Shown here: positions 1 through 64,000 of the stretch, piece after piece
Position numbering within the stretch: position 1 is the stretch's first letter
Layout of the letters: the number at the start of each line of letters is the position of its first letter
IMG/VR virus record: IMGVR_UViG_3300044731_001604
Coordinates: 32,001 to 96,000 of that record
Source: a virus
Length of the DNA: 64,000 nucleotides
Strand: one strand, 5' to 3'
Notes under the pieces: model-generated
Databases searched by the model: none
The model's input: only the letters and a program-made list of their open reading frames with translations
What the model was told of the DNA's origin: nothing
Program-made: the position numbers and the translations under genes

Positions 1-423
1 ATGGTACACTCCATAATGTTGATGGCTATTTGATGAAACAGAATTTACATTTATGTTGTGTTTGTGTTGAACCAATGCACTTTCTGCTGAAAGCAATAAA
101 TGTTTTTCAGCACCATTCGATGCACCTAATACTCTAGTTACAGAACCAGATACTGGATCAGTATAAGTACCAGCACCAACTGGAACTCTGCCAACCAAAT
201 TTGGAATACCAAAAGTTGTTGAACCGTCACCAGCTCCATAAGTTGTACCGTATATACCAAAAAGATTTGGATACAAAGTCCTTGAAACTGGTATACCATT
301 ACACTCTATCCACCCAGGAGGATAGACATTTGAAGACCACGGCTTTACAGTCCCTGGCTTTTCGTAACCAAGGTGGCCTTGCATTGTAGAGTTATTTATA
401 TTTAAACCTGATCTTGCTGCCAT
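1..423 (-). CDS. Tail collar domain protein (3' end runs off the window)
   Basis: Not in ORF track. Hand translation from ATG at 423: MAARSG...PGTVKPWSSNVYPPGWIECNGIPVSRTLYPNLFGIYGTTYGAGDGSTTFGIPNLVGRVPVGAG, a classic phage tail collar motif. Confidence 0.85.
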   Translation of the reverse strand, partial: MAARSGLNINNSTMQGHLGYEKPGTVKPWSSNVYPPGWIECNGIPVSRTLYPNLFGIYGTTYGAGDGSTTFGIPNLVGRVPVGAGTYTDPVSGSVTRVLGASNGAEKHLLLSAESALVQHKHNINVNSVSSNSHQHYGVYH

Positions 424-1577
424 TATGTGTCTTCACAATCCAAATCTGCGTTGTTAGAACCAACATAGTTTATACCAATTTTATTAGTAGAAACTACGTC
501 ATTAAAAGCGCAATCATTTATTCTATTATTCGATCCGTTAACTAATGCACCGACAGTTGATGTATTATTAGTTGAATTAGTTAAGTTAATACGGCAATCT
601 CTAATTCTGCAATAGTTTCCGGTTACAAGAACTGTATAGCTATTGTGCCCAGCTAATGTCTCAATGTTTAAACCGTCTAAAATACATCTGTTACCTAATT
701 CAATATATCCGCCAGATGCAATTTTAATAGCGCCAGAATCAACTGAGCTTGAAAGTTTGTCCATTCCTCGACCTAAAATTTTAATGCCATTAGTTAAAGT
801 AACGCCAGAAGATATGGTAAAAGTTTTCGTTATAAGAATAATTCCGCCACCCAAAGCAGTTAAGTCTGTGATAGCTTGTTGTAATTCTGTTTGATTAGAA
901 GCAAATTTTTCTGGATAAGCAGTTGCGCCAGAAACTAAAACTGCTCCCAATTGAGAAGTAGTTCCTGCTGGCCACATGATACCATGCGGAACAAATAACA
1001 AGTCGTTACCGCGTCTTAAGGCCAATGGAATACTAAATATTGAAGACGAACCAGTAGTAGTTATTTCAAGTTTTGGCATTGCAGTAGACATAGGTTGCTT
1101 AACAACTCTAAATCCAGTGCTAGTTGAACCGCCGTTAATTCCGTTTTCAAGATTGAAAGAACTTCCTTGGTCAACTAACAATGCAGAATCTAATTCTAGA
1201 TAAACTAATTCGCCGTCAGCGATATCAATGTATTCAAAAGTTGTAAGCGTGTTTGTAGCTCCACCTTGAAGTCTTAATACCATAGAGCTATTTACAGAAC
1301 CTTCAGTTGCTAATATTTCCATGCTCATAGAATTAACAAGAGTGTTGGCATCGAAACGAAGCTGTGTTCCAGTCCAAGTGATTTGACCACCTTCAGAATG
1401 AAGTATGTAATTAGTTTTTCTAGACAATTCAGCGATTGCTTTAAAAGTATTTTCTAAAGTAACTAAAGCGTTTTCCTGCTCATCAGAGTTAGCTAAAAAA
1501 GGAATTTGTCTGTCGATTGCTATTTCTGATAATTTAGTATTGCCTTGATTTTTGGGCTGATTAGAATCGTAACTCAT
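423..1577 (-). CDS. Putative tail fibre/virion protein with C-terminal beta-helix-like region
   Basis: Context next to collar gene; C-terminal LQQAITDL..GGGII..GxxCxIxxC repeats typical of right-handed beta-helix. Confidence 0.55.
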   Translation of the reverse strand: MSYDSNQPKNQGNTKLSEIAIDRQIPFLANSDEQENALVTLENTFKAIAELSRKTNYILHSEGGQITWTGTQLRFDANTLVNSMSMEILATEGSVNSSMVLRLQGGATNTLTTFEYIDIADGELVYLELDSALLVDQGSSFNLENGINGGSTSTGFRVVKQPMSTAMPKLEITTTGSSSIFSIPLALRRGNDLLFVPHGIMWPAGTTSQLGAVLVSGATAYPEKFASNQTELQQAITDLTALGGGIILITKTFTISSGVTLTNGIKILGRGMDKLSSSVDSGAIKIASGGYIELGNRCILDGLNIETLAGHNSYTVLVTGNYCRIRDCRINLTNSTNNTSTVGALVNGSNNRINDCAFNDVVSTNKIGINYVGSNNADLDCEDT

Positions 1578-1807
1578 TATTCCCCCCTAAGAAATTTGGA
1601 GATATCAATATTTGCAGCAGTGACTGTTTCGATAGCGTTAGCATTGGCTGGTTCAAATGTAGTAGTCAATATGTCCACTGGAAAAATTATATTCCCAGGG
1701 ATACTTCGTAAAGCCTCAAGCTCTCTAATTCTAGCATCTTTAAGTTCTAAAAGCTTGGTAAGCTCAACAACTTGCTCTCGTAGTAATTGTTCAATTGGAC
1801 TGCTCAT
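1577..1807 (-). CDS. Hypothetical protein, N-terminal coiled coil
   Basis: Coupled by TAATG overlaps to both neighbours. Confidence 0.6.
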   Translation of the reverse strand: MSSPIEQLLREQVVELTKLLELKDARIRELEALRSIPGNIIFPVDILTTTFEPANANAIETVTAANIDISKFLRGE

Positions 1808-2454
1808 TAGAATCCTTTTAAAACATATTTAAGAGTGAGTGGAACCCCTTCTAGATCAGAAGTATATTTTAATTTAACGCTTCCAGATTCCATAACAATA
1901 GAGAGCCAAGCGCTTACATCGTTACCGATTTCTGTAAAGGAATGATCATAAGCAACGGAGCTAAAGCCGTCATTTAATATGTTGAAATCGCCTTTTCTTT
2001 TACGGCCATTACCAGTAGTTCTTTGTAATGTGTATTCGATATTTGCAAATGGTTTAGATGAACCAACGAAAACCAAAGCATCTGCTAACGTAGCTTGGCC
2101 ATCTACTAAGGTGATTGTTAACGGAACTTCGCCGACGCCAGTCCAAATGTTAGCAGCTCTTTGATAAATAGTTGAAGAAGACCCTTGAATAACAATAGCT
2201 ACATCGCCATCTTTTGTTCCGGTATATAATACTTCCCAACTGTTTGGGTTAGTATCGGGCTGTAGACCTACGTTTGAATTTACTTTGGAACGGTACATCT
2301 TTCCAGAGTATTCTAAGCAATTATATTGTGAGTAAGTAGTTGAAACATCCCAGTAATCTACTAGGTTGTTTGAAGAAAATACAATAGCAGCGTTCGCGTT
2401 ATCGGTTAAAGAACCTCGACCTAAAGCTAATGAGTCTATTTTTTGTAATGCCAC
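1807..2454 (-). CDS. Virion protein with CBM5/12-like motif
   Basis: W-x4-Y...Y-x-G-x-x-Y...P-x4-SW motif (YWDVSTTY...YSGKMY...QPDTNPNSWE); late motif upstream. Confidence 0.55.
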   Translation of the reverse strand: MALQKIDSLALGRGSLTDNANAAIVFSSNNLVDYWDVSTTYSQYNCLEYSGKMYRSKVNSNVGLQPDTNPNSWEVLYTGTKDGDVAIVIQGSSSTIYQRAANIWTGVGEVPLTITLVDGQATLADALVFVGSSKPFANIEYTLQRTTGNGRKRKGDFNILNDGFSSVAYDHSFTEIGNDVSAWLSIVMESGSVKLKYTSDLEGVPLTLKYVLKGF

Positions 2455-2524
2455 TTTACTCCTCTCTTTGGGACCATCTGGGCCAAAAGACCAACAAGCA
2501 TTTCTGATTGCAGGAATTATCTAT

Positions 2525-2533
2525 AAGATTAGG
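2525..2533 (-). promoter_or_regulatory. Late-promoter-like motif CCTAATCTT
   Basis: One of 13 copies, all on minus strand, upstream of virion genes. Confidence 0.7.
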
Positions 2534-2580
2534 TTAAACTGCTATATATTACAATATATTAGGGTATATGGCATTTCAGG

Positions 2581-2609
2581 TTGATTTTATTCAAGTTTTG
2601 TGGTAATAT
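2581..2609 (+). promoter_or_regulatory. sigma70-type promoter for the small-gene array
   Basis: TTGATT-17 nt-TAATAT with extended TG. Confidence 0.55.
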
Positions 2610-2677
2610 TATTAGGTGGTGCCGCATACAAAGTTGCTCAAACAATTTGTGCGGAATTGCATTAACATCATTAAGTT

Positions 2678-2869
2678 ATGGAAATAATTATGGAATTATA
2701 TAAGCTTTTAGTTGTTAGAAATAGAGAAAAGAAGGTTATTGCCGAAAACTTGAGCAAAGAAGAGGTGTCTGTAGCAAAGACAGATTGGGCAACTATTTAT
2801 AATAACGACGTTTATTTCGATCCAGTTCCAGTGTTATTGGTTGAAGTGCAGCGTGAGGGTGAAGAATGA
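2678..2869 (+). CDS. Hypothetical protein heading the array (not a family member)
   Basis: ORF track; ATGA overlap with first family gene; start could be 2690. Confidence 0.6.
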   Translation: MEIIMELYKLLVVRNREKKVIAENLSKEEVSVAKTDWATIYNNDVYFDPVPVLLVEVQREGEE

Positions 2870-3066
2870 GGAAACGCGAGCAGGCAGAAGTACATAACGC
2901 CTTGTTCTATCAAGTAAGGTACATTCTAGATGTAATTCAAGAACCTGAAGAAGTTACAGAATATACTATTATGGATATCTTGTTAGATAATCGACTCAGA
3001 CCTGTTGATGTTGCTGAGTTGCAAAAGCAAGTAAGATATTTTATTGCGAATCGGAATATAAGGTAA
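2866..3066 (+). CDS. MKKRxQ-family small protein A1
   Basis: MRKREQ start, 66 aa. Confidence 0.75.
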   Translation: MRKREQAEVHNALFYQVRYILDVIQEPEEVTEYTIMDILLDNRLRPVDVAELQKQVRYFIANRNIR

Positions 3067-3070
3067 ATAT

Positions 3071-3268
3071 ATGGTCAAAAGAAGGCAGCTAAGTGATTTT
3101 CTTAAAAAGTATCTCTACAATAAGCTTTATAGCCAGTCTATGATCACAACTGAATACGTTTGGGACAAAGTATGGTACAGCACTAGACCTGATCTCTACC
3201 TATTGCTTCATGTTAATATCGAAATAGAAATTACTAAACACATAAGACAAATTAAGGCCACTAAATGA
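3071..3268 (+). CDS. MKKRxQ-family small protein A2
   Basis: MVKRRQL start. Confidence 0.75.
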   Translation: MVKRRQLSDFLKKYLYNKLYSQSMITTEYVWDKVWYSTRPDLYLLLHVNIEIEITKHIRQIKATK

Positions 3269-3456
3269 GGAAAAGAGACCAGATTGATGATTCTAAATTT
3301 TTTTGGCGATTAGTTGACCGCACCTTATCTTGGCGCATAGACGATGAACTTGGGGCATATCTTAGATGGCAATTTCGCGACAATTTAGATGATAACCTTT
3401 ACTATCACTTGTATAGACACATAAGCGATTTCTTAAGGCAAGAGGAATTAAAATGA
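3265..3456 (+). CDS. MKKRxQ-family small protein A3
   Basis: MRKRDQI start, 4-residue periodicity, ATGA overlap. Confidence 0.8.
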   Translation: MRKRDQIDDSKFFWRLVDRTLSWRIDDELGAYLRWQFRDNLDDNLYYHLYRHISDFLRQEELK

Positions 3457-3632
3457 GAAGAAGAAATTCAATTGATGCATACCATAGACTATTGCTCTCT
3501 CTTGCTAAGAATTCAGGTAAAGTCGTAAAAGATGACTATTTTAACAGACTTATGGATATAGTTCGCGAAGGGGCTAACCAAGAAATGAAAATTAAGCTCT
3601 ATGCCTATTTAAAAGATGTGAGGTCAAAATGA
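3453..3632 (+). CDS. MKKRxQ-family small protein A4 (59 aa)
   Basis: Not in track; MRRRNSIDAY...; ATGA overlaps at both ends. Confidence 0.7.
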   Translation: MRRRNSIDAYHRLLLSLAKNSGKVVKDDYFNRLMDIVREGANQEMKIKLYAYLKDVRSK

Positions 3633-3811
3633 AGAAACATATTCACATGGACGACATGTTTTATATAAAAATGCATACAGCCATAAAGTCTAGATTAGAT
3701 GATAGTTTGTACGATAGATTGTATTTTATATTTTTAGACGACAAGATGAATTGCATTAGGCGTGAATTGAGAAGACATATAGCAAATTCTCTCGTAAGAT
3801 GGCACAGATGA
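3629..3811 (+). CDS. MKKRxQ-family small protein A5
   Basis: MKKHIHM start, periodic LDDSLYDRLY core. Confidence 0.7.
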   Translation: MKKHIHMDDMFYIKMHTAIKSRLDDSLYDRLYFIFLDDKMNCIRRELRRHIANSLVRWHR

Positions 3812-3987
3812 GAAAACGAGAATTTATTGAAAAAAATTTTCATGAAAAAATCTATGAAAAATACCACGATCAACTTGATGCAAATTTGCATTTTAAATTA
3901 CACCAAAAAATATACCACGAACTACGTGAAGACATTTATTGGGAATTATATAAACAAGTTAGGAACATAGTAGCTAATTGGAGCTAA
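3808..3987 (+). CDS. MKKRxQ-family small protein A6
   Basis: Start revised to MRKREFI (ATGA overlap). Confidence 0.75.
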   Translation: MRKREFIEKNFHEKIYEKYHDQLDANLHFKLHQKIYHELREDIYWELYKQVRNIVANWS

Positions 3988-3988
3988 T

Positions 3989-4174
3989 GTGAAGAAACGT
4001 AAGCAATTAGATAAATTCTTTTTCAGAACACGAATGAGGTTGAATAAAGACATACCATTTCGTTTATATTCTAGTGGCCGCGTAAATCATTATATTGATT
4101 CATCTTTGACAAACAATTCTGTATGTAGCGGTATTATATTGTTAATTAAATCAGAAATCGAGGGCGAAGAATGA
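3989..4174 (+). CDS. MKKRxQ-family small protein A7
   Basis: GTG start, KKRKQL. Confidence 0.7.
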   Translation: MKKRKQLDKFFFRTRMRLNKDIPFRLYSSGRVNHYIDSSLTNNSVCSGIILLIKSEIEGEE

Positions 4175-4383
4175 GGAAGAGGGAGAGGGCCAACCTTCAG
4201 GTTAGAAGGTTAGTAGATTACATACCATGCGATATACTTACGGCTGGGTTAACAAGCAGAATCAGCTTTAAAGCCGCTGATATGTATGATATACTTAAAG
4301 TGGGTATTATTAATAGGCTTATACATTGCATACAAGACTATGATTCAAAAAAGGCATCAAATGAGGCGAAGAGAAATACTTAA
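4171..4383 (+). CDS. MKKRxQ-family small protein A8
   Basis: MRKRER start, ATGA overlap. Confidence 0.7.
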   Translation: MRKRERANLQVRRLVDYIPCDILTAGLTSRISFKAADMYDILKVGIINRLIHCIQDYDSKKASNEAKRNT

Positions 4384-4570
4384 CCAGCAGTTTTATATTT
4401 GGAACGAAAGCCAATGGATTGATAAGCTTTGGTATCAACTTGGAAGCGAGAGAACTAAGGTATTGATACCATTTATTAAAAACCATATTGGTGTTGAACT
4501 TAAAGAACAGATATATGGACAGCTTAAGTGTAATTTGAGATTACATGTAAGAAATACTGAAGGGATTTAA
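4361..4570 (+). CDS. MKKRxQ-family small protein A9
   Basis: Start revised to MRRREIL inside track ORF 4286..4570. Confidence 0.7.
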   Translation: MRRREILNQQFYIWNESQWIDKLWYQLGSERTKVLIPFIKNHIGVELKEQIYGQLKCNLRLHVRNTEGI

Positions 4571-4571
4571 G

Positions 4572-4751
4572 ATGATAAAAAGAATTCCTATTTCTAGTGA
4601 AAAGATTAGCGATAAGCTTTTTGATATGGTGTATAGTCAACCTTATTATGGAATGCGAAAGCGTATTCGTAATCAACTTAGTGTTAAGCTCAGTAACCAA
4701 TTATATCAGGAATTGATTTTGCCTATTGCCTATCAAAAGAGGGTTAATTAA
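4572..4751 (+). CDS. MKKRxQ-family small protein A10 (59 aa)
   Basis: Not in track; MIKRIPI...IRNQLSVKLSNQLYQEL...QKRVN. Confidence 0.75.
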   Translation: MIKRIPISSEKISDKLFDMVYSQPYYGMRKRIRNQLSVKLSNQLYQELILPIAYQKRVN

Positions 4752-4752
4752 T

Positions 4753-5001
4753 ATGAAAAAGCGAAAACAGTTGGAGAATCAGTTCGGGTATCAGTTGGGG
4801 TATGAGTCGGTGAATCAGTTGGTGAATCAGTTGAGGTATCAGTTGGTGTATCAGTTGGTGTATCAGTTGGTGTATCAGTTGGAGAATCAGTTGGTGAATC
4901 AGTTGGAGAATCAGTTGAGGTATCAGTTGAGGTATCAGTTGAGGGATCAGTTGGTGAATCAGTTGAGAAAAACTGAAACTGTTTACAAGAGGGTTAATTA
5001 A
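4753..5001 (+). CDS. MKKRxQ-family small protein A11, near-perfect (QLxx)n repeat
   Basis: Start revised to MKKRKQL at 4753; 82 aa. Confidence 0.75.
   Translation: MKKRKQLENQFGYQLGYESVNQLVNQLRYQLVYQLVYQLVYQLENQLVNQLENQLRYQLRYQLRDQLVNQLRKTETVYKRVN
4768..4968 (+). repeat. 12-bp tandem repeat CAGTTG-RDG-DAT, 16 units plus a partial
   Basis: Read directly; encodes QL[VERG][NYD]; two units carry point changes (QFGY, ESVN). Confidence 0.95.
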
Positions 5002-5002
5002 T

Positions 5003-5185
5003 ATGAAAAAGCGAAAACAAATTGCAGACATATCATTTAATGTTTTCAGAGAAGCATTTATTACACAGATTTATAAAAAAAGTGACTTAAAGTATAATTG
5101 CATAATTGATGAGCAACTGACCTCTAAATTAGTAAATCAGACTCTTGGATATCAAATACGATACTTGATTATAGGTTTGTTCTAA
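5003..5185 (+). CDS. MKKRxQ-family small protein A12
   Basis: MKKRKQI start. Confidence 0.75.
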   Translation: MKKRKQIADISFNVFREAFITQIYKKSDLKYNCIIDEQLTSKLVNQTLGYQIRYLIIGLF

Positions 5186-5365
5186 ATGGTTAAAAGAATC
5201 CCACTCAAAGACGGATTATATGTTAAAATAGACAGTGCTTTTAACTGCCAGTTAGAGTACAAAGTCTATACGCTGCTTCGTGAAAAGCTTTTCGTTGTTC
5301 TTTGGGACGAAATTAGGGATCAACTTGAAAGAAATGTCAGAATATCTTTAAAAAACAGGGCATAA
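5186..5365 (+). CDS. MKKRxQ-family small protein A13 (59 aa)
   Basis: Not in track; MVKRIPL...LWDEIRDQLERNV. Confidence 0.75.
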   Translation: MVKRIPLKDGLYVKIDSAFNCQLEYKVYTLLREKLFVVLWDEIRDQLERNVRISLKNRA

Positions 5366-5366
5366 G

Positions 5367-5540
5367 ATGAGGAAAAGAGAGCAGATTGATAACATTTTAT
5401 TTGTTCAATTTACAGATGTGCTTAAAGACTCATTTGGGGACAATGTAAGCATGCCATTTTTTTATAAGATAATGCTGGCATTACAAGGGGAATTAGTTGG
5501 CGAACTTTATAGACAATTAGAATCACAGGTGTTGAGATGA
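5367..5540 (+). CDS. MKKRxQ-family small protein A14 (57 aa)
   Basis: Not in track; MRKREQIDN. Confidence 0.75.
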   Translation: MRKREQIDNILFVQFTDVLKDSFGDNVSMPFFYKIMLALQGELVGELYRQLESQVLR

Positions 5541-5734
5541 AGAAACGAGAACAACTGATAACTAACTTATATTTTAAATTTTATAAGAAATATAACGATT
5601 TGCCAAATGAGGAAACTTTTGATATAATCAACGGAGAACTTGGCGATAAGTTAAATAGACAGATTTGGTATCCTGTTCGTGGGGAGTTATTCGATCAACT
5701 TTATTGTCATACTATTAAGAAAGAAGCGAAATGA
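5537..5734 (+). CDS. MKKRxQ-family small protein A15
   Basis: MKKREQL start. Confidence 0.8.
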   Translation: MKKREQLITNLYFKFYKKYNDLPNEETFDIINGELGDKLNRQIWYPVRGELFDQLYCHTIKKEAK

Positions 5735-5940
5735 AAAAACGAGTTCAAATACCTGGGCATCTTGGTGACAAATTGTGGGAACAACTGGCTTACACCATGA
5801 GCGGTCAATTAAGATTCAAGCTTAAAATGGTTTTAGCAAACTCTAGTTTAGTTGATGAATATGACACTGCTGCGGCGCATTGCCACCTTAGAAAAAATGT
5901 TTATTGCCACCTTAGATTTAACAGTGGGATTAGAAAATGA
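5731..5940 (+). CDS. MKKRxQ-family small protein A16
   Basis: MKKRVQI start. Confidence 0.8.
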   Translation: MKKRVQIPGHLGDKLWEQLAYTMSGQLRFKLKMVLANSSLVDEYDTAAAHCHLRKNVYCHLRFNSGIRK

Positions 5941-6107
5941 GACAACGCGATCAAATATATAGACATTTTTCTTCGCATTTAGATTATGAACTAAAGTGTT
6001 TGTATAGAAATCAATTTGATGAGTGGTTGTTTTATCATATTGGGCGAAACATAGGAAATACTGTCAAGTATGATCTTATTAATTTGCAGGAATTGTTGGG
6101 AAAATGA
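5937..6107 (+). CDS. MKKRxQ-family small protein A17 (56 aa)
   Basis: Not in track; MRQRDQI; ATGA overlaps at both ends. Confidence 0.75.
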   Translation: MRQRDQIYRHFSSHLDYELKCLYRNQFDEWLFYHIGRNIGNTVKYDLINLQELLGK

Positions 6108-6295
6108 GAAAGCGCGAAGAAATAAGTGTTATAAACAGCATAGACCAGATTTCTAGAAACAAAATGCTTATTCAAGTAGGTACGCCTGTACGTAATCAGA
6201 TTGTTAGCAGATTGCGCGACAATCTTTTAAATGAACTATTAGACCAACTGTATATGCATACGGCTTATTACCTCAATGAGAGGGTGACAAAATGA
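6104..6295 (+). CDS. MKKRxQ-family small protein A18
   Basis: MRKREEI start. Confidence 0.8.
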   Translation: MRKREEISVINSIDQISRNKMLIQVGTPVRNQIVSRLRDNLLNELLDQLYMHTAYYLNERVTK

Positions 6296-6489
6296 AAAAA
6301 AGGATTGAGATTGATTCCATGGTTTTTGATAAGATTCAGGAGCATCTTTTTAATTTTTATTTCGATAAGAGAATTGATCGGTCGCTATACAAGAAATTCT
6401 TAGATGATCTTGAGGAATCTGACGCAAACAATTCCGTCAATCTTATAATGTCGGCAGTAATTTGGCGCATTGAAAGGGAAACACTATGA
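6292..6489 (+). CDS. MKKRxQ-family small protein A19
   Basis: MKKRIEI start. Confidence 0.8.
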   Translation: MKKRIEIDSMVFDKIQEHLFNFYFDKRIDRSLYKKFLDDLEESDANNSVNLIMSAVIWRIERETL

Positions 6490-6683
6490 AAAAACGTGAT
6501 CAAATTAACTATCAACTTTATGAGCTATACTTTGAATTTAATAAACTGTATCCAAAGTTATCATCAACAAATGATTATTACGTAATTAATACTGCAACAA
6601 GAACAGCACTTTATGATATGTTTTACGGTGAAATTAGATGGCATCTTAAAGGTTTTGTGAGAGATTTTAAGGGTTTGTCATGA
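6486..6683 (+). CDS. MKKRxQ-family small protein A20
   Basis: MKKRDQI start. Confidence 0.8.
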   Translation: MKKRDQINYQLYELYFEFNKLYPKLSSTNDYYVINTATRTALYDMFYGEIRWHLKGFVRDFKGLS

Positions 6684-6874
6684 TAAAGCGTAAGCAGATT
6701 AACGACAAAGTACATAGTAGACTACTCAAAGTGTGCTTTTCTAAATTAAAATTACCCAACAATGTTTACTTCGCAATTCATGACAGGCTTACTGAAAAAC
6801 TATATGAAATTAGTTGGGGGCAGATTAGAAGCAAGGTTTACGACGAAATACATATGATAAGTAAAGTGAATTAA
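6680..6874 (+). CDS. MKKRxQ-family small protein A21
   Basis: MIKRKQI start. Confidence 0.8.
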   Translation: MIKRKQINDKVHSRLLKVCFSKLKLPNNVYFAIHDRLTEKLYEISWGQIRSKVYDEIHMISKVN

Positions 6875-6875
6875 A

Positions 6876-7067
6876 ATGACTAAAAGATATCAATTAACAG
6901 ACAGATTATATACCAGCGTACTAAGAGTATACATGCCGTCCTCTTCTTGGGTATATGACATGCTGCTTGATGAAATTTATAATCCCATTTATTTACAACT
7001 TAGGGATCAACTTAGAGAACACGTTCGCAACAGTATCGAATCGTTAAAGCAAAGTGAACTAAAATGA
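6876..7067 (+). CDS. MKKRxQ-family small protein A22
   Basis: MTKRYQL start; LQLRDQLREHV. Confidence 0.8.
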   Translation: MTKRYQLTDRLYTSVLRVYMPSSSWVYDMLLDEIYNPIYLQLRDQLREHVRNSIESLKQSELK

Positions 7068-7261
7068 TTAAAAGAGAGCAGATCGACAGCCAGATAGATA
7101 TTATATTATATGCATACGTTGATGAACAAATTTATTATCAATTGGATAAGCTTTTTGAAAATTTCTTGAGAGAAGAGCTTGATGACCAATTATATACGGA
7201 GCTTGATATAAATCTTCGTCTTGAGCTGTACAGATATCTAAATAATGGGGTATTAAGATGA
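7064..7261 (+). CDS. MKKRxQ-family small protein A23
   Basis: MIKREQI start; strong 4-residue periodicity. Confidence 0.8.
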   Translation: MIKREQIDSQIDIILYAYVDEQIYYQLDKLFENFLREELDDQLYTELDINLRLELYRYLNNGVLR

Positions 7262-7443
7262 AGAAGAGAGAATGTTTAGAGATGAAATTAGGTGATAAAC
7301 TAGCTTTCAAATATTATAATGAGTTACAAGATGGCCAACACCATTTAATATACGCTCATGTAAAAAAAACTCTCGTGAAAGAGGTTCACCAAAATGTTAG
7401 AACTCAGCTAAGTGCCTATCTGAGAGCAGAGGTACCAAAGTGA
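7258..7443 (+). CDS. MKKRxQ-family small protein A24
   Basis: MKKRECL start. Confidence 0.8.
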   Translation: MKKRECLEMKLGDKLAFKYYNELQDGQHHLIYAHVKKTLVKEVHQNVRTQLSAYLRAEVPK

Positions 7444-7661
7444 TAAAACGCGAGCAGATTGATAGTCATATATATACTTTTATCTATGATGATTTATACA
7501 ATCAGCTATATGGTCAAATTAGCGTCACGTGCGGTAAATGGACATTTGACTATGTTTACAGTAGTTTAACTTTGCAGTATTATAACTTATCATCAGATGG
7601 CCAGTACAGCTCTTTGGTAAACATCGTTTTAACTGATCTAGAGAAAAAGGTGTTGAAATGA
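7440..7661 (+). CDS. MKKRxQ-family small protein A25
   Basis: GTG start, IKREQI; GTGA overlap. Confidence 0.75.
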   Translation: MIKREQIDSHIYTFIYDDLYNQLYGQISVTCGKWTFDYVYSSLTLQYYNLSSDGQYSSLVNIVLTDLEKKVLK

Positions 7662-7837
7662 GAAAAAGAGAGCAGATTGACAACACATTGGATGACAATA
7701 TAAGAGACATTTTGAATGTCAGCTTGGGCTCTAACTTTAGAAATCAAATGTTTTCACGTATTTATAGAAATGTTAGCGCAAGGGCTGATCTGCTACATTT
7801 TATATATTACTATATAAGTACACAAAAGGTTAAATAA
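7658..7837 (+). CDS. MKKRxQ-family small protein A26 (59 aa)
   Basis: Not in track; MRKREQIDN. Confidence 0.75.
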   Translation: MRKREQIDNTLDDNIRDILNVSLGSNFRNQMFSRIYRNVSARADLLHFIYYYISTQKVK

Positions 7838-8037
7838 TGAGGAAAAGAGTACAGATAGACAGACAAATTAATGAGAATCTCAGAGACCCTTTTTACGTAA
7901 AGCTTAGTAATCAATTTAATTATTATGCTTACAATGACATTAGGTCTAACCTATACCCAGAACTTTTCTTGATTGTATACGATCAATTATATAATAATAT
8001 ATATTATGTCATGAGAGAATTGGTAGTGTCAAAATGA
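7837..8037 (+). CDS. MKKRxQ-family small protein A27
   Basis: MRKRVQI start. Confidence 0.8.
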   Translation: MRKRVQIDRQINENLRDPFYVKLSNQFNYYAYNDIRSNLYPELFLIVYDQLYNNIYYVMRELVVSK

Positions 8038-8279
8038 AAAAGCGAGATCGGTTACTAGATAACACAATGAGTCGGTTAATAGATCTTTTAGAAGACAGGC
8101 TTGAGAATAAGATAGTGGATTATTTGGGTTGTCAGTTAGATGATAAGTTATATTATGAGTTTAGAAGTGAGTTAAGAATTAAGTTTTATGATCGGTTAGT
8201 AGATCAAATGAATAATCAACTAAGACATCATTTAAGGACGCAAGTATATGGAGTCGAGAGAAAACATAGAAATATTTGA
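8034..8279 (+). CDS. MKKRxQ-family small protein A28, repeat still visible in DNA
   Basis: MKKRDRL; recurrent GATCGGTTA-like units. Confidence 0.8.
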   Translation: MKKRDRLLDNTMSRLIDLLEDRLENKIVDYLGCQLDDKLYYEFRSELRIKFYDRLVDQMNNQLRHHLRTQVYGVERKHRNI

Positions 8280-8427
8280 TTATACTCGTATAATAATGAG
8301 ATCGTCATATTTTTCTTCTAACAAAATTATATTTGAAACAGATCAAAAGCTCATGTGTATGCTAATTCCATTTTTTCTAGAAATGAGGCAGCAAATCAGG
8401 GAGCATATTACGGGCAATTGCAAATGA
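8248..8427 (+). CDS. Divergent family member A29 (59 aa)
   Basis: Not in track; MESRENI...MRQQIREHI; fills the gap and ends in an ATGA overlap. Confidence 0.55.
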   Translation: MESRENIEIFDYTRIIMRSSYFSSNKIIFETDQKLMCMLIPFFLEMRQQIREHITGNCK

Positions 8428-8603
8428 AGAAACGTAAACAGATTTTCTTGAAGGAATATAACCGCGTATTTACTAAAATGGGTATGCCACTTCCGTCTTC
8501 AGTTGAAGAGGCGGTAGAAACTCAGTTAAAAGATAAGCTTAGGGATGAATTGTTACACCAACTTAGGCTTCACGTTAAAACCCATTTAATGGAAATGAAA
8601 TGA
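8424..8603 (+). CDS. MKKRxQ-family small protein A30
   Basis: Start revised to MKKRKQI. Confidence 0.8.
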   Translation: MKKRKQIFLKEYNRVFTKMGMPLPSSVEEAVETQLKDKLRDELLHQLRLHVKTHLMEMK

Positions 8604-8794
8604 TTAAAAGAAAAATGATACAATACAATTTTAAGACTTTGTTCCACGATTGCCTGTATTCTCAACTTGAGCCAATATTGTATCATAGGCTAAGAGACAG
8701 CTTAAACCATAAGCTTCAGCACTATACGCATAACCCACTTAAGATAGAGCTTTACTATCACATGAATGAAAAGAAAAGCTCCAATTCTAATTAA
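8600..8794 (+). CDS. MKKRxQ-family small protein A31
   Basis: MIKRKMI start; stop overlaps the convergent gene's stop. Confidence 0.8.
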   Translation: MIKRKMIQYNFKTLFHDCLYSQLEPILYHRLRDSLNHKLQHYTHNPLKIELYYHMNEKKSSNSN

Positions 8795-11700
8795 GCAACA
8801 CCAACTGGTTGATATTCAACAGAAATTGCCCATTGAATAGTCGCACCACTAGTACCATAAACAACCGCAACAACATCATTACCTGAAAGAGCAAATGTAA
8901 TTGCATAGTCGCTACCATCGCCATCATATCCATTGATGTTTGAGATAGGGCTTCCAGCAGCTTGAGCCGTTCCACCTGATCTGTAGAAAGTTCCCTCTAA
9001 AGCAAATGAACTAACACCGAGTGGGCCATCGCTTCTTCTAGCAACTGCATTAACTTTAATTCTATAAGAATAGTTATCAGATAAAGTAACTTCAGATCCG
9101 CTAATGATTGTACCAGTAGCTCCAACAACAACTTGCGCAGCAGTTTTTCTAGTTACCGCTGAGTCTGGATGAGATGAATGAGTTTTAAGTTTCTCTACAC
9201 CAGTCCAAACTTCTTTTGGTTTATTGTTTTCTCTACCGATTACAAAGCTTTGGTCTGTAGATTCATTGAATATTCCACCAAGCGCACTTGTTCCGCCAGC
9301 GATTGCAATTGAACCTCTGTTAATGAAACTTGTTTCGCCACCGTTTACGTTTGAAGCAGTTATATTAACCGGTCTTCCTGGGGAAGTTTGAATATCAGCG
9401 CCAGTATTATAAGCCGCTTGTAAACTGATGTCAGCAGATTTAGCTGCTAATACAGATCCATAAGAAGCCATGGCTCTGAAACGGAGTCTAGTATTAGGTG
9501 GTAAAGTACGCTTAAGTCTGATCTTAGCTTTTGGGCCACCAAACGTTTCAACGTAATCGTAACCAGCTTCTCTGATTCCATCATTAACAATAACTAAAAG
9601 CTCTTCGCCAGTTAAGCTCAACTCAGTTGTTTGTTTATAAACTGAATGTGCTCCGTAAGTACCGATACCGCCAGCAGAAAGAACTTCTGTACGTTTATTC
9701 GGTGGAAGAACTAATTCTGTTCCAGTATCACCAAGTGGTGCTGGATCTCCATAAAGTGATACGCCAGCAAAAGGACCATCACCTGGGTTATTCACGGTTC
9801 CTACCATATTGCCGTTTTGGTAAATGCTTGTACCATCAGCAAAGGTACCATTAACTATGTTAATGACAATTGAATTACTACCTTGTAGACCGCCCGGCAT
9901 AACGATAGAAGCAGATTCTATTGTTTCAGTTACATCGGCACTTCCGTGAAGAACCCAGGCTAGGGAGGTGGGACTTTCGATTGAACCTTGGTAGATGTAA
10001 CTGCCTGAGCGTATAATATCTCCGCCAAAATTTGGCGTAAAATCCATTTTTTGTATATAGACAGACTCATCGTATACTGGTCTCTTAAGAGCAGTATTGA
10101 TGCTCCCAACATTCCTGTCCTGTTTTCTATGTGCCAAAGTCAAATTGTCTTGGTCTTCAATGTGCTGATTAACTTGGTAATAAGCCAAAGTATCACTAAC
10201 ACTTAAAGCTGAAATATTTTGATCAACTATAACTGTAATAGACGACAATGGGAATTTAACTGTGTAATAATGGTGATTTCCACTTAAGTCAATAAACTCA
10301 AGCTTATCACCAGTTTGATAACCTAAAAGGTTTGAAGCACTCAAAGTAATCATTTGAGTTTTAGCGTCTAATGCTATAACCTCAACTTGAGATTTATAGA
10401 TGTAAGATCCGCTAGCATCTGCAATACTGTAGTTTGGATTAACTGCAGATTCAGTCATCGCACCAGTGTAAACTAAGTGGTTTGAACCTTGGTTATCGTT
10501 AACCTGTCTTACTTCACCTGGCTCCATCTCTAAAGATCTGAAGTAAACTTTAGCAGAATTATTGTTATCTCTACGTAATGCAAACCAGTAGATATCTGAA
10601 GAGTTTTCAACTAGATAATGCTTAGTAACAAAAACGTCAGAGTAAACACCTTTAGTATAAACCATAGCGCCAGTGTTAGCTGGTCTGTGTACTGTGCTAG
10701 GTGCTTGGCCATCGTTTCCGACTAAGATCATAGATGATGTTGAGATGCTGCCAATTTTTAACCAATGAGAATCTTCTTCATTAGCAAACTTAACAAAGTC
10801 TCCTACTTCTAATAGATTACCGCTGATATCTAAGAAGTTACCAGCAATTGTAGCACTTCCGCCCAATGTACTGTAAACAACACCATTAGAGATTGGTTGA
10901 TTTCTTTCTAACTTAACAAAAGCAACTTCGCCATCTTCCAAGAAAGCTGTGCCAGTTACGCCACTTGTGTTAAACTTGTTAGCTTCAGGTGAAGATCCAG
11001 TAGTATCTACTGTAGCAGTTTGTGGAATAGTGATAGCTAAATCACCGACAACAGACTTAACAACCATGTCACCAGTCCATTGAACCGGACCTGCGTATGG
11101 ATTATTGTCGAAATTTAAGAATACATTTTGGATACCAGTGTTAGTGAAATCAGTTCCGCTTGGGATCTCAGTAGTGCTAGTTAATTTAAATGATGTAGCA
11201 TCAATGTAAGTTAACGTAACTAGCTTATATGCTTTAATAAAAGGAGATAAATTTGAATCGCCATGAATAACAACTGTAGTTGATGGGTTAGAAACTAAAC
11301 CATGATCAACAGTAGTAGTTACTTTAACTTCAGTAGCAGAAAGCTTTTGGATAGAAACAATTCTATTTGGATTAGCTACAGTAGTTTCAGCAACAACTGT
11401 ATCAAAACAGATATCACCACTAGCACTGAATAATTCAGGTAATGCGCTATCTTGTCCAACTGTGTATTGAGCTTTATCGCCAGCGATACAGAAAATTGCT
11501 TGATTAGTTGTATTGTAAGTATTTGAAATAGCGCCAGTAACAGTTGTAATAACTTTGTGGAAAGCTATCTCAGCGTAACCGCCAGTATTAATTTGTGTAA
11601 TTGCTGGATATCCTAGATCAACTGTGATATCTTCACTTACCCCAATGCTTTCAATAGTTTTAATACCGCTAGCTTCTCTATTAGGAGCGCCGATAACTAC

Positions 11701-13542
11701 TAAGTCAGATAATAAAACAACTTGTTTAGCAATAAAGCTAGTGCCAGATGGTAAGGCAACTATAGTAGATGAGATAAATAAAGTATTTGTAGCAACATTA
11801 ATATCTAAGATGTAAGCATAACCGCCAGTGATGTTTGCATCAGTAATTTTCATACCGTTTTCAAATGAAGAGATATTACCAGAAGTTACTGCTATATAGT
11901 TAGCGCCACCAACAAAAACAGTTGTACCTGTAACTGGAGCTTTAAACGTATTTCTTGGAATAGTTAAAACAGCAAAGCCAGGGGTTGCATCCATAGTAGC
12001 ATTTGTGATTTCTAACGGTGAAGTAAATGGATGTCTAACTGTTTGATCAGTTAAATCAACGCCATTGGTACCGCTTACAGTTGCTACACCGCTTTGTTGT
12101 TTATTAACAGCATAAGTTAAAACATTGCCTTGGATCTTTAAAATTCTGTGTGTTCCAGTAGCTGAATCATCTGCTGCAGAAATGCCAGAAACTTTAATGA
12201 ATTGACCAGGCGCGAAGTTGGCGATGTTAGAAACATTGATACTAATTAAAGAAAACGAAAAATCTGATACAGAGTTAGTTACGTTCTCATAACTCCAGCT
12301 ATTGATATTACCAGCAGTAGTGCTAGATGATTTTCTTTGTAAAGTACCAAGTCTAGCTGTGTTATGTGGCTCATCAATTAAAAGCCAGCTAGCAGAAGAT
12401 GGTCTAAACTTGCGTCTGAATCTTAAGCTCTCTGAATAAACAAAACCAGCAGAAGTCAATGAGTTAATTAAGGTGCTGTTATTATTAAATGAAGTAACTG
12501 TAGCTTTAACACCAGAAGTAGCACCCTCAACATACGCATCACCAGATAAAACAGTTGAATCAGTGAATGATGACTGATAGTTACCATCAGTTGGAGTAGT
12601 AGTCTCTAAAACTAAGTTGTAAGAAATAGCGCCAGAACCAGTTAAAACTGATCCAACAGAATCCCACCAAACGCTATTAATAGTTGGTGAACCAGAACCT
12701 GCAACAGAGTTTGTATACCAGTAGTTTGACCCAGTTATCTCTTTTAATCGGGTCATGATGCTATCCATCCAATCCTTAAGATTTTTGATAGCAAAATCAC
12801 CGTAGTCAAAAGCTTGAACGTCTTTACCAGGAGTTACAGAAACTGGATTAGCTCCAACAACGTCTGAAGTCCATTCTTTTCTTCCATCTAATGTTTGGGT
12901 ATTTGTTAAGTTGCCCCAGTTGAAAGAATTAGCTGGATCTGGGTTAGCTCCACCAGAACCTAAACGAAATAAGTTTTGAGTTGCTTTTGTAATAGAAGAA
13001 ACTTTACCGTTAACATCAGTATAAACTATGTATAGAGGTAAATAAGTACTGAAACCAATTGGAGAAATAATATAACGGTATTCTAATACTTTACCGATAG
13101 CTGTGCTTCTTTGGTATTCTAATTTTTGAGATGCAGACCATCCGCTCATTGCGTCGATAGTCGAAGTATCTGTAACGCGTCTGTAATCCAAAGAGACATA
13201 GTTCGCAACACCTGATTGGAATGAACCGATAACTTTATTATTGCTTGAATCTAAGATATCGTTTGCAGTTCCAGCAGGTACGGTCAAGATTGTTCCAGAT
13301 TCAGATGCAGTTGAATGTAAGATTGCTGAATCAGAAACTTCTATTTCAAGGTTAGTTGCAGCAATTGCATTTTGAGGAATTTTTATTCTGAATCCTCTGA
13401 TAAGATAAGGTTTATTTAAACCAGTTACCATACCTCGGATAAAAGAATCAAAATCATATGCAACCGAAGACTCGATGCTCTTTACATGAGAAACATCTAA
13501 TCTTGCACCACTAAAAAAATTTAGTCTACGTTTTACGCTCAC
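8791..13542 (-). CDS. Large baseplate/tail-associated structural protein (1583 aa)
   Basis: G/S/T-rich beta-type sequence, follows baseplate genes, late motif upstream. Confidence 0.65.
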   Translation of the reverse strand: MSVKRRLNFFSGARLDVSHVKSIESSVAYDFDSFIRGMVTGLNKPYLIRGFRIKIPQNAIAATNLEIEVSDSAILHSTASESGTILTVPAGTANDILDSSNNKVIGSFQSGVANYVSLDYRRVTDTSTIDAMSGWSASQKLEYQRSTAIGKVLEYRYIISPIGFSTYLPLYIVYTDVNGKVSSITKATQNLFRLGSGGANPDPANSFNWGNLTNTQTLDGRKEWTSDVVGANPVSVTPGKDVQAFDYGDFAIKNLKDWMDSIMTRLKEITGSNYWYTNSVAGSGSPTINSVWWDSVGSVLTGSGAISYNLVLETTTPTDGNYQSSFTDSTVLSGDAYVEGATSGVKATVTSFNNNSTLINSLTSAGFVYSESLRFRRKFRPSSASWLLIDEPHNTARLGTLQRKSSSTTAGNINSWSYENVTNSVSDFSFSLISINVSNIANFAPGQFIKVSGISAADDSATGTHRILKIQGNVLTYAVNKQQSGVATVSGTNGVDLTDQTVRHPFTSPLEITNATMDATPGFAVLTIPRNTFKAPVTGTTVFVGGANYIAVTSGNISSFENGMKITDANITGGYAYILDINVATNTLFISSTIVALPSGTSFIAKQVVLLSDLVVIGAPNREASGIKTIESIGVSEDITVDLGYPAITQINTGGYAEIAFHKVITTVTGAISNTYNTTNQAIFCIAGDKAQYTVGQDSALPELFSASGDICFDTVVAETTVANPNRIVSIQKLSATEVKVTTTVDHGLVSNPSTTVVIHGDSNLSPFIKAYKLVTLTYIDATSFKLTSTTEIPSGTDFTNTGIQNVFLNFDNNPYAGPVQWTGDMVVKSVVGDLAITIPQTATVDTTGSSPEANKFNTSGVTGTAFLEDGEVAFVKLERNQPISNGVVYSTLGGSATIAGNFLDISGNLLEVGDFVKFANEEDSHWLKIGSISTSSMILVGNDGQAPSTVHRPANTGAMVYTKGVYSDVFVTKHYLVENSSDIYWFALRRDNNNSAKVYFRSLEMEPGEVRQVNDNQGSNHLVYTGAMTESAVNPNYSIADASGSYIYKSQVEVIALDAKTQMITLSASNLLGYQTGDKLEFIDLSGNHHYYTVKFPLSSITVIVDQNISALSVSDTLAYYQVNQHIEDQDNLTLAHRKQDRNVGSINTALKRPVYDESVYIQKMDFTPNFGGDIIRSGSYIYQGSIESPTSLAWVLHGSADVTETIESASIVMPGGLQGSNSIVINIVNGTFADGTSIYQNGNMVGTVNNPGDGPFAGVSLYGDPAPLGDTGTELVLPPNKRTEVLSAGGIGTYGAHSVYKQTTELSLTGEELLVIVNDGIREAGYDYVETFGGPKAKIRLKRTLPPNTRLRFRAMASYGSVLAAKSADISLQAAYNTGADIQTSPGRPVNITASNVNGGETSFINRGSIAIAGGTSALGGIFNESTDQSFVIGRENNKPKEVWTGVEKLKTHSSHPDSAVTRKTAAQVVVGATGTIISGSEVTLSDNYSYRIKVNAVARRSDGPLGVSSFALEGTFYRSGGTAQAAGSPISNINGYDGDGSDYAITFALSGNDVVAVVYGTSGATIQWAISVEYQPVGVA

Positions 13543-13570
13543 GGCAATACCTCGAATTTTATGTATCTAT

Positions 13571-13579
13571 AAGATTAGG
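13571..13579 (-). promoter_or_regulatory. Late-promoter-like motif CCTAATCTT
   Basis: Directly after upstream TAG. Confidence 0.7.
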
Positions 13580-14068
13580 CTAAATTGCAAATCCAGGAGT
13601 GGCGTACATACCGTCAAACTGTAGCGCAACCTCAACTAATCCTTTGGCAGAAACCCCAAGAGTATATGAGCCAATTTTACAATAATCAGCCGAAAGTACT
13701 AGGTTTTGGGTAGATCTGTCGTATATTCTAATGTGCATGTATTTAGATAAAGCAGCAATGTTATTGCTCTGTTTTCCGCCCTCAACATCATTAGATGATG
13801 GGCCAGATTTTTGTCTGTGGGGAACTAGCCCCATGCTTTCAACTGTCGAGCCTTTTGGTAAGAATATAGTCATTGACCCTTTAACAAAAGATGCAGCCGC
13901 ACCTTGAGCTATTTCAGTAGGTAAAACTGAGTCAACTCCATAAGTTACCTTCTGACCATTTACAACAGAGAAGTTCAAATTCTTAACGAATCCAATAGTT
14001 TTTTCATCGCCTGATTCATAGGCCACGCGCATAACTAGCGACGCGCCAGTATGTGTTTTCGGTGTCAT
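13580..14068 (-). CDS. Tail-tube-like protein (possible tube initiator)
   Basis: Similar layout to 46468..46971 (GA..., IGF..N.NFS, ..YGVD....EI, final CKI/CKV strand). Confidence 0.55.
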   Translation of the reverse strand: MTPKTHTGASLVMRVAYESGDEKTIGFVKNLNFSVVNGQKVTYGVDSVLPTEIAQGAAASFVKGSMTIFLPKGSTVESMGLVPHRQKSGPSSNDVEGGKQSNNIAALSKYMHIRIYDRSTQNLVLSADYCKIGSYTLGVSAKGLVEVALQFDGMYATPGFAI

Positions 14069-14313
14069 GCGTTACCTCCAAAATTAACGTAAGGTGGAAT
14101 AGTACCAAAATCTATTCCAAACTTGCTTTTGCTTAAGTTTGCGATAATCTTAAGCTTTTCCCGTGAACGCGATAACGCATCTTTAATATCATCAATGTTT
14201 CCTGCGTATGGACCTAAGTCTTCTAAATCACTAAGCTCTTCAGCAAGGTTGATGTACTTATAAAGCTCAGCCTCATATAAAGATCTAATAGTGTATTCAT
14301 CAGAAGACATCAT
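14065..14313 (-). CDS. Hypothetical protein
   Basis: ATGA-coupled within the baseplate operon. Confidence 0.6.
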   Translation of the reverse strand: MMSSDEYTIRSLYEAELYKYINLAEELSDLEDLGPYAGNIDDIKDALSRSREKLKIIANLSKSKFGIDFGTIPPYVNFGGNA

Positions 14314-16535
14314 TCAGGACCCCACACCCATAGAGCATCGCTAACCTTTGTATCAGTACTAACAAGAGATTCGCCTGCGTTACCTAGACCAACATCGCCA
14401 GGATAAATAATAATAACTTCTAATTTAATACCTAAAGCCGTGATTTGTATAATTAAATCGTTGGCAAAAATTCTTCCACCACTTGTTCCTGTGATATACG
14501 GAGCATAATCTGACCCGTCCATTTCTGGCTCATAAGCAATAATGTCAGATAGAAGCGTTATGTCTGTACCAACTTCTTGTGTATATTTAAAAGAATAAGA
14601 CGAATCCATAACTAAGGTACTAACAGCAGATTCAACTAAAGGAGTTGATGTCCCAGAATTTTCATAAAAAGTACCAGATACTGGATTAGTGAAAGTATAG
14701 ATATTAGCAGATGGAACTGATTCAACCGTCCAAGAATTATTGAAATTAGTTGTGCCAGCTATTAGCACGTCTTGGCCAACAACAGCGCCATGTGAACTAG
14801 CAGTTGTAACAGTTACAGTATTTCCAACCTGAGATATAGAGCTTATTGTTACAGCAGCAACACCAGAAGCAGTTTGAGCTGCGATGTATTTAACTGGGCT
14901 CTCTTCATTGTCTTGGTTTAATGAAAACAATAAGTTACCTTGCTCATTAGGCAAAACACCTTCAATTAAAAGCGTGTTTCTTTTCTCCCCAGCTAAAACC
15001 TTTTCTCTTAACTTAACCATTGTAGACGTCAAAGTAAACTTGTTTTCAGAGTTTACAATATAAGGTCCTAGGAACGAATTTGCTGTATCGTCTGTGGCCA
15101 CAACTGTTTGAATTCCAATAATCTTATCAGTTAGTTGCATTCCATTGATAACGCCATAAGGAAGATTGTGATTAGTTTTAGTAATAATAGTTACGTAACC
15201 ATTTTCTCTAGTGATCGTCTCTATGTCTATTACATTAGAATCCCAAGTAAGTGTTCCATTAGTAGATGAAACATCGTAACCATTTGTTTGATACCTAACA
15301 GTATTATAAGAAACAACGTGAACCTTTTCTGAATCAACTGTAGCTGACCCGAAAGATCCGTTTAATTCACTATCACCATATTTTAAATGTAAGTGAGCTG
15401 CACCAATCAAGTTTCTTTCAACCACATTTGTGGTAGCCGGCATGTAAACTTTTAATAAAGAATCCTGTGGCTCCCATGCTAACGAATATCTCATCTGAGA
15501 ATAAGGAGTCGCTTTCTTAGGTAAGAAAAACTTCAAATCATCATAAGAGCTTTGCGTAAGAGTAATTGTATAAGTTTTAGACGGAGTGTTAATCGGTGCC
15601 GGCAAGTTGGGTGTGCTTGATGCTAGTGGAGAGTTGCCTTCCATAGAAAACTCAAAATACCCAGCACTATATGAAATAGTGTTAGCCGGCGGAACAACTG
15701 CCGTAATAGTGTAAGTACCAACGAAACCAGCAGTTTCAAACTGTGGTCCATATAATAACAATGTGTCGCCAACTAATACTTTATCTAAAAGTGGGGCAGA
15801 GCCAGAAACCCAGCGGAAGCGATGAGTTGAACCGACGTTTCTAGTTATTTCCCAAACAGTGTCATTATAAGTTAAAACGGTTGCTCTCATTGTTGGAAAT
15901 TCTAATTTAGATTGGATCTTGCCGCCAAGAACTTTAATATAAGAAAAAGGACCTTTTGCCCCACCGTATATCTCAACATATTGTAATTGTGTATCTTGGT
16001 CAGTGTAAACTTGAGCAAATCCATTAGAGCCATTTTGTCTGATGAATCGTGTAATGATATCGGCCACTTCACCTGGGGTAGCATTCTGAATATTTTCAAA
16101 CTCATCACCGATCAAGGTAAGAGTTAGCGCTTCACCGTTTTCTAGTTCAAATATTAAATCATCACCAGCTTCAAATGAATAAGAGCCTGGGACACCGGAT
16201 GTTACATGCGCTCTGACTGCCTCATTCCCATAGAACGTGGTCAGAATATTATGGATTGATTCTATAACCTGTTTAGATTGATTAATAGATATACCCAATT
16301 GTCTGTATGCTACATCCGACATCCCAAGTTCTTGTGGTCTAACTATTCCAATTTCTGAAAACTGTTTGTCCAAGTAGATATCTTCTGCCGTTGATTTATA
16401 TAATTGATTGTTTACCGAAACGGATAAATCATCTTGCTTTTGTAACTGGTCTGCAATAGCTTGCAGTAGGGCCTCTGAGTTGGGCCCTGTTATCCAATTA
16501 CTTATGTATTGTCTAAGTTGAGTTAATTTATCCAT
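14310..16535 (-). CDS. Baseplate wedge-associated protein (741 aa)
   Basis: Follows baseplate J; ISSISQVGNTVTVTTASSHGAVVGQDVLIAG beta module. Confidence 0.55.
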   Translation of the reverse strand: MDKLTQLRQYISNWITGPNSEALLQAIADQLQKQDDLSVSVNNQLYKSTAEDIYLDKQFSEIGIVRPQELGMSDVAYRQLGISINQSKQVIESIHNILTTFYGNEAVRAHVTSGVPGSYSFEAGDDLIFELENGEALTLTLIGDEFENIQNATPGEVADIITRFIRQNGSNGFAQVYTDQDTQLQYVEIYGGAKGPFSYIKVLGGKIQSKLEFPTMRATVLTYNDTVWEITRNVGSTHRFRWVSGSAPLLDKVLVGDTLLLYGPQFETAGFVGTYTITAVVPPANTISYSAGYFEFSMEGNSPLASSTPNLPAPINTPSKTYTITLTQSSYDDLKFFLPKKATPYSQMRYSLAWEPQDSLLKVYMPATTNVVERNLIGAAHLHLKYGDSELNGSFGSATVDSEKVHVVSYNTVRYQTNGYDVSSTNGTLTWDSNVIDIETITRENGYVTIITKTNHNLPYGVINGMQLTDKIIGIQTVVATDDTANSFLGPYIVNSENKFTLTSTMVKLREKVLAGEKRNTLLIEGVLPNEQGNLLFSLNQDNEESPVKYIAAQTASGVAAVTISSISQVGNTVTVTTASSHGAVVGQDVLIAGTTNFNNSWTVESVPSANIYTFTNPVSGTFYENSGTSTPLVESAVSTLVMDSSYSFKYTQEVGTDITLLSDIIAYEPEMDGSDYAPYITGTSGGRIFANDLIIQITALGIKLEVIIIYPGDVGLGNAGESLVSTDTKVSDALWVWGPE

Positions 16536-16543
16536 ATACCTAA

Positions 16544-16552
16544 AAGATTAAG
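16544..16552 (-). promoter_or_regulatory. Late-promoter-like motif variant CTTAATCTT
   Basis: 8 nt before the ATG at 16535. Confidence 0.55.
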
Positions 16553-16553
16553 G

Positions 16554-19500
16554 TTAATTTAATGCCGAAATACTAATATCACTAGTATCTAAAACAAAAG
16601 CTCTTTCATTTGGAGCAACTGTAATTAAATCATTAGATGAATCATAAATCGGATAAGTCACAGCAACCGAAACAACCCCTGGGATTGAACCACAAGCGGC
16701 TATCATGCTAGAAATACTTACTGACTCACCAACGTCTAAAGAATTGACATACCCAGCTACTGCAGCTTTACACCTGTCTCTGATCTCACCGAATGGAACG
16801 CCTGATTTAACTCTAACCACAAAATCAGCAGTAATTCGTCTAAGAATCGCCTCTTTAATGCCTATTGAAGTACCTGCAGCTCTAACGCCTGGGTAATTAG
16901 TTGTATCAGTTGGATCTCCGTAAATGATTCTGTTTAATTCTTGGATCAAACCTTTATAACTTTGATATCCATCAATACCGTAAGCTGCAGAAGTAGTGAA
17001 ACCAAGCTTACCTTTAACAGAGATTCCAGCGCCTAATGAGTTAGATATTTTAGTGATTAAATTAGGAGAATCAACAATGATGTTATACAATTGAGAATTA
17101 GCTGGGCCCAATGCCATTATGTTTTTCCACAAAGAAGTTGGATCTTTTTCTTCTACGTTAAACTGAGAATAGTCTCCGCCTAAAGTCAAAGAAGAAACGG
17201 CGGTTGGAATTGCAGTTGTATAAAGTCTAGTCGCTGTTGGGAATGATGTAGTAGTAGAATCATCTAAAACAGTATATCTTCCAATGTTTTGCGTACCAAA
17301 GTTATCAGTAGTAATAACTACAGTGTCGCCTGGCATAACAGAATCATAAGAATAAAATTGTATGTTGTTAGCATTTCCTAAAAAGAAAGTCTCTTCAACT
17401 GCATTTGAATGTTTAATCCAGAATGAGTTACCAAATGTTCTAACAACTTGGAATATACCTTGGTTAGCTTGGTTGAATTCTCTACGTTCCCAACTGTTTG
17501 GATTGATATCAGGTTGTTGTCCGTTGTTAGCCAATATAGCATAATAACGAATTCCTAAATAGTTTACATAACTTCCGATTGGATAGAAAGTAGACACAGA
17601 CCAATCAGTTGCTTGGATGTTTTTAAATCTTACCCAGTCGCCCTCAGTGATTCCGCCAGCAGTTATGTTGAACAAGCCGTCAACAGGGATAATCGCTAAG
17701 AAATCCCCATGCTTTTCAGTTTTAAGCAAAGTAAGGTCAGTTGCCGCAACAGTTTTAGGAGTTTGGAATATACCAGAACCAGCAGTTATCTCAACGCCAT
17801 TAGTGTATAATTTAATAGTGGTAGTATTATCGAAGTTTAATACTTTGTTTTGTCTAACGGTATTATATACGTTAATCCATTGGTTAGGCAATAAACCTTG
17901 GCGAGTTTCGTATGGAACTTTGAGTAAACCAAGTTTATAGTTAAGTTCAGTCGCGCCTGATTGTACGGCTAAGTCAGTTGAGTTAGCAGTTCCGCCAGTA
18001 ATTTGAACAGACCCATTGCCACCAAACGTTTTAGTTGAAAGCTGCATATCTCTGCCATATCTTGATTGAGCAATGTTACCGGTATTAGAAAATCCAGTAA
18101 CTATTAGCTTGTTCCAGAATCTATTTAAATGGTCATTAGTAACAGCGACTAACTTGAGGTTTTCGCCTATTTCAGGTGCATATGACCAAGATTTTTTCAT
18201 AGCAAACATTGGGATTGCTGGACCTGAGCTTAAGTTACTGATTAGTACGCTGTTTTCGCCATCAACCATAGTTCTAAGTGGTAAAGACCCAGTAGCAGTA
18301 ACAGTAACCGCATGAGACGAAGTGGCCACAGATACGATAGGTAAGCATATTTCAGCAAAGTATCTACCAGTTGAAACATCATAAAAAGAATCTAAAACTA
18401 CATAAGTACTAGCTAAAATAGCAACGTCATTTGGCTCACCGATTGTGCCAGATAGTTTAATGAAAGATCCAGCCAATATCTCACTAGTAGATTTTAAATA
18501 AGCTTTTCTAGAGTTAGCGTAGAAGTTCATTCCGTCAACACTAATGTTGATATAGTTACTTGCAAGACCAAGATCTTGTGTAGATATACTAATAACAGCA
18601 GATGAATTGCCAATAGAGGTTGCAACTAACTTATCAGAAAGATTGCTAGAAATGTAATCTACTACTTCTTGAGCTGTGGTTGTTACGCTAAAGAATTGTA
18701 AGTTATTGCCAGCATTTCCGCCTAAAGATCTAGCCATTGAAGCAGTCGCACTTTGGAAGTAAATGTTTCCAGAACTAATTGGAGAGCTAGCTCCAGCAAC
18801 TGAGTATTCAATTTGAGTAGGAGTTGGTATACCACTAATTGTAAATAAACCGTCATAACTTCCACCAGCGCCAGTAACTAAGATTAGATTACCTGCAGTA
18901 AAGCCATGTGGTGTACTTGTATTTAACGTAACAGTTCCAGCAATATGTGTGCCATATTGTATAGGGCTGCTAGGAACTGCAGTTGGAGTATTAATAGTAA
19001 AAGTGTTTGAACTTAAAACAGTAACAATACTAGTTTCATTAAATGGATACGTTGAACCATAACTTGCGTCAGTGTTCCAAATACCAATTCTTTGGCCAGT
19101 TGTTAAGTTGTGGCTAGCTGAAGTCGTGCAAAGAGTTGTTGCCCCAGTATTTAAGAAACCCAATAAAGGAGTATCGTCATTTTCGTAAGCGCCAGTTGGC
19201 ATTTGAACTGTAAAAGAAGTAGCCGTTACGTTTGAGATTCTACCAGTTATACCTTTGTTTACAGACAAGAAATCTGAATTAGCAGAGATTGTAACGATGT
19301 CGCCCAAAAGAACGCTTGAGCCAGTAACGCTGAAATCTGGTTGAGTTCCAGATCTATAAGTAAATGTAATTGAGTCTTTTCCACCAGTAGTTGTTTTACT
19401 TACGCTGAATGAAGTAGTATAATCCCAATTAGGAGTTCTGATGTCACCCACAGGTAGAGTAATTTTGATGTCAGATAATTCTGATGTATCAAAGCTGTGG

Positions 19501-22500
19501 CTTAGTTCAGTTTGAGAAGATCCGTCTGGGTAGACGAAACCAACTCTTACTTTATTTCCTTGGGGTCCATAATCAATGTTTTTAATTGAAATAGAATAAG
19601 TTCCATTAGTTAGAACTGTTCTAGCTTGTCTGTGTACTTTGAAGTTACTGAAATCAAAATCATAGAATGAAGCTGGGTCATTCATAGCTAAAGAAGACTC
19701 AGCATCGCTTGCAGAGAAGTCTGCAGTTGATGGAGTTGAATGATTTGAAACTGTCAATAATCTTGACACAGGTAATGCATAAGTCTTTGTAGACAGGTCA
19801 CTATCAACGATAACGCCAACAGTATCTTTTGAATCAAACATGTAAGGTTTTCTCAAAAAGAATCTATCGTCTTGCTGCATTAAAGATTCGCCAGATCTCA
19901 TGTATTGCGGTACTTTAAAACTAGCTAAGCCGCCAACATAATTAGTCATGAATGATCTTCTTGATTTGTTAGAATCAATTATATCAGATGGAGAAGATAT
20001 GTTACCGTTTTTATTTAGTATCTCAATGAAGTCGCCGTCAAAAGATTTAACTACATTAGGGTCTGGAAATGCAAAAGTGCTATCAGATAGTGCAGAGCCT
20101 AAAGTTCCGTAAGTAAATGAAGGTACGTTAACTTCGCCATCAGTTGTAGCTACGAATCCGAAATGTGATTGACTATTAGCCATAGCTAGATCTTTAGTTA
20201 AACCCAAAGCTCCACCGTTAGCATCTGCAGCAACTAAGTATAATTCACCGTCATTAGCTAGCGTTTTAGTTGATAGTCTAACGCGAGTTCCGATTACGTC
20301 TGTTTGAACGCCAACTAATTGATTAGATACTTCTGTCAAGAAATTAGACAAACTACCAGCAGTGAAGTTAAGCTCTTGCACCGGTGCGTCAGATCTTACT
20401 ATCAATATTCTATCGCTAGATACAGTAGTAAAGCCTGGAGTTCTAACAGTTGTGCCGTCGTCTACAGTTATTGAACCTGTAGCAGTTGATTCAATTCTCC
20501 AAAAACCTTGGTTGTTTATTAATGCTGATGGGTCTGTATCGTTTGCCCATACAACTAACCAATCGCCTTTTTTAGCTAATTCAAATCCTTCAGGTACGGC
20601 AGAAGGGGATTGGCCATCAATTGTTAGTTTAGTTCCAGTTTTAGAGAAAGTAATCAAAGTATCAGTTTTGAGTCCATTTACTATAGATTCAACCGAACCG
20701 TCAGCTATTAACCAAAGTTTACCTGCAGCCGCTGGTCCAGTATATAATTGAGAAGTAATTAAATTCCCACGGGTATATTGAGATCCAACTGTGACTTTAT
20801 CGCCAGCAACTAAAGTAGTAGTTAAAGATAGTTGACCAGTTTGTTTGTTTAAAGTATAATCAGATGATTTACCTGTTTTAGATAAAGTGGCAGAAGTAGA
20901 GAATAATTTCCCTATGATAGTTCCGCCAGTAATAGCAATTGACGCAGAGTTAGAAAATCCACGAGCTGATTTGAATACAAGCACATCGCCAACAACAGAT
21001 GTTAAAACGCCAGGCATTAAGTTATTACATACTTGAGCCCACACGTCAATAGAAGTGCTTGATGAAACTGTTTGAGAGATGTCGATTGCTTGGAATGCCT
21101 CAAGTGTAAACGTAGTAGTCACTGCAGGTGTACCGTCAACTTGGTAAGTTAATGTATCTCCAGCAGTAATTGATGGTTGCCATAAGCTTTTTGATAAACT
21201 AGAAACCTCAGCTTCGTATCCATCTTGATATAAAGGCAAGTCGTTTTTGTATAGTCTTAGTGTAGTTGTTTCATTTAAAGGGAATTGTAGAATATCATTA
21301 GCATTCTCACCAGAGATCGGTGTTTTGATCTTGATATTATTAGAGAAACGATCTTTGGGGTAAATAACTACATTAGCTCCACCACCAAAAGTTGAGCATA
21401 AGAAATTAAGGTTGTAATTACCGTTGATAGATGCAGCAATCTCTGCCGCTGTACCAGAACTAAGTACTTTGAAATCAGTAGCTTTAAATTGGTGTTGAGT
21501 TTCAACGCCATCAATCTCTACTGCTAGAAATGATAAGTCATTTACGTAAAATGGTGAGATCGCAGCACTTTTTAATCTAGCTTGAGCAATTGGCTTTTGT
21601 CTTAGTTGGAGTTCTTTCTCTCCACCCACAGCTTGATCTACTACAGTTTCAAATGGTGAACCAACAAAGTTTGGCTCATATCCGCTACCATCATCAAATA
21701 CTAATTCGCTTGAGTTATCTGGGTATCTAACTATAGATGAAGATTTAACTTTCTTAAGTTCGTCTTTAGCTGTAACGCCGATTGACGCGTACTGAATAGC
21801 TACTTCGATACCCTTAGCTTTAGCCTGCTCATACTTTTTAATTCTATCTCTGATAACATCGTCATAGTCTGCATCAGATCCATTTGAAAAAGCTGAATCA
21901 TTATAAGATACTGCATTAAAAGATAAGCCGAGAACTTCTTTAAGCGCACCGCGAGCAATGTTACCCAAAGTGCCAGGACTTGAACACTTGACTGGAACGT
22001 TTGAGATGGATGTTTCACCGTCTAAAATAGTTGCAGCAGAAGTCGTAATAAAGCCGACCGCAGATACAGATGCACCTTGTGCTGTTTGTAAAGTTGTGTT
22101 AGCTTGAATGTATCTATTTCCACCTTGAGCAAAAACTATTGATTCACCGATATTGTGATATCTAGTAGTCGGTGAAGTTCCAGCCAAAGTAATTGACCAA
22201 TAAGCTCCACCAGCTTCTGGAGTTACAGCAGTGTAAGTCAATGGGCCTTCTACATTATTAGTTTGTCTTCCAATATAGATTTGTCCACCAGTTGAAGAGA
22301 ACTTAGATGCGTCAGCAACATATATCTTAACTGAACCAGCAACAGGAGCTGGTTGGCCAGGGTAGATAGAAGTAGAGATTTTAGTAAAGGTTGTATCAGT
22401 AATAGTGACGCGACCAGTTGCCGGCATAGCAGAAAGTATTGGTACGTTTCTATCTAAGGCCAATCTTTGCAAGCTTTCGCCTGTGGCTCTATCAACTGAA

Positions 22501-22685
22501 TTAGAGTCGATCATTGTGATAATATCAGCACTAGATTTAAATAAATTTTGTGCAATAGCTTCAATAAATTGCATCAAAACAGAATTATCTGTGATGTCAA
22601 TGTCTTTACGAACTCTAGCTCTAACAGAATCTAGAATTTCACCAGCAATTTGCTCTTTCGACCTTAATTCAGGAAGTTTTGGCAT
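16554..22685 (-). CDS. Baseplate J/gp47-family wedge protein with very large insertion (2043 aa)
   Basis: N-term DRATGESLQRLA...PATGRVT...VKCSSPGTLGNI...NGSDADYDDVIRDRI; C-term AVAGYVNSLDVGESVSISSMIAACGSIPGVVSV. Confidence 0.8.
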   Translation of the reverse strand: MPKLPELRSKEQIAGEILDSVRARVRKDIDITDNSVLMQFIEAIAQNLFKSSADIITMIDSNSVDRATGESLQRLALDRNVPILSAMPATGRVTITDTTFTKISTSIYPGQPAPVAGSVKIYVADASKFSSTGGQIYIGRQTNNVEGPLTYTAVTPEAGGAYWSITLAGTSPTTRYHNIGESIVFAQGGNRYIQANTTLQTAQGASVSAVGFITTSAATILDGETSISNVPVKCSSPGTLGNIARGALKEVLGLSFNAVSYNDSAFSNGSDADYDDVIRDRIKKYEQAKAKGIEVAIQYASIGVTAKDELKKVKSSSIVRYPDNSSELVFDDGSGYEPNFVGSPFETVVDQAVGGEKELQLRQKPIAQARLKSAAISPFYVNDLSFLAVEIDGVETQHQFKATDFKVLSSGTAAEIAASINGNYNLNFLCSTFGGGANVVIYPKDRFSNNIKIKTPISGENANDILQFPLNETTTLRLYKNDLPLYQDGYEAEVSSLSKSLWQPSITAGDTLTYQVDGTPAVTTTFTLEAFQAIDISQTVSSSTSIDVWAQVCNNLMPGVLTSVVGDVLVFKSARGFSNSASIAITGGTIIGKLFSTSATLSKTGKSSDYTLNKQTGQLSLTTTLVAGDKVTVGSQYTRGNLITSQLYTGPAAAGKLWLIADGSVESIVNGLKTDTLITFSKTGTKLTIDGQSPSAVPEGFELAKKGDWLVVWANDTDPSALINNQGFWRIESTATGSITVDDGTTVRTPGFTTVSSDRILIVRSDAPVQELNFTAGSLSNFLTEVSNQLVGVQTDVIGTRVRLSTKTLANDGELYLVAADANGGALGLTKDLAMANSQSHFGFVATTDGEVNVPSFTYGTLGSALSDSTFAFPDPNVVKSFDGDFIEILNKNGNISSPSDIIDSNKSRRSFMTNYVGGLASFKVPQYMRSGESLMQQDDRFFLRKPYMFDSKDTVGVIVDSDLSTKTYALPVSRLLTVSNHSTPSTADFSASDAESSLAMNDPASFYDFDFSNFKVHRQARTVLTNGTYSISIKNIDYGPQGNKVRVGFVYPDGSSQTELSHSFDTSELSDIKITLPVGDIRTPNWDYTTSFSVSKTTTGGKDSITFTYRSGTQPDFSVTGSSVLLGDIVTISANSDFLSVNKGITGRISNVTATSFTVQMPTGAYENDDTPLLGFLNTGATTLCTTSASHNLTTGQRIGIWNTDASYGSTYPFNETSIVTVLSSNTFTINTPTAVPSSPIQYGTHIAGTVTLNTSTPHGFTAGNLILVTGAGGSYDGLFTISGIPTPTQIEYSVAGASSPISSGNIYFQSATASMARSLGGNAGNNLQFFSVTTTAQEVVDYISSNLSDKLVATSIGNSSAVISISTQDLGLASNYINISVDGMNFYANSRKAYLKSTSEILAGSFIKLSGTIGEPNDVAILASTYVVLDSFYDVSTGRYFAEICLPIVSVATSSHAVTVTATGSLPLRTMVDGENSVLISNLSSGPAIPMFAMKKSWSYAPEIGENLKLVAVTNDHLNRFWNKLIVTGFSNTGNIAQSRYGRDMQLSTKTFGGNGSVQITGGTANSTDLAVQSGATELNYKLGLLKVPYETRQGLLPNQWINVYNTVRQNKVLNFDNTTTIKLYTNGVEITAGSGIFQTPKTVAATDLTLLKTEKHGDFLAIIPVDGLFNITAGGITEGDWVRFKNIQATDWSVSTFYPIGSYVNYLGIRYYAILANNGQQPDINPNSWERREFNQANQGIFQVVRTFGNSFWIKHSNAVEETFFLGNANNIQFYSYDSVMPGDTVVITTDNFGTQNIGRYTVLDDSTTTSFPTATRLYTTAIPTAVSSLTLGGDYSQFNVEEKDPTSLWKNIMALGPANSQLYNIIVDSPNLITKISNSLGAGISVKGKLGFTTSAAYGIDGYQSYKGLIQELNRIIYGDPTDTTNYPGVRAAGTSIGIKEAILRRITADFVVRVKSGVPFGEIRDRCKAAVAGYVNSLDVGESVSISSMIAACGSIPGVVSVAVTYPIYDSSNDLITVAPNERAFVLDTSDISISALN

Positions 22686-22713
22686 GATAACCTCTAATTG
22701 TCTTTATAGATGT

Positions 22714-22722
22714 AAGATTAGG
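22714..22722 (-). promoter_or_regulatory. Late-promoter-like motif CCTAATCTT
   Basis: Directly after upstream TAA. Confidence 0.7.
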
Positions 22723-25251
22723 TTATCTAGGAATTTCTGCGCCTATAGGAAGCGATATGCTAGTATCAGAGATTTCTACCAATAATTTAATATCAATAGA
22801 GGTTCCTTTAAGCTGGACCTCTCCGCCAGAAACACCTGCAAATCTTGGATCATTGGCAAATGACTGCTCTAACGATCTCATAACCTCTTTAACATCTATT
22901 TCAGAGTTTGGCTGACCAACTTGTACCGGATTACCAAACCCTGGATCTTGTAGTAAAGTATTTGTATTCGTTTTAATTTTCATCAATGCTGCTTGGATTA
23001 AATTGGTCATACCGTAAGCAAGTTTAACGTCACCTGCACTAGAGAATACCATATCACCATTTTGATCTAGTAAAAAGTCAACCTTAGCCATTCTAGCAAT
23101 ACCAGTTAAATCAGACACTTCTGGGCTTGTTTTAAGCATTGAAGTGAAGTTAGGTGGAATTAGAGATGGGATAGCTATAAGCATACTTGAATTAATAGTA
23201 TCCGGAGCGTAGACTTTTATCTTAGCATTTTGTGATACTTTATATATACTTAGTAGTGTTTGGCCCGGCTCAAATGTCAAAAGAGTAGATATAGCATTAA
23301 CTACGTCTATTGATTTAATTTTTCTCACCGTCGCTCTTTCGTTATCAGAAGAGATTTCAACAGTTTGCCCTACATAGAATCCAAACGGAGAAGCTACTGA
23401 TAATGTGTCTCCACCAACTGAAGAAGTTACAGTTACATACGTACCTTCTTCATCTACATAAGGAGCCTTTAAAGCATTTAATGCAGCTAGTTCAACCCAA
23501 CGCTCAGATGAACCAAGATACTTCATTGCGACTTGCTCTAATGTTCCGTTTAATGGAAAAGGAACTAGGAATCTTGATTGACTGTTTTGTTCAAATCTAA
23601 TGCCACTTGAAACAGCATAGTCAGAATAGAATTTAAAGTAATCATCTTGAGTTGTTTCAGTGTCATCCATTACAGCTATGATGGAGTCCATTGCACTTAT
23701 TGCATTATTTAATTCATTCAATAAGTTAATATCATCAGTTGTCAACTTTTTATACGTTTTAGTAACAGAGCCATATCCTTTAGATAAGTTATAACTAGAT
23801 GAACCGCCACCGAATGATTCAGAGATAGATCTAGAAAAATCTTCTACCATTTTACGCTTAGCGATCATATCAGCAGATGTTAAAGAATCAATTGATGCAT
23901 CTATTAAATCTAATGCCTCTTGTTCGTTTGGTGATAGAGTCAATGATTCCATTGGAATTTTATCTAATATCTCTGGGTGCTTAACAGCATTATCTAAGAA
24001 CGCATCAAATGGGTCTGAACTATCGCCCGGTTTTGTGTAGTCATCCGGTTGGCCATCGTTTAACTTACTGTTAGTTGTAGCAGTAGTTATGTCATTAGAT
24101 GCTGACGTTCTATCAATAGTTATAATAACGTCTTGATTAACAGACCAAGAATTGCTGAAATATTGTCTTAGTGGCTCTCTTAAATCTTGTTTAATAAAAG
24201 TAGAATTCCAAACGTAATCGCCAACTGTTTTAGTTGCAGATCCAAGTTCCCTAGCAAATGCAGTAGCTTGACCCATTGGAGTTACTAAAGAATCATGTAT
24301 GTCAGATCTAATACCAGATAATACCCCATGCACTCCAGCCACAGTATCTCTAGCTCTTCTTAAAGCTACAAGGGCTGCTGACATTTTGTTAGTTACTGGT
24401 TTTGATGGAGCTTTTGGTATAGATACTTTGCCAATAGATTTGACATTTGGGTACCTTTTATAAGCTATTAGATTAATGTTGTAGCTATACTCATTAGTTC
24501 CAGCACTTTTATTAATAGAATAACTATTTAATGAACAAGCGTAATACTCATTGTCTTTGTTCATTAAAAACACTAGTCTCCAACCTTTATTGGCAGCTAA
24601 TTTTTTGCCGGCCAAATAATAATCAAAGAATCTGGTCATATCGTGGATAGTTTGGTATCCAGTTAATAGGCCAGCATCACTTGAATAATTAAGTGGGGCA
24701 TTGAATGCAGCATCAGCACCAAAAGCAACCTTAACAGCATTAAGAGCTGCGTTTGCTTGGTTTTGAAGATTGTCAATAGATTTGATAGTATTTTTAAATG
24801 CAAACTTAAGAATATCACTAGTTCCGGCATTATTAGCAGCAGAATTTGGAGCAGTTGGGTGTATAGTCCCAGATGTCCCAGCTATAGATATTTGTCTGAA
24901 AGGAGCACCGTTTGCTGTGCTGTATATTCCCTTCATTGTTGCTTCTAATGTCTCAGTTGAAGGTACGCTCTTTTGAATAGCTTGTGGTGGAATTGGAAAA
25001 GTATATACAGCTATAACACCTTTAGACTTATCAACTATTTGGAATTCATAAGAAAGAGACTTATTGAAGTTAGTATTGTTAAGTTTAGAGAATCGGAAGA
25101 ATGTATCAGACGACATAACAGTAGATGAATCTACCGTAGACAATCCACTAATTGCACTATTTGGTTTTTTACCCTGCAAAGACGCAGCAGTACTGCTAAG
25201 TGTTTTCTTAGCTAAATCCCCAGCTTTGCCTAATAAGTTATTGGTACTCAA
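22723..25251 (-). CDS. Baseplate protein with LysM-like segment and C-terminal gp25/W-like domain
   Basis: TLEQVAMKYLGSSERWVELAALNAL; DFLLDQNGD...GMTNLIQA...PGFG...DPRF; start revised to TTG at 25251 (TTGA overlap). Confidence 0.65.
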   Translation of the reverse strand: MSTNNLLGKAGDLAKKTLSSTAASLQGKKPNSAISGLSTVDSSTVMSSDTFFRFSKLNNTNFNKSLSYEFQIVDKSKGVIAVYTFPIPPQAIQKSVPSTETLEATMKGIYSTANGAPFRQISIAGTSGTIHPTAPNSAANNAGTSDILKFAFKNTIKSIDNLQNQANAALNAVKVAFGADAAFNAPLNYSSDAGLLTGYQTIHDMTRFFDYYLAGKKLAANKGWRLVFLMNKDNEYYACSLNSYSINKSAGTNEYSYNINLIAYKRYPNVKSIGKVSIPKAPSKPVTNKMSAALVALRRARDTVAGVHGVLSGIRSDIHDSLVTPMGQATAFARELGSATKTVGDYVWNSTFIKQDLREPLRQYFSNSWSVNQDVIITIDRTSASNDITTATTNSKLNDGQPDDYTKPGDSSDPFDAFLDNAVKHPEILDKIPMESLTLSPNEQEALDLIDASIDSLTSADMIAKRKMVEDFSRSISESFGGGSSSYNLSKGYGSVTKTYKKLTTDDINLLNELNNAISAMDSIIAVMDDTETTQDDYFKFYSDYAVSSGIRFEQNSQSRFLVPFPLNGTLEQVAMKYLGSSERWVELAALNALKAPYVDEEGTYVTVTSSVGGDTLSVASPFGFYVGQTVEISSDNERATVRKIKSIDVVNAISTLLTFEPGQTLLSIYKVSQNAKIKVYAPDTINSSMLIAIPSLIPPNFTSMLKTSPEVSDLTGIARMAKVDFLLDQNGDMVFSSAGDVKLAYGMTNLIQAALMKIKTNTNTLLQDPGFGNPVQVGQPNSEIDVKEVMRSLEQSFANDPRFAGVSGGEVQLKGTSIDIKLLVEISDTSISLPIGAEIPR

Positions 25252-25979
25252 ATTGCAACTCCCGTTCCTGTGCCAACTGCCGGCAATCCACACACTTGCG
25301 CTCCTGCTGGAGGAACTAGTGGTATACATACACCGATTATTGTTACGTTAGCTTTCGCGCTTGACATAACACCATCAGCGTAACCTTTAGCTATCGCATT
25401 ACAAAAATCTGGCCAGAACTCACCTTTAAGATTAGGTGAAAAGCTTTGAATACTTGTGCCAACTAAATCTGGCATAATTCCAGTGAATTTATGGTTTAAA
25501 AGTGGGTCAACTTGGCCTGATCCTGAATATATAATAGTATGAGTGGAATTCAACGTCCAAGCTACAGCAAAGTGTTCTTTCACAGCTTTTGCTATACCAT
25601 CAGAAATTGCTTTCAAATATTCCCCAGAGTTTTTTGGTTTAGGTGGCCAGCTATCGTGCATAGTCCCACCGTACTTACTAACAATAGCATCTCTAGCAGA
25701 ATTGTATATATTCTTGCTGATAAGATTTTGATCTACTATTATCCCAGATCCAGTCCCAACTCCTGGCGGAACTAACGGAGCTGAAGTAAATCCGTTATCT
25801 GAAGTTGTGAAAGACAATGACGTAGTTGATGCTGCTATGCCCCGTCCAATTGATTGACACATTTGTGTAAAGTATATTGGATTTTCTTGGGCCATTGGGT
25901 CATATCCACTAATTTTTGTCATATTAGTTCTGATATTGGTTTGAATCATGTTACTAAAAACGTCTGGAATGATTGCCAT
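25248..25979 (-). CDS. Hypothetical baseplate-region protein
   Basis: Coupled to spike gene; three AIxxGIA-like helices. Confidence 0.55.
   Translation of the reverse strand: MAIIPDVFSNMIQTNIRTNMTKISGYDPMAQENPIYFTQMCQSIGRGIAASTTSLSFTTSDNGFTSAPLVPPGVGTGSGIIVDQNLISKNIYNSARDAIVSKYGGTMHDSWPPKPKNSGEYLKAISDGIAKAVKEHFAVAWTLNSTHTIIYSGSGQVDPLLNHKFTGIMPDLVGTSIQSFSPNLKGEFWPDFCNAIAKGYADGVMSSAKANVTIIGVCIPLVPPAGAQVCGLPAVGTGTGVAI
25428..25436 (-). promoter_or_regulatory. Intragenic late-promoter-like motif CCTAATCTT
   Basis: Exact motif about 180 nt upstream of the 25251 start; could be chance. Confidence 0.35.
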
Positions 25980-26695
25980 TAAAATGGGCCTCCAGCTTTT
26001 ACGTTTCTAACACCAATTGACGGCTGACCAGTGATATTATCTACTAGCGGCATAGTCTTAGTAGTTAACACTTCGCCCATATCGCCATTTAAGTTTATCT
26101 CTTTTGCAGTAATTGTTGCATTATTTGAAGCAGTTACATCTACATTTTTACAGTTTAAAGTAACATCTCCGGCCACTGTAACCGACATAGCATTCTTAAT
26201 ATTAATCTTTAAATCTTTGGCATCTATTGTAATAGTATTACTTGCTTTATCTAAAACTATTTTTTCGCCAACAGAATCATTTAACTCTATGGTATTTTTA
26301 GTTAATTTAAAACTAGGTCCAGAATCAGATGTGACAGAATAATTGCCGTCTTTGTCTATATATCTAACAATGCTATTAAATCTATTGCGCCAATGTTTTC
26401 CTAAGCTAGCATTTTGACTAGCTGGATAATGCCTGGTACCGCCTTGAATAATTCCAAGTGAAGTATCTCCGCGTGGAAACATAACCATAACCTTAGCGCC
26501 AACTTCTAATACTATATCCTCGAAATCATCATTTGTTCCGAATACATCGCCACGTATACAGCGACAAGGTAATTGAGCATATTCATCCGCTGTGATAAGA
26601 ACTTGGTATTGGTACTGATAGCCAGATGAGTTGATCTTATCTTTTGGCGCATAAACATTTGTTATTGTTCCGAAATAATATCCGTTAAGTTTCAT
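25979..26695 (-). CDS. Baseplate spike / gpV-like protein
   Basis: N-terminal OB-fold pattern (EVGAKVMVMFPRGD..GIIQG) then short beta repeats. Confidence 0.7.
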   Translation of the reverse strand: MKLNGYYFGTITNVYAPKDKINSSGYQYQYQVLITADEYAQLPCRCIRGDVFGTNDDFEDIVLEVGAKVMVMFPRGDTSLGIIQGGTRHYPASQNASLGKHWRNRFNSIVRYIDKDGNYSVTSDSGPSFKLTKNTIELNDSVGEKIVLDKASNTITIDAKDLKINIKNAMSVTVAGDVTLNCKNVDVTASNNATITAKEINLNGDMGEVLTTKTMPLVDNITGQPSIGVRNVKAGGPF

Positions 26696-28770
26696 AACTC
26701 ACCTTCATCATCTCTGTTCTTACGTGCGCCCGTGTACTGTATATCAGTAAATCCTGGTAAATTATTTTGATCAATCATAGAGTTAGTAGTTTCAAAATCT
26801 ATATTGCCAGTTGGGTATTGTGGAATTCCGCTAACTGAGGACGCTATCATTCCATTTGAAACTTGACAAACTGTTCTAAACATTTTTCTTCCTGAAGCAT
26901 CCAAAGATCCTGTGTGAGAAACTGCGTCAATATGGAATAGGACTCCCCTTACTTGGAGATTATCTCCTTCACAGATTGGCTCTTGAATTCCTTGCAATGA
27001 CACAGATCCGAAATGTTTTAGGTGTCCATTAAATAGCCAGTCAGCTCTTTGTCTAGCTAATATATCAACTATGGTTCCGAAGTCATCAGACGCAACGTCG
27101 TAATTAGTCTCAGTAATATCAGCTCTTAATCCGTGACGTTTAATGTCCCCATCATCAGATACATAGTTCGGTTTTAGGAACTGAACTCTTTTCATTGTTT
27201 CAGGGCTAACAGCTCCGCCTGATATTTCAGCAGCTCTATTTCTTCCCCAAACTTGAACAAAGTTAATTCTATTAGATTCGCTTGATGCTGTATCAATACT
27301 TAAAAGGACAGATTCGTCAATTATCCAACGCGGCAATTCTCCGAACATTGTTCTTTCAGCTAGATCTGGAGCAACCTTTGCTATCTTTTCATAAGTTTTA
27401 GCCATATCAGAAGTGTTCGGAACCTTGTTCTCTTTCTCTTTTGCTATCTTATCTTTGATTTGATCAGCAATGCTTTTCTTTTTTGGAGATCCAGCTTTCT
27501 TTTCTTGTAACACTGGAGCCTTTTTTAATAGATATGGAAATAGCCCGGTGCTTAATGGTTTCTCTCTAACTATTAAATGAGGTCTTATTTGTCCTTGTCT
27601 ATTGCACCTTAATACAGTGTACATTTCGTTTACAACTGGATTTAAGAATTGGGAATATATATTCCAAAATGAGTTATTGTCCCAAATAGGTGGCATTAAA
27701 AATGGGACATACCCTTTGCAGCGAGTTTTACTTCTATGGAAAACACCTTCAGCAGATGATTCTGGAGTAAAGTCTGGGGAGAATTGTTCCCAAGTATTTT
27801 TACCTGTATTTTTATATTTTTGTAAGCCCAAGTTTAAATTGTATAATTGCCACAATTTGCTAGCCTTTGGCGCATGGAAAATGTTAGCTACGCTATCGGG
27901 TATTCCAATAGCATCAGAGAAAACCCCTTTTGCTCCCGGTATAACATTGTTGGCTAAGTTTGAACTTGTATCAACACCCATTGTTATAATAAACAATAAT
28001 CCAATGATCGCCTCTGGAGATGTATCCCCAGTTATTCCACTTCCGCTTGGGTTTGCTCTATAGAAATTCAGGAACGCTTTACTTAAGTTGGTTAAAGCTG
28101 CGTCCATGCCATTTGTTACGCCTTTTTGTGGAATGCTTGCTTTTTGGCCAGGATTTAATGAATCTCCTAGTTTTTCCAATTCATTTTGTAAAAAGGATTG
28201 GGCAGCTAGATTAGAATCTCTTGAATTAAGACCGCTGATAACATCTTGCGCTACGAAACTATAATAAACACTTGAGCTTAATTCTAAAAAGGATTGACAC
28301 GAAACTGTTTGATTTATAGATCTTTGTCCACTTGAAGAAATAGAGTCAGAATTCTGTACACTTAAAACTCTTCCAAAGAACTTAAGTCCAGATCTCCAAT
28401 CATTTAAAGATACTTTGCCTTTACCGAAAAGAGCGTCAACTATACCGTCAATATGATTTTGTTGATCAGACATCCACACAAAAACGTAATCACCTGGGGC
28501 AACTGCGTGTGGGTACCATATATCACCCGGTTTCATTGTTAATGAGCAAGTTTTGGCAAATGATGATTTGGAATTATTGATAGAAACAGATACGCAATCA
28601 TTTTCTACTACCATTAGTGGTTTTTCTGCGAATGGCTTTTCATTACCTGAATACATAAAGCCTGGAGTTTTAAATCTTACAAACGCAACGCACCATGAAG
28701 GGTTTCTGCTTTCAAAGAAATCCCCCTCACTGTCTTTTGTTGCTGTTAAAAGGTAAGATGGTGCCGTCAT
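26692..28770 (-). CDS. Baseplate hub-like protein
   Basis: Between tape measure and spike; C-term GSVSLQG...I.EGDNL...FHIDAVSHT. Confidence 0.6.
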   Translation of the reverse strand: MTAPSYLLTATKDSEGDFFESRNPSWCVAFVRFKTPGFMYSGNEKPFAEKPLMVVENDCVSVSINNSKSSFAKTCSLTMKPGDIWYPHAVAPGDYVFVWMSDQQNHIDGIVDALFGKGKVSLNDWRSGLKFFGRVLSVQNSDSISSSGQRSINQTVSCQSFLELSSSVYYSFVAQDVISGLNSRDSNLAAQSFLQNELEKLGDSLNPGQKASIPQKGVTNGMDAALTNLSKAFLNFYRANPSGSGITGDTSPEAIIGLLFIITMGVDTSSNLANNVIPGAKGVFSDAIGIPDSVANIFHAPKASKLWQLYNLNLGLQKYKNTGKNTWEQFSPDFTPESSAEGVFHRSKTRCKGYVPFLMPPIWDNNSFWNIYSQFLNPVVNEMYTVLRCNRQGQIRPHLIVREKPLSTGLFPYLLKKAPVLQEKKAGSPKKKSIADQIKDKIAKEKENKVPNTSDMAKTYEKIAKVAPDLAERTMFGELPRWIIDESVLLSIDTASSESNRINFVQVWGRNRAAEISGGAVSPETMKRVQFLKPNYVSDDGDIKRHGLRADITETNYDVASDDFGTIVDILARQRADWLFNGHLKHFGSVSLQGIQEPICEGDNLQVRGVLFHIDAVSHTGSLDASGRKMFRTVCQVSNGMIASSVSGIPQYPTGNIDFETTNSMIDQNNLPGFTDIQYTGARKNRDDEGEL

Positions 28771-31007
28771 TATCTATTCTTTTGTGGTCCGGTTACGACC
28801 TGTGGCGGAGCATTACTTGTCCCAACTGGACCTTTTGCCCCTAGTTTTTGTATTTCATCTATTGTATTTTGGTATCCTTTTATAACAGCTCTTGTTATAG
28901 CGTCGGATACCTGAGCGCCTGTTTTATTTAACATATTTTGCATTGCAGTATCTGCGCCTGCTTCAACTCCAGCTCTTCCTCTATCTGTAATATCAGCACC
29001 AGAAACAGCGGCAACTTCCACTGGCTTAGAACCTTCTGGAGGAGTGAATGAAGCTTTAGCTACATCGAAGAATCCGCCTCCGCCTTTTGTATTATCAAAA
29101 GCTTTAAGAGATCCTGTCATGTATAAAGTTGATACGTCTTTTCCGGTCGCTCTATTTAATCTCTCTAATTCAGGTGCGCCAACACTGCTTGCAAATGCAG
29201 TTTTAGCTATATCTAAACTTGAGCCCAAAGCAGCGGCAACTTCTTTAGGCGACATTTTGCCGCCCAAATATTTAGAAATTGCTTCATGTGTGCTTGATGC
29301 AGTTAAATCCATTTTAGAGAACGTTTCCACAGCAAAGGCATTTGTTATGCCCATTGATGCAAGTTTTTGAATCATGATAGTATTGATTCCGCCGCCGCCG
29401 ATCCCCATTCTTTGTTGCAATGCTTCAAAATTTGTTATGCCTTGGAATGTTTTTTCAACTCCCGGCAACATAGGGTTAACTGCAGATACTGCGCCGGCAA
29501 CTGCTCCGCCAACTGTCAATTCGCTTTCGCCCAAACCACGTTGGCCAGCGCGAGCGGCTATGTAATCATTCATGGCACTTCTAGCCGGTTGATCTAAAAC
29601 AGAAGTTAATCCAGATATAGCACCAAGTGTATTATACCCAGCTTGTGCAGCAGGTAAACTGATTCTATTTAAAGCTGCATTTCTTAATTGTGCCTGTTGA
29701 GTTGCGGCACTAAATCCATAAGCTGCATTTGCGAATGAAAATGATGCAATCTCAGCTTCTCTTCCCATTGGATTAATACCTTGTGCAACCATTGCATTTA
29801 AAATTGGATTAGCTCTTGTCATACTAACGCCCTGTCTACTGATTAAAGCAGACAAAGTATCAGTTGCAGCCACTCCCAAAAGCCTTTGGATTTTTTCTAA
29901 ATCAGCATCACGAGTCATTCTGTTTGAACCAGCTTCTCGTCCAGCAAGTCCATATAATTCTAAATCTCTAGATCTATATTCGCCACGAGTTTCAGCTTCA
30001 ATTTGTTCTCTAGTTTTTTCTGTAGCACGACCAGCAAAAAAACCGCCAGCGCCACCAATTAAACCACCGAGCAATGTTCCAACTGGACCGCCCATAAATG
30101 TACCAGCAACAGCTCCAGCCCCTGCGCCTTGTAAAGCTCTGGCCCAGGCAGTTTGTAATCTTGTTTTTGAGCTAACCATATTTGAATATGCTGGGTCATT
30201 GGTAATATTTGCTTCTAATCCAACACCTGATTCTTGTAAAAGTAAGGCAGTTGGGTCGCCTTGCATAGCACCCTGAGCAGCGCCAAGTCTCAGACGTCTT
30301 TGCGCTAAGTATGCATCAGTCCCCATAGTATAATCTTGTCTGATGCTTCCTTCATTGTATAAGCCCCAAGCTCTTTCAGCTCCAACATAAGCTCCACCAA
30401 CTCCAGCCAATAATCTAGGACCATATTGCATTAATGCGCCACGAGTAGCGTATTCGCCTAAACCAACAGACGACATTGATGAATATAATCTTTCGTTTAT
30501 TGGGCTAGCAACTCTAATTTGTTGCTCAAGTTGTTGTTTTTGTTGTGCAATTGCTACAGCAGATGCTTGTGTAGCGGCAAGTTCTTTTTGTCTTAGAGCT
30601 TCCCCAGCTTGAAAATCAGATTCAGACATAGACGCTTTTTTAGCTCTAAACTTTTCTAATTCCGCCTCATTATCTTTTAATTTTCTTAAAATTTCGTCTG
30701 ATTGCTGCTCGAAGTGTTTGACTTCAATTTTAGCAGCATCAATTATTCCTTTATAGCTTTTTCCTAGGAATTCATTCGATTTACGGGTTAGTTCATCAAA
30801 AGCATTAGTTATTCCACCTAGACCGCTTTGAGATTTTGTCAAAGATTCTAATGCTTTAGTGATTGATTGCATTTTTTTGTCAATACCATCAAATGATGTA
30901 CCGCCAGCATTACCCAAGCTATTTAGGCGCGACTCAGCCTCTTTTAACAATGTATTCACATTGTCTAAGCCTTCGATTCCTGCTGAAAATGTTAACTTGG
31001 CAGCCAC
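28770..31007 (-). CDS. Tape measure protein
   Basis: A/G-rich helical protein with a GAGAGAVAG...GGLIGGAGG stretch, downstream of chaperone pair. Confidence 0.7.
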   Translation of the reverse strand: MAAKLTFSAGIEGLDNVNTLLKEAESRLNSLGNAGGTSFDGIDKKMQSITKALESLTKSQSGLGGITNAFDELTRKSNEFLGKSYKGIIDAAKIEVKHFEQQSDEILRKLKDNEAELEKFRAKKASMSESDFQAGEALRQKELAATQASAVAIAQQKQQLEQQIRVASPINERLYSSMSSVGLGEYATRGALMQYGPRLLAGVGGAYVGAERAWGLYNEGSIRQDYTMGTDAYLAQRRLRLGAAQGAMQGDPTALLLQESGVGLEANITNDPAYSNMVSSKTRLQTAWARALQGAGAGAVAGTFMGGPVGTLLGGLIGGAGGFFAGRATEKTREQIEAETRGEYRSRDLELYGLAGREAGSNRMTRDADLEKIQRLLGVAATDTLSALISRQGVSMTRANPILNAMVAQGINPMGREAEIASFSFANAAYGFSAATQQAQLRNAALNRISLPAAQAGYNTLGAISGLTSVLDQPARSAMNDYIAARAGQRGLGESELTVGGAVAGAVSAVNPMLPGVEKTFQGITNFEALQQRMGIGGGGINTIMIQKLASMGITNAFAVETFSKMDLTASSTHEAISKYLGGKMSPKEVAAALGSSLDIAKTAFASSVGAPELERLNRATGKDVSTLYMTGSLKAFDNTKGGGGFFDVAKASFTPPEGSKPVEVAAVSGADITDRGRAGVEAGADTAMQNMLNKTGAQVSDAITRAVIKGYQNTIDEIQKLGAKGPVGTSNAPPQVVTGPQKNR

Positions 31008-31041
31008 GGTTTAACCTCTTTTAATTGTATCTTGTATATAT

Positions 31042-31050
31042 AAGATTAGG
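31042..31050 (-). promoter_or_regulatory. Late-promoter-like motif CCTAATCTT
   Basis: Directly after upstream TGA. Confidence 0.7.
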
Positions 31051-31467
31051 TCAAAATTCATCAGAATCTTGAAATTCTTCAAAAGGTATTTCTTCATTAA
31101 CTTCAACTACTTGGTTTTTATCAAACTCTTTATCTATATTGGCCAATTCTTGTTTATACCATTCGTCATCTTCAAGGTAAACTTGTTCAGCCTCTTCGTC
31201 AAGAACAGAGCCTCTAACTGCATCTTCGATAACTTCTTCAAAGATCTTCTTCTCTTCTTCTGAACCGTTTGCTAGTTTATAAAACTGTTCTTCATAATAA
31301 TTTTGCAGGACAAACTCATACGGATAATCTAATACCGTTTTTAACGGGGTGCTAAATTCTCTGCTAAACCAGCGGCAAATGCTTCTATACCAACTATCAA
31401 AAGTTGGATTTTTAGTGTCAGCAATTGCCGTGTTTTTAATAACTAGGAGTTCGTCCTGAGTAATCAT
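31051..31467 (-). CDS. Putative tail assembly chaperone, second ORF
   Basis: Position before tape measure; acidic C-terminus. Confidence 0.5.
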   Translation of the reverse strand: MITQDELLVIKNTAIADTKNPTFDSWYRSICRWFSREFSTPLKTVLDYPYEFVLQNYYEEQFYKLANGSEEEKKIFEEVIEDAVRGSVLDEEAEQVYLEDDEWYKQELANIDKEFDKNQVVEVNEEIPFEEFQDSDEF

Positions 31468-31469
31468 TA

Positions 31470-31847
31470 CTAGCCTTTTGCAAGTTGCTCTAAAGCTTTT
31501 TTGGCTTTATCTTTTAATTCTTCTTTGCGTTTTTTCTCTTCTTTTAAACATGCTTCAAAAAGAAGTGGGATAAGATTTTCATCTACTAAATCTAATCCGC
31601 TATTTGAATTTGTCCACCAAGCTGGGGCTTCGAGGATTCTGACAGACAATTCAGCAATCATGTAAGCTTCACCTTGTAAAGCTGGCGGAGCAGCTTGGGA
31701 ATCATTGCCCAATACAAAGCGACGTTTTTCGTCAGAAACAAACTGATCTCTTCTGCTTAGTAAAGTTTTTACTTTGAATTTGCCTTCAAAAATGCTTCCT
31801 GTTTCAGATCCAACTTCACTAAAATTAATGATACCAACTTCTTCCAT
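31470..31847 (-). CDS. Putative tail assembly chaperone
   Basis: FEGKFKVK...AELSVRILEAPAWW pattern; GGAGG RBS; position. Confidence 0.6.
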   Translation of the reverse strand: MEEVGIINFSEVGSETGSIFEGKFKVKTLLSRRDQFVSDEKRRFVLGNDSQAAPPALQGEAYMIAELSVRILEAPAWWTNSNSGLDLVDENLIPLLFEACLKEEKKRKEELKDKAKKALEQLAKG

Positions 31848-31946
31848 TTAAACCTCCGGTAATATAATATACCACATTATTTAGTTTGAATTTAATTTAG
31901 TTTCAATTTAATTTTGTGGTATATTTGTTTAATTAAAGGAGAATAT

Positions 31947-32411
31947 ATGTCTGATAGTTTACCTTCAGCTAAGCAAGAGATGTACCACGTAATCATGTTA
32001 ACTCCCGATCAGCAATATTCTTTAAAGTTACTAATGCAAAATCTTTTTTGCCACTTTTTAACAGATGCCATTAAAAAAGTCTACGATAATAATGATGAGT
32101 CTACAGCAGTACATAATACCCACATGTCTATTCTTTATTTTAAAAAATTTAATGATTTAAATGACTTATTGGCTACAGAAGATCAAGTTAGGACAGCTGA
32201 CTCTAAAATATTAACTATACAGCCAAGTATGATGAAATCAATCGTTAAAGCAGTTGAAGGCTATGATAAAGATAATTGTTATTTAAATAACGATGATTTG
32301 AGATGGGTTGAGATACATATCAAAGATTTAACCCAAAAAGTTCAAGAATCTTACCAATTTACATATAGCATGTCTGAGATACAAACTGAAAAGAAACGTT
32401 CTGGAATTTAG
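31947..32411 (+). CDS. Hypothetical protein
   Basis: Start revised to MSDSL after AAGGAG. Confidence 0.65.
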   Translation: MSDSLPSAKQEMYHVIMLTPDQQYSLKLLMQNLFCHFLTDAIKKVYDNNDESTAVHNTHMSILYFKKFNDLNDLLATEDQVRTADSKILTIQPSMMKSIVKAVEGYDKDNCYLNNDDLRWVEIHIKDLTQKVQESYQFTYSMSEIQTEKKRSGI

Positions 32412-32440
32412 TTGACTTTTGCATTAAAGCAAGGTATAAT
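32412..32440 (+). promoter_or_regulatory. sigma70-type promoter
   Basis: TTGACT-17 nt-TATAAT. Confidence 0.8.
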
Positions 32441-32459
32441 TATATTGTCAGGAGGTTAC

Positions 32460-32747
32460 ATGTACTCAAGAGAATTTAGATTAACATTTGAGGCTGATTG
32501 TTTCGGCGATTATGTTAAAAAATTTTATGTTGATGGTTATGTTAACAGAAAAAGAGGCAAAGTGACAATTACAGATGTATATTTAACAGATAAAGAGACC
32601 GGTGTAGAGTTTGCTGGAAAATTGGAACAACAAGATGCTGAGAAATTAGCCAACGAATTAGAGAACTTAAAGGATATGGCTGACGACTTAGACTTTTGGC
32701 ACGATGATTCTTTTGACGAATATGATGAAGACATGGGTGATTTATGA
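32460..32747 (+). CDS. Small protein with acidic tail
   Basis: Start revised to MYSREF after AGGAGG; D/E-rich C-terminus. Confidence 0.7.
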   Translation: MYSREFRLTFEADCFGDYVKKFYVDGYVNRKRGKVTITDVYLTDKETGVEFAGKLEQQDAEKLANELENLKDMADDLDFWHDDSFDEYDEDMGDL

Positions 32748-32938
32748 TTAATTTAATCGGTTTTGTGGTTTTATTATTTATGGCGTATGTTGTTAGTTCT
32801 ATTTTGTTTTTACGAAAAGAATTAAGCGATTTAGATCTTTTAACACAACAAAGGGTAAGACACCTTAGAAAGCAAGTTGCTGAATTAAAACTTAAAAATT
32901 TAAAAGGTTCTAAGCTAGAGAACGATATCGAGGTTTAA
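32744..32938 (+). CDS. Small membrane protein
   Basis: N-terminal hydrophobic helix. Confidence 0.6.
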   Translation: MINLIGFVVLLFMAYVVSSILFLRKELSDLDLLTQQRVRHLRKQVAELKLKNLKGSKLENDIEV

Positions 32939-32939
32939 G

Positions 32940-33128
32940 ATGACTAAGCGCGAATTGTCCGCATCTGTTTACATATTGGTTACTTTTATTATATGCTATT
33001 TTGCTTATGGTGTTTATCAGACAAAACAACAAATTTCTCAAGCTTGTGAAGATCAGTGCTACCCGGCGGATGTTAAAGACGCAGATATGCAATATTGTAA
33101 ATGTTTTTACAAAAAAGCTGGGATGTAA
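32940..33128 (+). CDS. Small membrane protein, Cys-rich C-terminus
   Basis: TM helix then CxxxC...CxC. Confidence 0.6.
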   Translation: MTKRELSASVYILVTFIICYFAYGVYQTKQQISQACEDQCYPADVKDADMQYCKCFYKKAGM

Positions 33129-33301
33129 TGGTTAAAAGAGAGCGCATTAGTCTTGGTCTTAATGGTAAAATAAGTTTAGTAATCGGCGATCAAGTCGGAT
33201 ACGATCTATTAAATCATTTGTACACGAAGCTCTATAAAGATTTAAACTATAGTATTGCAATTAAACTACGTTCATACTTATACGAGAAACCCCAAAAATG
33301 A
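33128..33301 (+). CDS. MKKRxQ-family small protein B1
   Basis: Start revised to MVKRERI (TAATG overlap). Confidence 0.7.
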   Translation: MVKRERISLGLNGKISLVIGDQVGYDLLNHLYTKLYKDLNYSIAIKLRSYLYEKPQK

Positions 33302-33495
33302 ATAAGAGAGATCAACACACCATTTCATTTGATTATGAGCTGAGGACAGTATTTCATAATTATTTTTCAACACAAATGCATGGCGATCTTACAAGAGATG
33401 TGTGGATGGAAATTTGGGAAAAACTCGCCTACCAACTAAAAGATAATATGAAAGATAAAGTTAAAGACGTAATTAAGGACAGAATTTCAAAATGA
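33298..33495 (+). CDS. MKKRxQ-family small protein B2
   Basis: MNKRDQ start; VWMEIWEKLAYQLKDNM. Confidence 0.75.
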   Translation: MNKRDQHTISFDYELRTVFHNYFSTQMHGDLTRDVWMEIWEKLAYQLKDNMKDKVKDVIKDRISK

Positions 33496-34382
33496 AAAAG
33501 TTTTATGTATTTGATGTTTCAAATCTATTCTATCGTGGTATCTATGGATCTCAATTAACAACGTCTGAAGGTCGTCCTGTACAGGGATTGCACGGATTCA
33601 TCCAAATTTCTCAAGGGATTATAAAAGATCACAAGCCGGATTATATGCTATTTGCATTAGAGGGCGGCAACCAGCTCAGAAAAAGCATCGACCCGAACTA
33701 TAAAGCAAACAGACCTCCACTTGAGGAAGATATCAAATGGCAAAAAGATTTATTACCTGAACTAATATCTGCTATGGGATATCCAAGTTGGTCTAGCCGT
33801 GGGTTTGAGGCTGATGATGTAATTAATGCTATGGTTAAATTAGGACAAAAGCAAAATCTTGAAGTTGTTATAGTAAGCAGCGATAAAGATTTTAATTGTT
33901 TATTGGGCGAAAATGTTTCTATGTATAATTTAGGTGCTGATAAATATGTCACGAGTCAATCCGTCTTAGAGAAGTACGGCATAACTACAAATCAATTCCA
34001 AGATTATCTGGCAATTGTTGGCGATACGGCAGATAATATCAAAGGCGTATCTGGAGTTGGACCAAAAGGAGCCGCCCAAGCTCTTCAGTCATTTGGTACA
34101 TTAGAAAATATATATAACAACATAGGAGCCCTAAAGCCTAGCCTAGCTAAGAAATTTTCTAATTCAATAGAAGACGTTAAATTGGCTAGGAGGCTAGTAG
34201 CATTGCATTGGCCATCGGACATACCTGAAGACTTAGACGTAACGCAATTTGCGTACGGTGAAGTAAATGCCGATAAGCTTAAACCATTGCTTAGAATGTT
34301 AGAATTCAGAGACTTTGAAAAAATATTTTTTGGCGCACAAATTCTTATCCTAAACGGTATAGAATTTGGAACAAGAAAGTGA
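33492..34382 (+). CDS. 5'-3' exonuclease / flap endonuclease (PolI N-terminal-like)
   Basis: YKANR, GFEADDVI, SSDKDF, GDTADNIKGVSGVGPKGA motifs. Confidence 0.93.
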   Translation: MKKFYVFDVSNLFYRGIYGSQLTTSEGRPVQGLHGFIQISQGIIKDHKPDYMLFALEGGNQLRKSIDPNYKANRPPLEEDIKWQKDLLPELISAMGYPSWSSRGFEADDVINAMVKLGQKQNLEVVIVSSDKDFNCLLGENVSMYNLGADKYVTSQSVLEKYGITTNQFQDYLAIVGDTADNIKGVSGVGPKGAAQALQSFGTLENIYNNIGALKPSLAKKFSNSIEDVKLARRLVALHWPSDIPEDLDVTQFAYGEVNADKLKPLLRMLEFRDFEKIFFGAQILILNGIEFGTRK

Positions 34383-34431
34383 TTGAAAATTATTAATTAT
34401 CTGTTACAATGACAACTGTGGAGGAACTAAA

Positions 34432-34806
34432 ATGAGACAAGTGTTAATAGAAAAAAATGAATTGATCAATGAGATAAGTGGGTCTAAAATTAAATTTGAG
34501 GTAAACGATATTGAAATCTTGCCGTTTTCGATTGATAAACACGGCGTGATGGTTAGATTTCCTTTTTCTGTCAAATCATTGTCTGGTGGAAAATTAGATT
34601 TAGACTTCTCGTTACCAAAAGATCTTGTTTCTAAAGGTGTTTGCCTAATGGGTGCTTATTGGGAAAATAATGAGATAACTGCATATTTAACAAGCACCTT
34701 AGATAAGGTTGAAGTTGAAAAGAATGACGTGTTTCTAATCGCCACTCTAATTGAAGTAGTTTATTTTAGACAGATCTCTAAGGAAGTGTCTGAGATACGG
34801 GAATAG
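34432..34806 (+). CDS. Hypothetical protein
   Basis: GGAGG RBS; TTGAAA...TACAAT upstream. Confidence 0.6.
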   Translation: MRQVLIEKNELINEISGSKIKFEVNDIEILPFSIDKHGVMVRFPFSVKSLSGGKLDLDFSLPKDLVSKGVCLMGAYWENNEITAYLTSTLDKVEVEKNDVFLIATLIEVVYFRQISKEVSEIRE

Positions 34807-34814
34807 TATTTTAA

Positions 34815-35210
34815 TTATTTTAGTGCTTGTACAATACCAAGAACAGTCGCGATTGCACCGACTAGCCAAATAATGGCTTTTATGCTTATAGAGACCATGC
34901 TTACATGGTCTTCAATTGGCTCCATTCTCTCTTCTAAGAGAGCAGTTCTCTTCATGTGTTCTCTTAAGTTTTCTTCTTGCTTATCTAATAAAACATTATT
35001 TTTTGCTAAAGTTGTGTTAATGTCCTGCAAAGATCTGCTGATATCTGTGATCTCTCTAGCCATCTCAGAATCTGCATCAAAGTGGGCCTCAAGAAGGGTC
35101 GTTTGTTTTACGACAGAATTTGAAATCTCACGTAATTCATCGTGAAACTGATTTTGCATGTCAGTTTGTTTTTGATCTAGAAGTTCTATGCTTCTTCTTA
35201 CGTCATCCAT
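34815..35210 (-). CDS. Coiled-coil protein with C-terminal TM helix (lysis-associated?)
   Basis: Heptad pattern then AIIWLVGAIATVLGIV. Confidence 0.55.
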   Translation of the reverse strand: MDDVRRSIELLDQKQTDMQNQFHDELREISNSVVKQTTLLEAHFDADSEMAREITDISRSLQDINTTLAKNNVLLDKQEENLREHMKRTALLEERMEPIEDHVSMVSISIKAIIWLVGAIATVLGIVQALK

Positions 35211-35250
35211 TTCAATTACCTTTACTAAAACCCTAATACCTTACAATAAG

Positions 35251-35259
35251 TAGATTAGG
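35251..35259 (-). promoter_or_regulatory. Late-promoter-like motif CCTAATCTA
   Basis: Overlaps upstream stop codon. Confidence 0.6.
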
Positions 35260-35575
35260 TATTAATATTATCGTTTTCAGAGGTATTTTTCTCTTTTTCT
35301 TCTTTATTTGTACCTTCTATGCGGTTACTGCCATTAATCCACGTTCTTCCGAAGTGTAACCCAGCGGAAGCATAGAAGAATTGTAGGGCCTGATTTACGT
35401 CTATTTTAAGGTCTAGGCCGTATTTTCCCACAATACCAATAATTACTAGCAAACTGCTTATAACAACTAAAGTTAGGCTTTCGCTTGCCCTACCCTCATC
35501 CCTAACCATTGGAATTGGAATTCCCTTAGAATTCATATTATTTATTATTTGTAACCATTTATCTTTTAATTTCAT
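35255..35575 (-). CDS. Putative holin-like membrane protein
   Basis: One clear and one weak TM segment, charged C-terminus. Confidence 0.45.
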   Translation of the reverse strand: MKLKDKWLQIINNMNSKGIPIPMVRDEGRASESLTLVVISSLLVIIGIVGKYGLDLKIDVNQALQFFYASAGLHFGRTWINGSNRIEGTNKEEKEKNTSENDNINT

Positions 35576-35587
35576 TTTAATTATCCT

Positions 35588-37714
35588 TTAATATATCTCT
35601 CGCCATTGTAATCCAGCTGATATATTTGTGGCTTTTGTATCAATATTTTTAACAATTATGACATAAACTTCCGAGTTAGTAGAATCAAAATTTTGCACTA
35701 TATAGTTCTTTTTAGCCGAACTTGGAATTACTGCATTTGAATCGCTTCCAGCCTTACTTCCGCCTTGTGACGCAGATGCTGCAAACCCAACGCTTAGTAT
35801 GTCTGCATTTGTATATCCAGTCGCATTAGCTAGATATTCAACGCCACTTTCAGAGTTAGTACTGGTCCACACTCCAGCTCCACCTGTTAAGTTAGACGCA
35901 TTTTGTAATTTTGCTATAGAAAATTGAACGTTACCAGAATCAGTGAAAACTGTAACTTGTCCTAGTCTAGCTAACATACGATTTAAATATGTTTTATAAT
36001 TATTTTTCAATCTAATTGCTAATATTGGTAAAGTTTGACCTGTGCCCAAAAGTCTTGGTGTGGGACTTGCAAGCGCCCAATCAATTCCAGCCTCAACATA
36101 TCCGCCTTCACTAACAACTGTACTACAAATTTGATCCATATATGCACCAGTTGTAACTCCGGTGTTAAATATTTCGCAGCGAACTGGCAAATTTGGATTA
36201 CTCATATAAACTGTAGTAAGATTATTTTCGCCATCAAAATGATGCGCCTCAATATATTTACCCTCATGAGAAAACCCAACCCTGACTCTTCCCACGCCAA
36301 GCCATTGAAAATCTATAAAAAGCAACTGAGTTTTTGTAATATCTAAGTTTAAAGAACTAATTCCAGTTCCATCGCACTTGTCAACATTCCAATTTAACTG
36401 AGAAACTCTATTTTCATTGACGGCACCATTAATATAGCTTCTTAAGACAATATTTAAGGTTCCGTTTCCGGTTTGTTCAAAGTAAATTCCATTATTATCA
36501 TCAAACAGCCCAGTTCTTTTTGTCACCCCTGAAGTACTTGAATAAAAATTAAAGGATGACATTATTAGCTGGCTTTTTCCTGGCATATAATGATGATAGC
36601 ATTTGGTCTGGTGTATCGCCTTACTATTAACATCACTGCTGGTAGTCAATCTCGCGCATGCTTTATTTGATTGAAATGAAATAGTTCCACCATTTAATGT
36701 ATAGTCTATGAAATTTGGGTCTATTCCGTAGAGATGTTTATAGTCTCCAAGGGTATACGGCTCGCTCACTCTTTGTCTTGCAAAAGCATCTAGTGTGCCG
36801 ACCCCAGGAGTTGTAAAAACAGATCCGGATACTACCCACGGATTTGTTCCTTGATTTGCAGTAACTGTTCCGTTTACAGTTTGAGTTGCCGGGAAATTAC
36901 CAACATCAACTGTTCCGTTTACAGTTTGAGTTGCCGGGAAATTACCAACATCAACTGTTCCGTTTACAGTTTGAGTTGCCGGGAAATTACCAACATCAAC
37001 TGTTCCGTTTACTGTTTGTGTAGCTGGGAAATTACCAACATCAACTGTTCCGTTTACTGTTTGTGTAGCTGGGAAATTACCAACATCAACTGTTCCGTTT
37101 ACTGTTTGTGTAGCTGGGAAATTACCAACATCAATGGAAGAGTTTAAAAAATATACGTCTAACCCAATATCAGTTCCAACAGTATGCGATGTTAAAAAAT
37201 TGGTTCCGTCTCCAAGACGAACAGAATCATTTGTATGTGTAAGATCAACGTCTAGGCTAACTTCTGGCTTAATTGTAATATTTGCATCAACAGCAAGTCT
37301 ATTAACTCCATTTTCATCTGCTACAAATTCTGCATACTGACCATATTTATCTACGAGGATTGATCTTTTTGCATTTATTGGATCTTCTGCATGACTAGCT
37401 CTTTCAAAAATCTCCATTCCCATCGGATTTCTTTGTTGTTCCCAAGCAGTTAAGGTTCCGCCGGAGTACGAAGTAGGATTGGAAAATGTGGCCATGTCTT
37501 TTCCAACTGGACCGACTTGAATCTGAGTGTCAGAGATAACTCTCTTAATTTCAAGCTCTAGTTGTTCTAAGCCTGTTTTATTTAAATATACCAATTGTTT
37601 AGGATGTAATAATCCTTGAGTATCTGGTACTGTAATTATATGATTTGAAACTTGAATCGGATTGGCTAAAAATGTAGGCCACCGTCTATCAAACGACGAA
37701 GTTAACTTGCTCAT
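35588..37714 (-). CDS. Virion/appendage protein with 15-aa repeats and lectin-like C-terminal domain
   Basis: Six DVGNFPATQTVNGTV repeats; C-term DAFARQRVS...KRTGLFDDNNGIYFE...WLGVGRVRVG; start could be 37735. Confidence 0.6.
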   Translation of the reverse strand: MSKLTSSFDRRWPTFLANPIQVSNHIITVPDTQGLLHPKQLVYLNKTGLEQLELEIKRVISDTQIQVGPVGKDMATFSNPTSYSGGTLTAWEQQRNPMGMEIFERASHAEDPINAKRSILVDKYGQYAEFVADENGVNRLAVDANITIKPEVSLDVDLTHTNDSVRLGDGTNFLTSHTVGTDIGLDVYFLNSSIDVGNFPATQTVNGTVDVGNFPATQTVNGTVDVGNFPATQTVNGTVDVGNFPATQTVNGTVDVGNFPATQTVNGTVDVGNFPATQTVNGTVTANQGTNPWVVSGSVFTTPGVGTLDAFARQRVSEPYTLGDYKHLYGIDPNFIDYTLNGGTISFQSNKACARLTTSSDVNSKAIHQTKCYHHYMPGKSQLIMSSFNFYSSTSGVTKRTGLFDDNNGIYFEQTGNGTLNIVLRSYINGAVNENRVSQLNWNVDKCDGTGISSLNLDITKTQLLFIDFQWLGVGRVRVGFSHEGKYIEAHHFDGENNLTTVYMSNPNLPVRCEIFNTGVTTGAYMDQICSTVVSEGGYVEAGIDWALASPTPRLLGTGQTLPILAIRLKNNYKTYLNRMLARLGQVTVFTDSGNVQFSIAKLQNASNLTGGAGVWTSTNSESGVEYLANATGYTNADILSVGFAASASQGGSKAGSDSNAVIPSSAKKNYIVQNFDSTNSEVYVIIVKNIDTKATNISAGLQWREIY
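36863..37132. repeat. 45-bp tandem repeat x6
   Basis: Two synonymous variants in blocks of 3+3. Confidence 0.95.
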
Positions 37715-37789
37715 AATAAAATTTCCCCAACCCAATGAAATTATTCATTTATGCCCCACGGCATTACTAAACCAATGTCTAGCTAATTA

Positions 37790-37798
37790 AAGATTAGG
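37790..37798 (-). promoter_or_regulatory. Late-promoter-like motif CCTAATCTT
   Basis: Intergenic, upstream of 37714. Confidence 0.7.
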
Positions 37799-37838
37799 GT
37801 ACTATTATTTTTTAATTTTAATTAATGTAATTAATGAT

Positions 37839-38036
37839 TTAAATGCGTTTTGAAGTCTGAATATATCTTTGCGCCTGTTCTTTGGTTTCTTTATATAAAA
37901 CATCAAATAACATACTGCCGAGATTTGAATATGATTTTGAATAAATACTATAGGATGGCATGTTGCAATATTTTGAATACAGCCTGCTTCTGAAACTAGT
38001 AAGGTGTGCGCTCCCCAATGCTTCTCGTTTTTCCAT
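37839..38036 (-). CDS. MKKRxQ-family small protein C3
   Basis: MEKREAL start. Confidence 0.65.
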   Translation of the reverse strand: MEKREALGSAHLTSFRSRLYSKYCNMPSYSIYSKSYSNLGSMLFDVLYKETKEQAQRYIQTSKRI

Positions 38037-38037
38037 C

Positions 38038-38229
38038 TTATTTGCCTATTTTTTCTTCATATAATTGTTGGTGAGTTTGATCTCTTAATTCGTACCAGAG
38101 CGTGATGTCTTTTAATTGCTCCCAAATTTGGGCATACATTTGATCTGATATTGTGGAATGGAGCCACATATACAGTTCGTCCCTAAATCTCTCTCTTAGT
38201 TTATCCCGAAACTGCTCTCTTTTTCTCAT
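38038..38229 (-). CDS. MKKRxQ-family small protein C2
   Basis: MRKREQFRDKLRERFRDELY. Confidence 0.8.
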   Translation of the reverse strand: MRKREQFRDKLRERFRDELYMWLHSTISDQMYAQIWEQLKDITLWYELRDQTHQQLYEEKIGK

Positions 38230-38421
38230 TTATGTATTTTTCTTTTGGGTTTCGTGACAGATTTGTTCACATATTTGATCAATCAATTCTGCATTGATTT
38301 CATATATTTCTTCCCAAGTCCCTTCTAAAACATTATCAATAACGTCACCATATACGTTTCTATCAATCATTTCATATAAATGATCTTTGATTTTTCTATA
38401 TATCTGATGACGTTTTTTCAT
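38230..38421 (-). CDS. MKKRxQ-family small protein C1
   Basis: Start revised to MKKRHQI. Confidence 0.75.
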   Translation of the reverse strand: MKKRHQIYRKIKDHLYEMIDRNVYGDVIDNVLEGTWEEIYEINAELIDQICEQICHETQKKNT

Positions 38422-38428
38422 TGTATGC

Positions 38429-39535
38429 CTACAATCTGATAACTTTGCCGAAATCGCCTGGTGGATTTTGTGACCCAACTCCTACCCAAATAAAGGGAAT
38501 GCCTGGATTTGTCGGCGTGTCTGCGCAATCAAAATCACCGAAATATATAATAGCGTCACATTTTCTTTTTACGCATTCGTCAATTGCTGGTTGATATGCA
38601 GTTCCACCGCTACCAAATCTTTTTGTTAATACACCAGGTTTAGCTTTTCCACCTTTAATTACATCAACTTTTTGCACTTCAGAATCTGCGTGGACTAAGT
38701 AAGTGATCGTAGTATTTTTTGCTATAGATGATATTTCATTTAAGAATGATGAGTAAGCTTCGTCCGAGATTGACCCTGACGAATCAGTACATACACCAAG
38801 TATTAAATTTCTTTTCTTTTTCTTGCCTGGTTGATCTAGCTCAAATCTTCTGTGAGTTTTAAGGCGTGTGCTTTTAGTTTGGACGTCCCTAGCCGATGAA
38901 ACAAAGTTTCTTAAGAGCTGCTTCCAGCTAATTGTCGCTGGTTTATTTAAATTACCAATGATAGACTCTAATCCATTCGGAACAAGCCCACCAGATGCCT
39001 TTATGGCTTGATTAACCTTGTCTTTAATAATCACTCTATCTAAATCGCCTTTTTCGCTTTCGTTCATTTCATCATGATCGCTCATCCACGATGCTACTTC
39101 TTGCTTATCTGCTACTTCTGCCATTTCTTTGTAATAGTATTCCCAAGACTCTTTTGGCAAAAGTTTCTTCTTACACATTTCTTCTGCCCACGCAAGCGTA
39201 ATGCAATCTGATGGTAAATCAGAAATGTGTTGGTTAATAGCGCAATCTTTTGCTATGTTTGTTAATTGATGATTAAGGATATCTCCAGCCCTATTGCCGA
39301 TATGATCTAAAACCGCGTGTAAAACTTCGTGTTTTAACACAGCAATCTGTTGAGCATCGGTTAATGTTGCAAACCAGTCTGGATTTACTTTAAAGTAAAG
39401 CTCTTTGTTCTTAATACCTACGCAAGCTCTTTCAATTTTTGGATCATCATAAACGACTCTAGAGCCTAAAATAAAATTAGCATAGAATCGTTCGGTATTA
39501 ATTAACGTAAAAATTGGCTTTTCTAGTAAACCCAT
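38429..39535 (-). CDS. DUF2201-type protein: HExxH metallopeptidase-like N-terminus plus VWA-like domain
   Basis: HEVLH, NIAKDCAINQ, MIDAS-like TDSSGSI, GSGGT, YFGD. Confidence 0.85.
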   Translation of the reverse strand: MGLLEKPIFTLINTERFYANFILGSRVVYDDPKIERACVGIKNKELYFKVNPDWFATLTDAQQIAVLKHEVLHAVLDHIGNRAGDILNHQLTNIAKDCAINQHISDLPSDCITLAWAEEMCKKKLLPKESWEYYYKEMAEVADKQEVASWMSDHDEMNESEKGDLDRVIIKDKVNQAIKASGGLVPNGLESIIGNLNKPATISWKQLLRNFVSSARDVQTKSTRLKTHRRFELDQPGKKKKRNLILGVCTDSSGSISDEAYSSFLNEISSIAKNTTITYLVHADSEVQKVDVIKGGKAKPGVLTKRFGSGGTAYQPAIDECVKRKCDAIIYFGDFDCADTPTNPGIPFIWVGVGSQNPPGDFGKVIRL

Positions 39536-39558
39536 GGAAATCTCCTATTATAATAATA

Positions 39559-40617
39559 TTATGCTTTTTCAAACTGAGCTGCGTATTCGGGGTCATTTAA
39601 GAGATCATTTTTTCCATGGAAATTGCCAAGTTTTCCTAATCCGACAAAGGCTTTCATAGCTAACTCAATTGGGATATCTAGTAGAAATTGCTTTAGATTA
39701 TCAATAGACATATCTGCTGAAAGGAGGTGAGGGTTGCTCTCTAGTTTAGCAAATAATTCATCAATTGGCTGATTAAGAACATCCATGCGAACATTGCTAG
39801 CACTTGCCGTGATATCTAATACTTTATTTCTAGCAATTTTTTTGTAGTTTTTAAGAATGTCATTAAGGCTTAATCCTGTTTCTTGCTTAGCTTTGTGTGT
39901 TAATCTAGCCGCTGCTGCAACCGGCCCTACAATACCTGAATATAATTCATATCTTAGACTATCATCTAATCCTTCTTCTAAATCAAGGGCGCCAACGCTT
40001 TCAAGCCAAGCTCTAGGGTCTCTTGTAACCATTGACATATCAAGTCTTCCGCCTTCTTTTGCAGTAAGATTTAACATCTCAGGTTGTTCACGAATAAAAG
40101 AAGCAAGGCTAAATAATCCTCTGCTTTCTGCATAAACTAACCATTCTTCAGTTGTAGGAGTGAAATCAATATGACAGAAACGAGATAGCCAAGCTGAGTC
40201 GCTTGTATCTGTTGTAGTGAATCTTTCTGATTGGTAGTTTCCAGCAGCAGCGATACGCCAACCCGGAGGTAATTTGTGTGTATGAATAGTTCCATTTTGC
40301 ACAAAAGAATACATTGCTTGAATTACATCAGTCGGCGCTCTATTTAATTCATCTAAAAAGATAATTCCTTCACCCTCAGTAGGAAACCATTTAGGTTTTG
40401 CATGATAAACTTCGCCGTTTTCGCCTTTAACTAAGAGGCCAACTAAATCGCCCACATCTTGAGTAGCCGTGTGTAAAACTCTTAATTGTAAGTTGTTCTT
40501 TACGCAATACTGATTCCAAAACTGTGTCTTTCCAACACCTTGACTGCCCCAAAAGAATGGAACAATTCGGTTTTTTAATAGAAAAGGAATAGCTTTGTTG
40601 ATTTCAGAAATATTCAT
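39559..40617 (-). CDS. MoxR-like AAA+ ATPase
   Basis: Walker A GSQGVGKT, Walker B IIFLDELNRA, AAGN, SRF; start revised to MNISE after GGAGG. Confidence 0.9.
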   Translation of the reverse strand: MNISEINKAIPFLLKNRIVPFFWGSQGVGKTQFWNQYCVKNNLQLRVLHTATQDVGDLVGLLVKGENGEVYHAKPKWFPTEGEGIIFLDELNRAPTDVIQAMYSFVQNGTIHTHKLPPGWRIAAAGNYQSERFTTTDTSDSAWLSRFCHIDFTPTTEEWLVYAESRGLFSLASFIREQPEMLNLTAKEGGRLDMSMVTRDPRAWLESVGALDLEEGLDDSLRYELYSGIVGPVAAAARLTHKAKQETGLSLNDILKNYKKIARNKVLDITASASNVRMDVLNQPIDELFAKLESNPHLLSADMSIDNLKQFLLDIPIELAMKAFVGLGKLGNFHGKNDLLNDPEYAAQFEKA

Positions 40618-40636
40618 CTGGACCTCCGTTTCAATT

Positions 40637-40665
40637 ATCATAACATTTTATTTTCGGTACGTCAA
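40637..40665 (-). promoter_or_regulatory. sigma70-type promoter (leftward arm)
   Basis: TTGACG-17 nt-TATGAT with extended TG. Confidence 0.7.
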
Positions 40666-40679
40666 CCTAAAAAAACTTA

Positions 40680-40707
40680 TTGCAAATTGTTTTATTTGTG
40701 CTACATT
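40680..40707 (+). promoter_or_regulatory. sigma70-type promoter (rightward arm)
   Basis: TTGCAA-16 nt-TACATT with extended TG. Confidence 0.5.
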
Positions 40708-40740
40708 TAATATGTACCATTTAACAAAAAGGAGCATAAA

Positions 40741-41367
40741 ATGGATAACAAAATTACTGAACTTACCCCAGAACAAGAAGCGTTATTTCCAGCTTATTTG
40801 GAAAAATTCAGAAATATCGGCCTATCAACTACTCCAACAAATAGACAAAAGGCTGAAGAGGCTTTAACAAAAGCTTATGCTTATTTATCTAAAACTGATC
40901 CTAATTTATGCGTTCCAAATCCAGAAATCATCTGGGCAGAAAGCCCAATGGCAGGCGCAGTTCTTGCTGCTCAACACGCTAAAGGCGATCTTAACGTAAC
41001 AGATTCAGAAGTGCAAGATCAAGCTTGGCGAGCTTCTTATGGTTCATTCGAGGCATACTGGGTGAGTACTTATTCATTTATCTGCAATGAGCTTCCAGTA
41101 GAAAAAGACGAGCTTATCGACATCGTTATGGAAATCATCAATGAGTGCGGCGTGTACTGGACATATAAAGATTTGGTTATCCTTACTCCAAAGCCAACTT
41201 TTATCGGAATGAAAGACGGAAAATTACACAACTCTAAAGGGCTAGCTTTAGCATATCCAGATGGAAACGGAATCTATGCTGTAAATGGTTCTAGAAAAAA
41301 CTCTTTAATTGAAGCTACGTTAGAACAAAGAGCTAACAGCTTAATTGGTTCAACTTCAGAAGATTAA
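40741..41367 (+). CDS. DUF6745-like protein
   Basis: ITELTPEQEA...IGLST.P.NR..AE; IIWAESP; YG..EAYW..Y; CG.YW.Y..L.IL..KP; GKLHN..G.AL.YPDG..IYA.NG. Confidence 0.75.
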   Translation: MDNKITELTPEQEALFPAYLEKFRNIGLSTTPTNRQKAEEALTKAYAYLSKTDPNLCVPNPEIIWAESPMAGAVLAAQHAKGDLNVTDSEVQDQAWRASYGSFEAYWVSTYSFICNELPVEKDELIDIVMEIINECGVYWTYKDLVILTPKPTFIGMKDGKLHNSKGLALAYPDGNGIYAVNGSRKNSLIEATLEQRANSLIGSTSED

Positions 41368-41390
41368 AATAAACACGTATGAGGGTCGCC

Positions 41391-41582
41391 ATGAGGCAAA
41401 GAGATCAGATAAATAGAATAAGCAACAAGTATTTTGATCATATTGACGGCGACCTTTATAATGAAAATTTTCATTTAATATCAGATTATCTCCAATACAT
41501 TTTATACATTGAGCGCTCACCAGTCGATAACATTGTTGACGAGCTATCCACATATATTGAGACTATGAATTTGGGGAATTGA
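41391..41582 (+). CDS. MKKRxQ-family small protein D1
   Basis: Start revised to MRQRDQI. Confidence 0.75.
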   Translation: MRQRDQINRISNKYFDHIDGDLYNENFHLISDYLQYILYIERSPVDNIVDELSTYIETMNLGN

Positions 41583-41587
41583 TTTAA

Positions 41588-41785
41588 ATGAAAAAACGCA
41601 AGCAGATAGACGGAATCCTTTTTACGATTATTGAAAACAATCTTTACCATCAGGTATACTACGATGTCAATTCAAAAAATCGAGAAAAGATCTATACAGG
41701 AATTTACGAACTGCTTATGGATGAACTAAATGTTAAGTTAATAAATATTATTAACGATTTTATTAAATCGAGAAGAGCATCATGA
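41588..41785 (+). CDS. MKKRxQ-family small protein D2
   Basis: MKKRKQI start. Confidence 0.8.
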   Translation: MKKRKQIDGILFTIIENNLYHQVYYDVNSKNREKIYTGIYELLMDELNVKLINIINDFIKSRRAS

Positions 41786-41979
41786 AAAAAAGGGTTCAGA
41801 TACCTGATTTTTTAAATGAAAACATATGCGATCATCTTAGATATAGCATATATGTTCAAGTTGATGATACTATTTGGCGTGTAATACTATCTGAACTATA
41901 TATAAAACTTCATGATAAGCTTAACAATACGTTAATTAATGAAACCTGGGATTATATTAAAATGGGGCCAAAAATATGA
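41782..41979 (+). CDS. MKKRxQ-family small protein D3
   Basis: MKKRVQI start. Confidence 0.8.
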   Translation: MKKRVQIPDFLNENICDHLRYSIYVQVDDTIWRVILSELYIKLHDKLNNTLINETWDYIKMGPKI

Positions 41980-42182
41980 AAAAGCGCATCCAATTTAATG
42001 ATCCTCTATATAATATATTCTATCCTAAAATTAGAGATAGAGTTAGGCTTGAAATAAAATATAAAACTTTTGAAAAGATAAGCAAGAGACTCACTGGTGA
42101 GCTTAATTCGCAATTCTGGGGCCAAATTGGATATCAGATTGGTAAATACATCGAGGATAGGAGTTCAAGTGAGAAGGCGTGA
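41976..42182 (+). CDS. MKKRxQ-family small protein D4
   Basis: MKKRIQF start. Confidence 0.8.
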   Translation: MKKRIQFNDPLYNIFYPKIRDRVRLEIKYKTFEKISKRLTGELNSQFWGQIGYQIGKYIEDRSSSEKA

Positions 42183-42351
42183 GCAGATTACTGATCAGCT
42201 TAGGGATAATGTTTGGGAATCTTTAAACGGGCAGCTCCAATATCAAATTGAACCAGATATCTATAATAGGCTGCATGACGTTCTGTGCGAAGAAAAGAGA
42301 TACAGACTCATAAGCCAATTATATTTATATTTAAGGACTAGGGTTAACTAA
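42169..42351 (+). CDS. MKKRxQ-family small protein D5
   Basis: Start revised to GTG-RRREQITDQLRDNVW after AGGAG. Confidence 0.75.
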   Translation: MRRREQITDQLRDNVWESLNGQLQYQIEPDIYNRLHDVLCEEKRYRLISQLYLYLRTRVN

Positions 42352-42555
42352 ATGAGGAAACGAGAACAAATCACTAGTCAATTTTCATATCAACTTTGGG
42401 ATAGACTTAGAGATGACATATACGTGCAACTGTATTCCTCATTTAATGAGGACATACACAATAAACTCAGGGACAATCTTTGGCTTGAGCTGCAAATATT
42501 ATTGTACGATAGAACGTATAGCTATTTGCAAAACTATATAGGCAAGAAGCAATGA
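42352..42555 (+). CDS. MKKRxQ-family small protein D6
   Basis: MRKREQI; QLWDRLRDDIYVQLY. Confidence 0.8.
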   Translation: MRKREQITSQFSYQLWDRLRDDIYVQLYSSFNEDIHNKLRDNLWLELQILLYDRTYSYLQNYIGKKQ

Positions 42556-42728
42556 AGAAGAATAAAATTATAGAATTTAAATTAAGAGTTAGATTAAAAG
42601 AACAAATCACAAAATCTTGTGGTTCAGATTGTATCAGCACGTCAAGAAAAAAGCTAAGAGAATTATCATCTTACGACTTATATAAAGCGGCTGTTGGAGA
42701 AATTGTCTCTGCTTCTGTGTCAAAATAA
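42552..42728 (+). CDS. Divergent family member D7 (58 aa)
   Basis: Not in track; MKKNKII; ATGA overlap. Confidence 0.5.
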   Translation: MKKNKIIEFKLRVRLKEQITKSCGSDCISTSRKKLRELSSYDLYKAAVGEIVSASVSK

Positions 42729-42747
42729 ATATTTTTTAATATTTTTC

Positions 42748-42776
42748 TTGCTTTTAATATCAGATATTGGTAATCT
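42748..42776 (+). promoter_or_regulatory. sigma70-type promoter
   Basis: TTGCTT-17 nt-TAATCT with extended TG. Confidence 0.5.
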
Positions 42777-42794
42777 AGGTTTATTGGAGGCGTT

Positions 42795-43184
42795 ATGAAA
42801 TTCAAAGCCGGAGATAGATTTATAGTTAAGGCAAGCGAGTCTGATTTAGGAGCCACTGGAAAAATAACTGGAATTGGGTTTAATTCTATACGCCAATCTG
42901 ACGAATATAGATATGTTTGGGACCAGCAATTCGGCGGTTCTACTGGGAGCTGTGATACAGAAGTTGGGGATTCTATGTGGGACATTATTGCGGCAGATAT
43001 CCACACACATACATACACACATGTTTACACAATTCCTGAAGACAATTATACAATTTCAGTTGGAAACATCGTTTGGAACAATCCTACTTCCAACTCTACA
43101 AATTGTTCCCACGAATATAAAATGTATAATGGATTTACTGAAAGTTATGAATTTTGCATTAAATGCGATAAAAGAAAGATCTAG
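42795..43184 (+). CDS. Hypothetical protein with C-terminal CxH...CxxC
   Basis: GGAGG RBS; CSHEY...CIKC. Confidence 0.7.
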   Translation: MKFKAGDRFIVKASESDLGATGKITGIGFNSIRQSDEYRYVWDQQFGGSTGSCDTEVGDSMWDIIAADIHTHTYTHVYTIPEDNYTISVGNIVWNNPTSNSTNCSHEYKMYNGFTESYEFCIKCDKRKI

Positions 43185-43188
43185 TAAT

Positions 43189-43407
43189 ATGAGGAAAAGA
43201 GAGCAGCCTAATAATTTGTTTTTTAACCAACTTGTCATAAAGCTTAGGGATCAAGCTGAAAACCAACTTTGTGATAATTTAAGTTATCAACTACATGATA
43301 ATCTTAAGCTTTACAAGATTTGTGAACAGTTTCGCAATACAGCTCTTAATATTATTCGTACACAATCATTAAATGATATTGATAATAAATTAAAAAGAAA
43401 GGTTTAA
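43189..43407 (+). CDS. MKKRxQ-family small protein E1
   Basis: Start revised to MRKREQ; QLCDNLSYQLHDNL. Confidence 0.75.
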   Translation: MRKREQPNNLFFNQLVIKLRDQAENQLCDNLSYQLHDNLKLYKICEQFRNTALNIIRTQSLNDIDNKLKRKV

Positions 43408-43408
43408 C

Positions 43409-43756
43409 ATGGAAAATCTATATCTAGACAAAGAGGCTTTTCTTGAAGATGAATATGTGTCTGAGGTTGTAATCATTGACACGTTACCTGGCGGATTTAA
43501 CCAGAGATCTGAATTATTGCCTGAGCCAATTGAAATTTTGAAATTTGAGAAAGTTAGCAGCAAGTTATCTTTGGAAAGAAAAGTAAGACTATCTGCAAAT
43601 TATATTACTGCAGAGGAGGGTCTTAAAATGATCCAAAAAAGTGAGAGACTACACGCCAAATCTAATAGAAAATGTACTTCTTGTGGAGGATACGTCCCAA
43701 AAGAAAATTTTAGTAGATGCAATACTTGCGTTAAATTAAAAAATGTGGTAGACTAA
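43409..43756 (+). CDS. Hypothetical protein with C-terminal zinc ribbon
   Basis: CTSC...CNTC. Confidence 0.65.
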   Translation: MENLYLDKEAFLEDEYVSEVVIIDTLPGGFNQRSELLPEPIEILKFEKVSSKLSLERKVRLSANYITAEEGLKMIQKSERLHAKSNRKCTSCGGYVPKENFSRCNTCVKLKNVVD

Positions 43757-43778
43757 TTAGATAAAATAGGTAGTTAAT

Positions 43779-44000
43779 ATGAAGAAACGTAAGCAAATAT
43801 CAGATCATATAAGTAATGATTTAAAGTTTGAGCTTTTTGATAGGCTTGAAGAGCAGGTTGATGGTGAACTTTTTGATCAAATTGATGAGGAACTTTTTGA
43901 GTACGTTACAGGTGGAAGCTACATTGACATAGATGTAAACTTAATAAAAGAACAGTTGTTTTCTCATATTGAAAATATAAATGGCCGAAAGGTTGGTTAA
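43779..44000 (+). CDS. MKKRxQ-family small protein E2
   Basis: MKKRKQI; ELFD/ELFE x3. Confidence 0.8.
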   Translation: MKKRKQISDHISNDLKFELFDRLEEQVDGELFDQIDEELFEYVTGGSYIDIDVNLIKEQLFSHIENINGRKVG

Positions 44001-44001
44001 A

Positions 44002-44208
44002 ATGAAAAAACGAGAAGGAATGAAGATTTTGCCGAAAGATCAAATTAGTCCTGAAGTTTGGGATAGAATCGTTAGCCAGCTTGAGAATCGTCTTAACGGC
44101 CAAAATAAAGCCATAGAGGCGCCAAAAAAAGAAGGCTTTGTAAGATTTCTTAAATATAAGACATACTTTAATGCAATTAAAAATCTATTTAATAAGAAGG
44201 GCGGTTAA
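44002..44208 (+). CDS. Hypothetical protein, possible divergent family member E3
   Basis: MKKREG start; EVWDRIVSQLENRL. Confidence 0.55.
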   Translation: MKKREGMKILPKDQISPEVWDRIVSQLENRLNGQNKAIEAPKKEGFVRFLKYKTYFNAIKNLFNKKGG

Positions 44209-44209
44209 G

Positions 44210-44452
44210 ATGTCTAAGTTGTTTAAGGCTGCTATGAATCTTGTGTGGTACAATGTTAAGACGGAACAAATTGTGACCGGACCTTGCCTTACTAATGATT
44301 TAAATGTAACATTTCTTGAGGTTGAGCAAGGGCAATACATTTCCGCAAGGCACTTTAATAAAGAAGACTGGGAACTTATTGGGGATTTGGATTCATCTTT
44401 ATCTGAATCATCAACTCAACAAGCTTTAAAATTACGCAATTATATGAGGTAA
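44210..44452 (+). CDS. Hypothetical protein
   Basis: Start revised to MSKLF. Confidence 0.6.
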   Translation: MSKLFKAAMNLVWYNVKTEQIVTGPCLTNDLNVTFLEVEQGQYISARHFNKEDWELIGDLDSSLSESSTQQALKLRNYMR

Positions 44453-44454
44453 TT

Positions 44455-44649
44455 ATGTTTGAGATTATCGGCGCCCTAATAATAGCTTGCAATAACTTAC
44501 AGGCAGTTAATGTTGTGGGTAAGGACGCATCTGTATTTTTAGCTATGAAAAAAGCTGAATGTTCTGAAAGAGTTATAAACTGTATGTATAGCGAGCTTGT
44601 TATTGATAAGAAATTAATTATTAAATGTTCTAAAGAAGTTAAACTATAG
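44455..44649 (+). CDS. Small Cys-rich protein with hydrophobic N-terminus
   Basis: CxExVxNC...CS pattern shared with 45393..45599. Confidence 0.6.
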   Translation: MFEIIGALIIACNNLQAVNVVGKDASVFLAMKKAECSERVINCMYSELVIDKKLIIKCSKEVKL

Positions 44650-44658
44650 GAGTCATAA

Positions 44659-44877
44659 ATGATTACAATAGGCGAATCAGAACTAGCACAGATTAGACGA
44701 CTATCATTGAATACGTTTCAAAAAAATTCCAATTTTCCTAAAGAGAGCAAAGATTTGCAATTGTTTTTATTATTAAGTGGCCTAGAAGAATTTTTAACTT
44801 CTAAGGGAATTGAGCCAAACTTTGAGGTATGTTATACTAAAGAGGGCTCTGAGTACCAATCTCCGGTGGAGGAATAA
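44659..44877 (+). CDS. Hypothetical protein
   Basis: AGGAG RBS. Confidence 0.6.
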   Translation: MITIGESELAQIRRLSLNTFQKNSNFPKESKDLQLFLLLSGLEEFLTSKGIEPNFEVCYTKEGSEYQSPVEE

Positions 44878-44992
44878 TGATGAAAGAATTAAAAGATTTT
44901 GTAATATCTTTAATGAAAATTCTTGGTATAGCATTTTATGCTGTGTATTTTGTTATTGTACTTTACCTAGTTTTAGCTAGTTTTGGTGCAGT

Positions 44993-45382
44993 ATGAAGAC
45001 TAAAGTTAAAATCGAATATTTTGCAGGGGATGTAACTAAAATTATTGGCGAACAATGTAACCACATGTCTGATTATGACAAGTTACAAAGCCAAGAAATA
45101 AAAGCGGTTATTAGGAATTATGTCACTAGAAATGCTATTGATTTAGTTCTTAAGGGTGTATCAAAGCGCCCAAAAGCTCCACAATCGTTTTTAAATAATT
45201 ATAATTCGCATAATTTATATACTGTCTCAAAATCTCACATTGAAAAAAGACTTATTGACAGATTGAACGTCATTCTGTTATGCTATTATCAGATGCTTAT
45301 GTATGATGGAATTGATGTAGAGACCTTTTTGGCCCTATGTGATAGTTATGTAGACCATCATATTTTTGAAATTGATTTATAG
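44993..45382 (+). CDS. Hypothetical protein
   Basis: ORF track, co-oriented. Confidence 0.6.
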   Translation: MKTKVKIEYFAGDVTKIIGEQCNHMSDYDKLQSQEIKAVIRNYVTRNAIDLVLKGVSKRPKAPQSFLNNYNSHNLYTVSKSHIEKRLIDRLNVILLCYYQMLMYDGIDVETFLALCDSYVDHHIFEIDL

Positions 45383-45392
45383 GAGGTTTACA

Positions 45393-45599
45393 ATGGTTAG
45401 CTTAGATATATTAGCACAAATGATTATGGTTGTTTGTATGTATAAAGCTCCTGGAATTCCTGCTTATGATAAGCTTAATTGTGGAGAATATGTTACTAAT
45501 TGTACGATTGGTCCTGGATATGACAAAATGAATGAAGCAGAAGTTATGGATAGAGTTGTAAGATGCAGCGAGAAAGCTTTAGATAAAGGCGCTAAATAA
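45393..45599 (+). CDS. Small Cys-rich protein with hydrophobic N-terminus
   Basis: Start revised to MVSLD after AGGAGG. Confidence 0.6.
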   Translation: MVSLDILAQMIMVVCMYKAPGIPAYDKLNCGEYVTNCTIGPGYDKMNEAEVMDRVVRCSEKALDKGAK

Positions 45600-45611
45600 T
45601 TTAAAGGAGCC

Positions 45612-45830
45612 ATGATGAGTAAATTAAAGGTTGATCTTAAAGAGTTAGAGAGAGCCGTTTCTTACTTAAAGAAGAAGCACGATCCAAGTGTTTTAGAACT
45701 AGAAATTACTATTGAAGGCAGATTGCTTGTTAGAAGCACTAACTTTGAAGCAGATCTTTTAACTGTCACTCTTTTCGAGGAGTCTACTAACAAGATGGCA
45801 GAAGTTACTTTAACGGAGAGATTACCATGA
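45612..45830 (+). CDS. Hypothetical protein
   Basis: AAGGAG RBS. Confidence 0.6.
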   Translation: MMSKLKVDLKELERAVSYLKKKHDPSVLELEITIEGRLLVRSTNFEADLLTVTLFEESTNKMAEVTLTERLP

Positions 45831-45970
45831 GAAATATTAGAATCGCTGCATGTCTATTGTGGATGTTGGCTGGAGTTATGTCAAATTCTACGCCTGGTTA
45901 TATTTCAGCTTTTGCATCCGTATTGTTTTTATATGCTTTAATTAAAGGACATTAGAACCTTGGAGGTTTT

Positions 45971-46165
45971 ATGGAGAACGTATTATTTTTAGCAATCGGA
46001 GTAATTATCGGACACGTTTTTGGATATGCGCGTGGACTTGAAAAAGCCAAATCAACATTAATTAAATCTCTAAATAGACGTGGATATGTTAATAATAAAA
46101 TAGAAGAGACTGAAGTTGCTCATAAAGCAATGAAAGAAGCAGTCAGACTTTATATTGCTGAGTAG
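45971..46165 (+). CDS. Small membrane protein
   Basis: GGAGG RBS; N-terminal TM. Confidence 0.6.
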   Translation: MENVLFLAIGVIIGHVFGYARGLEKAKSTLIKSLNRRGYVNNKIEETEVAHKAMKEAVRLYIAE

Positions 46166-46168
46166 GAC

Positions 46169-46417
46169 ATGAGAGCTAGAGATCAGATTGGTCACTTCAC
46201 AAGTAGCCAGTATATTCATTTTTTAAAACAAATAAATAAATCAAATTGTTTTGGCACAGTGAGTGTTGCATCTGTGTTTGTTGGCCATCGAACAATCCAA
46301 GTTAAAGCTGGAAGTTTTATATTAGACAAGCTTTCCACTATCGCTGATGAATGCCCAAGTCTAAGACATCATATAATGGACCACATAATAGAAAATTCTT
46401 ACGGAAACTGCAAATAA
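46169..46417 (+). CDS. Divergent MKKRxQ-family protein E4
   Basis: MRARDQI start; LRHHIMDHI end. Confidence 0.55.
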   Translation: MRARDQIGHFTSSQYIHFLKQINKSNCFGTVSVASVFVGHRTIQVKAGSFILDKLSTIADECPSLRHHIMDHIIENSYGNCK

Positions 46418-46442
46418 AAAAGGGCTCAATCGAGCCCTTTTT
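46417..46442. terminator. Bidirectional intrinsic terminator
   Basis: AAAAAGGGCTC-AATC-GAGCCCTTTTT between convergent genes. Confidence 0.9.
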
Positions 46443-46467
46443 AATTCTTAACTTTTAATGTAAAAAA

Positions 46468-46971
46468 TTAGATACCGTCTGTAATTTTAGCTGCAGTAGC
46501 AGACTCATCATCTCCGCCGCCAGCGATTCCAGTTTCATCTTCGCCTTTAAGTGCTACGATTTCAATTCTGATATCAGAAACACCTCTAGAAGCTACTCCA
46601 GATGACCATGAAGTTACTTTACAACCTACAGCTCTAAAGATAACTTTGTTATTGTTTGCTCTATCTAAAACTTCTACTGTGAAATCCTCTTCTTCTAAAA
46701 GATCTTTAAGTAAAGTTGCATTAGCTACAGCGTATGGTCCAGCGTCTACTACTCTGTATCCAGATAAAGATAAAGAGACAGCTTCTTGGCTTGTTCCAAC
46801 GATTTCTGCTGGAGAGTATCTACCCAATACAAATAAAGGCTCTTTTGCTTGTCTGATAGACCAAGAGCAGTTGCTGAATAATCCAACTGTGTGGGAAGAA
46901 GGCTTTCCGCCTACATTTTTAGTGATTTGAATTTTGGCCCGTGCGCCGACCAATGTTTTTGCTTTTGCCAT
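46468..46971 (-). CDS. Tail tube protein
   Basis: 167 aa, directly after sheath; VG....SWS....EPLFVLGRYSPAEI. Confidence 0.8.
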   Translation of the reverse strand: MAKAKTLVGARAKIQITKNVGGKPSSHTVGLFSNCSWSIRQAKEPLFVLGRYSPAEIVGTSQEAVSLSLSGYRVVDAGPYAVANATLLKDLLEEEDFTVEVLDRANNNKVIFRAVGCKVTSWSSGVASRGVSDIRIEIVALKGEDETGIAGGGDDESATAAKITDGI

Positions 46972-46983
46972 AAATACTCCCTA

Positions 46984-49719
46984 TTAAGCTGTTTGTTCTA
47001 CTTGAGAAATGGTCATTGAGATTGGAACGAAGTAAATTAAACCAGCGAGTTTGATCTCTACGCTGACTTCACATACAGGTCCAGTGATTTTAACTGTAGC
47101 GTTTTTATAACCCTTAGTTGCATCATCTGATTGAGCAATCCATTTAAGTCTCAAGAAGTTAAACATTTCAGTGTCTAAGATACTTAAAGCAGCCGCTGCA
47201 GAGATATCAGCTACAGATTTACCAACTACTAAGCGATCAAAACGGTCGATTAGAGTAAGTACGATTAAATCTGAGATATAAACAGCTTGCATGCTATTGT
47301 AAACGAAATTGTTATCAGCAGAATATGTGCTTTGATCAGATACCCATCTGAATCCGCCAGTTGGAACTTTTTCCATGAACAACAATCCAGCTTTTAATGC
47401 ATCTTCTCTATCACCTTGAAGAGAAGTGTCGAAATCGCCAGAAGTCATAGAAATTCCGCTTACAGAAGCGAATTTTTTAACGATACCTTTGTATCCTGCA
47501 GCAGCCTGCATTCCAGCAGCTGTGATCGCAGACATCCAAGGTTGGTATAAAGTAGATCCGATTTTAGCGTTTTGGAAGCAGAGGTACATTCTGTATGAAG
47601 AAAGTTCTCCAGACATCTCTTTAACGTTTGCATAAGTATCAATTACAGATGCAAAACCTTGTCTATTCTTTTTAGCTTTAATTTGGCTCATTTTATTAAC
47701 GTGAGCTTTAAGGTAAGCATTGATAGAAGAGATAGTATAAGTAGAAGAGCTTTCAGTTTCTTCAGCCGCGATATCTGCAGTAGCATCTTGTGAGAATAAT
47801 GGAACGATAAAGTTAGTATCCAATTTTTCACATGCATCAATTGCAGTAACAACGATTGCTGAAGTTGTTCCAGCTTTAGTTCCATCAGATAAGAATTGGA
47901 AAGAAGCAGTAGCTTCAGGCAATCCAGCAGCAAGAACTTCAAAAGAAGCATAAGCGCTACCGTTCATTGTTTCAGAGAAATCAGAAGCATCTTTTTTAAG
48001 TCTAGCATTGTTTGCAATACCAGAAGCTCCATAAGTTCCCATATCTAATTTAGAAGGAGCAACAGAACTGTACTTAGCAGAAACAACTGAAGCTGTCCAG
48101 TTAGTTTGTGAGTTAACAAAATCAGCTAAATCAGTTAATGTTTTATATTGTTTATAAGTAGCTGAGAATACCATTGTAGAAGCTACATAGAAATCAACAC
48201 TTTCTGTTCCAACATCAACTGTTGCATCTTCTTCAGAGCAACCGATAGTTATAACAATGTCACCACCAGCTTGGAGGATTTCAGAGTTAGTTCCTTGAGT
48301 GATTGTCATTTGATTTTTGTATTCAGCAGCAGACACTAATTGTTTATAGCTTAGACCTGCATCTGTTCCAGCGTCTGTTTTGAAGATTTCGCTAGTTGAG
48401 CTTTCAATTGCCAATGTTTTTCCCAATCCAGACATAACTGGAGCAAGAACTACTAGAGGTTCCGTGCCAGAGCTATATGCTGCAGAAGCAGGAACTGAAG
48501 CAATTGAAGATCCTTCAGAAAGTCTAGAAGCAGTAATTGATGTAGCAGTTGCAGCAGTGATTTGATAGAAACCAGCGGCTACTGTTCCAAAAGTAGCAGC
48601 AACTTTCATGATGTCGCCGATACTTGGAGTAACATTTAAATTAGCTGGTGCGTCGATTTTTACGCTTGATCCAGTGTTAATAGATACTGTATAAGTACCG
48701 AAAACATCTTGAACAGCTTGTCTTTCGTCGCCAGTCATATTTTTAATTTCGATTTTAGAATAGAACACAAGGTCACGTTTATCAACAGACACTGATCCAG
48801 AAGCAGATGTTAAAGCTGCTGCAGAGTAAACTTTTTTCAAAGTTACTGTAGCTGAAGAAGAAGTGTTTGTAGCTGCTGTAACGATGTACGTTCCAACGTT
48901 TTCTTGAGAAGATCCAGCAATCGCTGAATTTTGAGCAGCAGAGTAATCACCATTTGCAGGGATTACAGCTACGTCTCCAACGCTTGGAATAGTTGTCCAC
49001 AATTTAGTAGCTTGTAAAGTTACTAAAAGAGTACTTGCGTCAAGTGCAGATGCAGAGAATGTAGATGTAGTTGGCAATAAGATTTTTTCTTGTCCACCAG
49101 TTGCCAATACGCCTTCTGCGATATTTTCTAATGCTGCAACTAATGCATCTGGAGCCATTTTAGGAGTAACAGTGTGAGACATTTTTGCTCCACCGTTAAT
49201 TCTTAAATCAACATAATTTGTGTCAGATAAAGTTGGAGTATAGCAAATTTCTCCAGTTGTAGGTGCAGTTTCTGCTCTAGCAACATCTGATTTTTGTTTA
49301 ATTAAGTTTCCGTCAGTTCCTTCTTTTTTAGCTAAAACATTAGCATAAGTAGGAGTGTCTTTAACTTTTTGAGTCATCGTAGCGGCTGCTTTAGTTGACA
49401 TATTAGTTTTAATAATTCTTACCGCACCAACAGAACCTAAAATGTTAGGGTCATTTGCAGCAGAAACTAATTGTTTAAAAGCATCAACGATGTGACCACT
49501 TTTATATTTAGACTGTACTTTGCTGTACTGGTCTGGAGTGAATATATTTGCTGTAAGATCTGATTCATCTAAGAATCCTGGACCGGCATCAGCTTCACCA
49601 ATAAGTGTAACTACTCCAGCAGAAGCGATTGCACCCTGGCCACCTTGAACAGATACTGAAACTACTGCACCTGGTTCAATTAATGTAATTCCATCTTGGG
49701 TCGTAAATTTTTGACTCAT
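46984..49719 (-). CDS. Tail sheath protein
   Basis: N-term LIEPGA...VVTLIGEADAGP; C-term sheath core ALKAGL...FRWVSDQSTY...IYFVPISM. Confidence 0.88.
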   Translation of the reverse strand: MSQKFTTQDGITLIEPGAVVSVSVQGGQGAIASAGVVTLIGEADAGPGFLDESDLTANIFTPDQYSKVQSKYKSGHIVDAFKQLVSAANDPNILGSVGAVRIIKTNMSTKAAATMTQKVKDTPTYANVLAKKEGTDGNLIKQKSDVARAETAPTTGEICYTPTLSDTNYVDLRINGGAKMSHTVTPKMAPDALVAALENIAEGVLATGGQEKILLPTTSTFSASALDASTLLVTLQATKLWTTIPSVGDVAVIPANGDYSAAQNSAIAGSSQENVGTYIVTAATNTSSSATVTLKKVYSAAALTSASGSVSVDKRDLVFYSKIEIKNMTGDERQAVQDVFGTYTVSINTGSSVKIDAPANLNVTPSIGDIMKVAATFGTVAAGFYQITAATATSITASRLSEGSSIASVPASAAYSSGTEPLVVLAPVMSGLGKTLAIESSTSEIFKTDAGTDAGLSYKQLVSAAEYKNQMTITQGTNSEILQAGGDIVITIGCSEEDATVDVGTESVDFYVASTMVFSATYKQYKTLTDLADFVNSQTNWTASVVSAKYSSVAPSKLDMGTYGASGIANNARLKKDASDFSETMNGSAYASFEVLAAGLPEATASFQFLSDGTKAGTTSAIVVTAIDACEKLDTNFIVPLFSQDATADIAAEETESSSTYTISSINAYLKAHVNKMSQIKAKKNRQGFASVIDTYANVKEMSGELSSYRMYLCFQNAKIGSTLYQPWMSAITAAGMQAAAGYKGIVKKFASVSGISMTSGDFDTSLQGDREDALKAGLLFMEKVPTGGFRWVSDQSTYSADNNFVYNSMQAVYISDLIVLTLIDRFDRLVVGKSVADISAAAALSILDTEMFNFLRLKWIAQSDDATKGYKNATVKITGPVCEVSVEIKLAGLIYFVPISMTISQVEQTA

Positions 49720-49740
49720 TTTTATCTCCTTAACAATAAA

Positions 49741-49749
49741 AAGATTAGG
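49741..49749 (-). promoter_or_regulatory. Late-promoter-like motif CCTAATCTT
   Basis: Directly after upstream TAG, before sheath RBS. Confidence 0.75.
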
Positions 49750-50001
49750 CTAAACGTTATAGCCAAAATCTCTTAAACCAGCTTTGAAATCTCTAGAATC
49801 TGTGATTCCTTTAGCTTCAAAATGTTTCTTGATTGATTCTTTTAATTCAGCTTTAAAACCATATTTACTAGCAGTTACAATCCACCATGCATCAAAAGAA
49901 ACAGGTATATGGATTTCTTCTTTTTTAGCTGGTGTTTCTGCTTGAGCTTGATCTTGGCCAACTACTTGAAATGATTTTTTATTTTCTTTTCTTTTAGCCA
50001 T
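49750..50001 (-). CDS. Hypothetical protein
   Basis: ORF in late module. Confidence 0.65.
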   Translation of the reverse strand: MAKRKENKKSFQVVGQDQAQAETPAKKEEIHIPVSFDAWWIVTASKYGFKAELKESIKKHFEAKGITDSRDFKAGLRDFGYNV

Positions 50002-50003
50002 TT

Positions 50004-51734
50004 TTAGTCCTTTTTAAACTTTGGTTGCCAAGGTTTCTTAAGATCTTCCATAATTTCAGCTTTTGTCATTTTGTATGAACAAGATTCTTCGCTTTTTTCT
50101 TCTTTTTTCATCTCAGATTTAGGAAGATTCGGTTTAGGCATTGCTTTTTGTTCAGCAATTACTTTATGATGTTCCTCTTTTGCTTCATTGATGTGTTTAT
50201 TTCCTAATTTATTTGCCAATTCTCCAGTAACAAGACCACGAGGAGCTTCATTGTGATATACTTTAGTTTTATTATACGATGTTCCTAAAGTAGCTCTACT
50301 TCCAGCAGAGCTTCGGCCTTTATCAGTTGAATAATAGTATCCTTCTTTATCTACAGAAGGTTTATGAATACCTTTTTGGTGTTCAAGATTGCCAGAACTT
50401 TCTTTTAATCCAGCCTTTTCCATCTCTTCTTTTTCTTTTTCTTCATGCTCTTTAGATTCTTTAGCCTCATGTTCTTTAGACTCATCTTCTTCAGATTCAT
50501 CTTTTTCTTCTTTCATTACAGTAGGTGCAGGTTTTAATTGCATAGTAGCTGTAGGCTTAGGAATTTTAGGCTTTGGAATACTAGGAGCTGTAGGCTTAGG
50601 CATTCCCATTGGAATAGATGTTGCCTTCATCAATTCTTCAAATTGCTCTGGATTTTCTTGAGCAATTTTAAGTAATTCTTTAGCTAATTCCAATGCTGAT
50701 TTATCCGCTTTTTTCATTTCTTTCTCCATTGATTCTTCTGACTTAGGGAGGTTTGGCTTAGGCATAGCTTTTAATTCTTTGAGTTTAGAAACATGATGGC
50801 CTTTTGCCGCTTGAATATTTTTGCTTCTTACGGCAGATCCTGCATAAGATCTACCAGTGTGATCGAGTAGATGTTTTCCTGCTTTAGGGATTTCTTTAGT
50901 AGTGGCATCTGATACAGGTTTATGAACACCCTTCATATCAACATTTGGATGAGCTGCACCTTTTTCCATCTCTTCTTTTTTCATTTCAGATTTAGGAAGG
51001 TTTGGCTTAGGCATAGCTTTTAATTCTTTGAGTTTAGAAACATGGATTTCTTTTGCAACTTTTGGAGACCTTTCATACTCGTCAAAAGTAGACGGATCGT
51101 GAGCCTCTCTTGTTTTAATTCCTGCATAAGAAATTCCGTGTTGTGTTTTTCCATTTTTAATATATTGAGTGCTATAGCTTGGTTGATGTACGCCTTTTTC
51201 TTCTTTAGCCATTTCTGACTTAGGAAGGTTTGGCTTAGGCATTTGTTTTAAATCGTACATTACTTTTTTATGCGATTTAACAGACTGATCTTTTGGCAAA
51301 TCAGAATATGCACTTGGAGATCGGTGAATACCCTTATCTCTTTGTGGCCACATTTCTTCATTTCTTTTTTGGCGAGCAGAAACTTTTTGTTTTGAGGTCT
51401 TGCCTTCGTCAATGCGAGCTTTTTCCATTGCTTCTTCTTTGCCAGCTTCTTCATTTTCTGGAGAGCGCAATTCAGCTTCATCTTGCAATGTTCTTAAATG
51501 CTCAAACATTTTCTTTTGTTTTTCAGGAGTATCTAAGATAGACAAAGCGTGTTTAATACTTTCGTCTTCTTCTACAATATCATGAGCTTTATCTTCAGGA
51601 GAATTTGGAGAGTGAGGCATATCATCTTTAACCATTAGAGGTGCTGCAACATCTGAAGGAATGTTCTTTTTAGCTGTTTCTTTAACAGCTTTTAAAAGTT
51701 CTTTTGCTTTTTCTAATGCCGATTTTTCGCTCAT
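50004..51734 (-). CDS. K/E-rich modular protein with four MPKPNLPKSE-ending modules
   Basis: Translation; identical 47-bp repeat at 50749-50795 and 50998-51044. Confidence 0.7.
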   Translation of the reverse strand: MSEKSALEKAKELLKAVKETAKKNIPSDVAAPLMVKDDMPHSPNSPEDKAHDIVEEDESIKHALSILDTPEKQKKMFEHLRTLQDEAELRSPENEEAGKEEAMEKARIDEGKTSKQKVSARQKRNEEMWPQRDKGIHRSPSAYSDLPKDQSVKSHKKVMYDLKQMPKPNLPKSEMAKEEKGVHQPSYSTQYIKNGKTQHGISYAGIKTREAHDPSTFDEYERSPKVAKEIHVSKLKELKAMPKPNLPKSEMKKEEMEKGAAHPNVDMKGVHKPVSDATTKEIPKAGKHLLDHTGRSYAGSAVRSKNIQAAKGHHVSKLKELKAMPKPNLPKSEESMEKEMKKADKSALELAKELLKIAQENPEQFEELMKATSIPMGMPKPTAPSIPKPKIPKPTATMQLKPAPTVMKEEKDESEEDESKEHEAKESKEHEEKEKEEMEKAGLKESSGNLEHQKGIHKPSVDKEGYYYSTDKGRSSAGSRATLGTSYNKTKVYHNEAPRGLVTGELANKLGNKHINEAKEEHHKVIAEQKAMPKPNLPKSEMKKEEKSEESCSYKMTKAEIMEDLKKPWQPKFKKD

Positions 51735-51767
51735 ACAATCCTCTAAGTAATTAAAATACCCAACCTT

Positions 51768-51776
51768 TAGATTAGG
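51768..51776 (-). promoter_or_regulatory. Late-promoter-like motif CCTAATCTA
   Basis: Intergenic. Confidence 0.6.
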
Positions 51777-51785
51777 TTAGATATT

Positions 51786-54700
51786 TTAATCCTTCTTCTT
51801 AACCGAAAGCTTCTTAATATCATTAAAGCTTAATTTGTTAGTTTTAGGAGCAAAAATGGCATCTAGTCTAGCCTTTTGCTCTTTTATGTCTGCAGCCTTA
51901 AACCGACCTTTATTTCTTCTGTGTTCTGCCTTAATGTCTTGGTAGTTTAAAGCGCTTGGAGCTTGCGGAGTTTTAAGATGTTCTGGTACCTCTTGTCCCT
52001 TAGCGTCATAAAAAGCCTTTAGATCAGCTTGGCGCTGAGTTTCTTTGGCTTGTTTTCTTTTATTCATCATATCTCTAAATGCAGAATTTGGCTTAAGAAT
52101 TTCGTTTTTCATAACATTTTCTCCTAAATTGGTCTTGGTTGACCAGGAAGTTGTGTTAGAATCTCGCCCGTCGGCATTATATATTCCGTTAGAATCCAAT
52201 TCGATCCCCGAAACTTTACTATCTTCTGCAGAGGTATCTTGTTTTTCAGCCTCTTTTTTAGATAAGCTCTCTCCTGCTTGGAGAATGTGCTTGTATAATC
52301 GTCTAAATACATTAGTACTAGTTCCAAAAGCTGTTCTTCGTTCATTCTTTTCAACATTTCCACTTGAAACTCCCTTAAACGATATTTTTATCGGTGGCAG
52401 TCCTTGGTTTTTACCTTGGCTATGAGAATGTCTTGTAATGGTTAAAACGTCTGGATTACTAGAATCTAGTGTAACACCGTCTTGACCAGAAAGCAAGGAT
52501 TTTATGTGTCTCGCACGAAGTTTTTGTACACCATTTTCTTCAGTTGGAATAAAGTGTCTATTTGGATCTTTTTTAATTGAATTTATAATACCTCTAAAAA
52601 GGGCTTGGTGGCGCTTAGGTAGGGTATTTGCAAAATGATCTATCCTATTAGTATTATTTAGGATTTCATCGTCTTTATCTGCTTTTTGTTTATCAGAATG
52701 CCACATTGTTACACCATTTGGATGTTTTGCAGCAATCCAAGGTTGTTCGGGGTGTTTTTCCCCTATAGCTCTAGGTATGGCTTTTTCTAAAGTGTACGAC
52801 TCTGGGTCATTGATAATGAAAATTATTTCAGATTTATTTATAAGTTTTTTGAAATATTTATTAGCAGCTCTTGCCCTTGCATTAATTTTAGAATCAATTG
52901 ACGTGCCTTTAACCCACGTATTTTTATTTGGGTCAAATGCAAGTTCTCCAGAATCAATCATGTCAGTTCTTTCTTTCATCTCTGGAGAAAGTAATTTTCC
53001 TGATTTAAGCTGATCTACCAACTGACCTTTTTTGTCTTCATATCTTACTGCAGCCGGCTGATCTTCTGTTCCTATGACTATTCTTTTAGGTTCATTTTCT
53101 TTAACTTTTACATTGGTTGTAAGTGGTGGCAATCCCATTCTTCTTCTTAATGGATTTTCTACTGCACGTGCTTGAACTTCACTTGGGTGTTTAAAAGACG
53201 CCGTTGGTCCTCCACCCATTTTAACAGATTCTCCAACTTCTTTATCCATCACAGTTTGATGTTGATGAGGAGTTCTTCCTTCTGGCATCTGTTCTAAGTG
53301 ACCAAACTCATGGGTAATTGCGCCAGGATTCCATTGAGATTCTAAATTTCCGCCTCTCCAATCTGGCTTGTCTGTACCCTCAATAGAGCCAACTTTTCTT
53401 TCACCTGTTTTTTGATTTATTTTACCTTTTGACGGAACAATATCTTTTTTATATCTTAGTTGCGAAAATTTCTTTTGTTGTTCGATTTGTTTTTGGCCAA
53501 ATTTAGATTTAGGATTTGGATTCCCTTGAGTGCCAAAAAGTTTCTTTCTTTGTGCTTTAATATTTTTAGAAGTTTTCTCTAAATCCTCTGATTTATTTAA
53601 AAGATCTTTGAAGTATGATTCTGATTTGCCAAATTTATCAGCAGCCACTTTGAGATTTTCAGAATTAGGTATCCAATTGCCGAAAGCCTCTGGGGTCAGA
53701 TTTTGCGCATATTCGTAAGATTTTTGATGACCTTGTTTTAAGTTTTTAATGTGCTTATCATAGTGATCATTTGGATTATCTCTAATTGTTCTGGTAAGAT
53801 AATTTTTAAAGCTTTTTCTTTTTTCAGCATTTACTAGCAAGTCTCTTGCGTGTGTAAGTAGCTCCTGGTTAAAAGATCCTCTATTTCTTTTATACCCTCT
53901 GTTTTCAACCCAGTCAGATAAAGTTTTAAGGGTGTCTGGGCTATACTGATTCAATAAATCTTTTACGACTTTTCCGTAAACATGAGAACCGTATTTTCTT
54001 TCAACTTGTCCTAATAAACCATGTAAGGCTTCGTGCTCTATTGTAGAGTCTACGGCTTGACCTCTAGCCTTAATTTGTTCTGGGGACAAATCTTTTGTCT
54101 CAACCTTCTTTTTTGATGGTTTTCTAGGTGCTGTTGGCATCTTTGGTCGTTTAGCAATGTGGTTATAGTACTCAGTAGAGCCAGGCGCGTAGTTACTTAC
54201 TTCTTTACGCCATTTATCGTAATCATCAAAAGATTTTGTTTTAGCTTCTTGGTATTTATCCGCGTTGTCTTTTATTTTTTGAGAGTACTCTTCGTCTGGA
54301 GCTTCGTATTTACTTCTAGCTTTTCCTGCAAGTGCGCCAGAGATATCGCGAGTATCTAAGGAATAATTTAATCCTAAAGTATCTCTACCAAGCCGTCTTG
54401 CTGGTGCGCCAGAAAGTCTTTTCATTTCTTTTGTTCTATTTTCTGGCTTTAGCTTTATACCTTTTTTATTTTCAAAATCTTTAATCTGTTGATCTGCTAT
54501 TTTTCTTCCAAACAATTTAACTTGTTGGGGTTCTTCTAAAAGTTGCACATTTTGATCTGGTCTTGTGTCTAATCCCATTTTAGGAAAGGTAATCCTTGGT
54601 CTAGACATTTTTTCTAGGTTATTAGACTTATTTAAAATAGCTTTTTCTAATTTCTTTTTGAAATATTTTTTAGATTCGATAGCTTTTAACTTCTTGTAAT

Positions 54701-54863
54701 AATTAGGATCTTCTAAGAGATGATCTCTAGCTATTTCTGAGGCAACTTGTTTGTTTTCGGTATGCTCTTTTTCATGGGTAGCTCCTTCGTCCAATTTCTC
54801 TTGGTCAAAGTCTTTTTTAGGAATATTGTCTGCTGCCCCACCGGGAAGTATGTCTTTAGTCAT
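51786..54863 (-). CDS. Multi-domain protein: DUF5661-like N-terminus, two HExxH domains
   Basis: LPGG.AD...G...E.EH...A.EIA.DHL.E.P.YY.KL; HEALH; HEFGH. Confidence 0.7.
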   Translation of the reverse strand: MTKDILPGGAADNIPKKDFDQEKLDEGATHEKEHTENKQVASEIARDHLLEDPNYYKKLKAIESKKYFKKKLEKAILNKSNNLEKMSRPRITFPKMGLDTRPDQNVQLLEEPQQVKLFGRKIADQQIKDFENKKGIKLKPENRTKEMKRLSGAPARRLGRDTLGLNYSLDTRDISGALAGKARSKYEAPDEEYSQKIKDNADKYQEAKTKSFDDYDKWRKEVSNYAPGSTEYYNHIAKRPKMPTAPRKPSKKKVETKDLSPEQIKARGQAVDSTIEHEALHGLLGQVERKYGSHVYGKVVKDLLNQYSPDTLKTLSDWVENRGYKRNRGSFNQELLTHARDLLVNAEKRKSFKNYLTRTIRDNPNDHYDKHIKNLKQGHQKSYEYAQNLTPEAFGNWIPNSENLKVAADKFGKSESYFKDLLNKSEDLEKTSKNIKAQRKKLFGTQGNPNPKSKFGQKQIEQQKKFSQLRYKKDIVPSKGKINQKTGERKVGSIEGTDKPDWRGGNLESQWNPGAITHEFGHLEQMPEGRTPHQHQTVMDKEVGESVKMGGGPTASFKHPSEVQARAVENPLRRRMGLPPLTTNVKVKENEPKRIVIGTEDQPAAVRYEDKKGQLVDQLKSGKLLSPEMKERTDMIDSGELAFDPNKNTWVKGTSIDSKINARARAANKYFKKLINKSEIIFIINDPESYTLEKAIPRAIGEKHPEQPWIAAKHPNGVTMWHSDKQKADKDDEILNNTNRIDHFANTLPKRHQALFRGIINSIKKDPNRHFIPTEENGVQKLRARHIKSLLSGQDGVTLDSSNPDVLTITRHSHSQGKNQGLPPIKISFKGVSSGNVEKNERRTAFGTSTNVFRRLYKHILQAGESLSKKEAEKQDTSAEDSKVSGIELDSNGIYNADGRDSNTTSWSTKTNLGENVMKNEILKPNSAFRDMMNKRKQAKETQRQADLKAFYDAKGQEVPEHLKTPQAPSALNYQDIKAEHRRNKGRFKAADIKEQKARLDAIFAPKTNKLSFNDIKKLSVKKKD
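52124..52363 (-). CDS. Nested alternative-frame ORF (79 aa)
   Basis: AAGGGAG 6 nt before GTG; protein-like composition. Confidence 0.45.
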   Translation of the reverse strand: MEMLKRMNEEQLLELVLMYLDDYTSTFSKQERAYLKKRLKNKIPLQKIVKFRGSNWILTEYIMPTGEILTQLPGQPRPI

Positions 54864-54869
54864 ATTAAT

Positions 54870-54878
54870 TAGATTAGG
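54870..54878 (-). promoter_or_regulatory. Late-promoter-like motif CCTAATCTA
   Basis: 6 nt before an ATG that has no SD sequence. Confidence 0.6.
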
Positions 54879-54922
54879 TAGTTGTAATGTTTATAGTTTC
54901 TTTATATTCTATACCATAAAAA

Positions 54923-55858
54923 TTAATACGTTTTAATAACTTTATGGCCATTTTTAAGTTCAGCCGGATGAAATTTTAAATTAACATCTTTTGCTGAAAA
55001 AGAAGGTCCTAATTTAGAGAATTGGTCCCACATTTCTTTATCAACAGAGATGTGCGGCAGGAAGTGTGAGAACTTAGGTCCCATATCTTTTGCGTGTTCT
55101 CTAATTTGGTGAATTCTATTTGGTAATCCATAAACCAATAGTACATGGTGTGTTGCGCCATCTAATCCTTGTAACTTGTGTGGCATTAAGGTTATTTTGC
55201 TTGTGTCTATTGGCTTATGCAAATTATGATCATTTAAAATATTGTGAACTTGGTTTATATCGGCATTATTTCCAAATGCTTTAACTGTCATGTGAATTGG
55301 ATAGTTATTTTCTTGCCTAACAGATTTATTACCAAATGACACCGGATGGAAGAGAATGGTTGAATTGCTTATATCGGCAGGTTTAACGCTTTTTAATAGT
55401 AATTCATTGAATTCTGGATGTTCATGCAATTGTTTTGCTTTTTTTTCAAATTCTGCTTTTTTTATTTTAGCCATTCGACCTTCATTAAAGGCTTTTGCAT
55501 CAGGAGTTTGGTCGGGCGACGGTATGTAATCCTTGCCAGACAATTTCATTGCTGCGTTTACTAAAGAGGTTCCATGACCCTGCCTTCTGTGGTCTTCATG
55601 AACTTCTATGTTAATTGGCATAATTCCTGCTTTTTTATGAGTCACAGCAAGGAAGCCAATTTTGTTATTATTTTTATGAATTTTAACAATAAAATCATTT
55701 TGTTTTGGATCAAACTTTTTTGCTCCAAGCATAAACGGTTCTACAGTTATTTTTGTTTTTGATTTTTCAGATTTAGCGATTTCTTCGTTTATTTTTAAAT
55801 CTTTTAATTCGTTAATGTATTCTTGGGTATGTCTTTTAAAATTTCTCATTGGTGCCAC
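54923..55858 (-). CDS. GNAT acetyltransferase fused to 2H-phosphoesterase domain
   Basis: V.EDHRRQGHGTSL (GNAT motif A); HMTV and PHISV (paired HxT/S). Confidence 0.7.
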   Translation of the reverse strand: MAPMRNFKRHTQEYINELKDLKINEEIAKSEKSKTKITVEPFMLGAKKFDPKQNDFIVKIHKNNNKIGFLAVTHKKAGIMPINIEVHEDHRRQGHGTSLVNAAMKLSGKDYIPSPDQTPDAKAFNEGRMAKIKKAEFEKKAKQLHEHPEFNELLLKSVKPADISNSTILFHPVSFGNKSVRQENNYPIHMTVKAFGNNADINQVHNILNDHNLHKPIDTSKITLMPHKLQGLDGATHHVLLVYGLPNRIHQIREHAKDMGPKFSHFLPHISVDKEMWDQFSKLGPSFSAKDVNLKFHPAELKNGHKVIKTY

Positions 55859-58305
55859 TTTCCGTTGATAATTTCATTTGGCATAAGCCCAGCTTTTTGT
55901 TCTGCGTAAATTGTATTTGCTGGATTTGCTTTGTTATGTGCAGCATTTTTACCATAATTTACAACACTGTTTTGGCCCATTGTTTCTGAAGCCAAAGCTT
56001 TTTGAGCCAATGGAGAAAACATTTCTTTATGTGCCAAGTAGCTCGTGTGTTCACCCTTTGGACCAAACGTGCTATTAGTTAACCCATGGCCAAAAGCATC
56101 GTGGACAATTCTAAAGACATCGTTAGCTAGCATTGGCCTATTTTCGTGCATAAATTGAGTTTGCTGTAACAATGGGTGGTTTTTGCTTTGCTCATTAGAT
56201 CCATATCCTTGTTCTGTAGGATAATACCATAGATGATTGTTGACATGCAGATCATGTAGCATGTCCTTTGAGGTTTTGTATGGATTTTCTTGATTGGGTT
56301 GCATTTTAGAAATTTTAAGCCCATTATTAATTAAATGATTAAACTGCTTTCCAGTCTCATTAATTAGAGCGCCGTACGCTGCTTTAACGTCTGGATGTTC
56401 TGGATTATGTGGCATTGCTTCGTACGCCGCAGCTATTTTAGATCCATGTTCTGGATTTAAACTTACATTATAATTATGGCTTAATTTCATTCCGTTTAAG
56501 TTGGCATAATCTTCTGCCACATTTTTAATATGACTACTTGTTTTAATCAAATTAGATTTAATTAATTTTTTGAAATAACTTTTAACTTTCTTTTCCATTG
56601 GATAACCAACATCTAAAGAAAACCTTACCATTTTCCCATTTGGAAGTTTTATTTCTGAATAGTTATCATTTAGGTGAGACCCTATGACATGGCCAGACCC
56701 ACCTTCTGGTGGATTATAATCAGCATGCTTAGTAGTATGTTCTTTGTGGCTTCCAGACGTAGATTGTATATGAGCTTTTTGTTTATATTTATCTGCCAAT
56801 TCAGACGCATCTTTTGTTGATAAGTTGTGTACCATTACACTTGGCTCGGCATCTGTTCCAAACCATTTTCCACCGACTGGCGTATAACTATAACCCTTTT
56901 GATTTAGTTCATTTAAAAGATTGTTATGGTTTTGTTGCGACTGCTCAGGAGTCATTGTATTTGTATGGCCAGTTAATAAAGAGAAATTGCCATTTTTAAG
57001 ATATTTATCTACATCTTGTTCGTTTTGAAATGGACTAATTTCGGTTTTTTTTAATTCAGATTTTAAAACTTGCTCTTCATGTACTGGATGTGTATGATAT
57101 AATTGTACCACTTGCGTTTCTGGTCTCATCGACCATTTTACGCCATTATATCCATTCTGCTTTAAAAGTCCATGAAATAAATCCTCGTTCCATGCACCTT
57201 GATTGCTTTGTAAAACTTGTTGAGCGTAATTATTTGGATCTTTGTCATAATCATATACGTTTTCTGGCATCTTAACAGTATATTTAGATTTAGCATTTTG
57301 TGTGACTAAATCCTCTGGTTTTGAATCTTGGGTATAAAAAAATGATGATTTATTCTCTGGAACGCCTCTTTTGTATTGAGCGCCCTTGACACCAGATCCC
57401 ATTTTAAGTGGGTCTATTTGTTTTAGACCACTCTGTGAGCTATAATGAATTAAATTCGGATTATTCTGATTATGAGACGAGTCCTTAGCTAATGATTTTA
57501 AGGATTTGTATCCTTTTTCTGAAGCTGCTAATTTTTCTGTCTTATTGGTGGTTTTAAGGCCCTGACTTGCAGCCTTTTTAATATCGCTATCAGAATGTTT
57601 TTCCCAATAGCTGGCGTGTTGCCAAAGGTCCCATTTACCGCCATGGCCAACTTTATTAAATTCTTTTTCTCCAACATCATCATGTTTAACTTTGATTTTG
57701 TGCTTTGTCTTATCTTCAGTTTTTGTCGCCGTTACAACCCCAGTCTTTGGAATACTTCCAGGTAGTGCGGATTTCTCTTTTACTTTATCGCCTGCTTTAA
57801 ATGGATGAGGAGTTTTTACTTTTTTTTCTTCTGATTTAGTAATTGTAGGAGGCAGAGAATGCTCTTCTTCTTTTGGACCTTCTACAGAACCATCTGGGTC
57901 TGGTGGTCTAGAGCCACTTTTTTGCCAATCAATAAGTATATTATTGGTAGGAAACTTCATTGAATCGTGGTTATTTGGGTCTAGAAATTTATGCGACACA
58001 AATTCTTGATCTGGATCTTTTGATGCGTCAAACTTATAATCTTTTGGGCAAATTCCGTGAAAAAGAGTTACGTAAGAGTCGCCGTATTCGCCCTCATGAA
58101 CCTTATCAAGTTTAATGCCAGACAGTCCTGCCTCTTCTTCAAGTTCTCTATGTGCCGCTTCTAGTGGAGTCTCTCCGTCATTAGAATGGCCACCTGGCAA
58201 AGTCCAAGTAGATTCTTTTCTATCTAGACCGTGCATATAAAGATTTGGAGCATCTGGGTGCTGTAAAGCTATAACTGAGACTTTTTTATGATATTGATCA
58301 CTCAT
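55846..58305 (-). CDS. NUDIX hydrolase-led multi-domain protein
   Basis: Nudix box GGHSNDGETPLEAAHRELEEEAGL; several further globular segments. Confidence 0.75.
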   Translation of the reverse strand: MSDQYHKKVSVIALQHPDAPNLYMHGLDRKESTWTLPGGHSNDGETPLEAAHRELEEEAGLSGIKLDKVHEGEYGDSYVTLFHGICPKDYKFDASKDPDQEFVSHKFLDPNNHDSMKFPTNNILIDWQKSGSRPPDPDGSVEGPKEEEHSLPPTITKSEEKKVKTPHPFKAGDKVKEKSALPGSIPKTGVVTATKTEDKTKHKIKVKHDDVGEKEFNKVGHGGKWDLWQHASYWEKHSDSDIKKAASQGLKTTNKTEKLAASEKGYKSLKSLAKDSSHNQNNPNLIHYSSQSGLKQIDPLKMGSGVKGAQYKRGVPENKSSFFYTQDSKPEDLVTQNAKSKYTVKMPENVYDYDKDPNNYAQQVLQSNQGAWNEDLFHGLLKQNGYNGVKWSMRPETQVVQLYHTHPVHEEQVLKSELKKTEISPFQNEQDVDKYLKNGNFSLLTGHTNTMTPEQSQQNHNNLLNELNQKGYSYTPVGGKWFGTDAEPSVMVHNLSTKDASELADKYKQKAHIQSTSGSHKEHTTKHADYNPPEGGSGHVIGSHLNDNYSEIKLPNGKMVRFSLDVGYPMEKKVKSYFKKLIKSNLIKTSSHIKNVAEDYANLNGMKLSHNYNVSLNPEHGSKIAAAYEAMPHNPEHPDVKAAYGALINETGKQFNHLINNGLKISKMQPNQENPYKTSKDMLHDLHVNNHLWYYPTEQGYGSNEQSKNHPLLQQTQFMHENRPMLANDVFRIVHDAFGHGLTNSTFGPKGEHTSYLAHKEMFSPLAQKALASETMGQNSVVNYGKNAAHNKANPANTIYAEQKAGLMPNEIINGKWHQ

Positions 58306-58847
58306 ATCTTGCTACCCTTTGATAAATTATCCTTAGAAGATAGAATTTGTAAATTCCACGGAACGTGTAATCCACATCCTATATGATCACCATTTTCGTT
58401 TTTAAGAGTGAGTGGATATATATGGTCAACATGAAAAACAGTATCAGATTTACTTAATTCATTGGCAGTTTTATAATACCCTTTAATATGTTTTTTTTGA
58501 ACTTTATTTAGCCATATAGGGGTGGCTATTTTAAATCTTTTCTTTCTTATTCTAACATCTACTCGGAACTGTCCTCTTCTTGAGGCGTTTGCCTTTTCTC
58601 TTTGTTTCTTAGCCCACTCTGGATTTTTTTCTTTATACAGCCTATTGTTTTTTAAAATACTATTATAATTTTTTTCTCTGTATAATTTAGAAAAAGCTTT
58701 TCTTATTTCTATAGATTTCTCTCTATTCTTAATAACCCATTTTAGTCTAGAAATATTTCTATTTTCTGCAAAGCATGCGTCACAGAACATTTTGTGTGTT
58801 CCTTTAGACTTTGAAAATTTAAAACATTTATTACACAGTATAGTCAT
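58302..58847 (-). CDS. HNH endonuclease (probable homing endonuclease)
   Basis: HVDHIYPL...CGLHVPWNLQIL...N..K; N-terminal CxxC pairs, basic linker. Confidence 0.88.
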   Translation of the reverse strand: MTILCNKCFKFSKSKGTHKMFCDACFAENRNISRLKWVIKNREKSIEIRKAFSKLYREKNYNSILKNNRLYKEKNPEWAKKQREKANASRRGQFRVDVRIRKKRFKIATPIWLNKVQKKHIKGYYKTANELSKSDTVFHVDHIYPLTLKNENGDHIGCGLHVPWNLQILSSKDNLSKGSKI

Positions 58848-58849
58848 AT

Positions 58850-59809
58850 CTAATCTTTTTCTGTTTTCCAGCCTTGTTTTTGAGCAAGGCTTTGGTATGC
58901 TTCTGGTGTTCTAGGTCCATCAATTATTTTTACGCCGCCAGTAACTTTTCCTAGTTTAGGAGCAGCATATCTAATAAATGTGGCTTCAACTACACATTCA
59001 AGTTGGGCCATACAAGTAAAAATTAATTCAATACCATCAAATGACGGATTAACATCAACCGAACCTACAGAAAAAGTACTAAGCTCTAATCCGCGTCTCT
59101 CTAAGTATGCTTCTTTGTATCTTAAAAATATATATTGTATTATTTGTCTAAGCCATAAAACTTGTTGAGTGTCACTTTGTGCGTGAAGTCCTATAGAAAA
59201 AGTTTCATGAAGGTAAGTTACCCCTTGCTCTAAATTCCACAAAGATAATGCAGGTACGATATAGCAATTAGTGAAATCGTCATTTGTATTATCTGCTATT
59301 TTAAAAGTTGTATCGTCTATAACTTTTTCTATTACATATGCTTTTGATGATTTTTTAGAAACCAAGAATTGGCCTGGAGAAACAGCAAACGTAGTTAATC
59401 CAGTTGGCAATGAAACTTCGCCAATTGATTTGTTATATGCTTTAGGAGTGAATTGATCAATTACATTAACAATTTGTCTATTAATTGACTGTGGCTCAAT
59501 CTCTTCAGTATAAATTTGATCATCTGCCAATGAGGTTCTATCTAATGCTTCTCTAGATGATGTTCTAACTACTGTGATACATGGCATTTTAGGGGTGTCG
59601 ACTCTATTATTGAAATAGACTGGAATTGATGTTTCCATAAACCAAGATTTAGCAGCATATACTTCAGCATAGCCAGAATCTTTTGATGTTAGCGGATCGT
59701 TTGCAAGACCTGCAAAAATATCCTCTAATATCCAGCTGTTAGACCTTAAATCGGCTAATGCTGCCTCTATTGCTGATTTTACTGCTAGATCTGAAGCTAA
59801 AATGCCCAT
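58850..59809 (-). CDS. Putative neck / tail-completion protein
   Basis: Upstream of sheath region; PCITVV and TFSIGLHA strands. Confidence 0.5.
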   Translation of the reverse strand: MGILASDLAVKSAIEAALADLRSNSWILEDIFAGLANDPLTSKDSGYAEVYAAKSWFMETSIPVYFNNRVDTPKMPCITVVRTSSREALDRTSLADDQIYTEEIEPQSINRQIVNVIDQFTPKAYNKSIGEVSLPTGLTTFAVSPGQFLVSKKSSKAYVIEKVIDDTTFKIADNTNDDFTNCYIVPALSLWNLEQGVTYLHETFSIGLHAQSDTQQVLWLRQIIQYIFLRYKEAYLERRGLELSTFSVGSVDVNPSFDGIELIFTCMAQLECVVEATFIRYAAPKLGKVTGGVKIIDGPRTPEAYQSLAQKQGWKTEKD

Positions 59810-59831
59810 TGTTTACGTCTCCACCTAAACT

Positions 59832-59840
59832 AAGATTAAG
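59832..59840 (-). promoter_or_regulatory. Late-promoter-like motif variant CTTAATCTT
   Basis: Intergenic, upstream of 59809. Confidence 0.55.
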
Positions 59841-59858
59841 ATTTTATATAACACTTAT

Positions 59859-59887
59859 ATTATAGCAGGTTTTTAGCTTCTTGACAA
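59859..59887 (-). promoter_or_regulatory. sigma70-type promoter
   Basis: TTGTCA-17 nt-TATAAT. Confidence 0.6.
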
Positions 59888-60769
59888 TTCGTTTTCTATT
59901 TCTTTTACCATTTTTTCAAATCGTTGATTTGCAAAATCATATGCATCATCAAAGAGCTTAGCGCCGTCTACTTTAGGGTACATCCACCTAAAGCCCCTGT
60001 GCTTCTCCGAAATAACTCTAAATACCACCGTTTCTTTTACTGGGTTGCCTTCTTTGTTCAATTTTTGAGTTATAACCAAACCTTTTAGTTTGTATATACC
60101 AGAATGTTGACCTAAGCCTGTTGCCATAGCTTCTTCAAATCCTCTTGGTTTGGAATATAAGCTAGGTGCTTGCTGTTGAGTAAATTTAGGTTTAATGTTT
60201 AATTTATGTATTACACCAATTTTTGGGTTTCCATTATCATCGAGTACTGTTTCATGTAAATCAATATTAGATTTTTCCAAGGCTTTTTTAACAACTTCAG
60301 CAAGTCCAGGACTTGCTCCTGGCGCTGTTTTTTTACCTCTAGTTTGAACAAATGGTATAACTGCGTATTTACTACCATCTTTTGCAGTTTTAGCCGATTT
60401 TCCAGTGAGAAGCCAATCCATAAATCTTGATTCTGCTCCTGTTTCTAACCATTGCGCTTTTGGATCTAAATCTACTACCCACAATCCTCTGGTTATCTCT
60501 GTCCATACTAAAAATTTTGTACGTCTATCTATCATTGGGTGTGGCGTACCTTTTACGGTTGCGCCTTTTCCAAATTTTCCGAGTCCTAGGTACATTTGTC
60601 TTTTTACTTCATCACGTGCAAAATATTCATTTGCCGCATTTAGAATAAATTCATGTGTTTGAAGTGAGATATTTTTAATTCCTTCTACTACTCTATTTTG
60701 AATTAAATCTCTAGTAGTTTTTAGCTTTTCTGCTAATTCTGATATATCTACTTGTATTCTAAAGCCCAT
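59873..60769 (-). CDS. Putative neck / head-tail joining protein
   Basis: Context; A.WLE.G, AK.AKDG.KY.VIPF, FR.IS...W.YP. Confidence 0.5.
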   Translation of the reverse strand: MGFRIQVDISELAEKLKTTRDLIQNRVVEGIKNISLQTHEFILNAANEYFARDEVKRQMYLGLGKFGKGATVKGTPHPMIDRRTKFLVWTEITRGLWVVDLDPKAQWLETGAESRFMDWLLTGKSAKTAKDGSKYAVIPFVQTRGKKTAPGASPGLAEVVKKALEKSNIDLHETVLDDNGNPKIGVIHKLNIKPKFTQQQAPSLYSKPRGFEEAMATGLGQHSGIYKLKGLVITQKLNKEGNPVKETVVFRVISEKHRGFRWMYPKVDGAKLFDDAYDFANQRFEKMVKEIENELSRS

Positions 60770-60770
60770 G

Positions 60771-61940
60771 CTATTTCTTTTCAGCTACAGTACCAATTTT
60801 GCCATCGTCTGCTGCTGCATTGTGGGAAACTACAGAAATAGCTTGCCCAGTAGTTGGATCTGCAACTTGTCCGGAAGCAACTGATCTCCAAACGGCTTTA
60901 CCATTTATGACCACTTTTTTCTTCCTTCCTTTAACAGACCCTGGAGGTAATTTTAATCTTAACGCTTTATTAAGCTCATCTGTTAAGATCTCTCCCTTTT
61001 TAATTCTATCTTTCTTTGCCATATCTAAAAGCTTGTGAACTAATGACATAGATTGTTTAAATGCAGCTGGGTCTTTAGTTTTAAGATCCATTATTTGTGG
61101 CAATTTTTGTTGAATATTATCTAAGAGTTTTCCAATTTTATTATTAGAATCATCTTCTTTATCTTCTTCAGGTTTTTTTTCTTCAGATTCTTTTTTAGGC
61201 GCAGCTTCTTTTTGTTCCTCTTTGTCCTGTTCTTTTTGGTCAATATGAGAAACAGGTTTATCTGTTTTCTTTTGATCGCCAGACATCGCTTCTAATAAGC
61301 TGCCAGGTTGTTGTTGAGCTTGTTGTTGCATTTGCTGTTGAGCTTGTTGTTGCATTTGTTGGGCAGGTCCCATTAACTGTTGCAATACACCATTTACTAT
61401 TTGAGAATCAGCTTGGATTGATTGATTAATATCTAAACCTGGTACGTAATTCCCAAAATCTTTTTTATCTTTTGTTGGTTTTGGAGGCTCTGGATTAGTT
61501 CTATCAGATAGATTTGGTTGGAAAATTTCTTCGCCTATCTCAATAGATTTCTTCATTTCTTTAATAAAAGAATCTTCAGGATCAAACAGCTCAATTTGAT
61601 TTGTTAAAACAGATTTTTTTGCTGCCATTACTGCTTCATTTGGCGTTAATCCCATGCCAACTGACATTTTAGTAGTGAACACATCTTTGTATCCAGCTAG
61701 TATTAATGGTAATTCTTCTGCCACGGTTACTGGCATTTCTAAAACTTGTCTAGAATACGTTGTAAGACGTACTGTTCCGCCACGCTCAGATATAAGAGAG
61801 TTAATTTTGTCTGATATTGCAAATAACTGATCATTTAAGCTTGTTGCTTCAAAAAACATTCCAGCGTCAATCATTTCATTGATTTTATCTTGAACACCAT
61901 CAGAATTTACTACACACCATACAGAACTTTGAGTACTCAC
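60771..61940 (-). CDS. Protein with degenerate mCpol/GGDEF-like N-terminal domain and Q/K/E-rich tail
   Basis: ERGGTV...Y......MSVGMG....EA..A.K pattern; catalytic DGD and GGDE motifs replaced. Confidence 0.55.
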   Translation of the reverse strand: MSTQSSVWCVVNSDGVQDKINEMIDAGMFFEATSLNDQLFAISDKINSLISERGGTVRLTTYSRQVLEMPVTVAEELPLILAGYKDVFTTKMSVGMGLTPNEAVMAAKKSVLTNQIELFDPEDSFIKEMKKSIEIGEEIFQPNLSDRTNPEPPKPTKDKKDFGNYVPGLDINQSIQADSQIVNGVLQQLMGPAQQMQQQAQQQMQQQAQQQPGSLLEAMSGDQKKTDKPVSHIDQKEQDKEEQKEAAPKKESEEKKPEEDKEDDSNNKIGKLLDNIQQKLPQIMDLKTKDPAAFKQSMSLVHKLLDMAKKDRIKKGEILTDELNKALRLKLPPGSVKGRKKKVVINGKAVWRSVASGQVADPTTGQAISVVSHNAAADDGKIGTVAEKK

Positions 61941-61954
61941 TTTACACCTCGATA

Positions 61955-63535
61955 TTAAATACCACGTTTTTTGAGTAACAATTTAGTTTTTAGTGTTAGA
62001 AGAAATAACTTAACTGTTTCTGGATCTGCGTCTGGAGCAAATTGCAAAGAAAAGGTTCCATCGTTTTTTTGAATTGCTTCTACGAATTTATACGGTTGAC
62101 CTTTTTCGTTTTTGTTTAAAACTTTAAAGCAAGCACATGGTGTAAATTTTGGTTTGCCTGACTCGTCTTTAGAGAATTCAGGTCTTCCACAATCAAAGCA
62201 AGTTGATTTAAATAATTCTTGACTTGTTGCAACTGCTTTTATTGATTTAGAAATCGAAGATTTATTTAATTTTTTTCTAAAGTATCCTTCAGATTTCATT
62301 GCTGGCATTTTAGGGCCTTGTGGTTTAGGAATACTAGGCACAGCAACTTTTCCTTGTCCAGATGCTTGAGCTTGTTTTGCTGCGGCAGCTTGAGGATTTT
62401 TGCTTTGTGGAACTGGTGGTAGTGGTTTTCCAGGTTGAACCGGTTGACCTGCGCCTCTTGGCATTTCACCCTTACCGATCTCTTCTTTTGAAACTTTTTC
62501 AGGAAGATCCTTCCCTTTTGATTCTTTATCCCAATGCTTTACTTTTTCCTTGCCACCTAAAGCTTTTGTTCCAGCTTCAGTATGAGCCCAACGTCTTTGA
62601 GCATCAGAAGCGTAAGGCTTCATTAGTGGCTCTACTTTTTTAGCGGTTGGTTTAGGGAAAGGTAGGACTTTTTTAGATTCTTTTAAAGACTCTTTGCTCA
62701 ATCCTTGGTTTTCTTTTTCCATTTTATTATCATTTGGAGATGGATATTTTTTAATCTCTGGGATTTCTTGATCTACAGAATCTGTTGTTTTAATTTTATC
62801 CATTTCTTTTTGAGACGCACCTTCTGAAATTATCGCAGGATTATTCTCTTTGTCTTTGATATCTTCTTTTTGTTTTTCTTCTGGGGTTGTAGCTTTTTCA
62901 GGAAAAGACTTGTCCCCATCGACTTCTTTTATAGCCATTTTGTCCAACTCTTCTTCTAATTTGTCGGTTTTAAGTTTTTTACCGATTAAAGCATCAACTA
63001 ATTTACCAATAACGCTTGTTAATTCTTTTGTTGTTTCATGAGCAATTTGCATCTTAGAGGTATCTACATCTTGTTTTTCTGGTATAACCATAGATAGCAT
63101 ATGCTTAATTGCTGAAAAATCTTGTTTTGGCTCTTCTTTTTGCTCAATAGCATTGGTTTTTAAATCGCCTTCATACATCTCGCCAATTGACATGAGATGT
63201 CCAACAATTGCAGGAATTCCTTGCTTATCAAAAGTATGTATTATTTTTCCACCTTGAACAAATTCAGCTCTGAAAACATCCATATCCTGTCTTTCAAAGT
63301 GGATAGTGATTCCTTCGTCGCCTGGGAATTTTACATCTTTATATTCACCAATTTTCATTGGCTTTACAGTTTGAACTACCCAACTTACTAAAGCACGTGG
63401 TGCTACCATTAAAGGTAAGTACATTTCAAGTGGGTCAGAAACAGATCTAGATCTTTGGTGAAAAATAGCCTTTTCGAGAGTTTCAAACCCTCGCTCACCG
63501 ACTAAATCTGTCAAAAACGGCTTGATAGTTTTCAT
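61955..63535 (-). CDS. Modular K/E/P-rich protein with C-terminal Cys cluster
   Basis: PYASDAQRRWAH...W..E.KG..LPEKV mini-module; CFDC...CAC. Confidence 0.65.
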   Translation of the reverse strand: MKTIKPFLTDLVGERGFETLEKAIFHQRSRSVSDPLEMYLPLMVAPRALVSWVVQTVKPMKIGEYKDVKFPGDEGITIHFERQDMDVFRAEFVQGGKIIHTFDKQGIPAIVGHLMSIGEMYEGDLKTNAIEQKEEPKQDFSAIKHMLSMVIPEKQDVDTSKMQIAHETTKELTSVIGKLVDALIGKKLKTDKLEEELDKMAIKEVDGDKSFPEKATTPEEKQKEDIKDKENNPAIISEGASQKEMDKIKTTDSVDQEIPEIKKYPSPNDNKMEKENQGLSKESLKESKKVLPFPKPTAKKVEPLMKPYASDAQRRWAHTEAGTKALGGKEKVKHWDKESKGKDLPEKVSKEEIGKGEMPRGAGQPVQPGKPLPPVPQSKNPQAAAAKQAQASGQGKVAVPSIPKPQGPKMPAMKSEGYFRKKLNKSSISKSIKAVATSQELFKSTCFDCGRPEFSKDESGKPKFTPCACFKVLNKNEKGQPYKFVEAIQKNDGTFSLQFAPDADPETVKLFLLTLKTKLLLKKRGI

Positions 63536-63538
63536 GTA

Positions 63539-63937
63539 TTAGTTATTGATTCCAGAATTTGGATTGTAATTTAAGTCGCCTTTAATTTCGTATCCAAAAC
63601 AAGTTGCTGTAGAAGAAATAATATGAGTATCGGTACCCATAGCAATAACTGTATAGCTATTTGGTGGCAAGCAGATACCATCTGCACCGCCAGTTGGAGC
63701 TGTAACGCCAGAAGTTCCAGTTTTAACAAATGCAGTTAACGTACTGTTGTTATAAATAGCAACATTGGCACCTGCCACTGAGATGCTTTTGGCAGTATTT
63801 AAAGCGCCCATAATGGTCACTTTGCCTAAAGTTGGGCCAACAGTTACTAGTCCACCTGCGTATTGGTTAAATGAATAGTCTGTTGAGTCTGCACCAGAGT
63901 ATCTGTTTTCGCTAGCTTTTGATCTTAAATTTCCCAT
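63539..63937 (-). CDS. Small virion-module protein
   Basis: GAGG RBS, late motif upstream, beta-rich. Confidence 0.6.
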   Translation of the reverse strand: MGNLRSKASENRYSGADSTDYSFNQYAGGLVTVGPTLGKVTIMGALNTAKSISVAGANVAIYNNSTLTAFVKTGTSGVTAPTGGADGICLPPNSYTVIAMGTDTHIISSTATCFGYEIKGDLNYNPNSGINN

Positions 63938-63959
63938 TATTAACCTCTTTTACTATTTA

Positions 63960-63968
63960 AAGATTAGG
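63960..63968 (-). promoter_or_regulatory. Late-promoter-like motif CCTAATCTT
   Basis: Upstream of 63937. Confidence 0.7.
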
Positions 63969-64000
63969 GTGTTACAGCATTCCTGCCGGTCCGGATTTAT

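Follow-up and report, generated by a model that had tools for sequence, protein, structure and literature searches.

Arrays of phage mini-genes related to the tetrapeptide tract of DUF6745 proteins

The genome of an uncultured phage (157,572 bp) contains about 45 tiny genes. Sequence comparison shows the bodies of their products to be divergent versions of a tetrapeptide tract, x-x-Q-[L/V/I], found in DUF6745 proteins. Because these bodies match DUF6745 tracts and a tract-less DUF6745 gene is present in the same window (the whole stretch of 64,000 nucleotides that was analyzed), the family is a split form of a protein family that is catalogued but unstudied, rather than an orphan. The reading that we favor, and consider moderately probable, is that the detached DUF6745-tract mini-genes encode interchangeable helical modules, which would share a common partner through a constant head and probably serve in an interaction with the host.

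The main array lies on the plus strand at positions 2866 to 8794 and is composed of 31 mini-genes of 56 to 82 codons, each encoding a head, M-[KR/IV]-K-R-x-Q-[IL], followed by a body of decayed x-x-Q-hydrophobic tetrads. ORF tiling and the junction counts bear out the preliminary description of 31 consecutive plus-strand ORFs without gaps: of the 30 junctions, 19 overlap as ATGA, 6 are separated by a single nucleotide, and the others measure 0, -1, +4, -23, or -32 nt, so that the largest intergenic gap is 4 nt. Every mini-gene has its own start codon, its own stop codon, and a Shine-Dalgarno-like motif. An ATGA overlap couples member 1 to a leader ORF of 63 codons (2678 to 2869, plus strand), which is not a member of the family and has no match in Pfam or PHROG. 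A σ70-like promoter had been proposed for the array; consensus promoter matches occur at chance level (35 versus 31.9 ± 4.3).

Outside the main array, the window contains 12 further members. Two are located at 33128 to 33495 (plus strand), the second overlapping by 4 nt the start of a 5'-3' exonuclease gene (33492 to 34382), and two at 38038 to 38421 (minus strand), immediately 3' of a DUF2201 gene. A second array of six members (41391 to 42555, plus strand) begins 24 nt past the DUF6745 stop codon, and the family profile also identifies lone plus-strand members of 72 residues (43189 to 43407) and 73 residues (P0126; 43779 to 44000). In all, the profile count is 43 for the window, where 45 to 47 had been estimated earlier, and 44 for the whole genome, 5.3% of which is taken up by the family. 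All virion genes are on the strand opposite the arrays, which are coupled to genes of a replication type, that of the exonuclease among them.

The array ORFs have the characteristics of real, translated mini-genes. All 31 frames are open in DNA of 34% G+C, a codon model trained on the long genes of the phage favors the frame as called for 24 members, and independent pipelines have called the same mini-proteins on 9 to 12 contigs from four sources. The full head motif that nearly all members were said to carry, M-[KRIVT]-[KRQ]-R-x-[QE]-[IL], is matched by only 19 of the 31, but R4 is present in 30 and I, L, or M occupies position 7 in 29. The conserved arginine is specified by five codons drawn from both Arg codon boxes (AGA, CGA, CGC, CGT, and AGG), and Q6 by both CAG and CAA.

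Within the bodies, the proposed recurrence of a hydrophobic residue about every 4 positions is evident from the hydrophobic autocorrelation, which is 0.22, 0.12, and 0.145 at lags 4, 8, and 12 (-0.015 ± 0.023 in shuffles), and from the number of hydrophobic i, i+4, i+8 triples (331 versus 132 ± 11). Q-[LIVM] dipeptides are also enriched (74, with 32.8 ± 4.7 expected; z = 8.7), while the reverse dipeptide is depleted, and there are 23 tandem Q-hydrophobic units where 1.5 are expected. Similarity beyond the K/R-rich start holds for most of the array, since a leave-one-out profile that lacks the head recognizes 20 of the 31 members at E<=0.01, but not for all of it: members 1, 4, 7, 8, 17, 19, and 29 have only head, size, and position in common with the family, their tetrad bodies being unrecognizable. 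The pI of the mini-proteins ranges from 4.3 to 10.1. AlphaFold2 models member 23 as a single helix spanning residues 3 to 64 (pLDDT 91), in keeping with the original picture of small helical proteins that have an N-terminal handle in common and differ greatly in their bodies, and each mini-gene is predicted to encode one α helix of about 60 residues.

A search with the family profile yields 620 matches, and the DUF6745 C-domain is present in 131 of the 150 best. The matches, with E values down to 1e-40, fall within the (x-x-Q-L/V/I)n tract at the center of DUF6745 proteins (PF20530) from phages. When member 11 is left out of the profile, 150 of 150 real tracts are still matched, together with 4 reversed decoys and no shuffled ones, and one member alone, used as a tblastn query, retrieves the tract of gp38 (482 residues) of the Mycobacterium prophage prophiGD102-1. 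In gp38 and in the other DUF6745 proteins with an internal tract (P0002 to P0005), the repeat unit, x-x-Q-[L/V/I], is that of the mini-proteins and runs in the same direction, and the tracts, like member 11, are encoded by 12-bp in-frame arrays. In most phage DUF6745 proteins the tract is a single internal block, with an N-terminal domain before it and the DUF6745 domain after it, within a fused protein of about 450 residues; the mini-proteins, in contrast, come from about 45 separate genes with their own start codons and a conserved head, are mostly beyond pure repeats, and in no case include the DUF6745 domain. DUF6745 protein clusters are mostly viral (88 to 95%), and no mention of the family was found in the literature searched. 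Thus, the earlier statement that no system like this had been described finds no support in that form, given that the bodies are a decayed DUF6745 tract (PF20530/phrog_31813) and that a tract-less DUF6745 gene is present in the same window. It is still the case that the family profile matches no family of known function, and the 43 mini-proteins have no match among PHROG families, but the retrieval of DUF6745 tracts means that the family is not an orphan.

The DUF6745 gene of the window (40741 to 41367, plus strand) encodes a short protein of 208 residues, the presumed core, which scores 32.8 bits against PF20530 (cut-off 27), a match that recurs when the whole genome is searched, and which matches phrog_31813 over its N-terminal part. 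At the site of the tract it has 22 residues, compared with 110 to 267 (median 161) in 59 aligned relatives, and it falls in a clade that comprises 140 or more homologues of about 200 residues, likewise tract-less, all of which indicates that the DUF6745 protein of this phage has lost its tract. Its Pfam match covers only profile positions 8 to 88 of 206; without the C-terminal half of the domain, the core may not do what the fused proteins do. The AlphaFold2 model of the core has a pLDDT of 89.7 and a pTM of 0.81; the DUF6745 fold has no match among solved structures and thus gives no clue to an activity.

Two minus-strand genes lie next to the core gene. One (38429 to 39535) encodes a protein with DUF2201_N and DUF2201 domains, which are metallopeptidase-like and VWA-like (53.7 and 61.4 bits; E 1e-16 and 3e-14), and the other (39559 to 40641) an AAA_5 ATPase of the MoxR type (23.9 bits versus a cut-off of 22; phrog_1297, E 2e-50). 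Together they conform to the MoxR/VWA pattern, in which an ATPase adjoins a VWA-like protein; known pairs of this kind mature or remodel specific protein complexes, and we know of no described tie between such a pair and DUF6745 or mini-protein arrays. Both genes occur within about 2.5 kb of a short DUF6745 gene in all 7 contexts (the window and six others), a link that is absent from three fused DUF6745 contexts. Mini-genes with the head M-x-K-x-x-Q-hydrophobic accompany the short DUF6745 gene in 5 of the 6 other contexts, flanking it in contigs L020 (19), L022 (13), L025 (2), and L026 and L027 (5), where shuffles give 0 to 0.4. The mini-gene bodies of L022 and L027 have no periodicity at all, so that function may reside in something other than the tetrad helix. 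In L023/L024 the trio of core, ATPase, and VWA genes is present and no mini-genes were recognized.

Comparison of related phages shows that the older members have diverged from one another and are individually conserved. Orthologues are 84 to 89% identical, with mostly conservative differences, whereas paralogues are at most 42% identical. The label "hypervariable" is justified between paralogues only; in the near-identical strain L030, none of the 22 array members covered contains a substitution, and the two SNPs in 6,087 aligned columns are both in the leader ORF. Together, the five Arg4 codons and the conservative character of the changes between orthologues favor the view that the array is kept by selection. 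Neither the mini-gene family nor DUF6745 was found in G001, the closest syntenic relative, where unrelated genes fill the slot of the array, and a more distant relative, G003, carries a fused DUF6745 gene.

How new members arise can be seen in member 11 (4753 to 5001), whose body is an in-frame microsatellite of 16.5 copies of a 12-bp unit (4768 to 4965, plus strand) that is length-polymorphic between strains; the window and L030 differ by one unit (12 nt, V-Y-Q-L) at 4836 to 4847. The gene is bracketed by two copies of an exact 33-nt direct repeat (family D9), one at 4737 to 4769, spanning gene end, RBS, start codon, and head, and the other 250 nt 3' of it at 4987 to 5019, both on the plus strand. 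Because this junction repeat brackets the 12-bp array, and because a one-unit indel separates strains whose array members are free of substitutions, new members are taken to be born through gene-junction duplication plus 12-bp slippage, and the junction repeats could drive unequal crossing-over. Two other contigs, L031 and L032, stop at 4766.

In the favored reading, the mini-proteins would be interchangeable helical modules whose constant head engages a common partner, most likely the tract-less DUF6745 core, possibly aided by the ATPase/VWA pair. One phage could thereby assemble many variants of one complex, which would probably act on host or competitor factors; this last step is suggested by the analogy with tetrapeptide-repeat counter-defense proteins, the early or replication-type operons, and the plastic genome slot, and a counter-defense role is proposed by analogy. 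Complex prediction hints that a mini-protein may bind the core: the median score is 0.36 (runs of 0.80, 0.26, and 0.36), against 0.01 at most in 3 controls. Of 80 solved complexes, 58 attain this mark, as do 2 of 110 mismatched pairs, but at 0.60 or under it is attained by only 7 of the 80 and by both of the mismatches that pass. At least 80% of contacts agree between runs, and the pLDDT of the partner is at least 61. In its most specific and considerably more speculative form, termed "one core, many blades" and in our estimate improbable as a whole, about 45 single-helix proteins dock by their heads on the core, the ATPase and VWA proteins load or exchange them, and 12-bp slippage continuously gives birth to new blades. 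If so, a single scaffold would give one virus dozens of different binding surfaces, amounting to a recognition repertoire that is encoded in the germline and directed at variable host defense or receptor proteins. Several findings count against the favored reading: 32 kb separate the main array from the core gene, a single core for about 45 mini-proteins poses a problem of stoichiometry, seven members have unrecognizable tetrads, the bodies in L022 and L027 are aperiodic, and L023/L024 have no recognizable mini-genes.

The same distance of the largest array from the core gene, together with the spread of members over several operons, their individual conservation, the widely differing surfaces implied by the pI range, and the weakness of the support for core binding, would fit a collection of stand-alone effectors, each aimed at its own host protein as a decoy or inhibitor, with a head used for translation, stability, or localization and DUF6745 as no more than the evolutionary source of the sequence. 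We regard this as the less likely account, albeit one that deserves attention, since the head peptide is kept across lineages whose bodies have changed wholly, which is easier to reconcile with a common partner than with a translational role; in addition, mini-genes cluster tightly at the short DUF6745 and ATPase/VWA genes in five other lineages, and family and core are jointly missing from G001. A virion-packaged set of proteins, in which the head would be a capsid- or virion-targeting signal and the variable bodies would enter the host along with the DNA, is brought to mind by the T4 internal-protein locus, where a constant N-terminal targeting tag, ending in a prohead-protease site, is present on highly divergent small proteins. 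Yet the arrays lie opposite the virion genes and with replication-type ones, the head looks like an initial R-x-Q-I tetrad of the repeat and not like a separate signal, and no conserved cleavage-type motif was recognized after it, making this idea highly improbable.

It is also improbable that the arrays are a largely neutral by-product, in which junction duplication and slippage yield small ORFs that are tolerated and of little function. The mutational engine visible in member 11, the unrelated genes in the slot in G001, and the seven members with unrecognizable bodies are what such a process would leave; however, 31 of 31 open frames at this G+C content, a head conserved despite synonymous variation, mostly conservative differences between orthologues, a cost of 5.3% of a size-limited genome, and the recurrence of the same design in several lineages all argue against it.

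Two described phage systems resemble the mini-gene arrays in part. Gp54 of the mycobacteriophage Tweety (with Che8 gp57 and PMC gp51) is a non-essential protein whose middle is composed of 15 to 48 in-frame tetrapeptide repeats with a 12-bp unit; the repeat number changes readily and tunes counter-defense against Phrann gp29/gp30 (PMC2884959, PMC9262239). Like gp54, member 11 changes its repeat number in frame, by one 12-nt unit and in that member only. The gp54 unit is A-A-x-x rather than x-x-Q-hydrophobic, the sequences are unrelated, and gp54 is a single fused protein rather than a multigene library; the likeness is thus a functional analogy only. The "accordion" of T4 tifA, provides a second parallel: recombination multiplies a small accessory gene of a large phage in tandem, under selection by host defense (Srikant et al. 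2022, PMC9391042). The tifA copies are identical and recent, whereas those of the mini-genes are old, 15 to 40% identical, and individually conserved, and for this reason the mini-gene array is a diversified repertoire rather than an increase in dosage.

The phage is contractile-tailed, its 911-aa sheath shares 36% identity with the one from Myxococcus phage Mx1, and its source record of 157,572 bp has an estimated completeness of 98% (IMG/VR). The main array, which lies between minus-strand blocks of tail and fibre genes, consists of 31 plus-strand ORFs of 56-82 aa at positions 2866-8794 and is preceded by a leader ORF of 63 aa (2678-2869, plus strand). The preliminary description of this array as gap-free is correct: 19 junctions are ATGA overlaps, 6 have a single spacer base, and no gap exceeds 4 nt. 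GAGG/AAGG-type motifs are present ahead of most of the start codons. At 34% G+C, 31 successive open frames of ~60 codons are not the product of chance, and a codon model trained on the 49 long genes of the phage rates the called frame above either shifted frame for 24 of the 31 members. The open frames and codon bias, together with synonymous variation in the N-terminal head that the members share, rule out a non-coding repeat element. Scans of the window for tRNAs and Rfam families gave no match; a promoter/terminator scan found consensus sigma-70-type matches at chance level; and a TTTTGTGGTA-type motif common to sites upstream of plus-strand operons is not above chance. The minus-strand virion region contains four giant genes, 8791-13542 (1583 aa), 14310-16535 (741 aa), 16554-22685 (2043 aa), and 22723-25329 (868 aa), whose homologues in the related phage G001 are 43-51% identical; the 1583-, 741-, and 868-aa products, the three tested, have no Pfam match.

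The mini-proteins match no family in Pfam, PHROGs, NCBIfam, or PADLOC, the array DNA has no match among cultured phages, and searches with single proteins found no close relative among viral contigs or in two metagenome scans. The family HMM called for in the preliminary description has now been run. Against 1.84 billion representatives it gives 620 hits, with E<=1e-10 for 152. Almost every hit is a protein of 350-550 aa that the profile matches in tandem, 2-8 times. In these proteins, a long tract of the form (x-x-Q-L/V/I)n connects an N-terminal domain to a C-terminal one, Pfam DUF6745 (PF20530), which is present in 131 of the top 150 hits; it is their tetrad tracts that the profile retrieves. 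A profile built without member 11, a microsatellite, matches 150 of 150 real proteins; among decoys it matches 4 that were reversed and none that were shuffled. Thus, the similarity is direction-specific and independent of the microsatellite member. Even one member alone is enough for tblastn to pick out the tract in gp38 of Mycobacterium prophage prophiGD102-1. ESM Atlas clusters of tract-bearing proteins are 88-95% viral. Together, these sequence comparisons show the mini-genes to be homologous to the DUF6745 tract.

The body that follows the head bears the mark of this ancestry. The 4-residue hydrophobic period proposed earlier is confirmed, with hydrophobic residues recurring ~10 SD over shuffles at lags 4, 8, and 12; lags 3, 7, and 11 show no such recurrence. 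When the head and member 11 are excluded, there are 74 Q-[LIVM] dipeptides where 32.8 +/- 4.7 are expected, the reverse dipeptide is depleted, and tandem Q-hydrophobic units number 23 rather than the expected 1.5. In sequence, then, the body is a tetrad repeat that has decayed. A leave-one-out profile of the body only recognizes, at E<=0.01, 31 of the 43 members in the window and 20 of the 31 in the array; members 1, 4, 7, 8, 17, 19, and 29 share only head, size, and position. The mini-proteins are predicted to be helical, and AlphaFold2, given a 45-row family alignment, models member 23 as a single continuous helix (residues 3-64, mean pLDDT 91). They are not membrane-like, their longest apolar run being 6 residues, and their pI ranges from 4.3 to 10.1.

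The head is the more constant part. A seven-residue start motif had been ascribed to nearly all members; it is found in 19 of the 31 and fails in the others, and the arginine at position 4 holds in 30. This arginine is encoded by AGA (14), CGA (6), CGC (4), CGT (4), or AGG (2), K3 by AAA or AAG, and Q6 by CAG or CAA, which marks the head as a peptide signal and not a DNA repeat. The idea that the head was copied from a junction motif preceding the tract in the fused proteins was dropped, since 120 such proteins have no conserved motif at this position, only the ordinary tetrad; prophiGD102-1 gp38 happens to show K-G-K-R-E-Q-L just before its tract.

The phage's own DUF6745 protein (208 aa, 40741-41367), referred to here as the core, scores over the Pfam cut-off and matches phrog_31813. 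Its residues 80-102 occupy the site where 59 aligned relatives hold 110-267 residues (median 161); this protein has lost its tract. In the fused proteins the tract has to exit the core and return to it at a single site, and it may fold as a helical hairpin. It also lacks the relatives' C-terminal extension of ~100 aa, covering positions 8-88 of the 206 in the Pfam profile, and no other ORF in the genome matches the missing C-terminal half. The predicted fold is one compact unit (pLDDT 89.7, pTM 0.81) in which the tract site is a surface segment of lower confidence. Comparison with the PDB found no solved structure like it (best Foldseek E 0.42, best VIA-align Z 4.8). At least 140 tract-less homologues of ~200 aa, 45-97% identical to the core, are present in metagenomes. 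No small histidine-rich partner gene is evident next to the core.

Further members lie around the core and beyond. A second array of six (41391-42555, plus strand) begins 24 bases past the DUF6745 stop codon, and others are located at 43189 and 43779. Two are on the minus strand downstream of the DUF2201 gene (38038-38421), and two are coupled to a 5'-3' exonuclease gene (33128-33495). A final member, intact, 63 aa long, and with the head M-K-K-R-E-Q-F, is found outside the window (record positions ~105120-105311, minus strand), directly upstream of a gene for a P-loop (GSGKDT) protein. The genome thus has 44 members; the 43 in the window fill 8.4 kb, or 5.3% of the genome. Three other small plus-strand ORFs have head-like starts, 42552-42728 (M-K-K-N-K-I), 43999-44208 (M-K-K-R-E-G), and 46169-46417 (M-R-A-R-D-Q). 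The family profile recovers none of them at E<=0.01, and they may be degenerate members.

G001, the nearest relative available (sheath identity 56%, synteny throughout), has neither the mini-gene family nor DUF6745. The array slot between the tail-fibre blocks is a hyperplastic region; in G001 the matching 5.8-kb slot (L010/L011, record positions 78464-84133) holds ~15 unrelated plus-strand genes instead. In G003, which is more distantly related, DUF6745 is of the conventional fused form (L006, record positions 3-461, minus strand); the contig ends within the (D/Y/R)-S-Q-L repeat of this gene, apparently because the repeat broke the assembly. Besides the window, six contexts of short DUF6745 genes were compared (L020, L022, L023/L024, L025, L026, and L027). 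In all 7, genes for AAA_5, a MoxR-type ATPase, and for DUF2201_N/DUF2201, whose product is metallopeptidase-like plus VWA-like, lie within ~2.5 kb of the short DUF6745, in varying order and strand; in the window, the trio spans 38429-41367. Neither neighbor was present in the three fused contexts.

Head-bearing mini-gene arrays occur in 5 of the 6 other contexts, while shuffled DNA yields 0-0.4 such ORFs. L020 has 19 (M-K-K-H-K-Q-[IV]) with nearly pure tetrads; L025 has 2 (M-K-K-H-K-Q-I) with pure tetrads; L026 has several (M-K-L-K-M-Q-I, M-R-R-R-T-Q-I), with tetrads in some only; and in L022, with 13 (M-P-K-L-[EK]-Q-[FL]), and L027, with 5 (M-[TA]-K-H-x-Q), the body is not periodic. On the 105-kb viral contig of L020, ~20 mini-genes (6432-15977) start with M-K-K-H-K-Q and end with Y-E-E-T; the 14 nt that encode the constant tail also encode, in another frame, the head of the next gene, so that head and tail constrain each other. 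In L022 (9055-18099), at least 13 mini-genes surround the short DUF6745 and the profile of the window's family does not find their bodies; there, the head has outlasted the repeat. Because the head persists while bodies differ across lineages, the conserved part is the head, M-x-K-x-x-Q-hydrophobic, and the body is free to change. Such a constant head and changing body would be the pattern expected if a variable surface were attached to a handle for docking.

How members arise is visible at member 11 (4753-5001), a 12-bp x 16.5 microsatellite with an exact 33-nt gene-junction repeat on either side. An ENA contig from a near-identical strain (L030) is 99.77% identical to window positions 1167-7253. 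Both of its point differences lie in the leader ORF, with none in the 22 array members covered, and otherwise the contig differs only in member 11, which is one V-Y-Q-L unit shorter through an in-frame deletion of 12 nt; two other contigs stop exactly at the microsatellite start. Older members, in contrast, show stability: of 10 tested, seven have identical sequences on 9-12 contigs from four sources, and orthologues on two more distant contigs (Logan SRR23086397, 10.4 kb; JGI 3300059473, 9.0 kb) are 84-89% identical, with exchanges mostly among I/V/L, K/R, and D/E. Paralogues are at most 42% identical. Comparison at the DNA level covered relatives that are 99.8-100% identical. Gene lengths alone suggest that the arrays on these two contigs are collinear, with a few members gained or lost. 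A 31-nt repeat (2855-2885 and 4160-4190, 81% identical) occurs at the ends of the leader ORF and of member 7, each of which terminates in E-G-E-E with a similar start after it, suggesting an older junction duplication like that around member 11. The picture that emerges is of members that are born by junction duplication and slippage, then diverge and are maintained individually, a gene birth in progress in which a microsatellite decays as a repeat and ends as unique sequence.

The mini-genes are real and conserved, share homology with the DUF6745 tract, bear a head that spans lineages, and adjoin a tract-less core and a conserved ATPase/VWA pair. We infer that the helices may engage a shared partner through the head, allowing one phage to make many variants of one assembly. 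For the core with member 23, complex prediction gave a median score of 0.36 (runs 0.80, 0.26, and 0.36), and the best of three controls gave 0.01. Among 80 solved complexes, 58 reach the mark used, compared with 2 among 110 mismatched pairs, and scores of <=0.60 include only 7 of the 80 solved complexes and both passing mismatches. The runs share at least 80% of contacts, with a partner pLDDT of at least 61. The models hint that the core might bind member 23.

Phage genomes are size-limited, and this one spends 5.3% of its length on ~45 variants of a single, very small helical protein. The same investment, made around the trio of short DUF6745, MoxR-type ATPase, and VWA protein, is seen in several large, unrelated phages. 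Should the mini-proteins prove to be interchangeable components of a single complex, diversity would be carried here by a multigene repertoire and not by a hypermutating single gene, a way of encoding diversity that, to our knowledge, has not been described for viruses. For the large viral family DUF6745, it would also open a first route to a function. The literature searched makes no mention of DUF6745 or PF20530, and the papers searched do not describe the split layout of separate mini-genes and a tract-less DUF6745. What the window contributes is head conservation at the peptide level across lineages, a short core that is linked to AAA_5 and DUF2201 genes and truncated in its C-terminal half, and a one-unit length polymorphism observed directly in the youngest member. 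The system is easy to test, given short genes, a defined head motif, and adjoining candidate partners. A role in host interaction or counter-defence is suggested by the location of the arrays, which occupy operons of the early/replication type and a plastic slot in the genome. It would also fit the amplification of counter-defence genes, to which phages are known to be prone (PMC9391042), and, by analogy, the case of Tweety gp54, in which the number of tetrapeptide repeats tunes counter-defence (PMC2884959, PMC9262239).

Follow-up and report, generated by a model that had tools for sequence, protein, structure and literature searches.

A11, a near-pure 12-bp repeat gene between identical junctions, as a probable resident of an old phage family of small helical proteins

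A gene built almost wholly of one short repeat, which begins like its downstream neighbour and ends like its upstream one, raises the question of whether it was made in place only recently or belongs to an older family. Such a gene, A11, lies between the genes A10 and A12 of a phage. Herein, we analysed a part (bases 32001-96000) of an IMG/VR virus record that has 157,572 bp and a completeness rating of 98%; this whole stretch of 64,000 nucleotides is called the window, and coordinates refer to it unless genome or contig positions are named. The initial annotation had regarded A11 as a newborn gene, produced by duplication of a gene junction and in-frame filling of the gap with repeat DNA. The features concerned are listed below.

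2866-8794, plus strand: main array of approximately 30 back-to-back family members, including A11
4572-4751, plus strand: A10, a diverged member of 59 aa that contributes the left half of the junction repeat with its last codons
4737-4769, plus strand: junction repeat, copy 1; end of A10 (K-R-V-N-stop), AGAGGG, a spacer base, and start of A11 (ATG, KKRK, and the CA of a Gln codon)
4753-5001, plus strand: A11 coding sequence, defined as an open reading frame; 82 aa with an MKKRKQ start, 17 tetrapeptide units, and a short Y-K-R-V-N tail
4768-4971, plus strand: 12-bp unit array of A11; 17 in-frame Q-L-x-x units
4987-5019, plus strand: junction repeat, copy 2; K-R-V-N-stop of A11, a ribosome site as in copy 1, and start of A12
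5003-5185, plus strand: A12, a diverged member of 60 aa that contributes the right half of the junction repeat with its first codons
33128-33301; 38038-38421 (minus strand); 41391-44208; genome position 105120: further family members

The repeat gene and its two junctions

The A11 tract was described by TRF with a period of 12, 16.5 copies, and 86% matches. Counted in frame there were 17 units, 14 of which followed CAGTTG-RDG-DAT exactly, with units 2, 4, and 17 deviating. Per-position tables revealed that the variation among units fell almost entirely at positions 7, 8, and 10 and was all non-synonymous; the Q codons, the L codons, and the third codon positions were invariant, as was the A at unit positions 2 and 11. 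The flanks of the array are short, with 6 residues ahead and approximately 11 behind, and AlphaFold2 predicted one continuous alpha-helix from residue 2 to residue 81 (mean pLDDT 92.5). For A11, A10, and A12, no Pfam family rose above threshold, and PHROGs likewise gave none. At the DNA level A11 is unlike its neighbours, with a G+C content of 0.40 against 0.29-0.35 and with a Q-L codon pair, CAGTTG, that served for just 1 of 40 Q-L dipeptides in the other family members of this phage, which leaves room for an arrival from elsewhere. The 12-mer unit had no further occurrence anywhere else in the genome.

That a 12-bp repeat gene stands between identical 33-mers, as the initial annotation had described, was confirmed. 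The two copies are exactly identical direct repeats spaced 250 nt apart. Each contains the final four codons of the upstream gene with its stop and, past one spacer base, five full codons and two-thirds of a sixth from the start of the downstream gene; the Shine-Dalgarno-like AGAGGG lies within this stretch. This content bears out the statement that A11 has its start in common with A12 and its end in common with A10. Among the 435 junction pairs of the 30-gene array, the next-longest string common to two junctions was 17 nt, and the 33-mer is thus a clear outlier. Homology hidden outside the 33-mer was rejected, since the DNA just beyond the copies was no more alike than shuffled sequence (p 0.13-0.99). 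The unrelated flanks give the 33-mer sharp edges, and these in turn require a discrete, recent copying event.

The 33-mer had also been likened to the target-site repeats of an insertion. It is instead a functional cassette boundary, holding the ribosome site, the stop, the start, and KKRKQ, and a 42-nt exact bracket recurs in the array of another phage. Insertion of a transposable element with target-site duplication was rejected because no inverted repeats were present (none in 4400-5400 and none flanking the A11 tract), the 33-mer is functional, and the insert is itself a family gene. A search of IMG/VR with the exact 33-mer returned no usable close-relative locus.

Assembly and length variation at the locus

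Considering that tandem repeats are mishandled by short-read assemblers, the tract or the junction duplication might have been produced by an assembler, and misassembly had been named at the outset as a finding that would overturn the newborn reading. However, the A10-A11-A12 structure was spanned by six independent metagenome assemblies from different pipelines, which gave the identical sequence except that one differed by exactly one unit. Contigs of JGI 3300042505, 3300042891, and 3300034355 carried the 17-unit form and were identical to the window over A10-A11-A12, and a 66-kb contig of 3300059473 had the same 251-nt spacing at A11. The ENA contig ERZ27272080, from another assembler, carried 16 units encoding a 78-aa protein; it had lost one of the three identical consecutive units at 4840-4875 and otherwise differed from the window by 2 SNPs in 5.7 kb. 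Three Logan unitigs break off within the 33-mer, at window base 4766, which could be taken to favour an artefact. The Logan graph is built at k=31, and at this value such ends would be expected from a true 33-nt repeat. The independent spanning assemblies thus indicate that the A11 structure is not a misassembly, and we consider the chance of an assembler's product to be negligible.

The 16- and 17-unit alleles indicate ongoing slippage, or unequal exchange within the array, and make the array a hot spot, in keeping with the earlier suggestion that slippage acts on it. The A11 body is kept nearly pure, and its length changes in 12-bp steps. Of the two kinds of variant that the initial annotation had proposed to look for, a unit-number variant (16 units) was found in the contigs, but an empty site was present in none of those spanning A11. 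Both SNPs of the ENA contig lie just upstream of the first array gene, 4 bases apart at window positions 2704 and 2708.

The recorded gene calls include A11 on the ENA contig and on the JGI 3300034355 contig, but omit the identical A11 in contigs L010 and L012 and in the 66-kb contig of 3300059473, leaving a 251-nt gap. Pure-repeat genes of this type are thus under-counted in protein databases.

Two closer relatives, known from gene tables only, have A9 orthologues that are 87-91% identical: a 10.4-kb Logan sequence (SRR23086397) and an 8,958-bp JGI sequence (3300059473). Both have the same array beside the same structural genes. The A9-A14 interval, which holds 4 genes here, holds two genes in one of these relatives; in the other a 59-aa gene is followed by a gap of 194 nt without a gene call, at the position expected for A11, and then by two more genes. 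The differing cassette number indicates that this interval turns over cassettes. The 194-nt gap by itself proves little, because the callers passed over an identical A11 in three JGI contigs too. No usable close-relative locus came from blastn of the array against INPHARED, and no usable locus from searches of IMG/VR and JGI metagenomes with the flanking 215-aa and 384-aa proteins or with the A9-orthologue alignment.

Relatives of A11 in this genome and in distant phages

The genome contains approximately 45 small genes with an M-[KR]-K-R-x-Q start, for which neither Pfam nor PHROGs gave a family. Their proteins carry a period-4 hydrophobic (leucine) comb, with a mean spectral power of 1.12 at period 4 vs approximately 0.2 at 3.5-3.6; A11 aside, the comb reached significance in comparison with shuffled sequences in 33 of 41 members. 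A single uninterrupted helix was predicted for the diverged member at 7064-7261 (mean pLDDT 91.7), and short remnants of 12-bp tandem repeats are present in other members (3701-3723 and 8134-8186). In protein searches A10 as the query gave no matches and A11 gave one weak 133-aa match. A promoter and terminator scan of the array gave the same result as for shuffles.

A10 contains an internal M-R-K-R-I-R-N-Q-L (4653-4751), followed by x-x-x-L units and a Y-Q-K-R-V-N tail. From its sequence, A10 could tentatively be seen as a fusion in which loss of a stop joined a truncated upstream cassette to a short cassette of the A11 type; the match of its second half to an A11-type cassette was weak (BLASTP E 0.003, hhalign 12%).

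Outside this genome, a scan of IMG/VR for three consecutive A11 units returned mostly unrelated microsatellites. Five IMG/VR phage contigs (L038, L043, L054, L057, and L063) carried small MKKRK-(xxQL)n genes with a Y-K-G-I-K-type tail, and a protein-pattern scan added small start-plus-(xxQL)n genes with other tails in L103, L118, L120, and L094/L131. These foreign cassettes encode 55-95 aa and stand in tandem with conserved junctions. The relationship between the phages is distant, the major capsid proteins being 46.8% identical over 464 aa, and several syntenic genes of L103 are 37-47% identical to those of the window's phage. On the 119.5-kb contig L077/L057, five such genes lie head to tail. 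One L077 cassette (3001-3210) has a body of 12-bp units and is framed by 42-nt exact junction copies, and a third junction has 35-37 nt in common with them; it is a case of the pure-repeat members with duplicated junctions for which a search in related phages had been advised. In L103, two tandem genes have the same tail and an overlapping start, and their Q-L codons are CAGCTT, not CAGTTG. Across A11, L077, and L103, the Q and L codons and the third positions are fixed, and unit positions 7, 8, 10, and 11 vary.

BLASTP aligned A11 with foreign cassettes from residue 1 (E 1e-12 and 2e-11), and a profile made of foreign cassettes only ranked A11 first, at 70 bits (E 3.5e-22); both kinds of score may be inflated by composition when repeat proteins are compared. 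Composition has no bearing on the common start, edge units, and architecture, and the first units, LE[DN]Q[LF]GYQLG, are found in both A11 and the foreign cassettes. Among the 42 paralogues analysed, the same foreign-only profile matched 32 further members of this phage (E<=0.001), with scores that fall step by step from 37 to 11 bits and include those of A10 (18.7 bits) and A12 (16.3 bits). With A11 excluded, the diverged members aligned with the foreign cassettes over their full length in hhalign (98.3% probability, E 2.4e-14).

A11 has the M-x-K-R-x-Q/K start directly before the repeats, the x-x-Q-L body, the profile match, and the tandem junction of the family as defined here by alignment, and it is homologous to the foreign cassettes by both BLASTP and profile. 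The tails show a short resemblance only, Y-K-R-V-N in A11 vs L-Y-K-G-I-K in foreign cassettes, and those of L103 and L118 differ. In L077-type phages the tail is Y-K-G-I-K-Y-Y-E-E-T with an overlapping start, whereas in A11 it ends as Y-K-R-V-N-stop. Moreover, the arrays of the foreign phages have 2-5 members, all near-pure, whereas this phage has one pure member among approximately 44 diverged ones. No Pfam or PHROGs family covered the foreign cassettes, tblastn of a foreign cassette against INPHARED gave nothing, possibly through low-complexity masking, and a literature search on small stand-alone (xxQL)n cassettes found no paper.

In L103 the two pure-repeat cassettes (2983-3404) stand in tandem and on the opposite strand, flanked by orthologues of genome 122.1-122.3 and 123.07-123.34 kb. 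Since the corresponding place in the window's phage is free of family members, the cassettes occupy different sites in different relatives.

Origin of A11 and comparison with known repeat systems

Distantly related phages have homologues that agree with A11 in their start and first units, which indicates that A11 is not newborn, contrary to the initial annotation. That proposal, a duplication of the A10/A12 junction with in-frame filling of the gap by a 12-bp unit amplified de novo and no ancestor of A11 outside the lineage, would account for the exact, sharp-edged junction repeat, the near-pure body, and a CAGTTG that is atypical of resident members, as if from a single amplified seed; one closer relative also appears to be without cassettes in the A9-A14 interval. 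However, not only do the start, the first units, and the architecture recur elsewhere, but the same type of junction bracket frames cassettes there, and the degeneracy at the edges of the A11 array (units 2, 4, and 17 and the tail) is what an aged array with a homogenised core would show. No spanning contig shows an empty site, and the genome has neither a reverse transcriptase (RT) nor a template copy. A newborn origin is therefore very improbable.

The suggested likeness to spacer acquisition, or to RT-templated fill-in, fares no better, as the genome is without an RT and the 12-mer occurs nowhere else. A RecA-family recombinase gene was present in the rest of the genome, at genome positions 150515-151297. 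Writing of the variable unit positions by templated hypermutation of the diversity-generating retroelement type, or by another RT or primase-polymerase, might be suspected from variation that is confined to three unit positions and is all non-synonymous. Against it, no RVT_1 match was found in the 98%-complete genome, no template repeat lies elsewhere in it, and the variable sites are not template adenines, positions 2 and 11 being invariant A; the RT, the template repeat, and the adenine-specific change of a diversity-generating retroelement are all missing for A11. The same pattern in Tweety gp54 has been ascribed to selection on a slippage-prone array (PMC2884959). Templated writing has almost no probability here, and A11 reveals no new DNA-writing mechanism.

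We consider A11 to be, with fair probability, a resident and the least-diverged member of an old, slippage-prone phage family of small single-helix proteins, arranged in head-to-tail cassettes. The family plan would be a basic M-x-K-R-x-Q start, an x-x-Q-L body made from 12-bp units, and a short basic or aromatic tail, and each cassette boundary would have to accommodate a stop, a ribosome-binding site, and the following gene's conserved start. The fixed Q and L codons and third positions are a protein-level constraint and count in favour of this explanation. Changes in length may come about by replication slippage or unequal exchange within the array. Adjacent boundaries probably underwent a recent homologous event that gave the two 33-mers the same sequence. 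Short-patch gene conversion or unequal crossing-over would be the simplest candidates, with duplication or cassette insertion by junction homology as other candidate types; the RecA/UvsX-type recombinase that the phage itself encodes could assist in this. The other 44 or so members would be older copies in which the repeats have decayed to unique sequence and the helix with its period-4 leucine stripe has been kept.

Alternatively, A11 may be an old family member that is new to this site, having come from another array position or from a co-infecting related phage through junction recombination, a mechanism that would leave a copy of the junction at either side. Such an insertion agrees with the codon choice and G+C content of A11, which differ from those of its neighbours and resemble L077-type arrays, with the varying cassette number in A9-A14 among relatives, and with the placement of family genes at different genomic sites in them (L103, between conserved genes and on the opposite strand). 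However, no donor was found, the A11 unit is nowhere else in the genome, and a donor would have had to carry the same 33-mer to give identical junctions at both ends. Between the start region of A11 and the L077 cassette only approximately 13 of 18 bases agree, so any transfer from the L077 lineage was not recent. Arrival by insertion, with the junction copies left by that mechanism, is rather unlikely.

An origin of the family members from a pure (QLxx)n, with diversification afterwards, fits both the period-4 comb (33/41) and the graded match to the foreign profile, and for the family as a whole it is plausible that pure repeat came first and diversity later. A stronger version is possible but doubtful: the pure A11 would be a "germline" copy, homogenised by slippage and occasionally copied by recombination with the 33-mer as the handle, and the copies would decay into approximately 45 helices, possibly a library of binders against host defences. 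If this were true, approximately 45 different helices would have come from one four-residue seed.

The nearest described analogue of A11 is gp54 of mycobacteriophage Tweety, together with Che8 gp57 and PMC gp51. The gp54 array has 12-bp units with two invariant and two variable residues, in which positions 7, 8, 10, and 11 vary and third positions are invariant (PMC2884959), and this unit pattern was interpreted as selection for variation (PMC2884959). Gains and losses of repeats in Tweety tune counter-defence against Phrann gp29/gp30 (PMC9262239). A11 has the same unit-variation pattern, and its natural 16- and 17-unit alleles parallel the differences in repeat copy number between isolates of the gp54 group. 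By contrast, gp54 has 374 aa, with unique N- and C-terminal domains (approximately 140 and 40 residues) around (A-A-x-x)n, whereas A11 has 82 aa, no flanking domains, and a fixed Q-L pair and belongs to an array of multiple cassettes. The two proteins showed no sequence homology, and gp54 had no Pfam match; gp54 is an analogue of A11 and not a homologue. By analogy, the helices of the present family would probably be a length-variable, surface-variable set of binders of host or defence proteins.

DUF6745 proteins of phages and prophages were the top matches of the family profile, with 977 matching at E<=0.001 and 12 of these at E<=1e-30. Like A11, these have a central (x-x-Q-L)n array (D/G/N-Q-L-x), often with basic residues ahead of it. 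Unlike A11 and its paralogues, they are 350-720 aa long, with an N-terminal domain and a C-terminal DUF6745 (PF20530). The match to A11 covers the repeat only, and common descent of the repeat is possible. A literature search on DUF6745 and the repeat strings found nothing. Many IMG/VR contigs of approximately 30-60 kb end inside a DUF6745 (xxQL)n array (L080, L084, L085, L089, L091, L106, L109-L111, L116, L119, and L140), and such arrays thus commonly break assemblies.

A further organisational analogue, cited as such in PMC2884959, is VR2 in bbp36 of Bordetella phage BMP-1, a coding tandem repeat whose copy number varies by isolate. Its unit is 24 bp, and it lies inside a larger gene and is unrelated in sequence.

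A11 is a slippage-prone tetrapeptide-repeat phage protein in which nothing but the repeat is left and which has multiplied in the form of cassettes. Larger phage proteins are known to contain fast-evolving tetrapeptide arrays, one of which tunes counter-defence; here, the array is the whole protein, and the paralogues grade from pure repeat to unique sequence within one genome. This phage group thus offers a natural system for the expansion of repeats and their subsequent decay into new small proteins, and for the roles of single helices early in infection.

Some minor observations concern the repeats themselves. The antisense strand of A11 (4744-5031, minus strand) is an open 95-aa frame that also reads as x-x-Q-L repeats, because the reverse complement of CAGTTG, CAACTG, again encodes Q-L. 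The opposite strand of the L043 cassette (3717-3977, minus strand) is likewise open as x-x-Q-L repeats. Elsewhere in the window, six copies of a 45-bp tandem repeat with 98% identity (TRF score 460), unrelated to A11, occupy 36863-37134, and a TTGTTGTTGAGC-like 12/24-bp tandem repeat of approximately 4.5 copies lies at 61308-61361.

Follow-up and report, generated by a model that had tools for sequence, protein, structure and literature searches.

A conserved phage trio of MoxR-like ATPase, zincin-VWA and short DUF6745 genes, ringed by mini-proteins that may be detached DUF6745 repeats

Here, we suggest that an uncultured 158-kb phage encodes a ternary module, consisting of a MoxR-like ATPase, a zincin/VWA co-factor and a short DUF6745 protein, and that the repeat mini-genes ringing this trio code for detached DUF6745 repeat modules. 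We put this forward with moderate confidence as the best explanation of a locus whose gene order, profile matches and recurrence in other phages are laid out below.

Within the window (the whole 64,000-nucleotide stretch analysed), gene calls, Pfam and a family HMM agree with the divergent layout described in the sequence-only reading, with one weak family member on each side. The leftward operon consists of the ATPase gene, the zincin-VWA gene and then 2 clear and 1 weak family genes, and the rightward operon of the short DUF6745 gene followed by 6 clear and 1 weak family genes. The features, with further family members in the window, are as follows.

2863-8794, plus strand: main family array, 26-28 members by HMM, about 30 kb from the trio
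37839-38036, minus strand: possible degenerate family member, 65 aa, head MEKREA (family HMM E 0.42; aligns in family profile A1; starts 1 nt past the preceding member's stop)
38038-38229, minus strand: family member, 63 aa, head MRKREQF (family HMM E 3e-22; identical protein on 14 contigs of the same phage)
38230-38421, minus strand: family member, 63 aa, head MKKRHQI (family HMM E 1.5e-19)
38429-39535, minus strand: zincin-like metallopeptidase-VWA fusion (DUF2201_N + DUF2201), 368 aa (Pfam, phrog_1314)
39559-40617, minus strand: AAA+ ATPase of the AAA_5/MoxR-like group, 352 aa (Pfam AAA_5, phrog_1297)
40618-40740, no strand: divergent intergenic region, presumed promoters of both operons (promoter scan)
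40741-41367, plus strand: short tract-less DUF6745 core, 208 aa, N-domain and first half of the DUF6745 domain (Pfam, hhalign)
41391-41582, plus strand: family member, 63 aa, head MRQRDQI (family HMM E 0.0011; 63-aa call on L002-L007)
41588-42555, plus strand: five chained family members, 41588-41785, 41782-41979, 41976-42182, 42169-42351 and 42352-42555 (family HMM E 7e-13 to 3e-21; overlaps 4-14 nt)
42552-42728, plus strand: possible degenerate family member, 58 aa, head MKKNKII (family HMM E 0.35; orthologue in related strain P0013)
43189-43407, plus strand: further downstream family member, head MRKREQP (family HMM E 5e-7), the C-terminal part of ORF 42874-43407
43779-44000, plus strand: further family member, 73 aa, head MKKRKQI (family HMM E 8.6e-18)
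46169-46417, plus strand: divergent family member, 82 aa, head MRARDQI (family HMM E 4.3e-13, though it was in the seed set)

Two starts differ from the longest open frames. The gene at 38230-38421 begins with the ATG at 38421 and not with the TTG at 38478 (63 aa are also called on L002-L008), and the ATPase, whose ORF spans 39559-40641 on the minus strand, begins with the ATG at 40617 (MNISE...), 5 nt past a GGAGG; near-identical contigs, called independently, give the same 352 aa. A virion structural gene (35588-37735) flanks the locus on one side, and the tail sheath and tube genes (46468-49719) on the other.

The geometry of the operons demands divergent promoters between 40618 and 40740, which are therefore presumed, the individual sites being candidates only. 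Shine-Dalgarno sequences (GGAGG and AGGAG) precede the first genes of both operons. The back-to-back sigma70-like promoters read earlier at 40637-40707 hold up in part: the leftward candidate, TTGACG-17-TGnTATGAT (40665-40637), scores 10/12, whereas the rightward one, TTGCAA-16-TACATT, scores 8/12, under the scan threshold, and promoter-like sites in the region are not enriched over shuffles (41 found versus 40.2 +/- 7.2 expected).

The family shares one design, an N-terminal head, M-[KR]-[KR]-R-x-Q-[IL], joined to a hydrophobic residue at each fourth position (~50 aa). Both the head and the tetrads are seen in 11 genes between 38038 and 46417, and weakly in 37839-38036 and 42552-42728. The head's conservation, noted earlier, is confirmed at the protein level: all 21 of 21 members keep R4, which they encode with 5 different codons, Q6 is likewise kept in 21/21, and identity is 66% in the head versus 11% in the body. 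From this codon and identity pattern, the head is under protein-level selection. The bodies, rich in D and E, carry hydrophobic residues at every fourth position at a frequency of 0.76 versus 0.25-0.41. They are also repeat-like, some being near-perfect microsatellites (window 4753-5001), and spurious open frames occur on the opposite strand and in other frames of such tracts, as would be expected were the mini-ORFs non-functional by-products of 12-bp repeat slippage and duplication and not real proteins. We consider this highly improbable, as the frames stay open, the head is kept through synonymous codon changes, the genes follow one another closely on a single strand, either 0-23 nt apart or overlapping by 4-14 nt, and phages with core genes of only 40-65% identity retain this head-plus-body design.

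The evidence that ties the family to DUF6745 comes from profile searches. Run against 1.84 billion proteins, family profile A1 gave 467 matches, although the repeat is so low in complexity that a profile match alone cannot separate common descent from convergence; the top matches were proteins of 350-720 aa with 3-6 matched stretches and E-values down to 2e-35. DUF6745 (PF20530) is carried by 82 of the 100 long proteins tested, and their (DQLx)n tract sits between the N- and C-domains, precisely where the DUF6745 protein of the window has none. In the reciprocal search of this genome with the long-form profile A4, the 40741 gene covered model positions 2-83 and 219-318 only, and the mini-genes covered positions ~78-217, that is, the tract. 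As part of our overall explanation, the ~60-aa family proteins may thus be detached copies of the helical (D/S)Q(L/V)x tract found within the DUF6745 proteins of other phages. Speaking against this, the internal tracts do not begin with a conserved basic head. Being free-standing copies of DUF6745's four-residue repeat, the mini-genes would belong first with DUF6745 and second with the ATPase pair.

The DUF6745 protein of the window is itself a truncated member of its family. It scores 32.8 bits against Pfam DUF6745 (cut-off 27), covers profile positions 8-88 of 206 only, and stops ~100 residues before the ends of the long and medium forms. Long forms consist of an N-domain, a variable helical (DQLx)n tract and an alpha+beta C-domain, the tract being typical of these forms and lying outside the Pfam model. 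Aligned with the long form by hhalign (probability 100%, E 5.7e-41), the short form differs by the repeat tract as a single insertion near residues 84-88; it lacks the internal tetrapeptide tract, with at most 2 vestigial tetrads at residues 88-97. Its AF2 model (pLDDT 95.7) has no PDB fold match; compared with viral DUF6745 clusters in the ESM Atlas, it reaches a TM of 0.75.

The other two members of the trio are readily assigned. The ATPase matches Pfam AAA_5 (23.9 bits, cut-off 22) and phrog_1297 (2e-50); among 12 orthologues, AAA_5 is matched by all (best 1.7e-9), AAA_3 by 8 at E <= 0.01 (best 4e-5) and bpMoxR by one. The closest solved relatives of its profile are midasin AAA domains (3e-17), followed by ClpA/B, with CbbQ and NorQ weak. 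Walker A GxxGxGKT (G24, G27, G29, K30, T31) and Walker B hhhhDE (D89, E90) are invariant in ATPase alignment A6. The zincin-VWA protein (phrog_1314, 1.4e-54) has its two domains in the expected N-to-C order and over the Pfam cut-offs: DUF2201_N at residues 9-150 (53.7 bits, cut-off 23.2, 3e-14) and the VWA-like DUF2201 at residues 248-368 (61.4 bits, cut-off 26.4, 1.2e-16). In 12 orthologues, the HExxH zinc site (H69, E70, H73, plus H78) and the DxSxS MIDAS residues (D251, S253, G254, S255) are invariant; both motifs are intact, and catalysis is predicted.

Across phages, a short tract-less DUF6745 gene lies within 5 kb of the ATPase and zincin-VWA genes in 12 of 13 distinct loci (this phage, L010, L011, L013, L020, L021/24, L023, L026, L029, L030, L031 and L032) and in at least 5 gene orders; the thirteenth, L025, ends at a contig edge. 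Judged by this synteny, the three larger genes are a conserved module. In five or six lineages, the trio is interspersed with family genes (19 in L011, 7 in L023, 4 in L026, 2 in L021 and 1 in L024), whose heads are MKKHKQI, MRRRTQL and MTKHKQI, and in L032 a tract-bearing DUF6745 paralogue adjoins the same ATPase/VWA pair. The expected linkage of family and trio therefore recurs in divergent phages, although the complete trio genome G002 has zero family members and several trio loci have no family gene within 10 kb, so that the trio does not need the family. Phages whose DUF6745 is of the long form have no ATPase/VWA pair at all, as seen in the complete genomes G006 and G007.

Could the linkage nonetheless be functionally meaningless for the mini-proteins? 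The pair, perhaps with the short DUF6745 protein, would then be a virion-assembly or processing chaperone and the mini-genes would have piled up in permissive small-gene regions nearby. Virion assembly has been proposed for the MoxR-vWA-metallopeptidase pair (Iyer et al. 2021, PMC7824862), and the place of the locus among virion and tail genes, together with the family-free trio of G002, would suit this reading. So would the main array, which holds 26-28 of ~40 copies and thereby places most of this phage's family genes away from the trio. Against this, interleaving recurs in those five or six lineages despite reshuffled gene order, and homology to the DUF6745 tract ties the family to one trio member. 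We regard such an accident of position as unlikely; on the comparative evidence, the family's linkage to the locus is not incidental.

The sequence-only reading had instead placed the ATPase/VWA-peptidase pair at the core, with the small proteins as interchangeable adaptors or substrates recognised via the basic head and, in the form weighed here, DUF6745 as an accessory. Several observations are consistent with this: the VWA gene is directly followed by family genes here, in L011 and in L026, the head is conserved as protein, and the peptidase motif is intact. In addition, VWA MIDAS sites bind acidic ligands, and the mini-protein bodies are acidic in the sense given above. The choice of core was nevertheless not borne out and we think it doubtful, since the family matches a DUF6745 segment and nothing in the pair, and since stand-alone repeat proteins adjoin DUF6745 in L033, L034 and L041, contigs without an ATPase or VWA gene. 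Moreover, the pair is widespread without family or DUF6745, its frequent occurrence alone having been rightly anticipated: 464 phage records have a relative of the ATPase, and two whole records with the pair, N4-like SP-058 and Moorella MTATph1, have no DUF6745 anywhere.

In light of the preferred explanation, in which the mini-proteins are detached DUF6745 modules, what might the module do? MoxR-VWA pairs assemble, exchange or process complexes of other clients. The mini-proteins would be working partners of the tract-less DUF6745 core and would most likely bind to it, with the lineage-specific head (MKKRxQI here) as a constant docking element and the hypervariable helix as a variable surface, so that a single core could carry any of dozens of alternative modules. 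In the clade that has lost the tract together with DUF6745's C-terminal half, these complexes may be assembled, exchanged or proteolytically processed by the ATPase and VWA-peptidase. This role of the pair is the weakest step, because long DUF6745 (G006, G007) and DUF6745-adjacent repeats (L033, L034, L041) occur without it. Hypervariability makes a host or competitor protein the probable target. A more specific version, combinatorial recognition, would have a single DUF6745 core loaded via the head with any of ~40 hypervariable helical mini-proteins, the ATPase and VWA-zincin serving as loader, exchanger and processing protease. We offer this only tentatively, as an improbable elaboration; if true, a single virus would command many different binding specificities with which to meet host or rival targets. 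This would be the protein-level counterpart of a variable-receptor library, arising via gene detachment and slippage and not via a diversity-generating retroelement.

Parts of this arrangement have precedents. A MoxR AAA+ ATPase with a vWA co-chaperone bearing an N-terminal metallopeptidase has been described in group 2.2 jumbo phages (Iyer et al. 2021, Viruses 13:63, PMC7824862), in a virion-assembly proposal that names no third partner. The window pair resembles this and the N4-like pair of Salmonella phage FSL SP-058 in being phrog_1297 plus phrog_1314 (AAA_5 plus DUF2201_N/DUF2201), adjacent and co-oriented, with HExxH and MIDAS intact. It differs in that identity of its ATPase to those phages is ~25-30%, and in that a short DUF6745 gene always accompanies the pair here, and repeat mini-genes often do, whereas SP-058 and MTATph1 are without DUF6745.

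Bacterial ternary conflict systems centred on MoxR-vWA, of the VMAP, iSTAND, FtsH and beta-propeller types (Kaur, Burroughs, Iyer and Aravind 2020, eLife 9:e52696, PMC7159879), likewise join the chaperone pair to one specific conserved third protein. The VMAP third component has three parts, of which the all-alpha middle varies greatly and the alpha+beta C-domain is conserved (PMC7159879), a plan that resembles long DUF6745. Unlike these systems, the module here is phage-encoded, its vWA protein has an N-terminal zincin and not C-terminal effectors, and genes of their own, detached from the rest, encode the variable middle; no VMAP, iSTAND, FtsH or beta-propeller domain turned up when the short form and 100 long DUF6745 proteins were scanned with Pfam. 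Eukaryotic midasin/Rea1 is similar in mechanism class only, an AAA_5 motor working with a client-gripping MIDAS domain, being a giant single polypeptide that serves ribosome biogenesis and has neither a peptidase nor DUF6745.

Long-form DUF6745 (PF20530, phrog_31813), such as Mycobacterium prophage prophiGD102-1 gp38 and Microcystis phage Ma-LMM01 gp174, has the same N- and C-domains as the 40741 gene, except that each of these is one polypeptide with the tract built in and the C-terminal subdomain complete; an ATPase or VWA gene was seen next to neither. The internal (DQLx)n tract of gp38 matches the mini-protein family at E 7e-45 over 5 stretches. A literature search found no paper mentioning DUF6745, and the fixed synteny now offers a candidate machine for it and, in turn, a candidate specific partner for the phage MoxR/VWA pair. 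What the system recognises could be probed with the mini-protein library, a natural collection of variants already to hand, and as all components are small and soluble-looking, the proposal is directly testable by co-expression. Should the DUF6745 core indeed be dressed by the mini-proteins, viruses would have a new route to protein diversity, in which a slippage-prone repeat is detached into many small genes. DUF6745 is a mostly viral family, and cyanobacterial members are fused to LRR repeats, another variable binding module, in line with the explanation preferred here.

Here, we propose that this divergent locus is a phage MoxR-VWA ternary module in which DUF6745 is the third part and to which a detached repeat library belongs. 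At its centre is a 123-bp spacer (40618-40740), with three larger genes and two runs of small genes pointing away from it; the sequence-only reading of the larger genes as MoxR-like ATPase, VWA-metallopeptidase and DUF6745 genes (hereafter the trio; the first two, the pair) is confirmed by domain matches and gene calls:

Larger genes of the divergent locus
39559-40617, minus strand (leftward): ATPase; AAA_5 at 23.9 bits (cut-off 22), phrog_1297 at 2e-50
38429-39535, minus strand (leftward): zincin/VWA protein; DUF2201_N at 3e-14, DUF2201 at 1.2e-16, phrog_1314 at 1.4e-54
40741-41367, plus strand (rightward): DUF6745 protein, 208 aa; 32.8 bits (cut-off 27), profile positions 8-88 of 206 only

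The start codon of the ATPase is the ATG at 40617, which has GGAGG upstream, rather than 40641; its length is 352 aa in the gene calls of seven near-identical contigs. No variation in the HExxH, MIDAS and Walker motifs is seen across the aligned trio orthologues. The back-to-back sigma70-like promoters read into the spacer held up in part: the leftward site is good (TTGACG-17-TGnTATGAT, 10/12), but the rightward one reaches only 8/12 and promoter-like sites are no commoner than in shuffled sequence (41 vs 40.2 +/- 7.2). Putative divergent promoters in the spacer are plausible. PDB sequence searches gave no match for the VWA profile or the single ATPase sequence, NCBIfam gave none, and PADLOC gave no meaningful defence-family match; an IMG/VR scan with the single ATPase sequence found no relative, relatives being reached only via the DUF6745 alignment. 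In GenBank phage records and PHROGs, the DUF2201-type zincin-VWA gene (phrog_1314) is labelled 'HNH endonuclease', as in Salmonella phage FSL SP-058 (L042, 6992-8128) and Moorella phage MTATph1 (L043, 7059-8231); this name looks like a propagated misnomer.

Relatives of the window's DUF6745 protein number more than 120, at 45-68% identity. Trio contexts were gathered by exact-protein look-ups and an IMG/VR scan, and HMMs for the four parts (the trio and the mini-protein family) were then run on every locus. The ATPase and zincin-VWA genes both lie within 5 kb of a short, tract-less DUF6745 gene in 12 of 13 distinct loci; the thirteenth (L025) comes from a record rated 37% complete, whose contig ends 2 kb past DUF6745. 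Gene orders are VWA-ATPase-DUF6745, DUF6745-ATPase-VWA, ATPase-DUF6745-VWA and VWA-DUF6745-ATPase, along with the divergent layout of the window. Gene order that differs between lineages usually signals functional coupling, and because the order varies here while the trio stays together, its members are probably coupled; by sequence comparison, the three genes form a conserved unit. The same pattern argues against the suspicion that the ATPase/VWA linkage is incidental. In two trio lineages without the mini-protein family, a gene of about 200 aa resembling Peptidase_M10 immediately precedes the DUF2201 gene (L013, 7019-7627; L014, 1475-2083; L020, 5007-5582), and this could be a fourth, alternative component.

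What, then, are the small genes? The family profile, searched exhaustively with HMMER, returned 467 matches, the best of which are proteins of 350-720 aa with several matched stretches (E to 2e-35). PF20530 (DUF6745) is present in 82 of 100 such long proteins, which consist of an N-domain (LTPEQEA...), a (D/S)Q(L/V)x tract of 16-220 residues and the DUF6745 C-domain. Taken alone, this match could reflect convergence, because the repeat is simple. What argues for a split of DUF6745 is that the tract is absent from the core and present in the mini-genes, in complementary fashion, and that the two are adjacent. Profile-profile alignment of the short and long forms (E 5.7e-41) places the whole tract in a single insertion close to residues 84-88 of the window protein. 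When the genome was searched reciprocally with the long-form profile, the gene at 40741, its one DUF6745 core, was matched by N- and C-domain positions only, and the mini-genes by tract positions. We propose that the mini-protein family represents the repeat tract of DUF6745 in detached form; on sequence grounds, both this split and the trio synteny are solid, and both are unpublished.

Two further ideas were rejected: internal tracts show only a weak K-L-R-D preference rather than opening with the same basic head, and comparison of the ATPase family with long DUF6745 (hhalign) gave no sign that the missing DUF6745 C-terminal subdomain had moved to the ATPase (probability 0.2%). The short DUF6745 model is confident (pLDDT 95.7); it had no Foldseek match at E <= 0.001 and no clear PDB fold match by VIA-align (best Z 4.3, rmsd 4.6, 58 aligned), which does not prove a new fold, and a PDB sequence search with the DUF6745 alignment gave no match. 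In the long-form AF2 model, the tract is predicted at low confidence to form long helices, and its fold search returned generic long helices only. In L032, a compared locus, two adjacent DUF6745 paralogues (9689-10282 and 10317-10961) follow the ATPase and VWA genes, one with an internal (SQLx)n tract and one without, the tract-bearing one adjoining the same pair; this looks like an intermediate between fused and split layouts. A DUF6745-LRR fusion in cyanobacteria fits with DUF6745 being paired to variable binding repeats.

The genome holds about 40 family members at E <= 0.002, distributed as follows:

Family members found with the family HMM
Window 2863-8794: main array, 26-28 members
Window 33101-33495: two members
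Left of the VWA gene: two members
Right of DUF6745: six members
Further right, up to 46417: three members
Genome position 105120: one member

Three leftward and seven rightward family genes had been read at the locus; two on the left and six on the right are clear, whereas the third leftward (37839-38036, E 0.42) and seventh rightward (42552-42728, E 0.35) genes are weak. Between members, identity is 66% in the head (M-[KR]-K-R-x-Q-I) and 11% in the body, where every fourth residue tends to be hydrophobic (0.76 vs 0.25-0.41). A DNA-level role for the conserved head, as a junction repeat or a ribosome-binding site, is rejected: R4, Q6 and I7 persist although their codons change (five codons for the invariant R4, two for Q6). 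Because these codons vary and the 30 nt upstream of the genes are not conserved, selection acts on the peptide and not on the DNA. Mini-genes diverge much faster than their neighbours: between the related strain L009 (1-1700) and window 41391-42728, flanking genes share 80% nucleotide identity and the mini-gene stretch is unaligned (blastn).

The three larger genes had been read as possible core machinery, with the family as adaptors or substrates, and this reading is partly supported. In its favour, interleaving of trio and family recurs:

Head-bearing mini-genes interleaved with the trio in other loci
L011: 19 copies, head MKKHKQI
L023: 7 copies, head M[KR]RRxQL
L026: at least 4 copies, head MTKHKQ
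L021: 2 copies
L024: 1 copy

L010 and L020 have weak or diverged family copies close to the trio. Other patterns limit the model: complete genome G002 carries the trio but nothing of the family; contigs L033, L034 and L041 have no ATPase or VWA gene, and their stand-alone repeat proteins adjoin medium-length DUF6745 genes; and complete genomes G006 and G007, with long-form DUF6745, have neither pair gene. Conversely, the pair is present but DUF6745 absent in N4-like SP-058 and in Moorella phage MTATph1. From these patterns, it appears that the family goes with DUF6745, that short DUF6745 goes with the pair, and that the pair also exists alone. The stand-alone proteins beside medium DUF6745 bear heads MKSVxxQV or MI[DN][VI]RYQV, or none. 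Since (DQVx)n proteins of other lineages have constant heads of their own (L033, 11131-12137, MKSVxxQV; L034, 2414-3032, MI[DN][VI]RYQV), detached repeats in general seem to come with a head specific to their lineage.

In light of the observed anatomy, homology, synteny and intact motifs, we infer that the mini-proteins act with the tract-less DUF6745 core, probably binding via the constant head and presenting the variable helix. The AAA+ motor and VWA-zincin would assemble, exchange or cleave mini-protein/core complexes, by analogy with MoxR-VWA chaperone pairs and with midasin, which is the closest match to the ATPase profile among solved structures. The hypervariability of the family points to a target that may be conflict-type. 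In a three-chain complex prediction (VWA protein, DUF6745 and mini-protein), a control in which the VWA chain alone was replaced came close to the test score, and the prediction counts neither for nor against the model. A virion-assembly role has been proposed for the MoxR/vWA pair of group 2.2 jumbo phages (PMC7824862), and bacterial MoxR-vWA ternary systems have a tripartite third component (PMC7159879). Unlike VMAP-type ternary systems, the locus has no detectable VMAP-type domain, and DUF6745 had no mention in the literature searched.

The window covers positions 32001-96000 of its source record, an IMG/VR virus of 157.6 kb with a completeness rating of 98%. The closest cultured relative is Myxococcus phage Mx1, whose tail sheath shares 36% identity with the one encoded here, and megablast of the locus against GenBank phages gave zero matches. 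In a genome-contig search, short DUF6745 matched only L040 (3.4 kb, 99% identical to window 39966-43237) and L041, both binned into bacterial MAGs (uncultured Bacteroidales and Flavobacteriaceae). This binning is a weak hint of a Bacteroidota host, which fits poorly because strong GGAGG Shine-Dalgarno sites precede the ATPase and DUF6745 genes. Within ORF 35588-37735 (minus strand), a phrog_1645 virion structural protein, a 45-bp unit encoding VDVGNFPATQTVNGT repeats is present 6.0 times at 36863-37134 (98% matches). The ORF is called at 648 aa in near-identical contig L002 vs 715 aa, in contigs otherwise 99.9% identical, and the copy number thus differs from strain to strain. The two family members at 33101-33495 immediately precede and overlap a 5'-3' exonuclease gene (33492-34382; PF02739/PF01367, gene calls of L002).

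Follow-up and report, generated by a model that had tools for sequence, protein, structure and literature searches.

To our knowledge, gp54 of mycobacteriophage Tweety is the only phage counter-defence protein that is tuned by a repeat. Tweety gene 54 carries a 12-bp coding repeat in which the silent sites are frozen and variation falls at codon positions 1 and 2 (PMC2884959), and changes in repeat number alter the specificity of its counter-defence against Phrann gp29/gp30 (PMC9262239). Together with Che8 gp57 and PMC gp51, gp54 resembles the long form of the DUF6745 family in having two unique domains around the repeat and in being encoded by an accessory gene. The two are nevertheless not homologous: gp54 has no match to the Pfam DUF6745 model and none, with filters off, to the mini-protein profile described below; its repeat unit is AAxx rather than the x-polar-Q-L/V of DUF6745, and no free-standing repeat genes have been described for it.

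DUF6745 is a large family of phages and cyanobacteria, and its hypervariable tetrapeptide tract is among the commonest coding minisatellites in phage genomes; literature searches on DUF6745 and on its neighbor here, DUF2201, returned nothing about function. Long forms are represented by prophiGD102-1 gp38 of Mycobacterium phage, by hypothetical proteins of Microcystis phage Ma-LMM01 and of the MaMV phages, and by UOF77368.1 of the Caudoviricetes sp. record MW202476. In tract-bearing members the tract is located between a "...SP" motif and an aromatic core motif, and its unit differs among members; e.g. xxQV in P0121 and L011, xSQL in L009a, xxNL in L014 and xSSL in MW202476, with a further tract in L001. 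Cyanobacterial members also occur as fusions of the same body to a typically ligand-binding repeat, which is of the LRR type in L079 and of the pentapeptide type in L063; unlike the arrangement reported here, these fusions employ another type of repeat, at an N-terminal site and within one chain. A third point of comparison is provided by the MoxR-type AAA+ ATPases, which pair with VWA-domain partners; e.g. RavA-ViaA and CbbQ-CbbO. The locus described here encodes, relative to the literature, a new split form of this uncharacterised repeat-bearing phage protein family.

The window, i.e. the whole stretch of 64,000 nucleotides that was analysed, comprises bases 32001-96000 of the 157.6-kb, 98%-complete record of an uncultured phage. 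The gene of interest (40741..41367, plus strand) encodes 208 residues and is preceded by an AAGGAG-type ribosome-binding site, graded strong, 7 nt before its ATG. This site is read directly in the 99-bp divergent intergenic region (40642..40740) that separates the gene from that of an AAA_5 ATPase; promoter-like hexamers are found in this region no more often than chance allows. The protein matches Pfam PF20530 at 32.8 bits (cut-off 27, E=5.3e-8), with residues 98-184 corresponding to profile positions 8-88 of 206, a match that falls short of the full-length domain. Over its first 80 residues the protein matches phrog_31813 near the beginning of that profile (positions 22-97 of 378, E=1.8e-8), and the N-terminal domain that it shares with the long forms (LTPEQE...IGLST...SP) is recognized by an HMM built from the latter at E=3.9e-21. 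The chain is made up of this N-terminal domain, followed by a stub at about residues 86-95 and by the initial half of the core, whose first ~90 positions are homologous to those of the long forms. The C-terminal half of the domain, with its CPSTG-type motif, is missing and a short helix is found instead; the chain stops soon past the YA.NG motif, and in the alignment two relatives, P0114 and P0119, run about 110 residues further. No separate gene for the missing half was found in the 157.6-kb genome, and since the whole genome has a single match to the Pfam DUF6745 model, this half is not encoded elsewhere.

The 208-residue protein is predicted by AlphaFold2 to be a compact single domain (pLDDT 94.6, pTM 0.86); at the place where the tract would exit the body, residues 88-96 are modelled as a short helix. 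With this model no solved fold alike was found by Foldseek against the PDB (best E 0.3), a wide fold search by VIA-align gave no informative relative (best Z 4.2), and an Atlas look-up returned DUF6745 clusters only; PADLOC and NCBIfam yielded no relevant matches. The gene at 40741-41367 encodes a functional short form of DUF6745 that is both conserved and folded.

A search for relatives of near-equal length found 140 at E<=0.001, and the 120 of these that were listed are 45-97% identical to the window protein and nearly all ~200 residues long. A 27-member alignment of relatives displays a common short segment, the same early C-terminus and 20 invariant columns; the consensus of the short segment among the 27 is G-x-x-x-V-T-x-x-E-I-x-x-Q-A-x-x-A-S-Y-G-S-F-E-A-Y-W. 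P0114 and P0119 are nested members of this short clade that have retained the C-terminal half. The interval from N-domain to core was measured in HMM-normalised coordinates, both HMMs being made from long forms. It is 11 residues in the window protein (residues 76-87) and has a median of 8 in the short clade (range 1-27, n=121), as against a median of 139.5 in tract-bearing representatives (n=128) and of 68 in cyanobacterial chromosomal members (n=66); overall, 8-11 residues stand against ~70-430 in the long forms. The cyanobacterial intervals are degenerate yet keep a strong period of four, with a hydrophobic index of 0.83, where the controls have a median of 0.33 and a 95th percentile of 0.60. 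The "SEVQDQA" of the 208-residue protein aligns to the end of the internal tracts, over their final two tetrads, and all that is left of the tract in the window's clade is a helical stub of two tetrads, which is conserved. An earlier note on this DNA had placed the protein in DUF6745, had given a long tetrapeptide tract as the norm of the family, and had taken the interval here to be short with EVQDQAW as a vestige; the Pfam score, the median tract length and the two remaining tetrads agree with all three statements. The C-terminal truncation and the conserved AAA_5 and DUF2201 partners were overlooked at that time.

These partners are encoded on the minus strand, divergently from the DUF6745 gene. 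The MoxR-like AAA+ ATPase gene (AAA_5; 39559..40641; Pfam 23.9 bits, cut-off 22) is followed by a gene (38429..39535) that combines DUF2201_N, which is HExxH metallopeptidase-like, with the VWA-like DUF2201 (53.7 and 61.4 bits, respectively), and this in turn by two mini-genes. As in the MoxR/VWA systems, the AAA_5 gene adjoins that of a VWA-like protein; unlike in described MoxR systems, the VWA protein carries the HExxH DUF2201_N domain, and the DUF6745 partner and the mini-genes have no counterpart there. AAA_5 and DUF2201 genes accompany the short form at L004/5, L006, L008, L009, L016, L017, L018, L020, L021 and L183-L185, the ATPases of the last three loci being assigned as called AAA_5-type ATPase genes and those of the others as orthologues. 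Only DUF2201 is seen beside the short form at L007, and L186 has split DUF2201 genes with an unannotated 347-aa gene at the ATPase position. Neither AAA_5 nor DUF2201 was found beside the long forms examined or beside cyanobacterial DUF6745 genes, so that the linkage also sets the window protein apart from these long forms.

The module occurs as well with the tract inside the protein. At L105 and L109/L119 the AAA_5 gene is followed by a C-truncated DUF6745 with an internal tract and then by DUF2201, and there are no mini-genes; at L009 tract-bearing and tract-less short forms lie in tandem. In trees the truncated forms that bear a tract cluster with the full-length proteins that bear one and not with the window's clade; the module has thus recruited different DUF6745 lineages or recombined with them. 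The AlphaFold2 model of the L105 protein has a good body with the tract as a low-confidence helix-loop-helix (pLDDT under 50).

The mini-genes number ~40 in the genome, 37 of them inside the window, and encode proteins of roughly 60 residues with the head M-[KR]-K-R-x-Q-[ILF]. Six of them, recognized by the mini-protein HMM, lie directly 3' of the DUF6745 gene on the plus strand (41379..42555), at 41391-41582, 41588-41785, 41782-41979, 41976-42182, 42169-42351, which starts with GTG, and 42352-42555; consecutive genes overlap or are 5-11 nt apart, and no terminator-like site was found among the six. The same HMM recognizes two more farther along the plus strand, one of 72 residues with the head MRKREQ (43189..43407) and one of 73 residues with the head MKKRKQI (43779..44000). 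The main array of about 25-28 mini-genes lies upstream on the plus strand (3071..8794), at 32-38 kb from the DUF6745 gene; two degenerate copies (HMM E=4.5e-5 and 2.1e-7) occupy 33101..33495 on the same strand. The minus strand has a pair downstream of the DUF2201 gene (38038..38421), at 38038-38229 and 38230-38421, with heads MRKREQF and MKKRHQI and HMM E=6e-22 and 2e-19.

An ungapped alignment of 27 mini-proteins, anchored at the head, has a hydrophobic residue at each fourth position in 56-100% of the members through ~12 tetrads, and in at least 70% at 9 of the 12 positions. Gln is enriched at -1 from the hydrophobic residue and Asp, Glu or Asn at -2, and Tyr, Arg or Trp occupy the variable place. 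The period-4 unit common to mini-genes and tract is a variable residue, a polar residue, often Gln, then Leu, Ile or Val, and the R-x-Q-I of the mini-gene head is a first copy of it. The window's own mini-genes are degenerate, with a period-4 index of 0.73. The mini-protein HMM does not match the 208-residue protein, which resembles the unit in its stub of two tetrads and nowhere else. The idea that the basic head of the mini-genes corresponds to the N-terminal edge of the tract was dropped, since a crude test found no K/R enrichment at that edge of the internal tracts, where the MKKRxQI head has no counterpart. A search of IMG/VR for the DNA pattern of two tandem MKKRxQ heads gave two chance matches only.

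The distribution of free mini-genes is complementary to that of internal tracts. Five tract-bearing records were searched whole (G005, marked 100% complete; partial G006, G007, G008; and the circular complete genome MW202476), and in these the profile matches only the tract within the DUF6745 gene. Among tract-less records there are nine free-standing mini-genes in G001, which is complete, seven in G009, five in G002 and four in G003, and zero in G004, which is 84% complete. Within the window's clade at least 20 mini-genes flank the DUF6745 gene on both sides at L017 and at least 11 are found at L186; L184 has five degenerate copies, L020 a single one between DUF2201 and AAA_5, and L019 one weak match just upstream. 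At L017, L186, L020 and L004/5 the mini-genes are interleaved with the genes of the module. None were found within 10 kb on each side at L018, L021, L183 and L185, nor at L016, where a different small family (head MPKLEQF) takes their place. Over the whole clade, 9 of 15 loci have mini-genes and the other six have none in the DNA seen.

Outside this clade, nine free mini-genes surround a tract-less protein with a DUF6745 core at L200, four lie no more than 2 kb from a full-length DUF6745 without a tract at L201 (81.9 bits, interval 17 residues), and L206 has two mini-genes and no DUF6745 in 15.7 kb. No real free mini-gene was found at ~74 tract-bearing loci seeded on L009a, the few matches there being readings of the tract in another frame or in antisense. 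When a mini-protein of L186 served as the seed instead, 23 loci were obtained, of which 19 have internal tracts and no free mini-genes; the other four are L200, L201, L206 and L191. In total, free mini-genes are absent from ~100 tract-bearing loci and from the 683 kb of cyanobacterial DNA that surround DUF6745 genes; in the loci examined, a free array and an internal tract are mutually exclusive. It had been proposed beforehand that the small neighboring genes consist of tract-type repeats and that phages with free arrays should have a repeat-less DUF6745; the in-register period of four and the profile matches to DUF6745 tracts uphold the former, and the latter holds together with its converse, that tract-bearing phages are without free arrays.

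We think it reasonably probable that the locus encodes a short DUF6745 whose tract-derived or tract-equivalent mini-genes are detached and amplified and act in an AAA_5/DUF2201/DUF6745 pathway. The mini-genes would be descendants or equivalents of the tract, a semi-autonomous helical module which, once free of the scaffold, could duplicate and diversify, to ~40 copies in the window's genome, and their products would act in the pathway of the three-gene module. Most likely the mini-proteins would supply variable recognition helices in phage-host conflict, a role suggested by analogy: by the DNA design, which is that of Tweety gene 54, by the retuning of Tweety gp54 through repeat number, and by the LRR and pentapeptide fusions of cyanobacteria.

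A stricter reading, the main one of the earlier note, is that of an obligate split protein, in which each mini-protein docks at the stub of the 208-residue protein and so rebuilds the long-form DUF6745 in trans, a single scaffold being served by dozens of alternative inserts. The complementary distribution would fit such a protein, as would the close spacing of the DUF6745 gene and the six mini-genes, 5-11 nt apart or overlapping and without a terminator-like site, the conserved stub exactly at the exit of the tract from the body, and the existence at L105 of a version of the module with an internal tract and no mini-genes. However, the scaffold is predicted to be complete and compact without an insert, as judged by the pLDDT and pTM values given above, 6 of the 15 clade members have no mini-genes in view, one of them in the 84%-complete genome, and about 28 of the ~40 mini-genes are in the separate array 32-38 kb off; on these three grounds trans-completion cannot be obligatory. 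L206, with mini-genes and no DUF6745 nearby, also speaks against this reading, which we consider unlikely. Slightly more doubtful is the broader proposal that a fixed machine of AAA_5, DUF2201 and short DUF6745 takes any of dozens of fast-evolving, free-standing helical mini-proteins in trans, after repeated excision of the tract. If true, the phage would have a combinatorial specificity library, one scaffold with many exchangeable recognition inserts, and mini-proteins that plug into the scaffold would constitute a new viral route to a diversified recognition repertoire.

Mini-genes and tract were also compared by profile. A profile of 31 window mini-proteins (alignment A2), run against 1.84 billion protein representatives, gave 826 matches at E<=0.001. 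In 134 of the best 150 the long-form HMMs recognize the DUF6745 N-domain and/or core, and inspection by eye adds about four more; the remainder consists of ten unrelated repeat proteins and two mini-proteins of the window's own phage. The DUF6745 tracts are matched at E-values of 1e-52 to 1e-13, which are inflated by composition and periodicity, and for short periodic sequences homology cannot be proved by profile scores; the top ranks of long perfect tracts are due in part to the several profile copies that fit in each. The same profile had no match among 11,823 control small ORFs from the 683 kb around cyanobacterial DUF6745 genes, and a word-indexed search with it recovered almost exclusively members of the window's own genome. 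Near-perfect mini-genes and internal tracts share a DNA design as well: CAG and a single Leu codon stay frozen, and variation is confined to codon positions 1-2 of the variable residue. The frozen codons differ between the mini-genes of L175 and the tract of its relative L164, a difference that bears neither way on descent. At the level of sequence, mini-genes and tract share one pattern, by which common descent is not proved.

An alternative is that the resemblance is convergent, the mini-genes being unrelated period-4 helices of phages that stand beside tract-less DUF6745 through the relatedness of those phages. The ten unrelated repeat proteins among the best 150 matches indicate that a period-4 pattern does arise independently, all 15 clade loci have one origin of the tract-less state, and the MKKRxQI head is not seen in internal tracts. 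Nonetheless free mini-genes also flank the tract-less DUF6745 of other lineages (L175, L201, L200), and they are missing from ~100 tract-bearing loci and from the cyanobacterial DNA. L175 in particular, together with its four near-copies L176-L179, is a full-length protein without a tract and has 36-38% identity to the tract-bearing P0251, P0167, P0238 and P0204, although at 19.9 bits it scores under the Pfam DUF6745 cut-off. Directly 3' of its gene are three free-standing genes of the xSQL type, the same type of repeat that its nearest relatives have in their internal tracts. On this evidence convergence is improbable.

Trees were made from the N-domain and first core half with the tract removed, by quick searches on short alignments, and are unrooted. 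The window's tract-less clade forms one group (SH-aLRT 99-100), L175 is nested within a tract-bearing clade (SH-aLRT 99-100), and L200 and L201 are long branches. The tract-less state requires at least five changes on the best tree. Independent contrasts amount to two on well-supported branches, both with mini-genes, and to three on the best tree; two are too few for a sign test to be significant. The division into tract-less protein and mini-genes recurs in at least one independent lineage, that of L175, as judged from the branching. The suggestion in the earlier note that the small-gene family arose from the excised tract is favored by the complementary distribution and by L175, as descent or as equivalence; the part of it that asserts common descent is unproved. 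An evolutionary link between tract and mini-genes is well supported, and a link that is both evolutionary and functional is likely.

The direction of change could also have been the reverse, free mini-genes being an ancestral mobile module that was captured as DUF6745 tracts; the window's clade would then never have had a tract, and the stub of its protein would be the seed. Because the trees are unrooted and the tract-less clade is on one long branch, a root on that branch is possible. Against this, tracts or period-4 intervals are present across all other branches, cyanobacterial members included, free mini-genes are found only in phages with a tract-less DUF6745, and L175 is nested within tract-bearing sequences, so that loss of the tract occurred there; we regard the reverse order as very unlikely. 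That the 208-residue ORF is a pseudogene, left over from a long-form DUF6745 and in decay, as the joint absence of the tract and the C-terminal half might suggest, is as good as ruled out by conservation, fold and synteny, i.e. by the retention of the short architecture in most of the 140 relatives found, the strong ribosome-binding site, the confident fold and the conserved gene neighbors.

The results indicate that the tract of this family can exist either inside the protein or as separate, amplified genes. With candidate partners named and natural fused and split versions at hand, the DUF6745 family becomes experimentally approachable, and the analogy with Tweety gp54 would be testable for it. 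A further context for the tract is seen at L191, where it stands at the end of the contig after an unrelated N-terminal region.

Tract-bearing and tract-less forms of DUF6745 can stand side by side in one genome, as in a complete 79.8-kb phage (L009:7254-10928) in which AAA_5 and DUF2201 genes are accompanied by two DUF6745 genes in tandem. One of the pair is C-truncated and carries a 96-aa xSQL tract, the other is the tract-less short form, and the two fall in separate clades. In the search for tract-bearing DUF6745 loci seeded on L009a, many IMG/VR contigs both started and stopped within a DUF6745 tract (e.g. L107/L148, L109/L119 and L124/L165). Assemblies are broken by the 12-bp repeat of the tract, and database lengths of DUF6745 tracts are therefore often lower bounds.

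Cyanobacterial chromosomal DUF6745 proteins (L079:1-2043; L063:2183-3952) show N-terminal repeat fusions of other kinds, either long LRR arrays (15 LRR_4 stretches) or pentapeptide repeats. The tetrapeptide tract may also be attached to proteins other than DUF6745; e.g. in locus L191 (9293-10321) an xxQL tract, interrupted by the contig end, follows a ~240-aa N-terminal region that matches no Pfam family and lacks the DUF6745 N-domain.

In near-perfect mini-gene arrays of three loci (L017:6405-15797; L186:3300-8491; L200:78-3231) successive genes share DNA where they meet: one stretch, read in two frames, encodes both the conserved tail of a gene and the conserved head of its successor; in L017, ...YEET-stop and MKKHKQ derive from the same DNA. 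Each junction in such an array is thus a repeated sequence, and these junctions could drive unequal recombination. In the relative L016, whose DUF6745 is also tract-less (57% identity), the sites where other loci have mini-genes are occupied by a different paralogous small-gene family (9592-16504). It numbers 12 or more members, each 52-64 aa long, which have the head M-P-K-L-E/K-Q-F and lack the period-4 body. This family may be a diverged mini-gene branch or a substitute for the mini-genes.

Within the window, a 65-aa minus-strand ORF with the head MEKREAL (37839-38036), adjoining two minus-strand mini-genes and scoring a mere 13 bits on the mini-protein profile, may be a decayed family member. 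Upstream of the module lies a possible structural or fibre protein of 715 aa (35588-37735, minus strand) that has no Pfam match and contains six exact tandem copies of the 15-residue unit DVGNFPATQTVNGTV.
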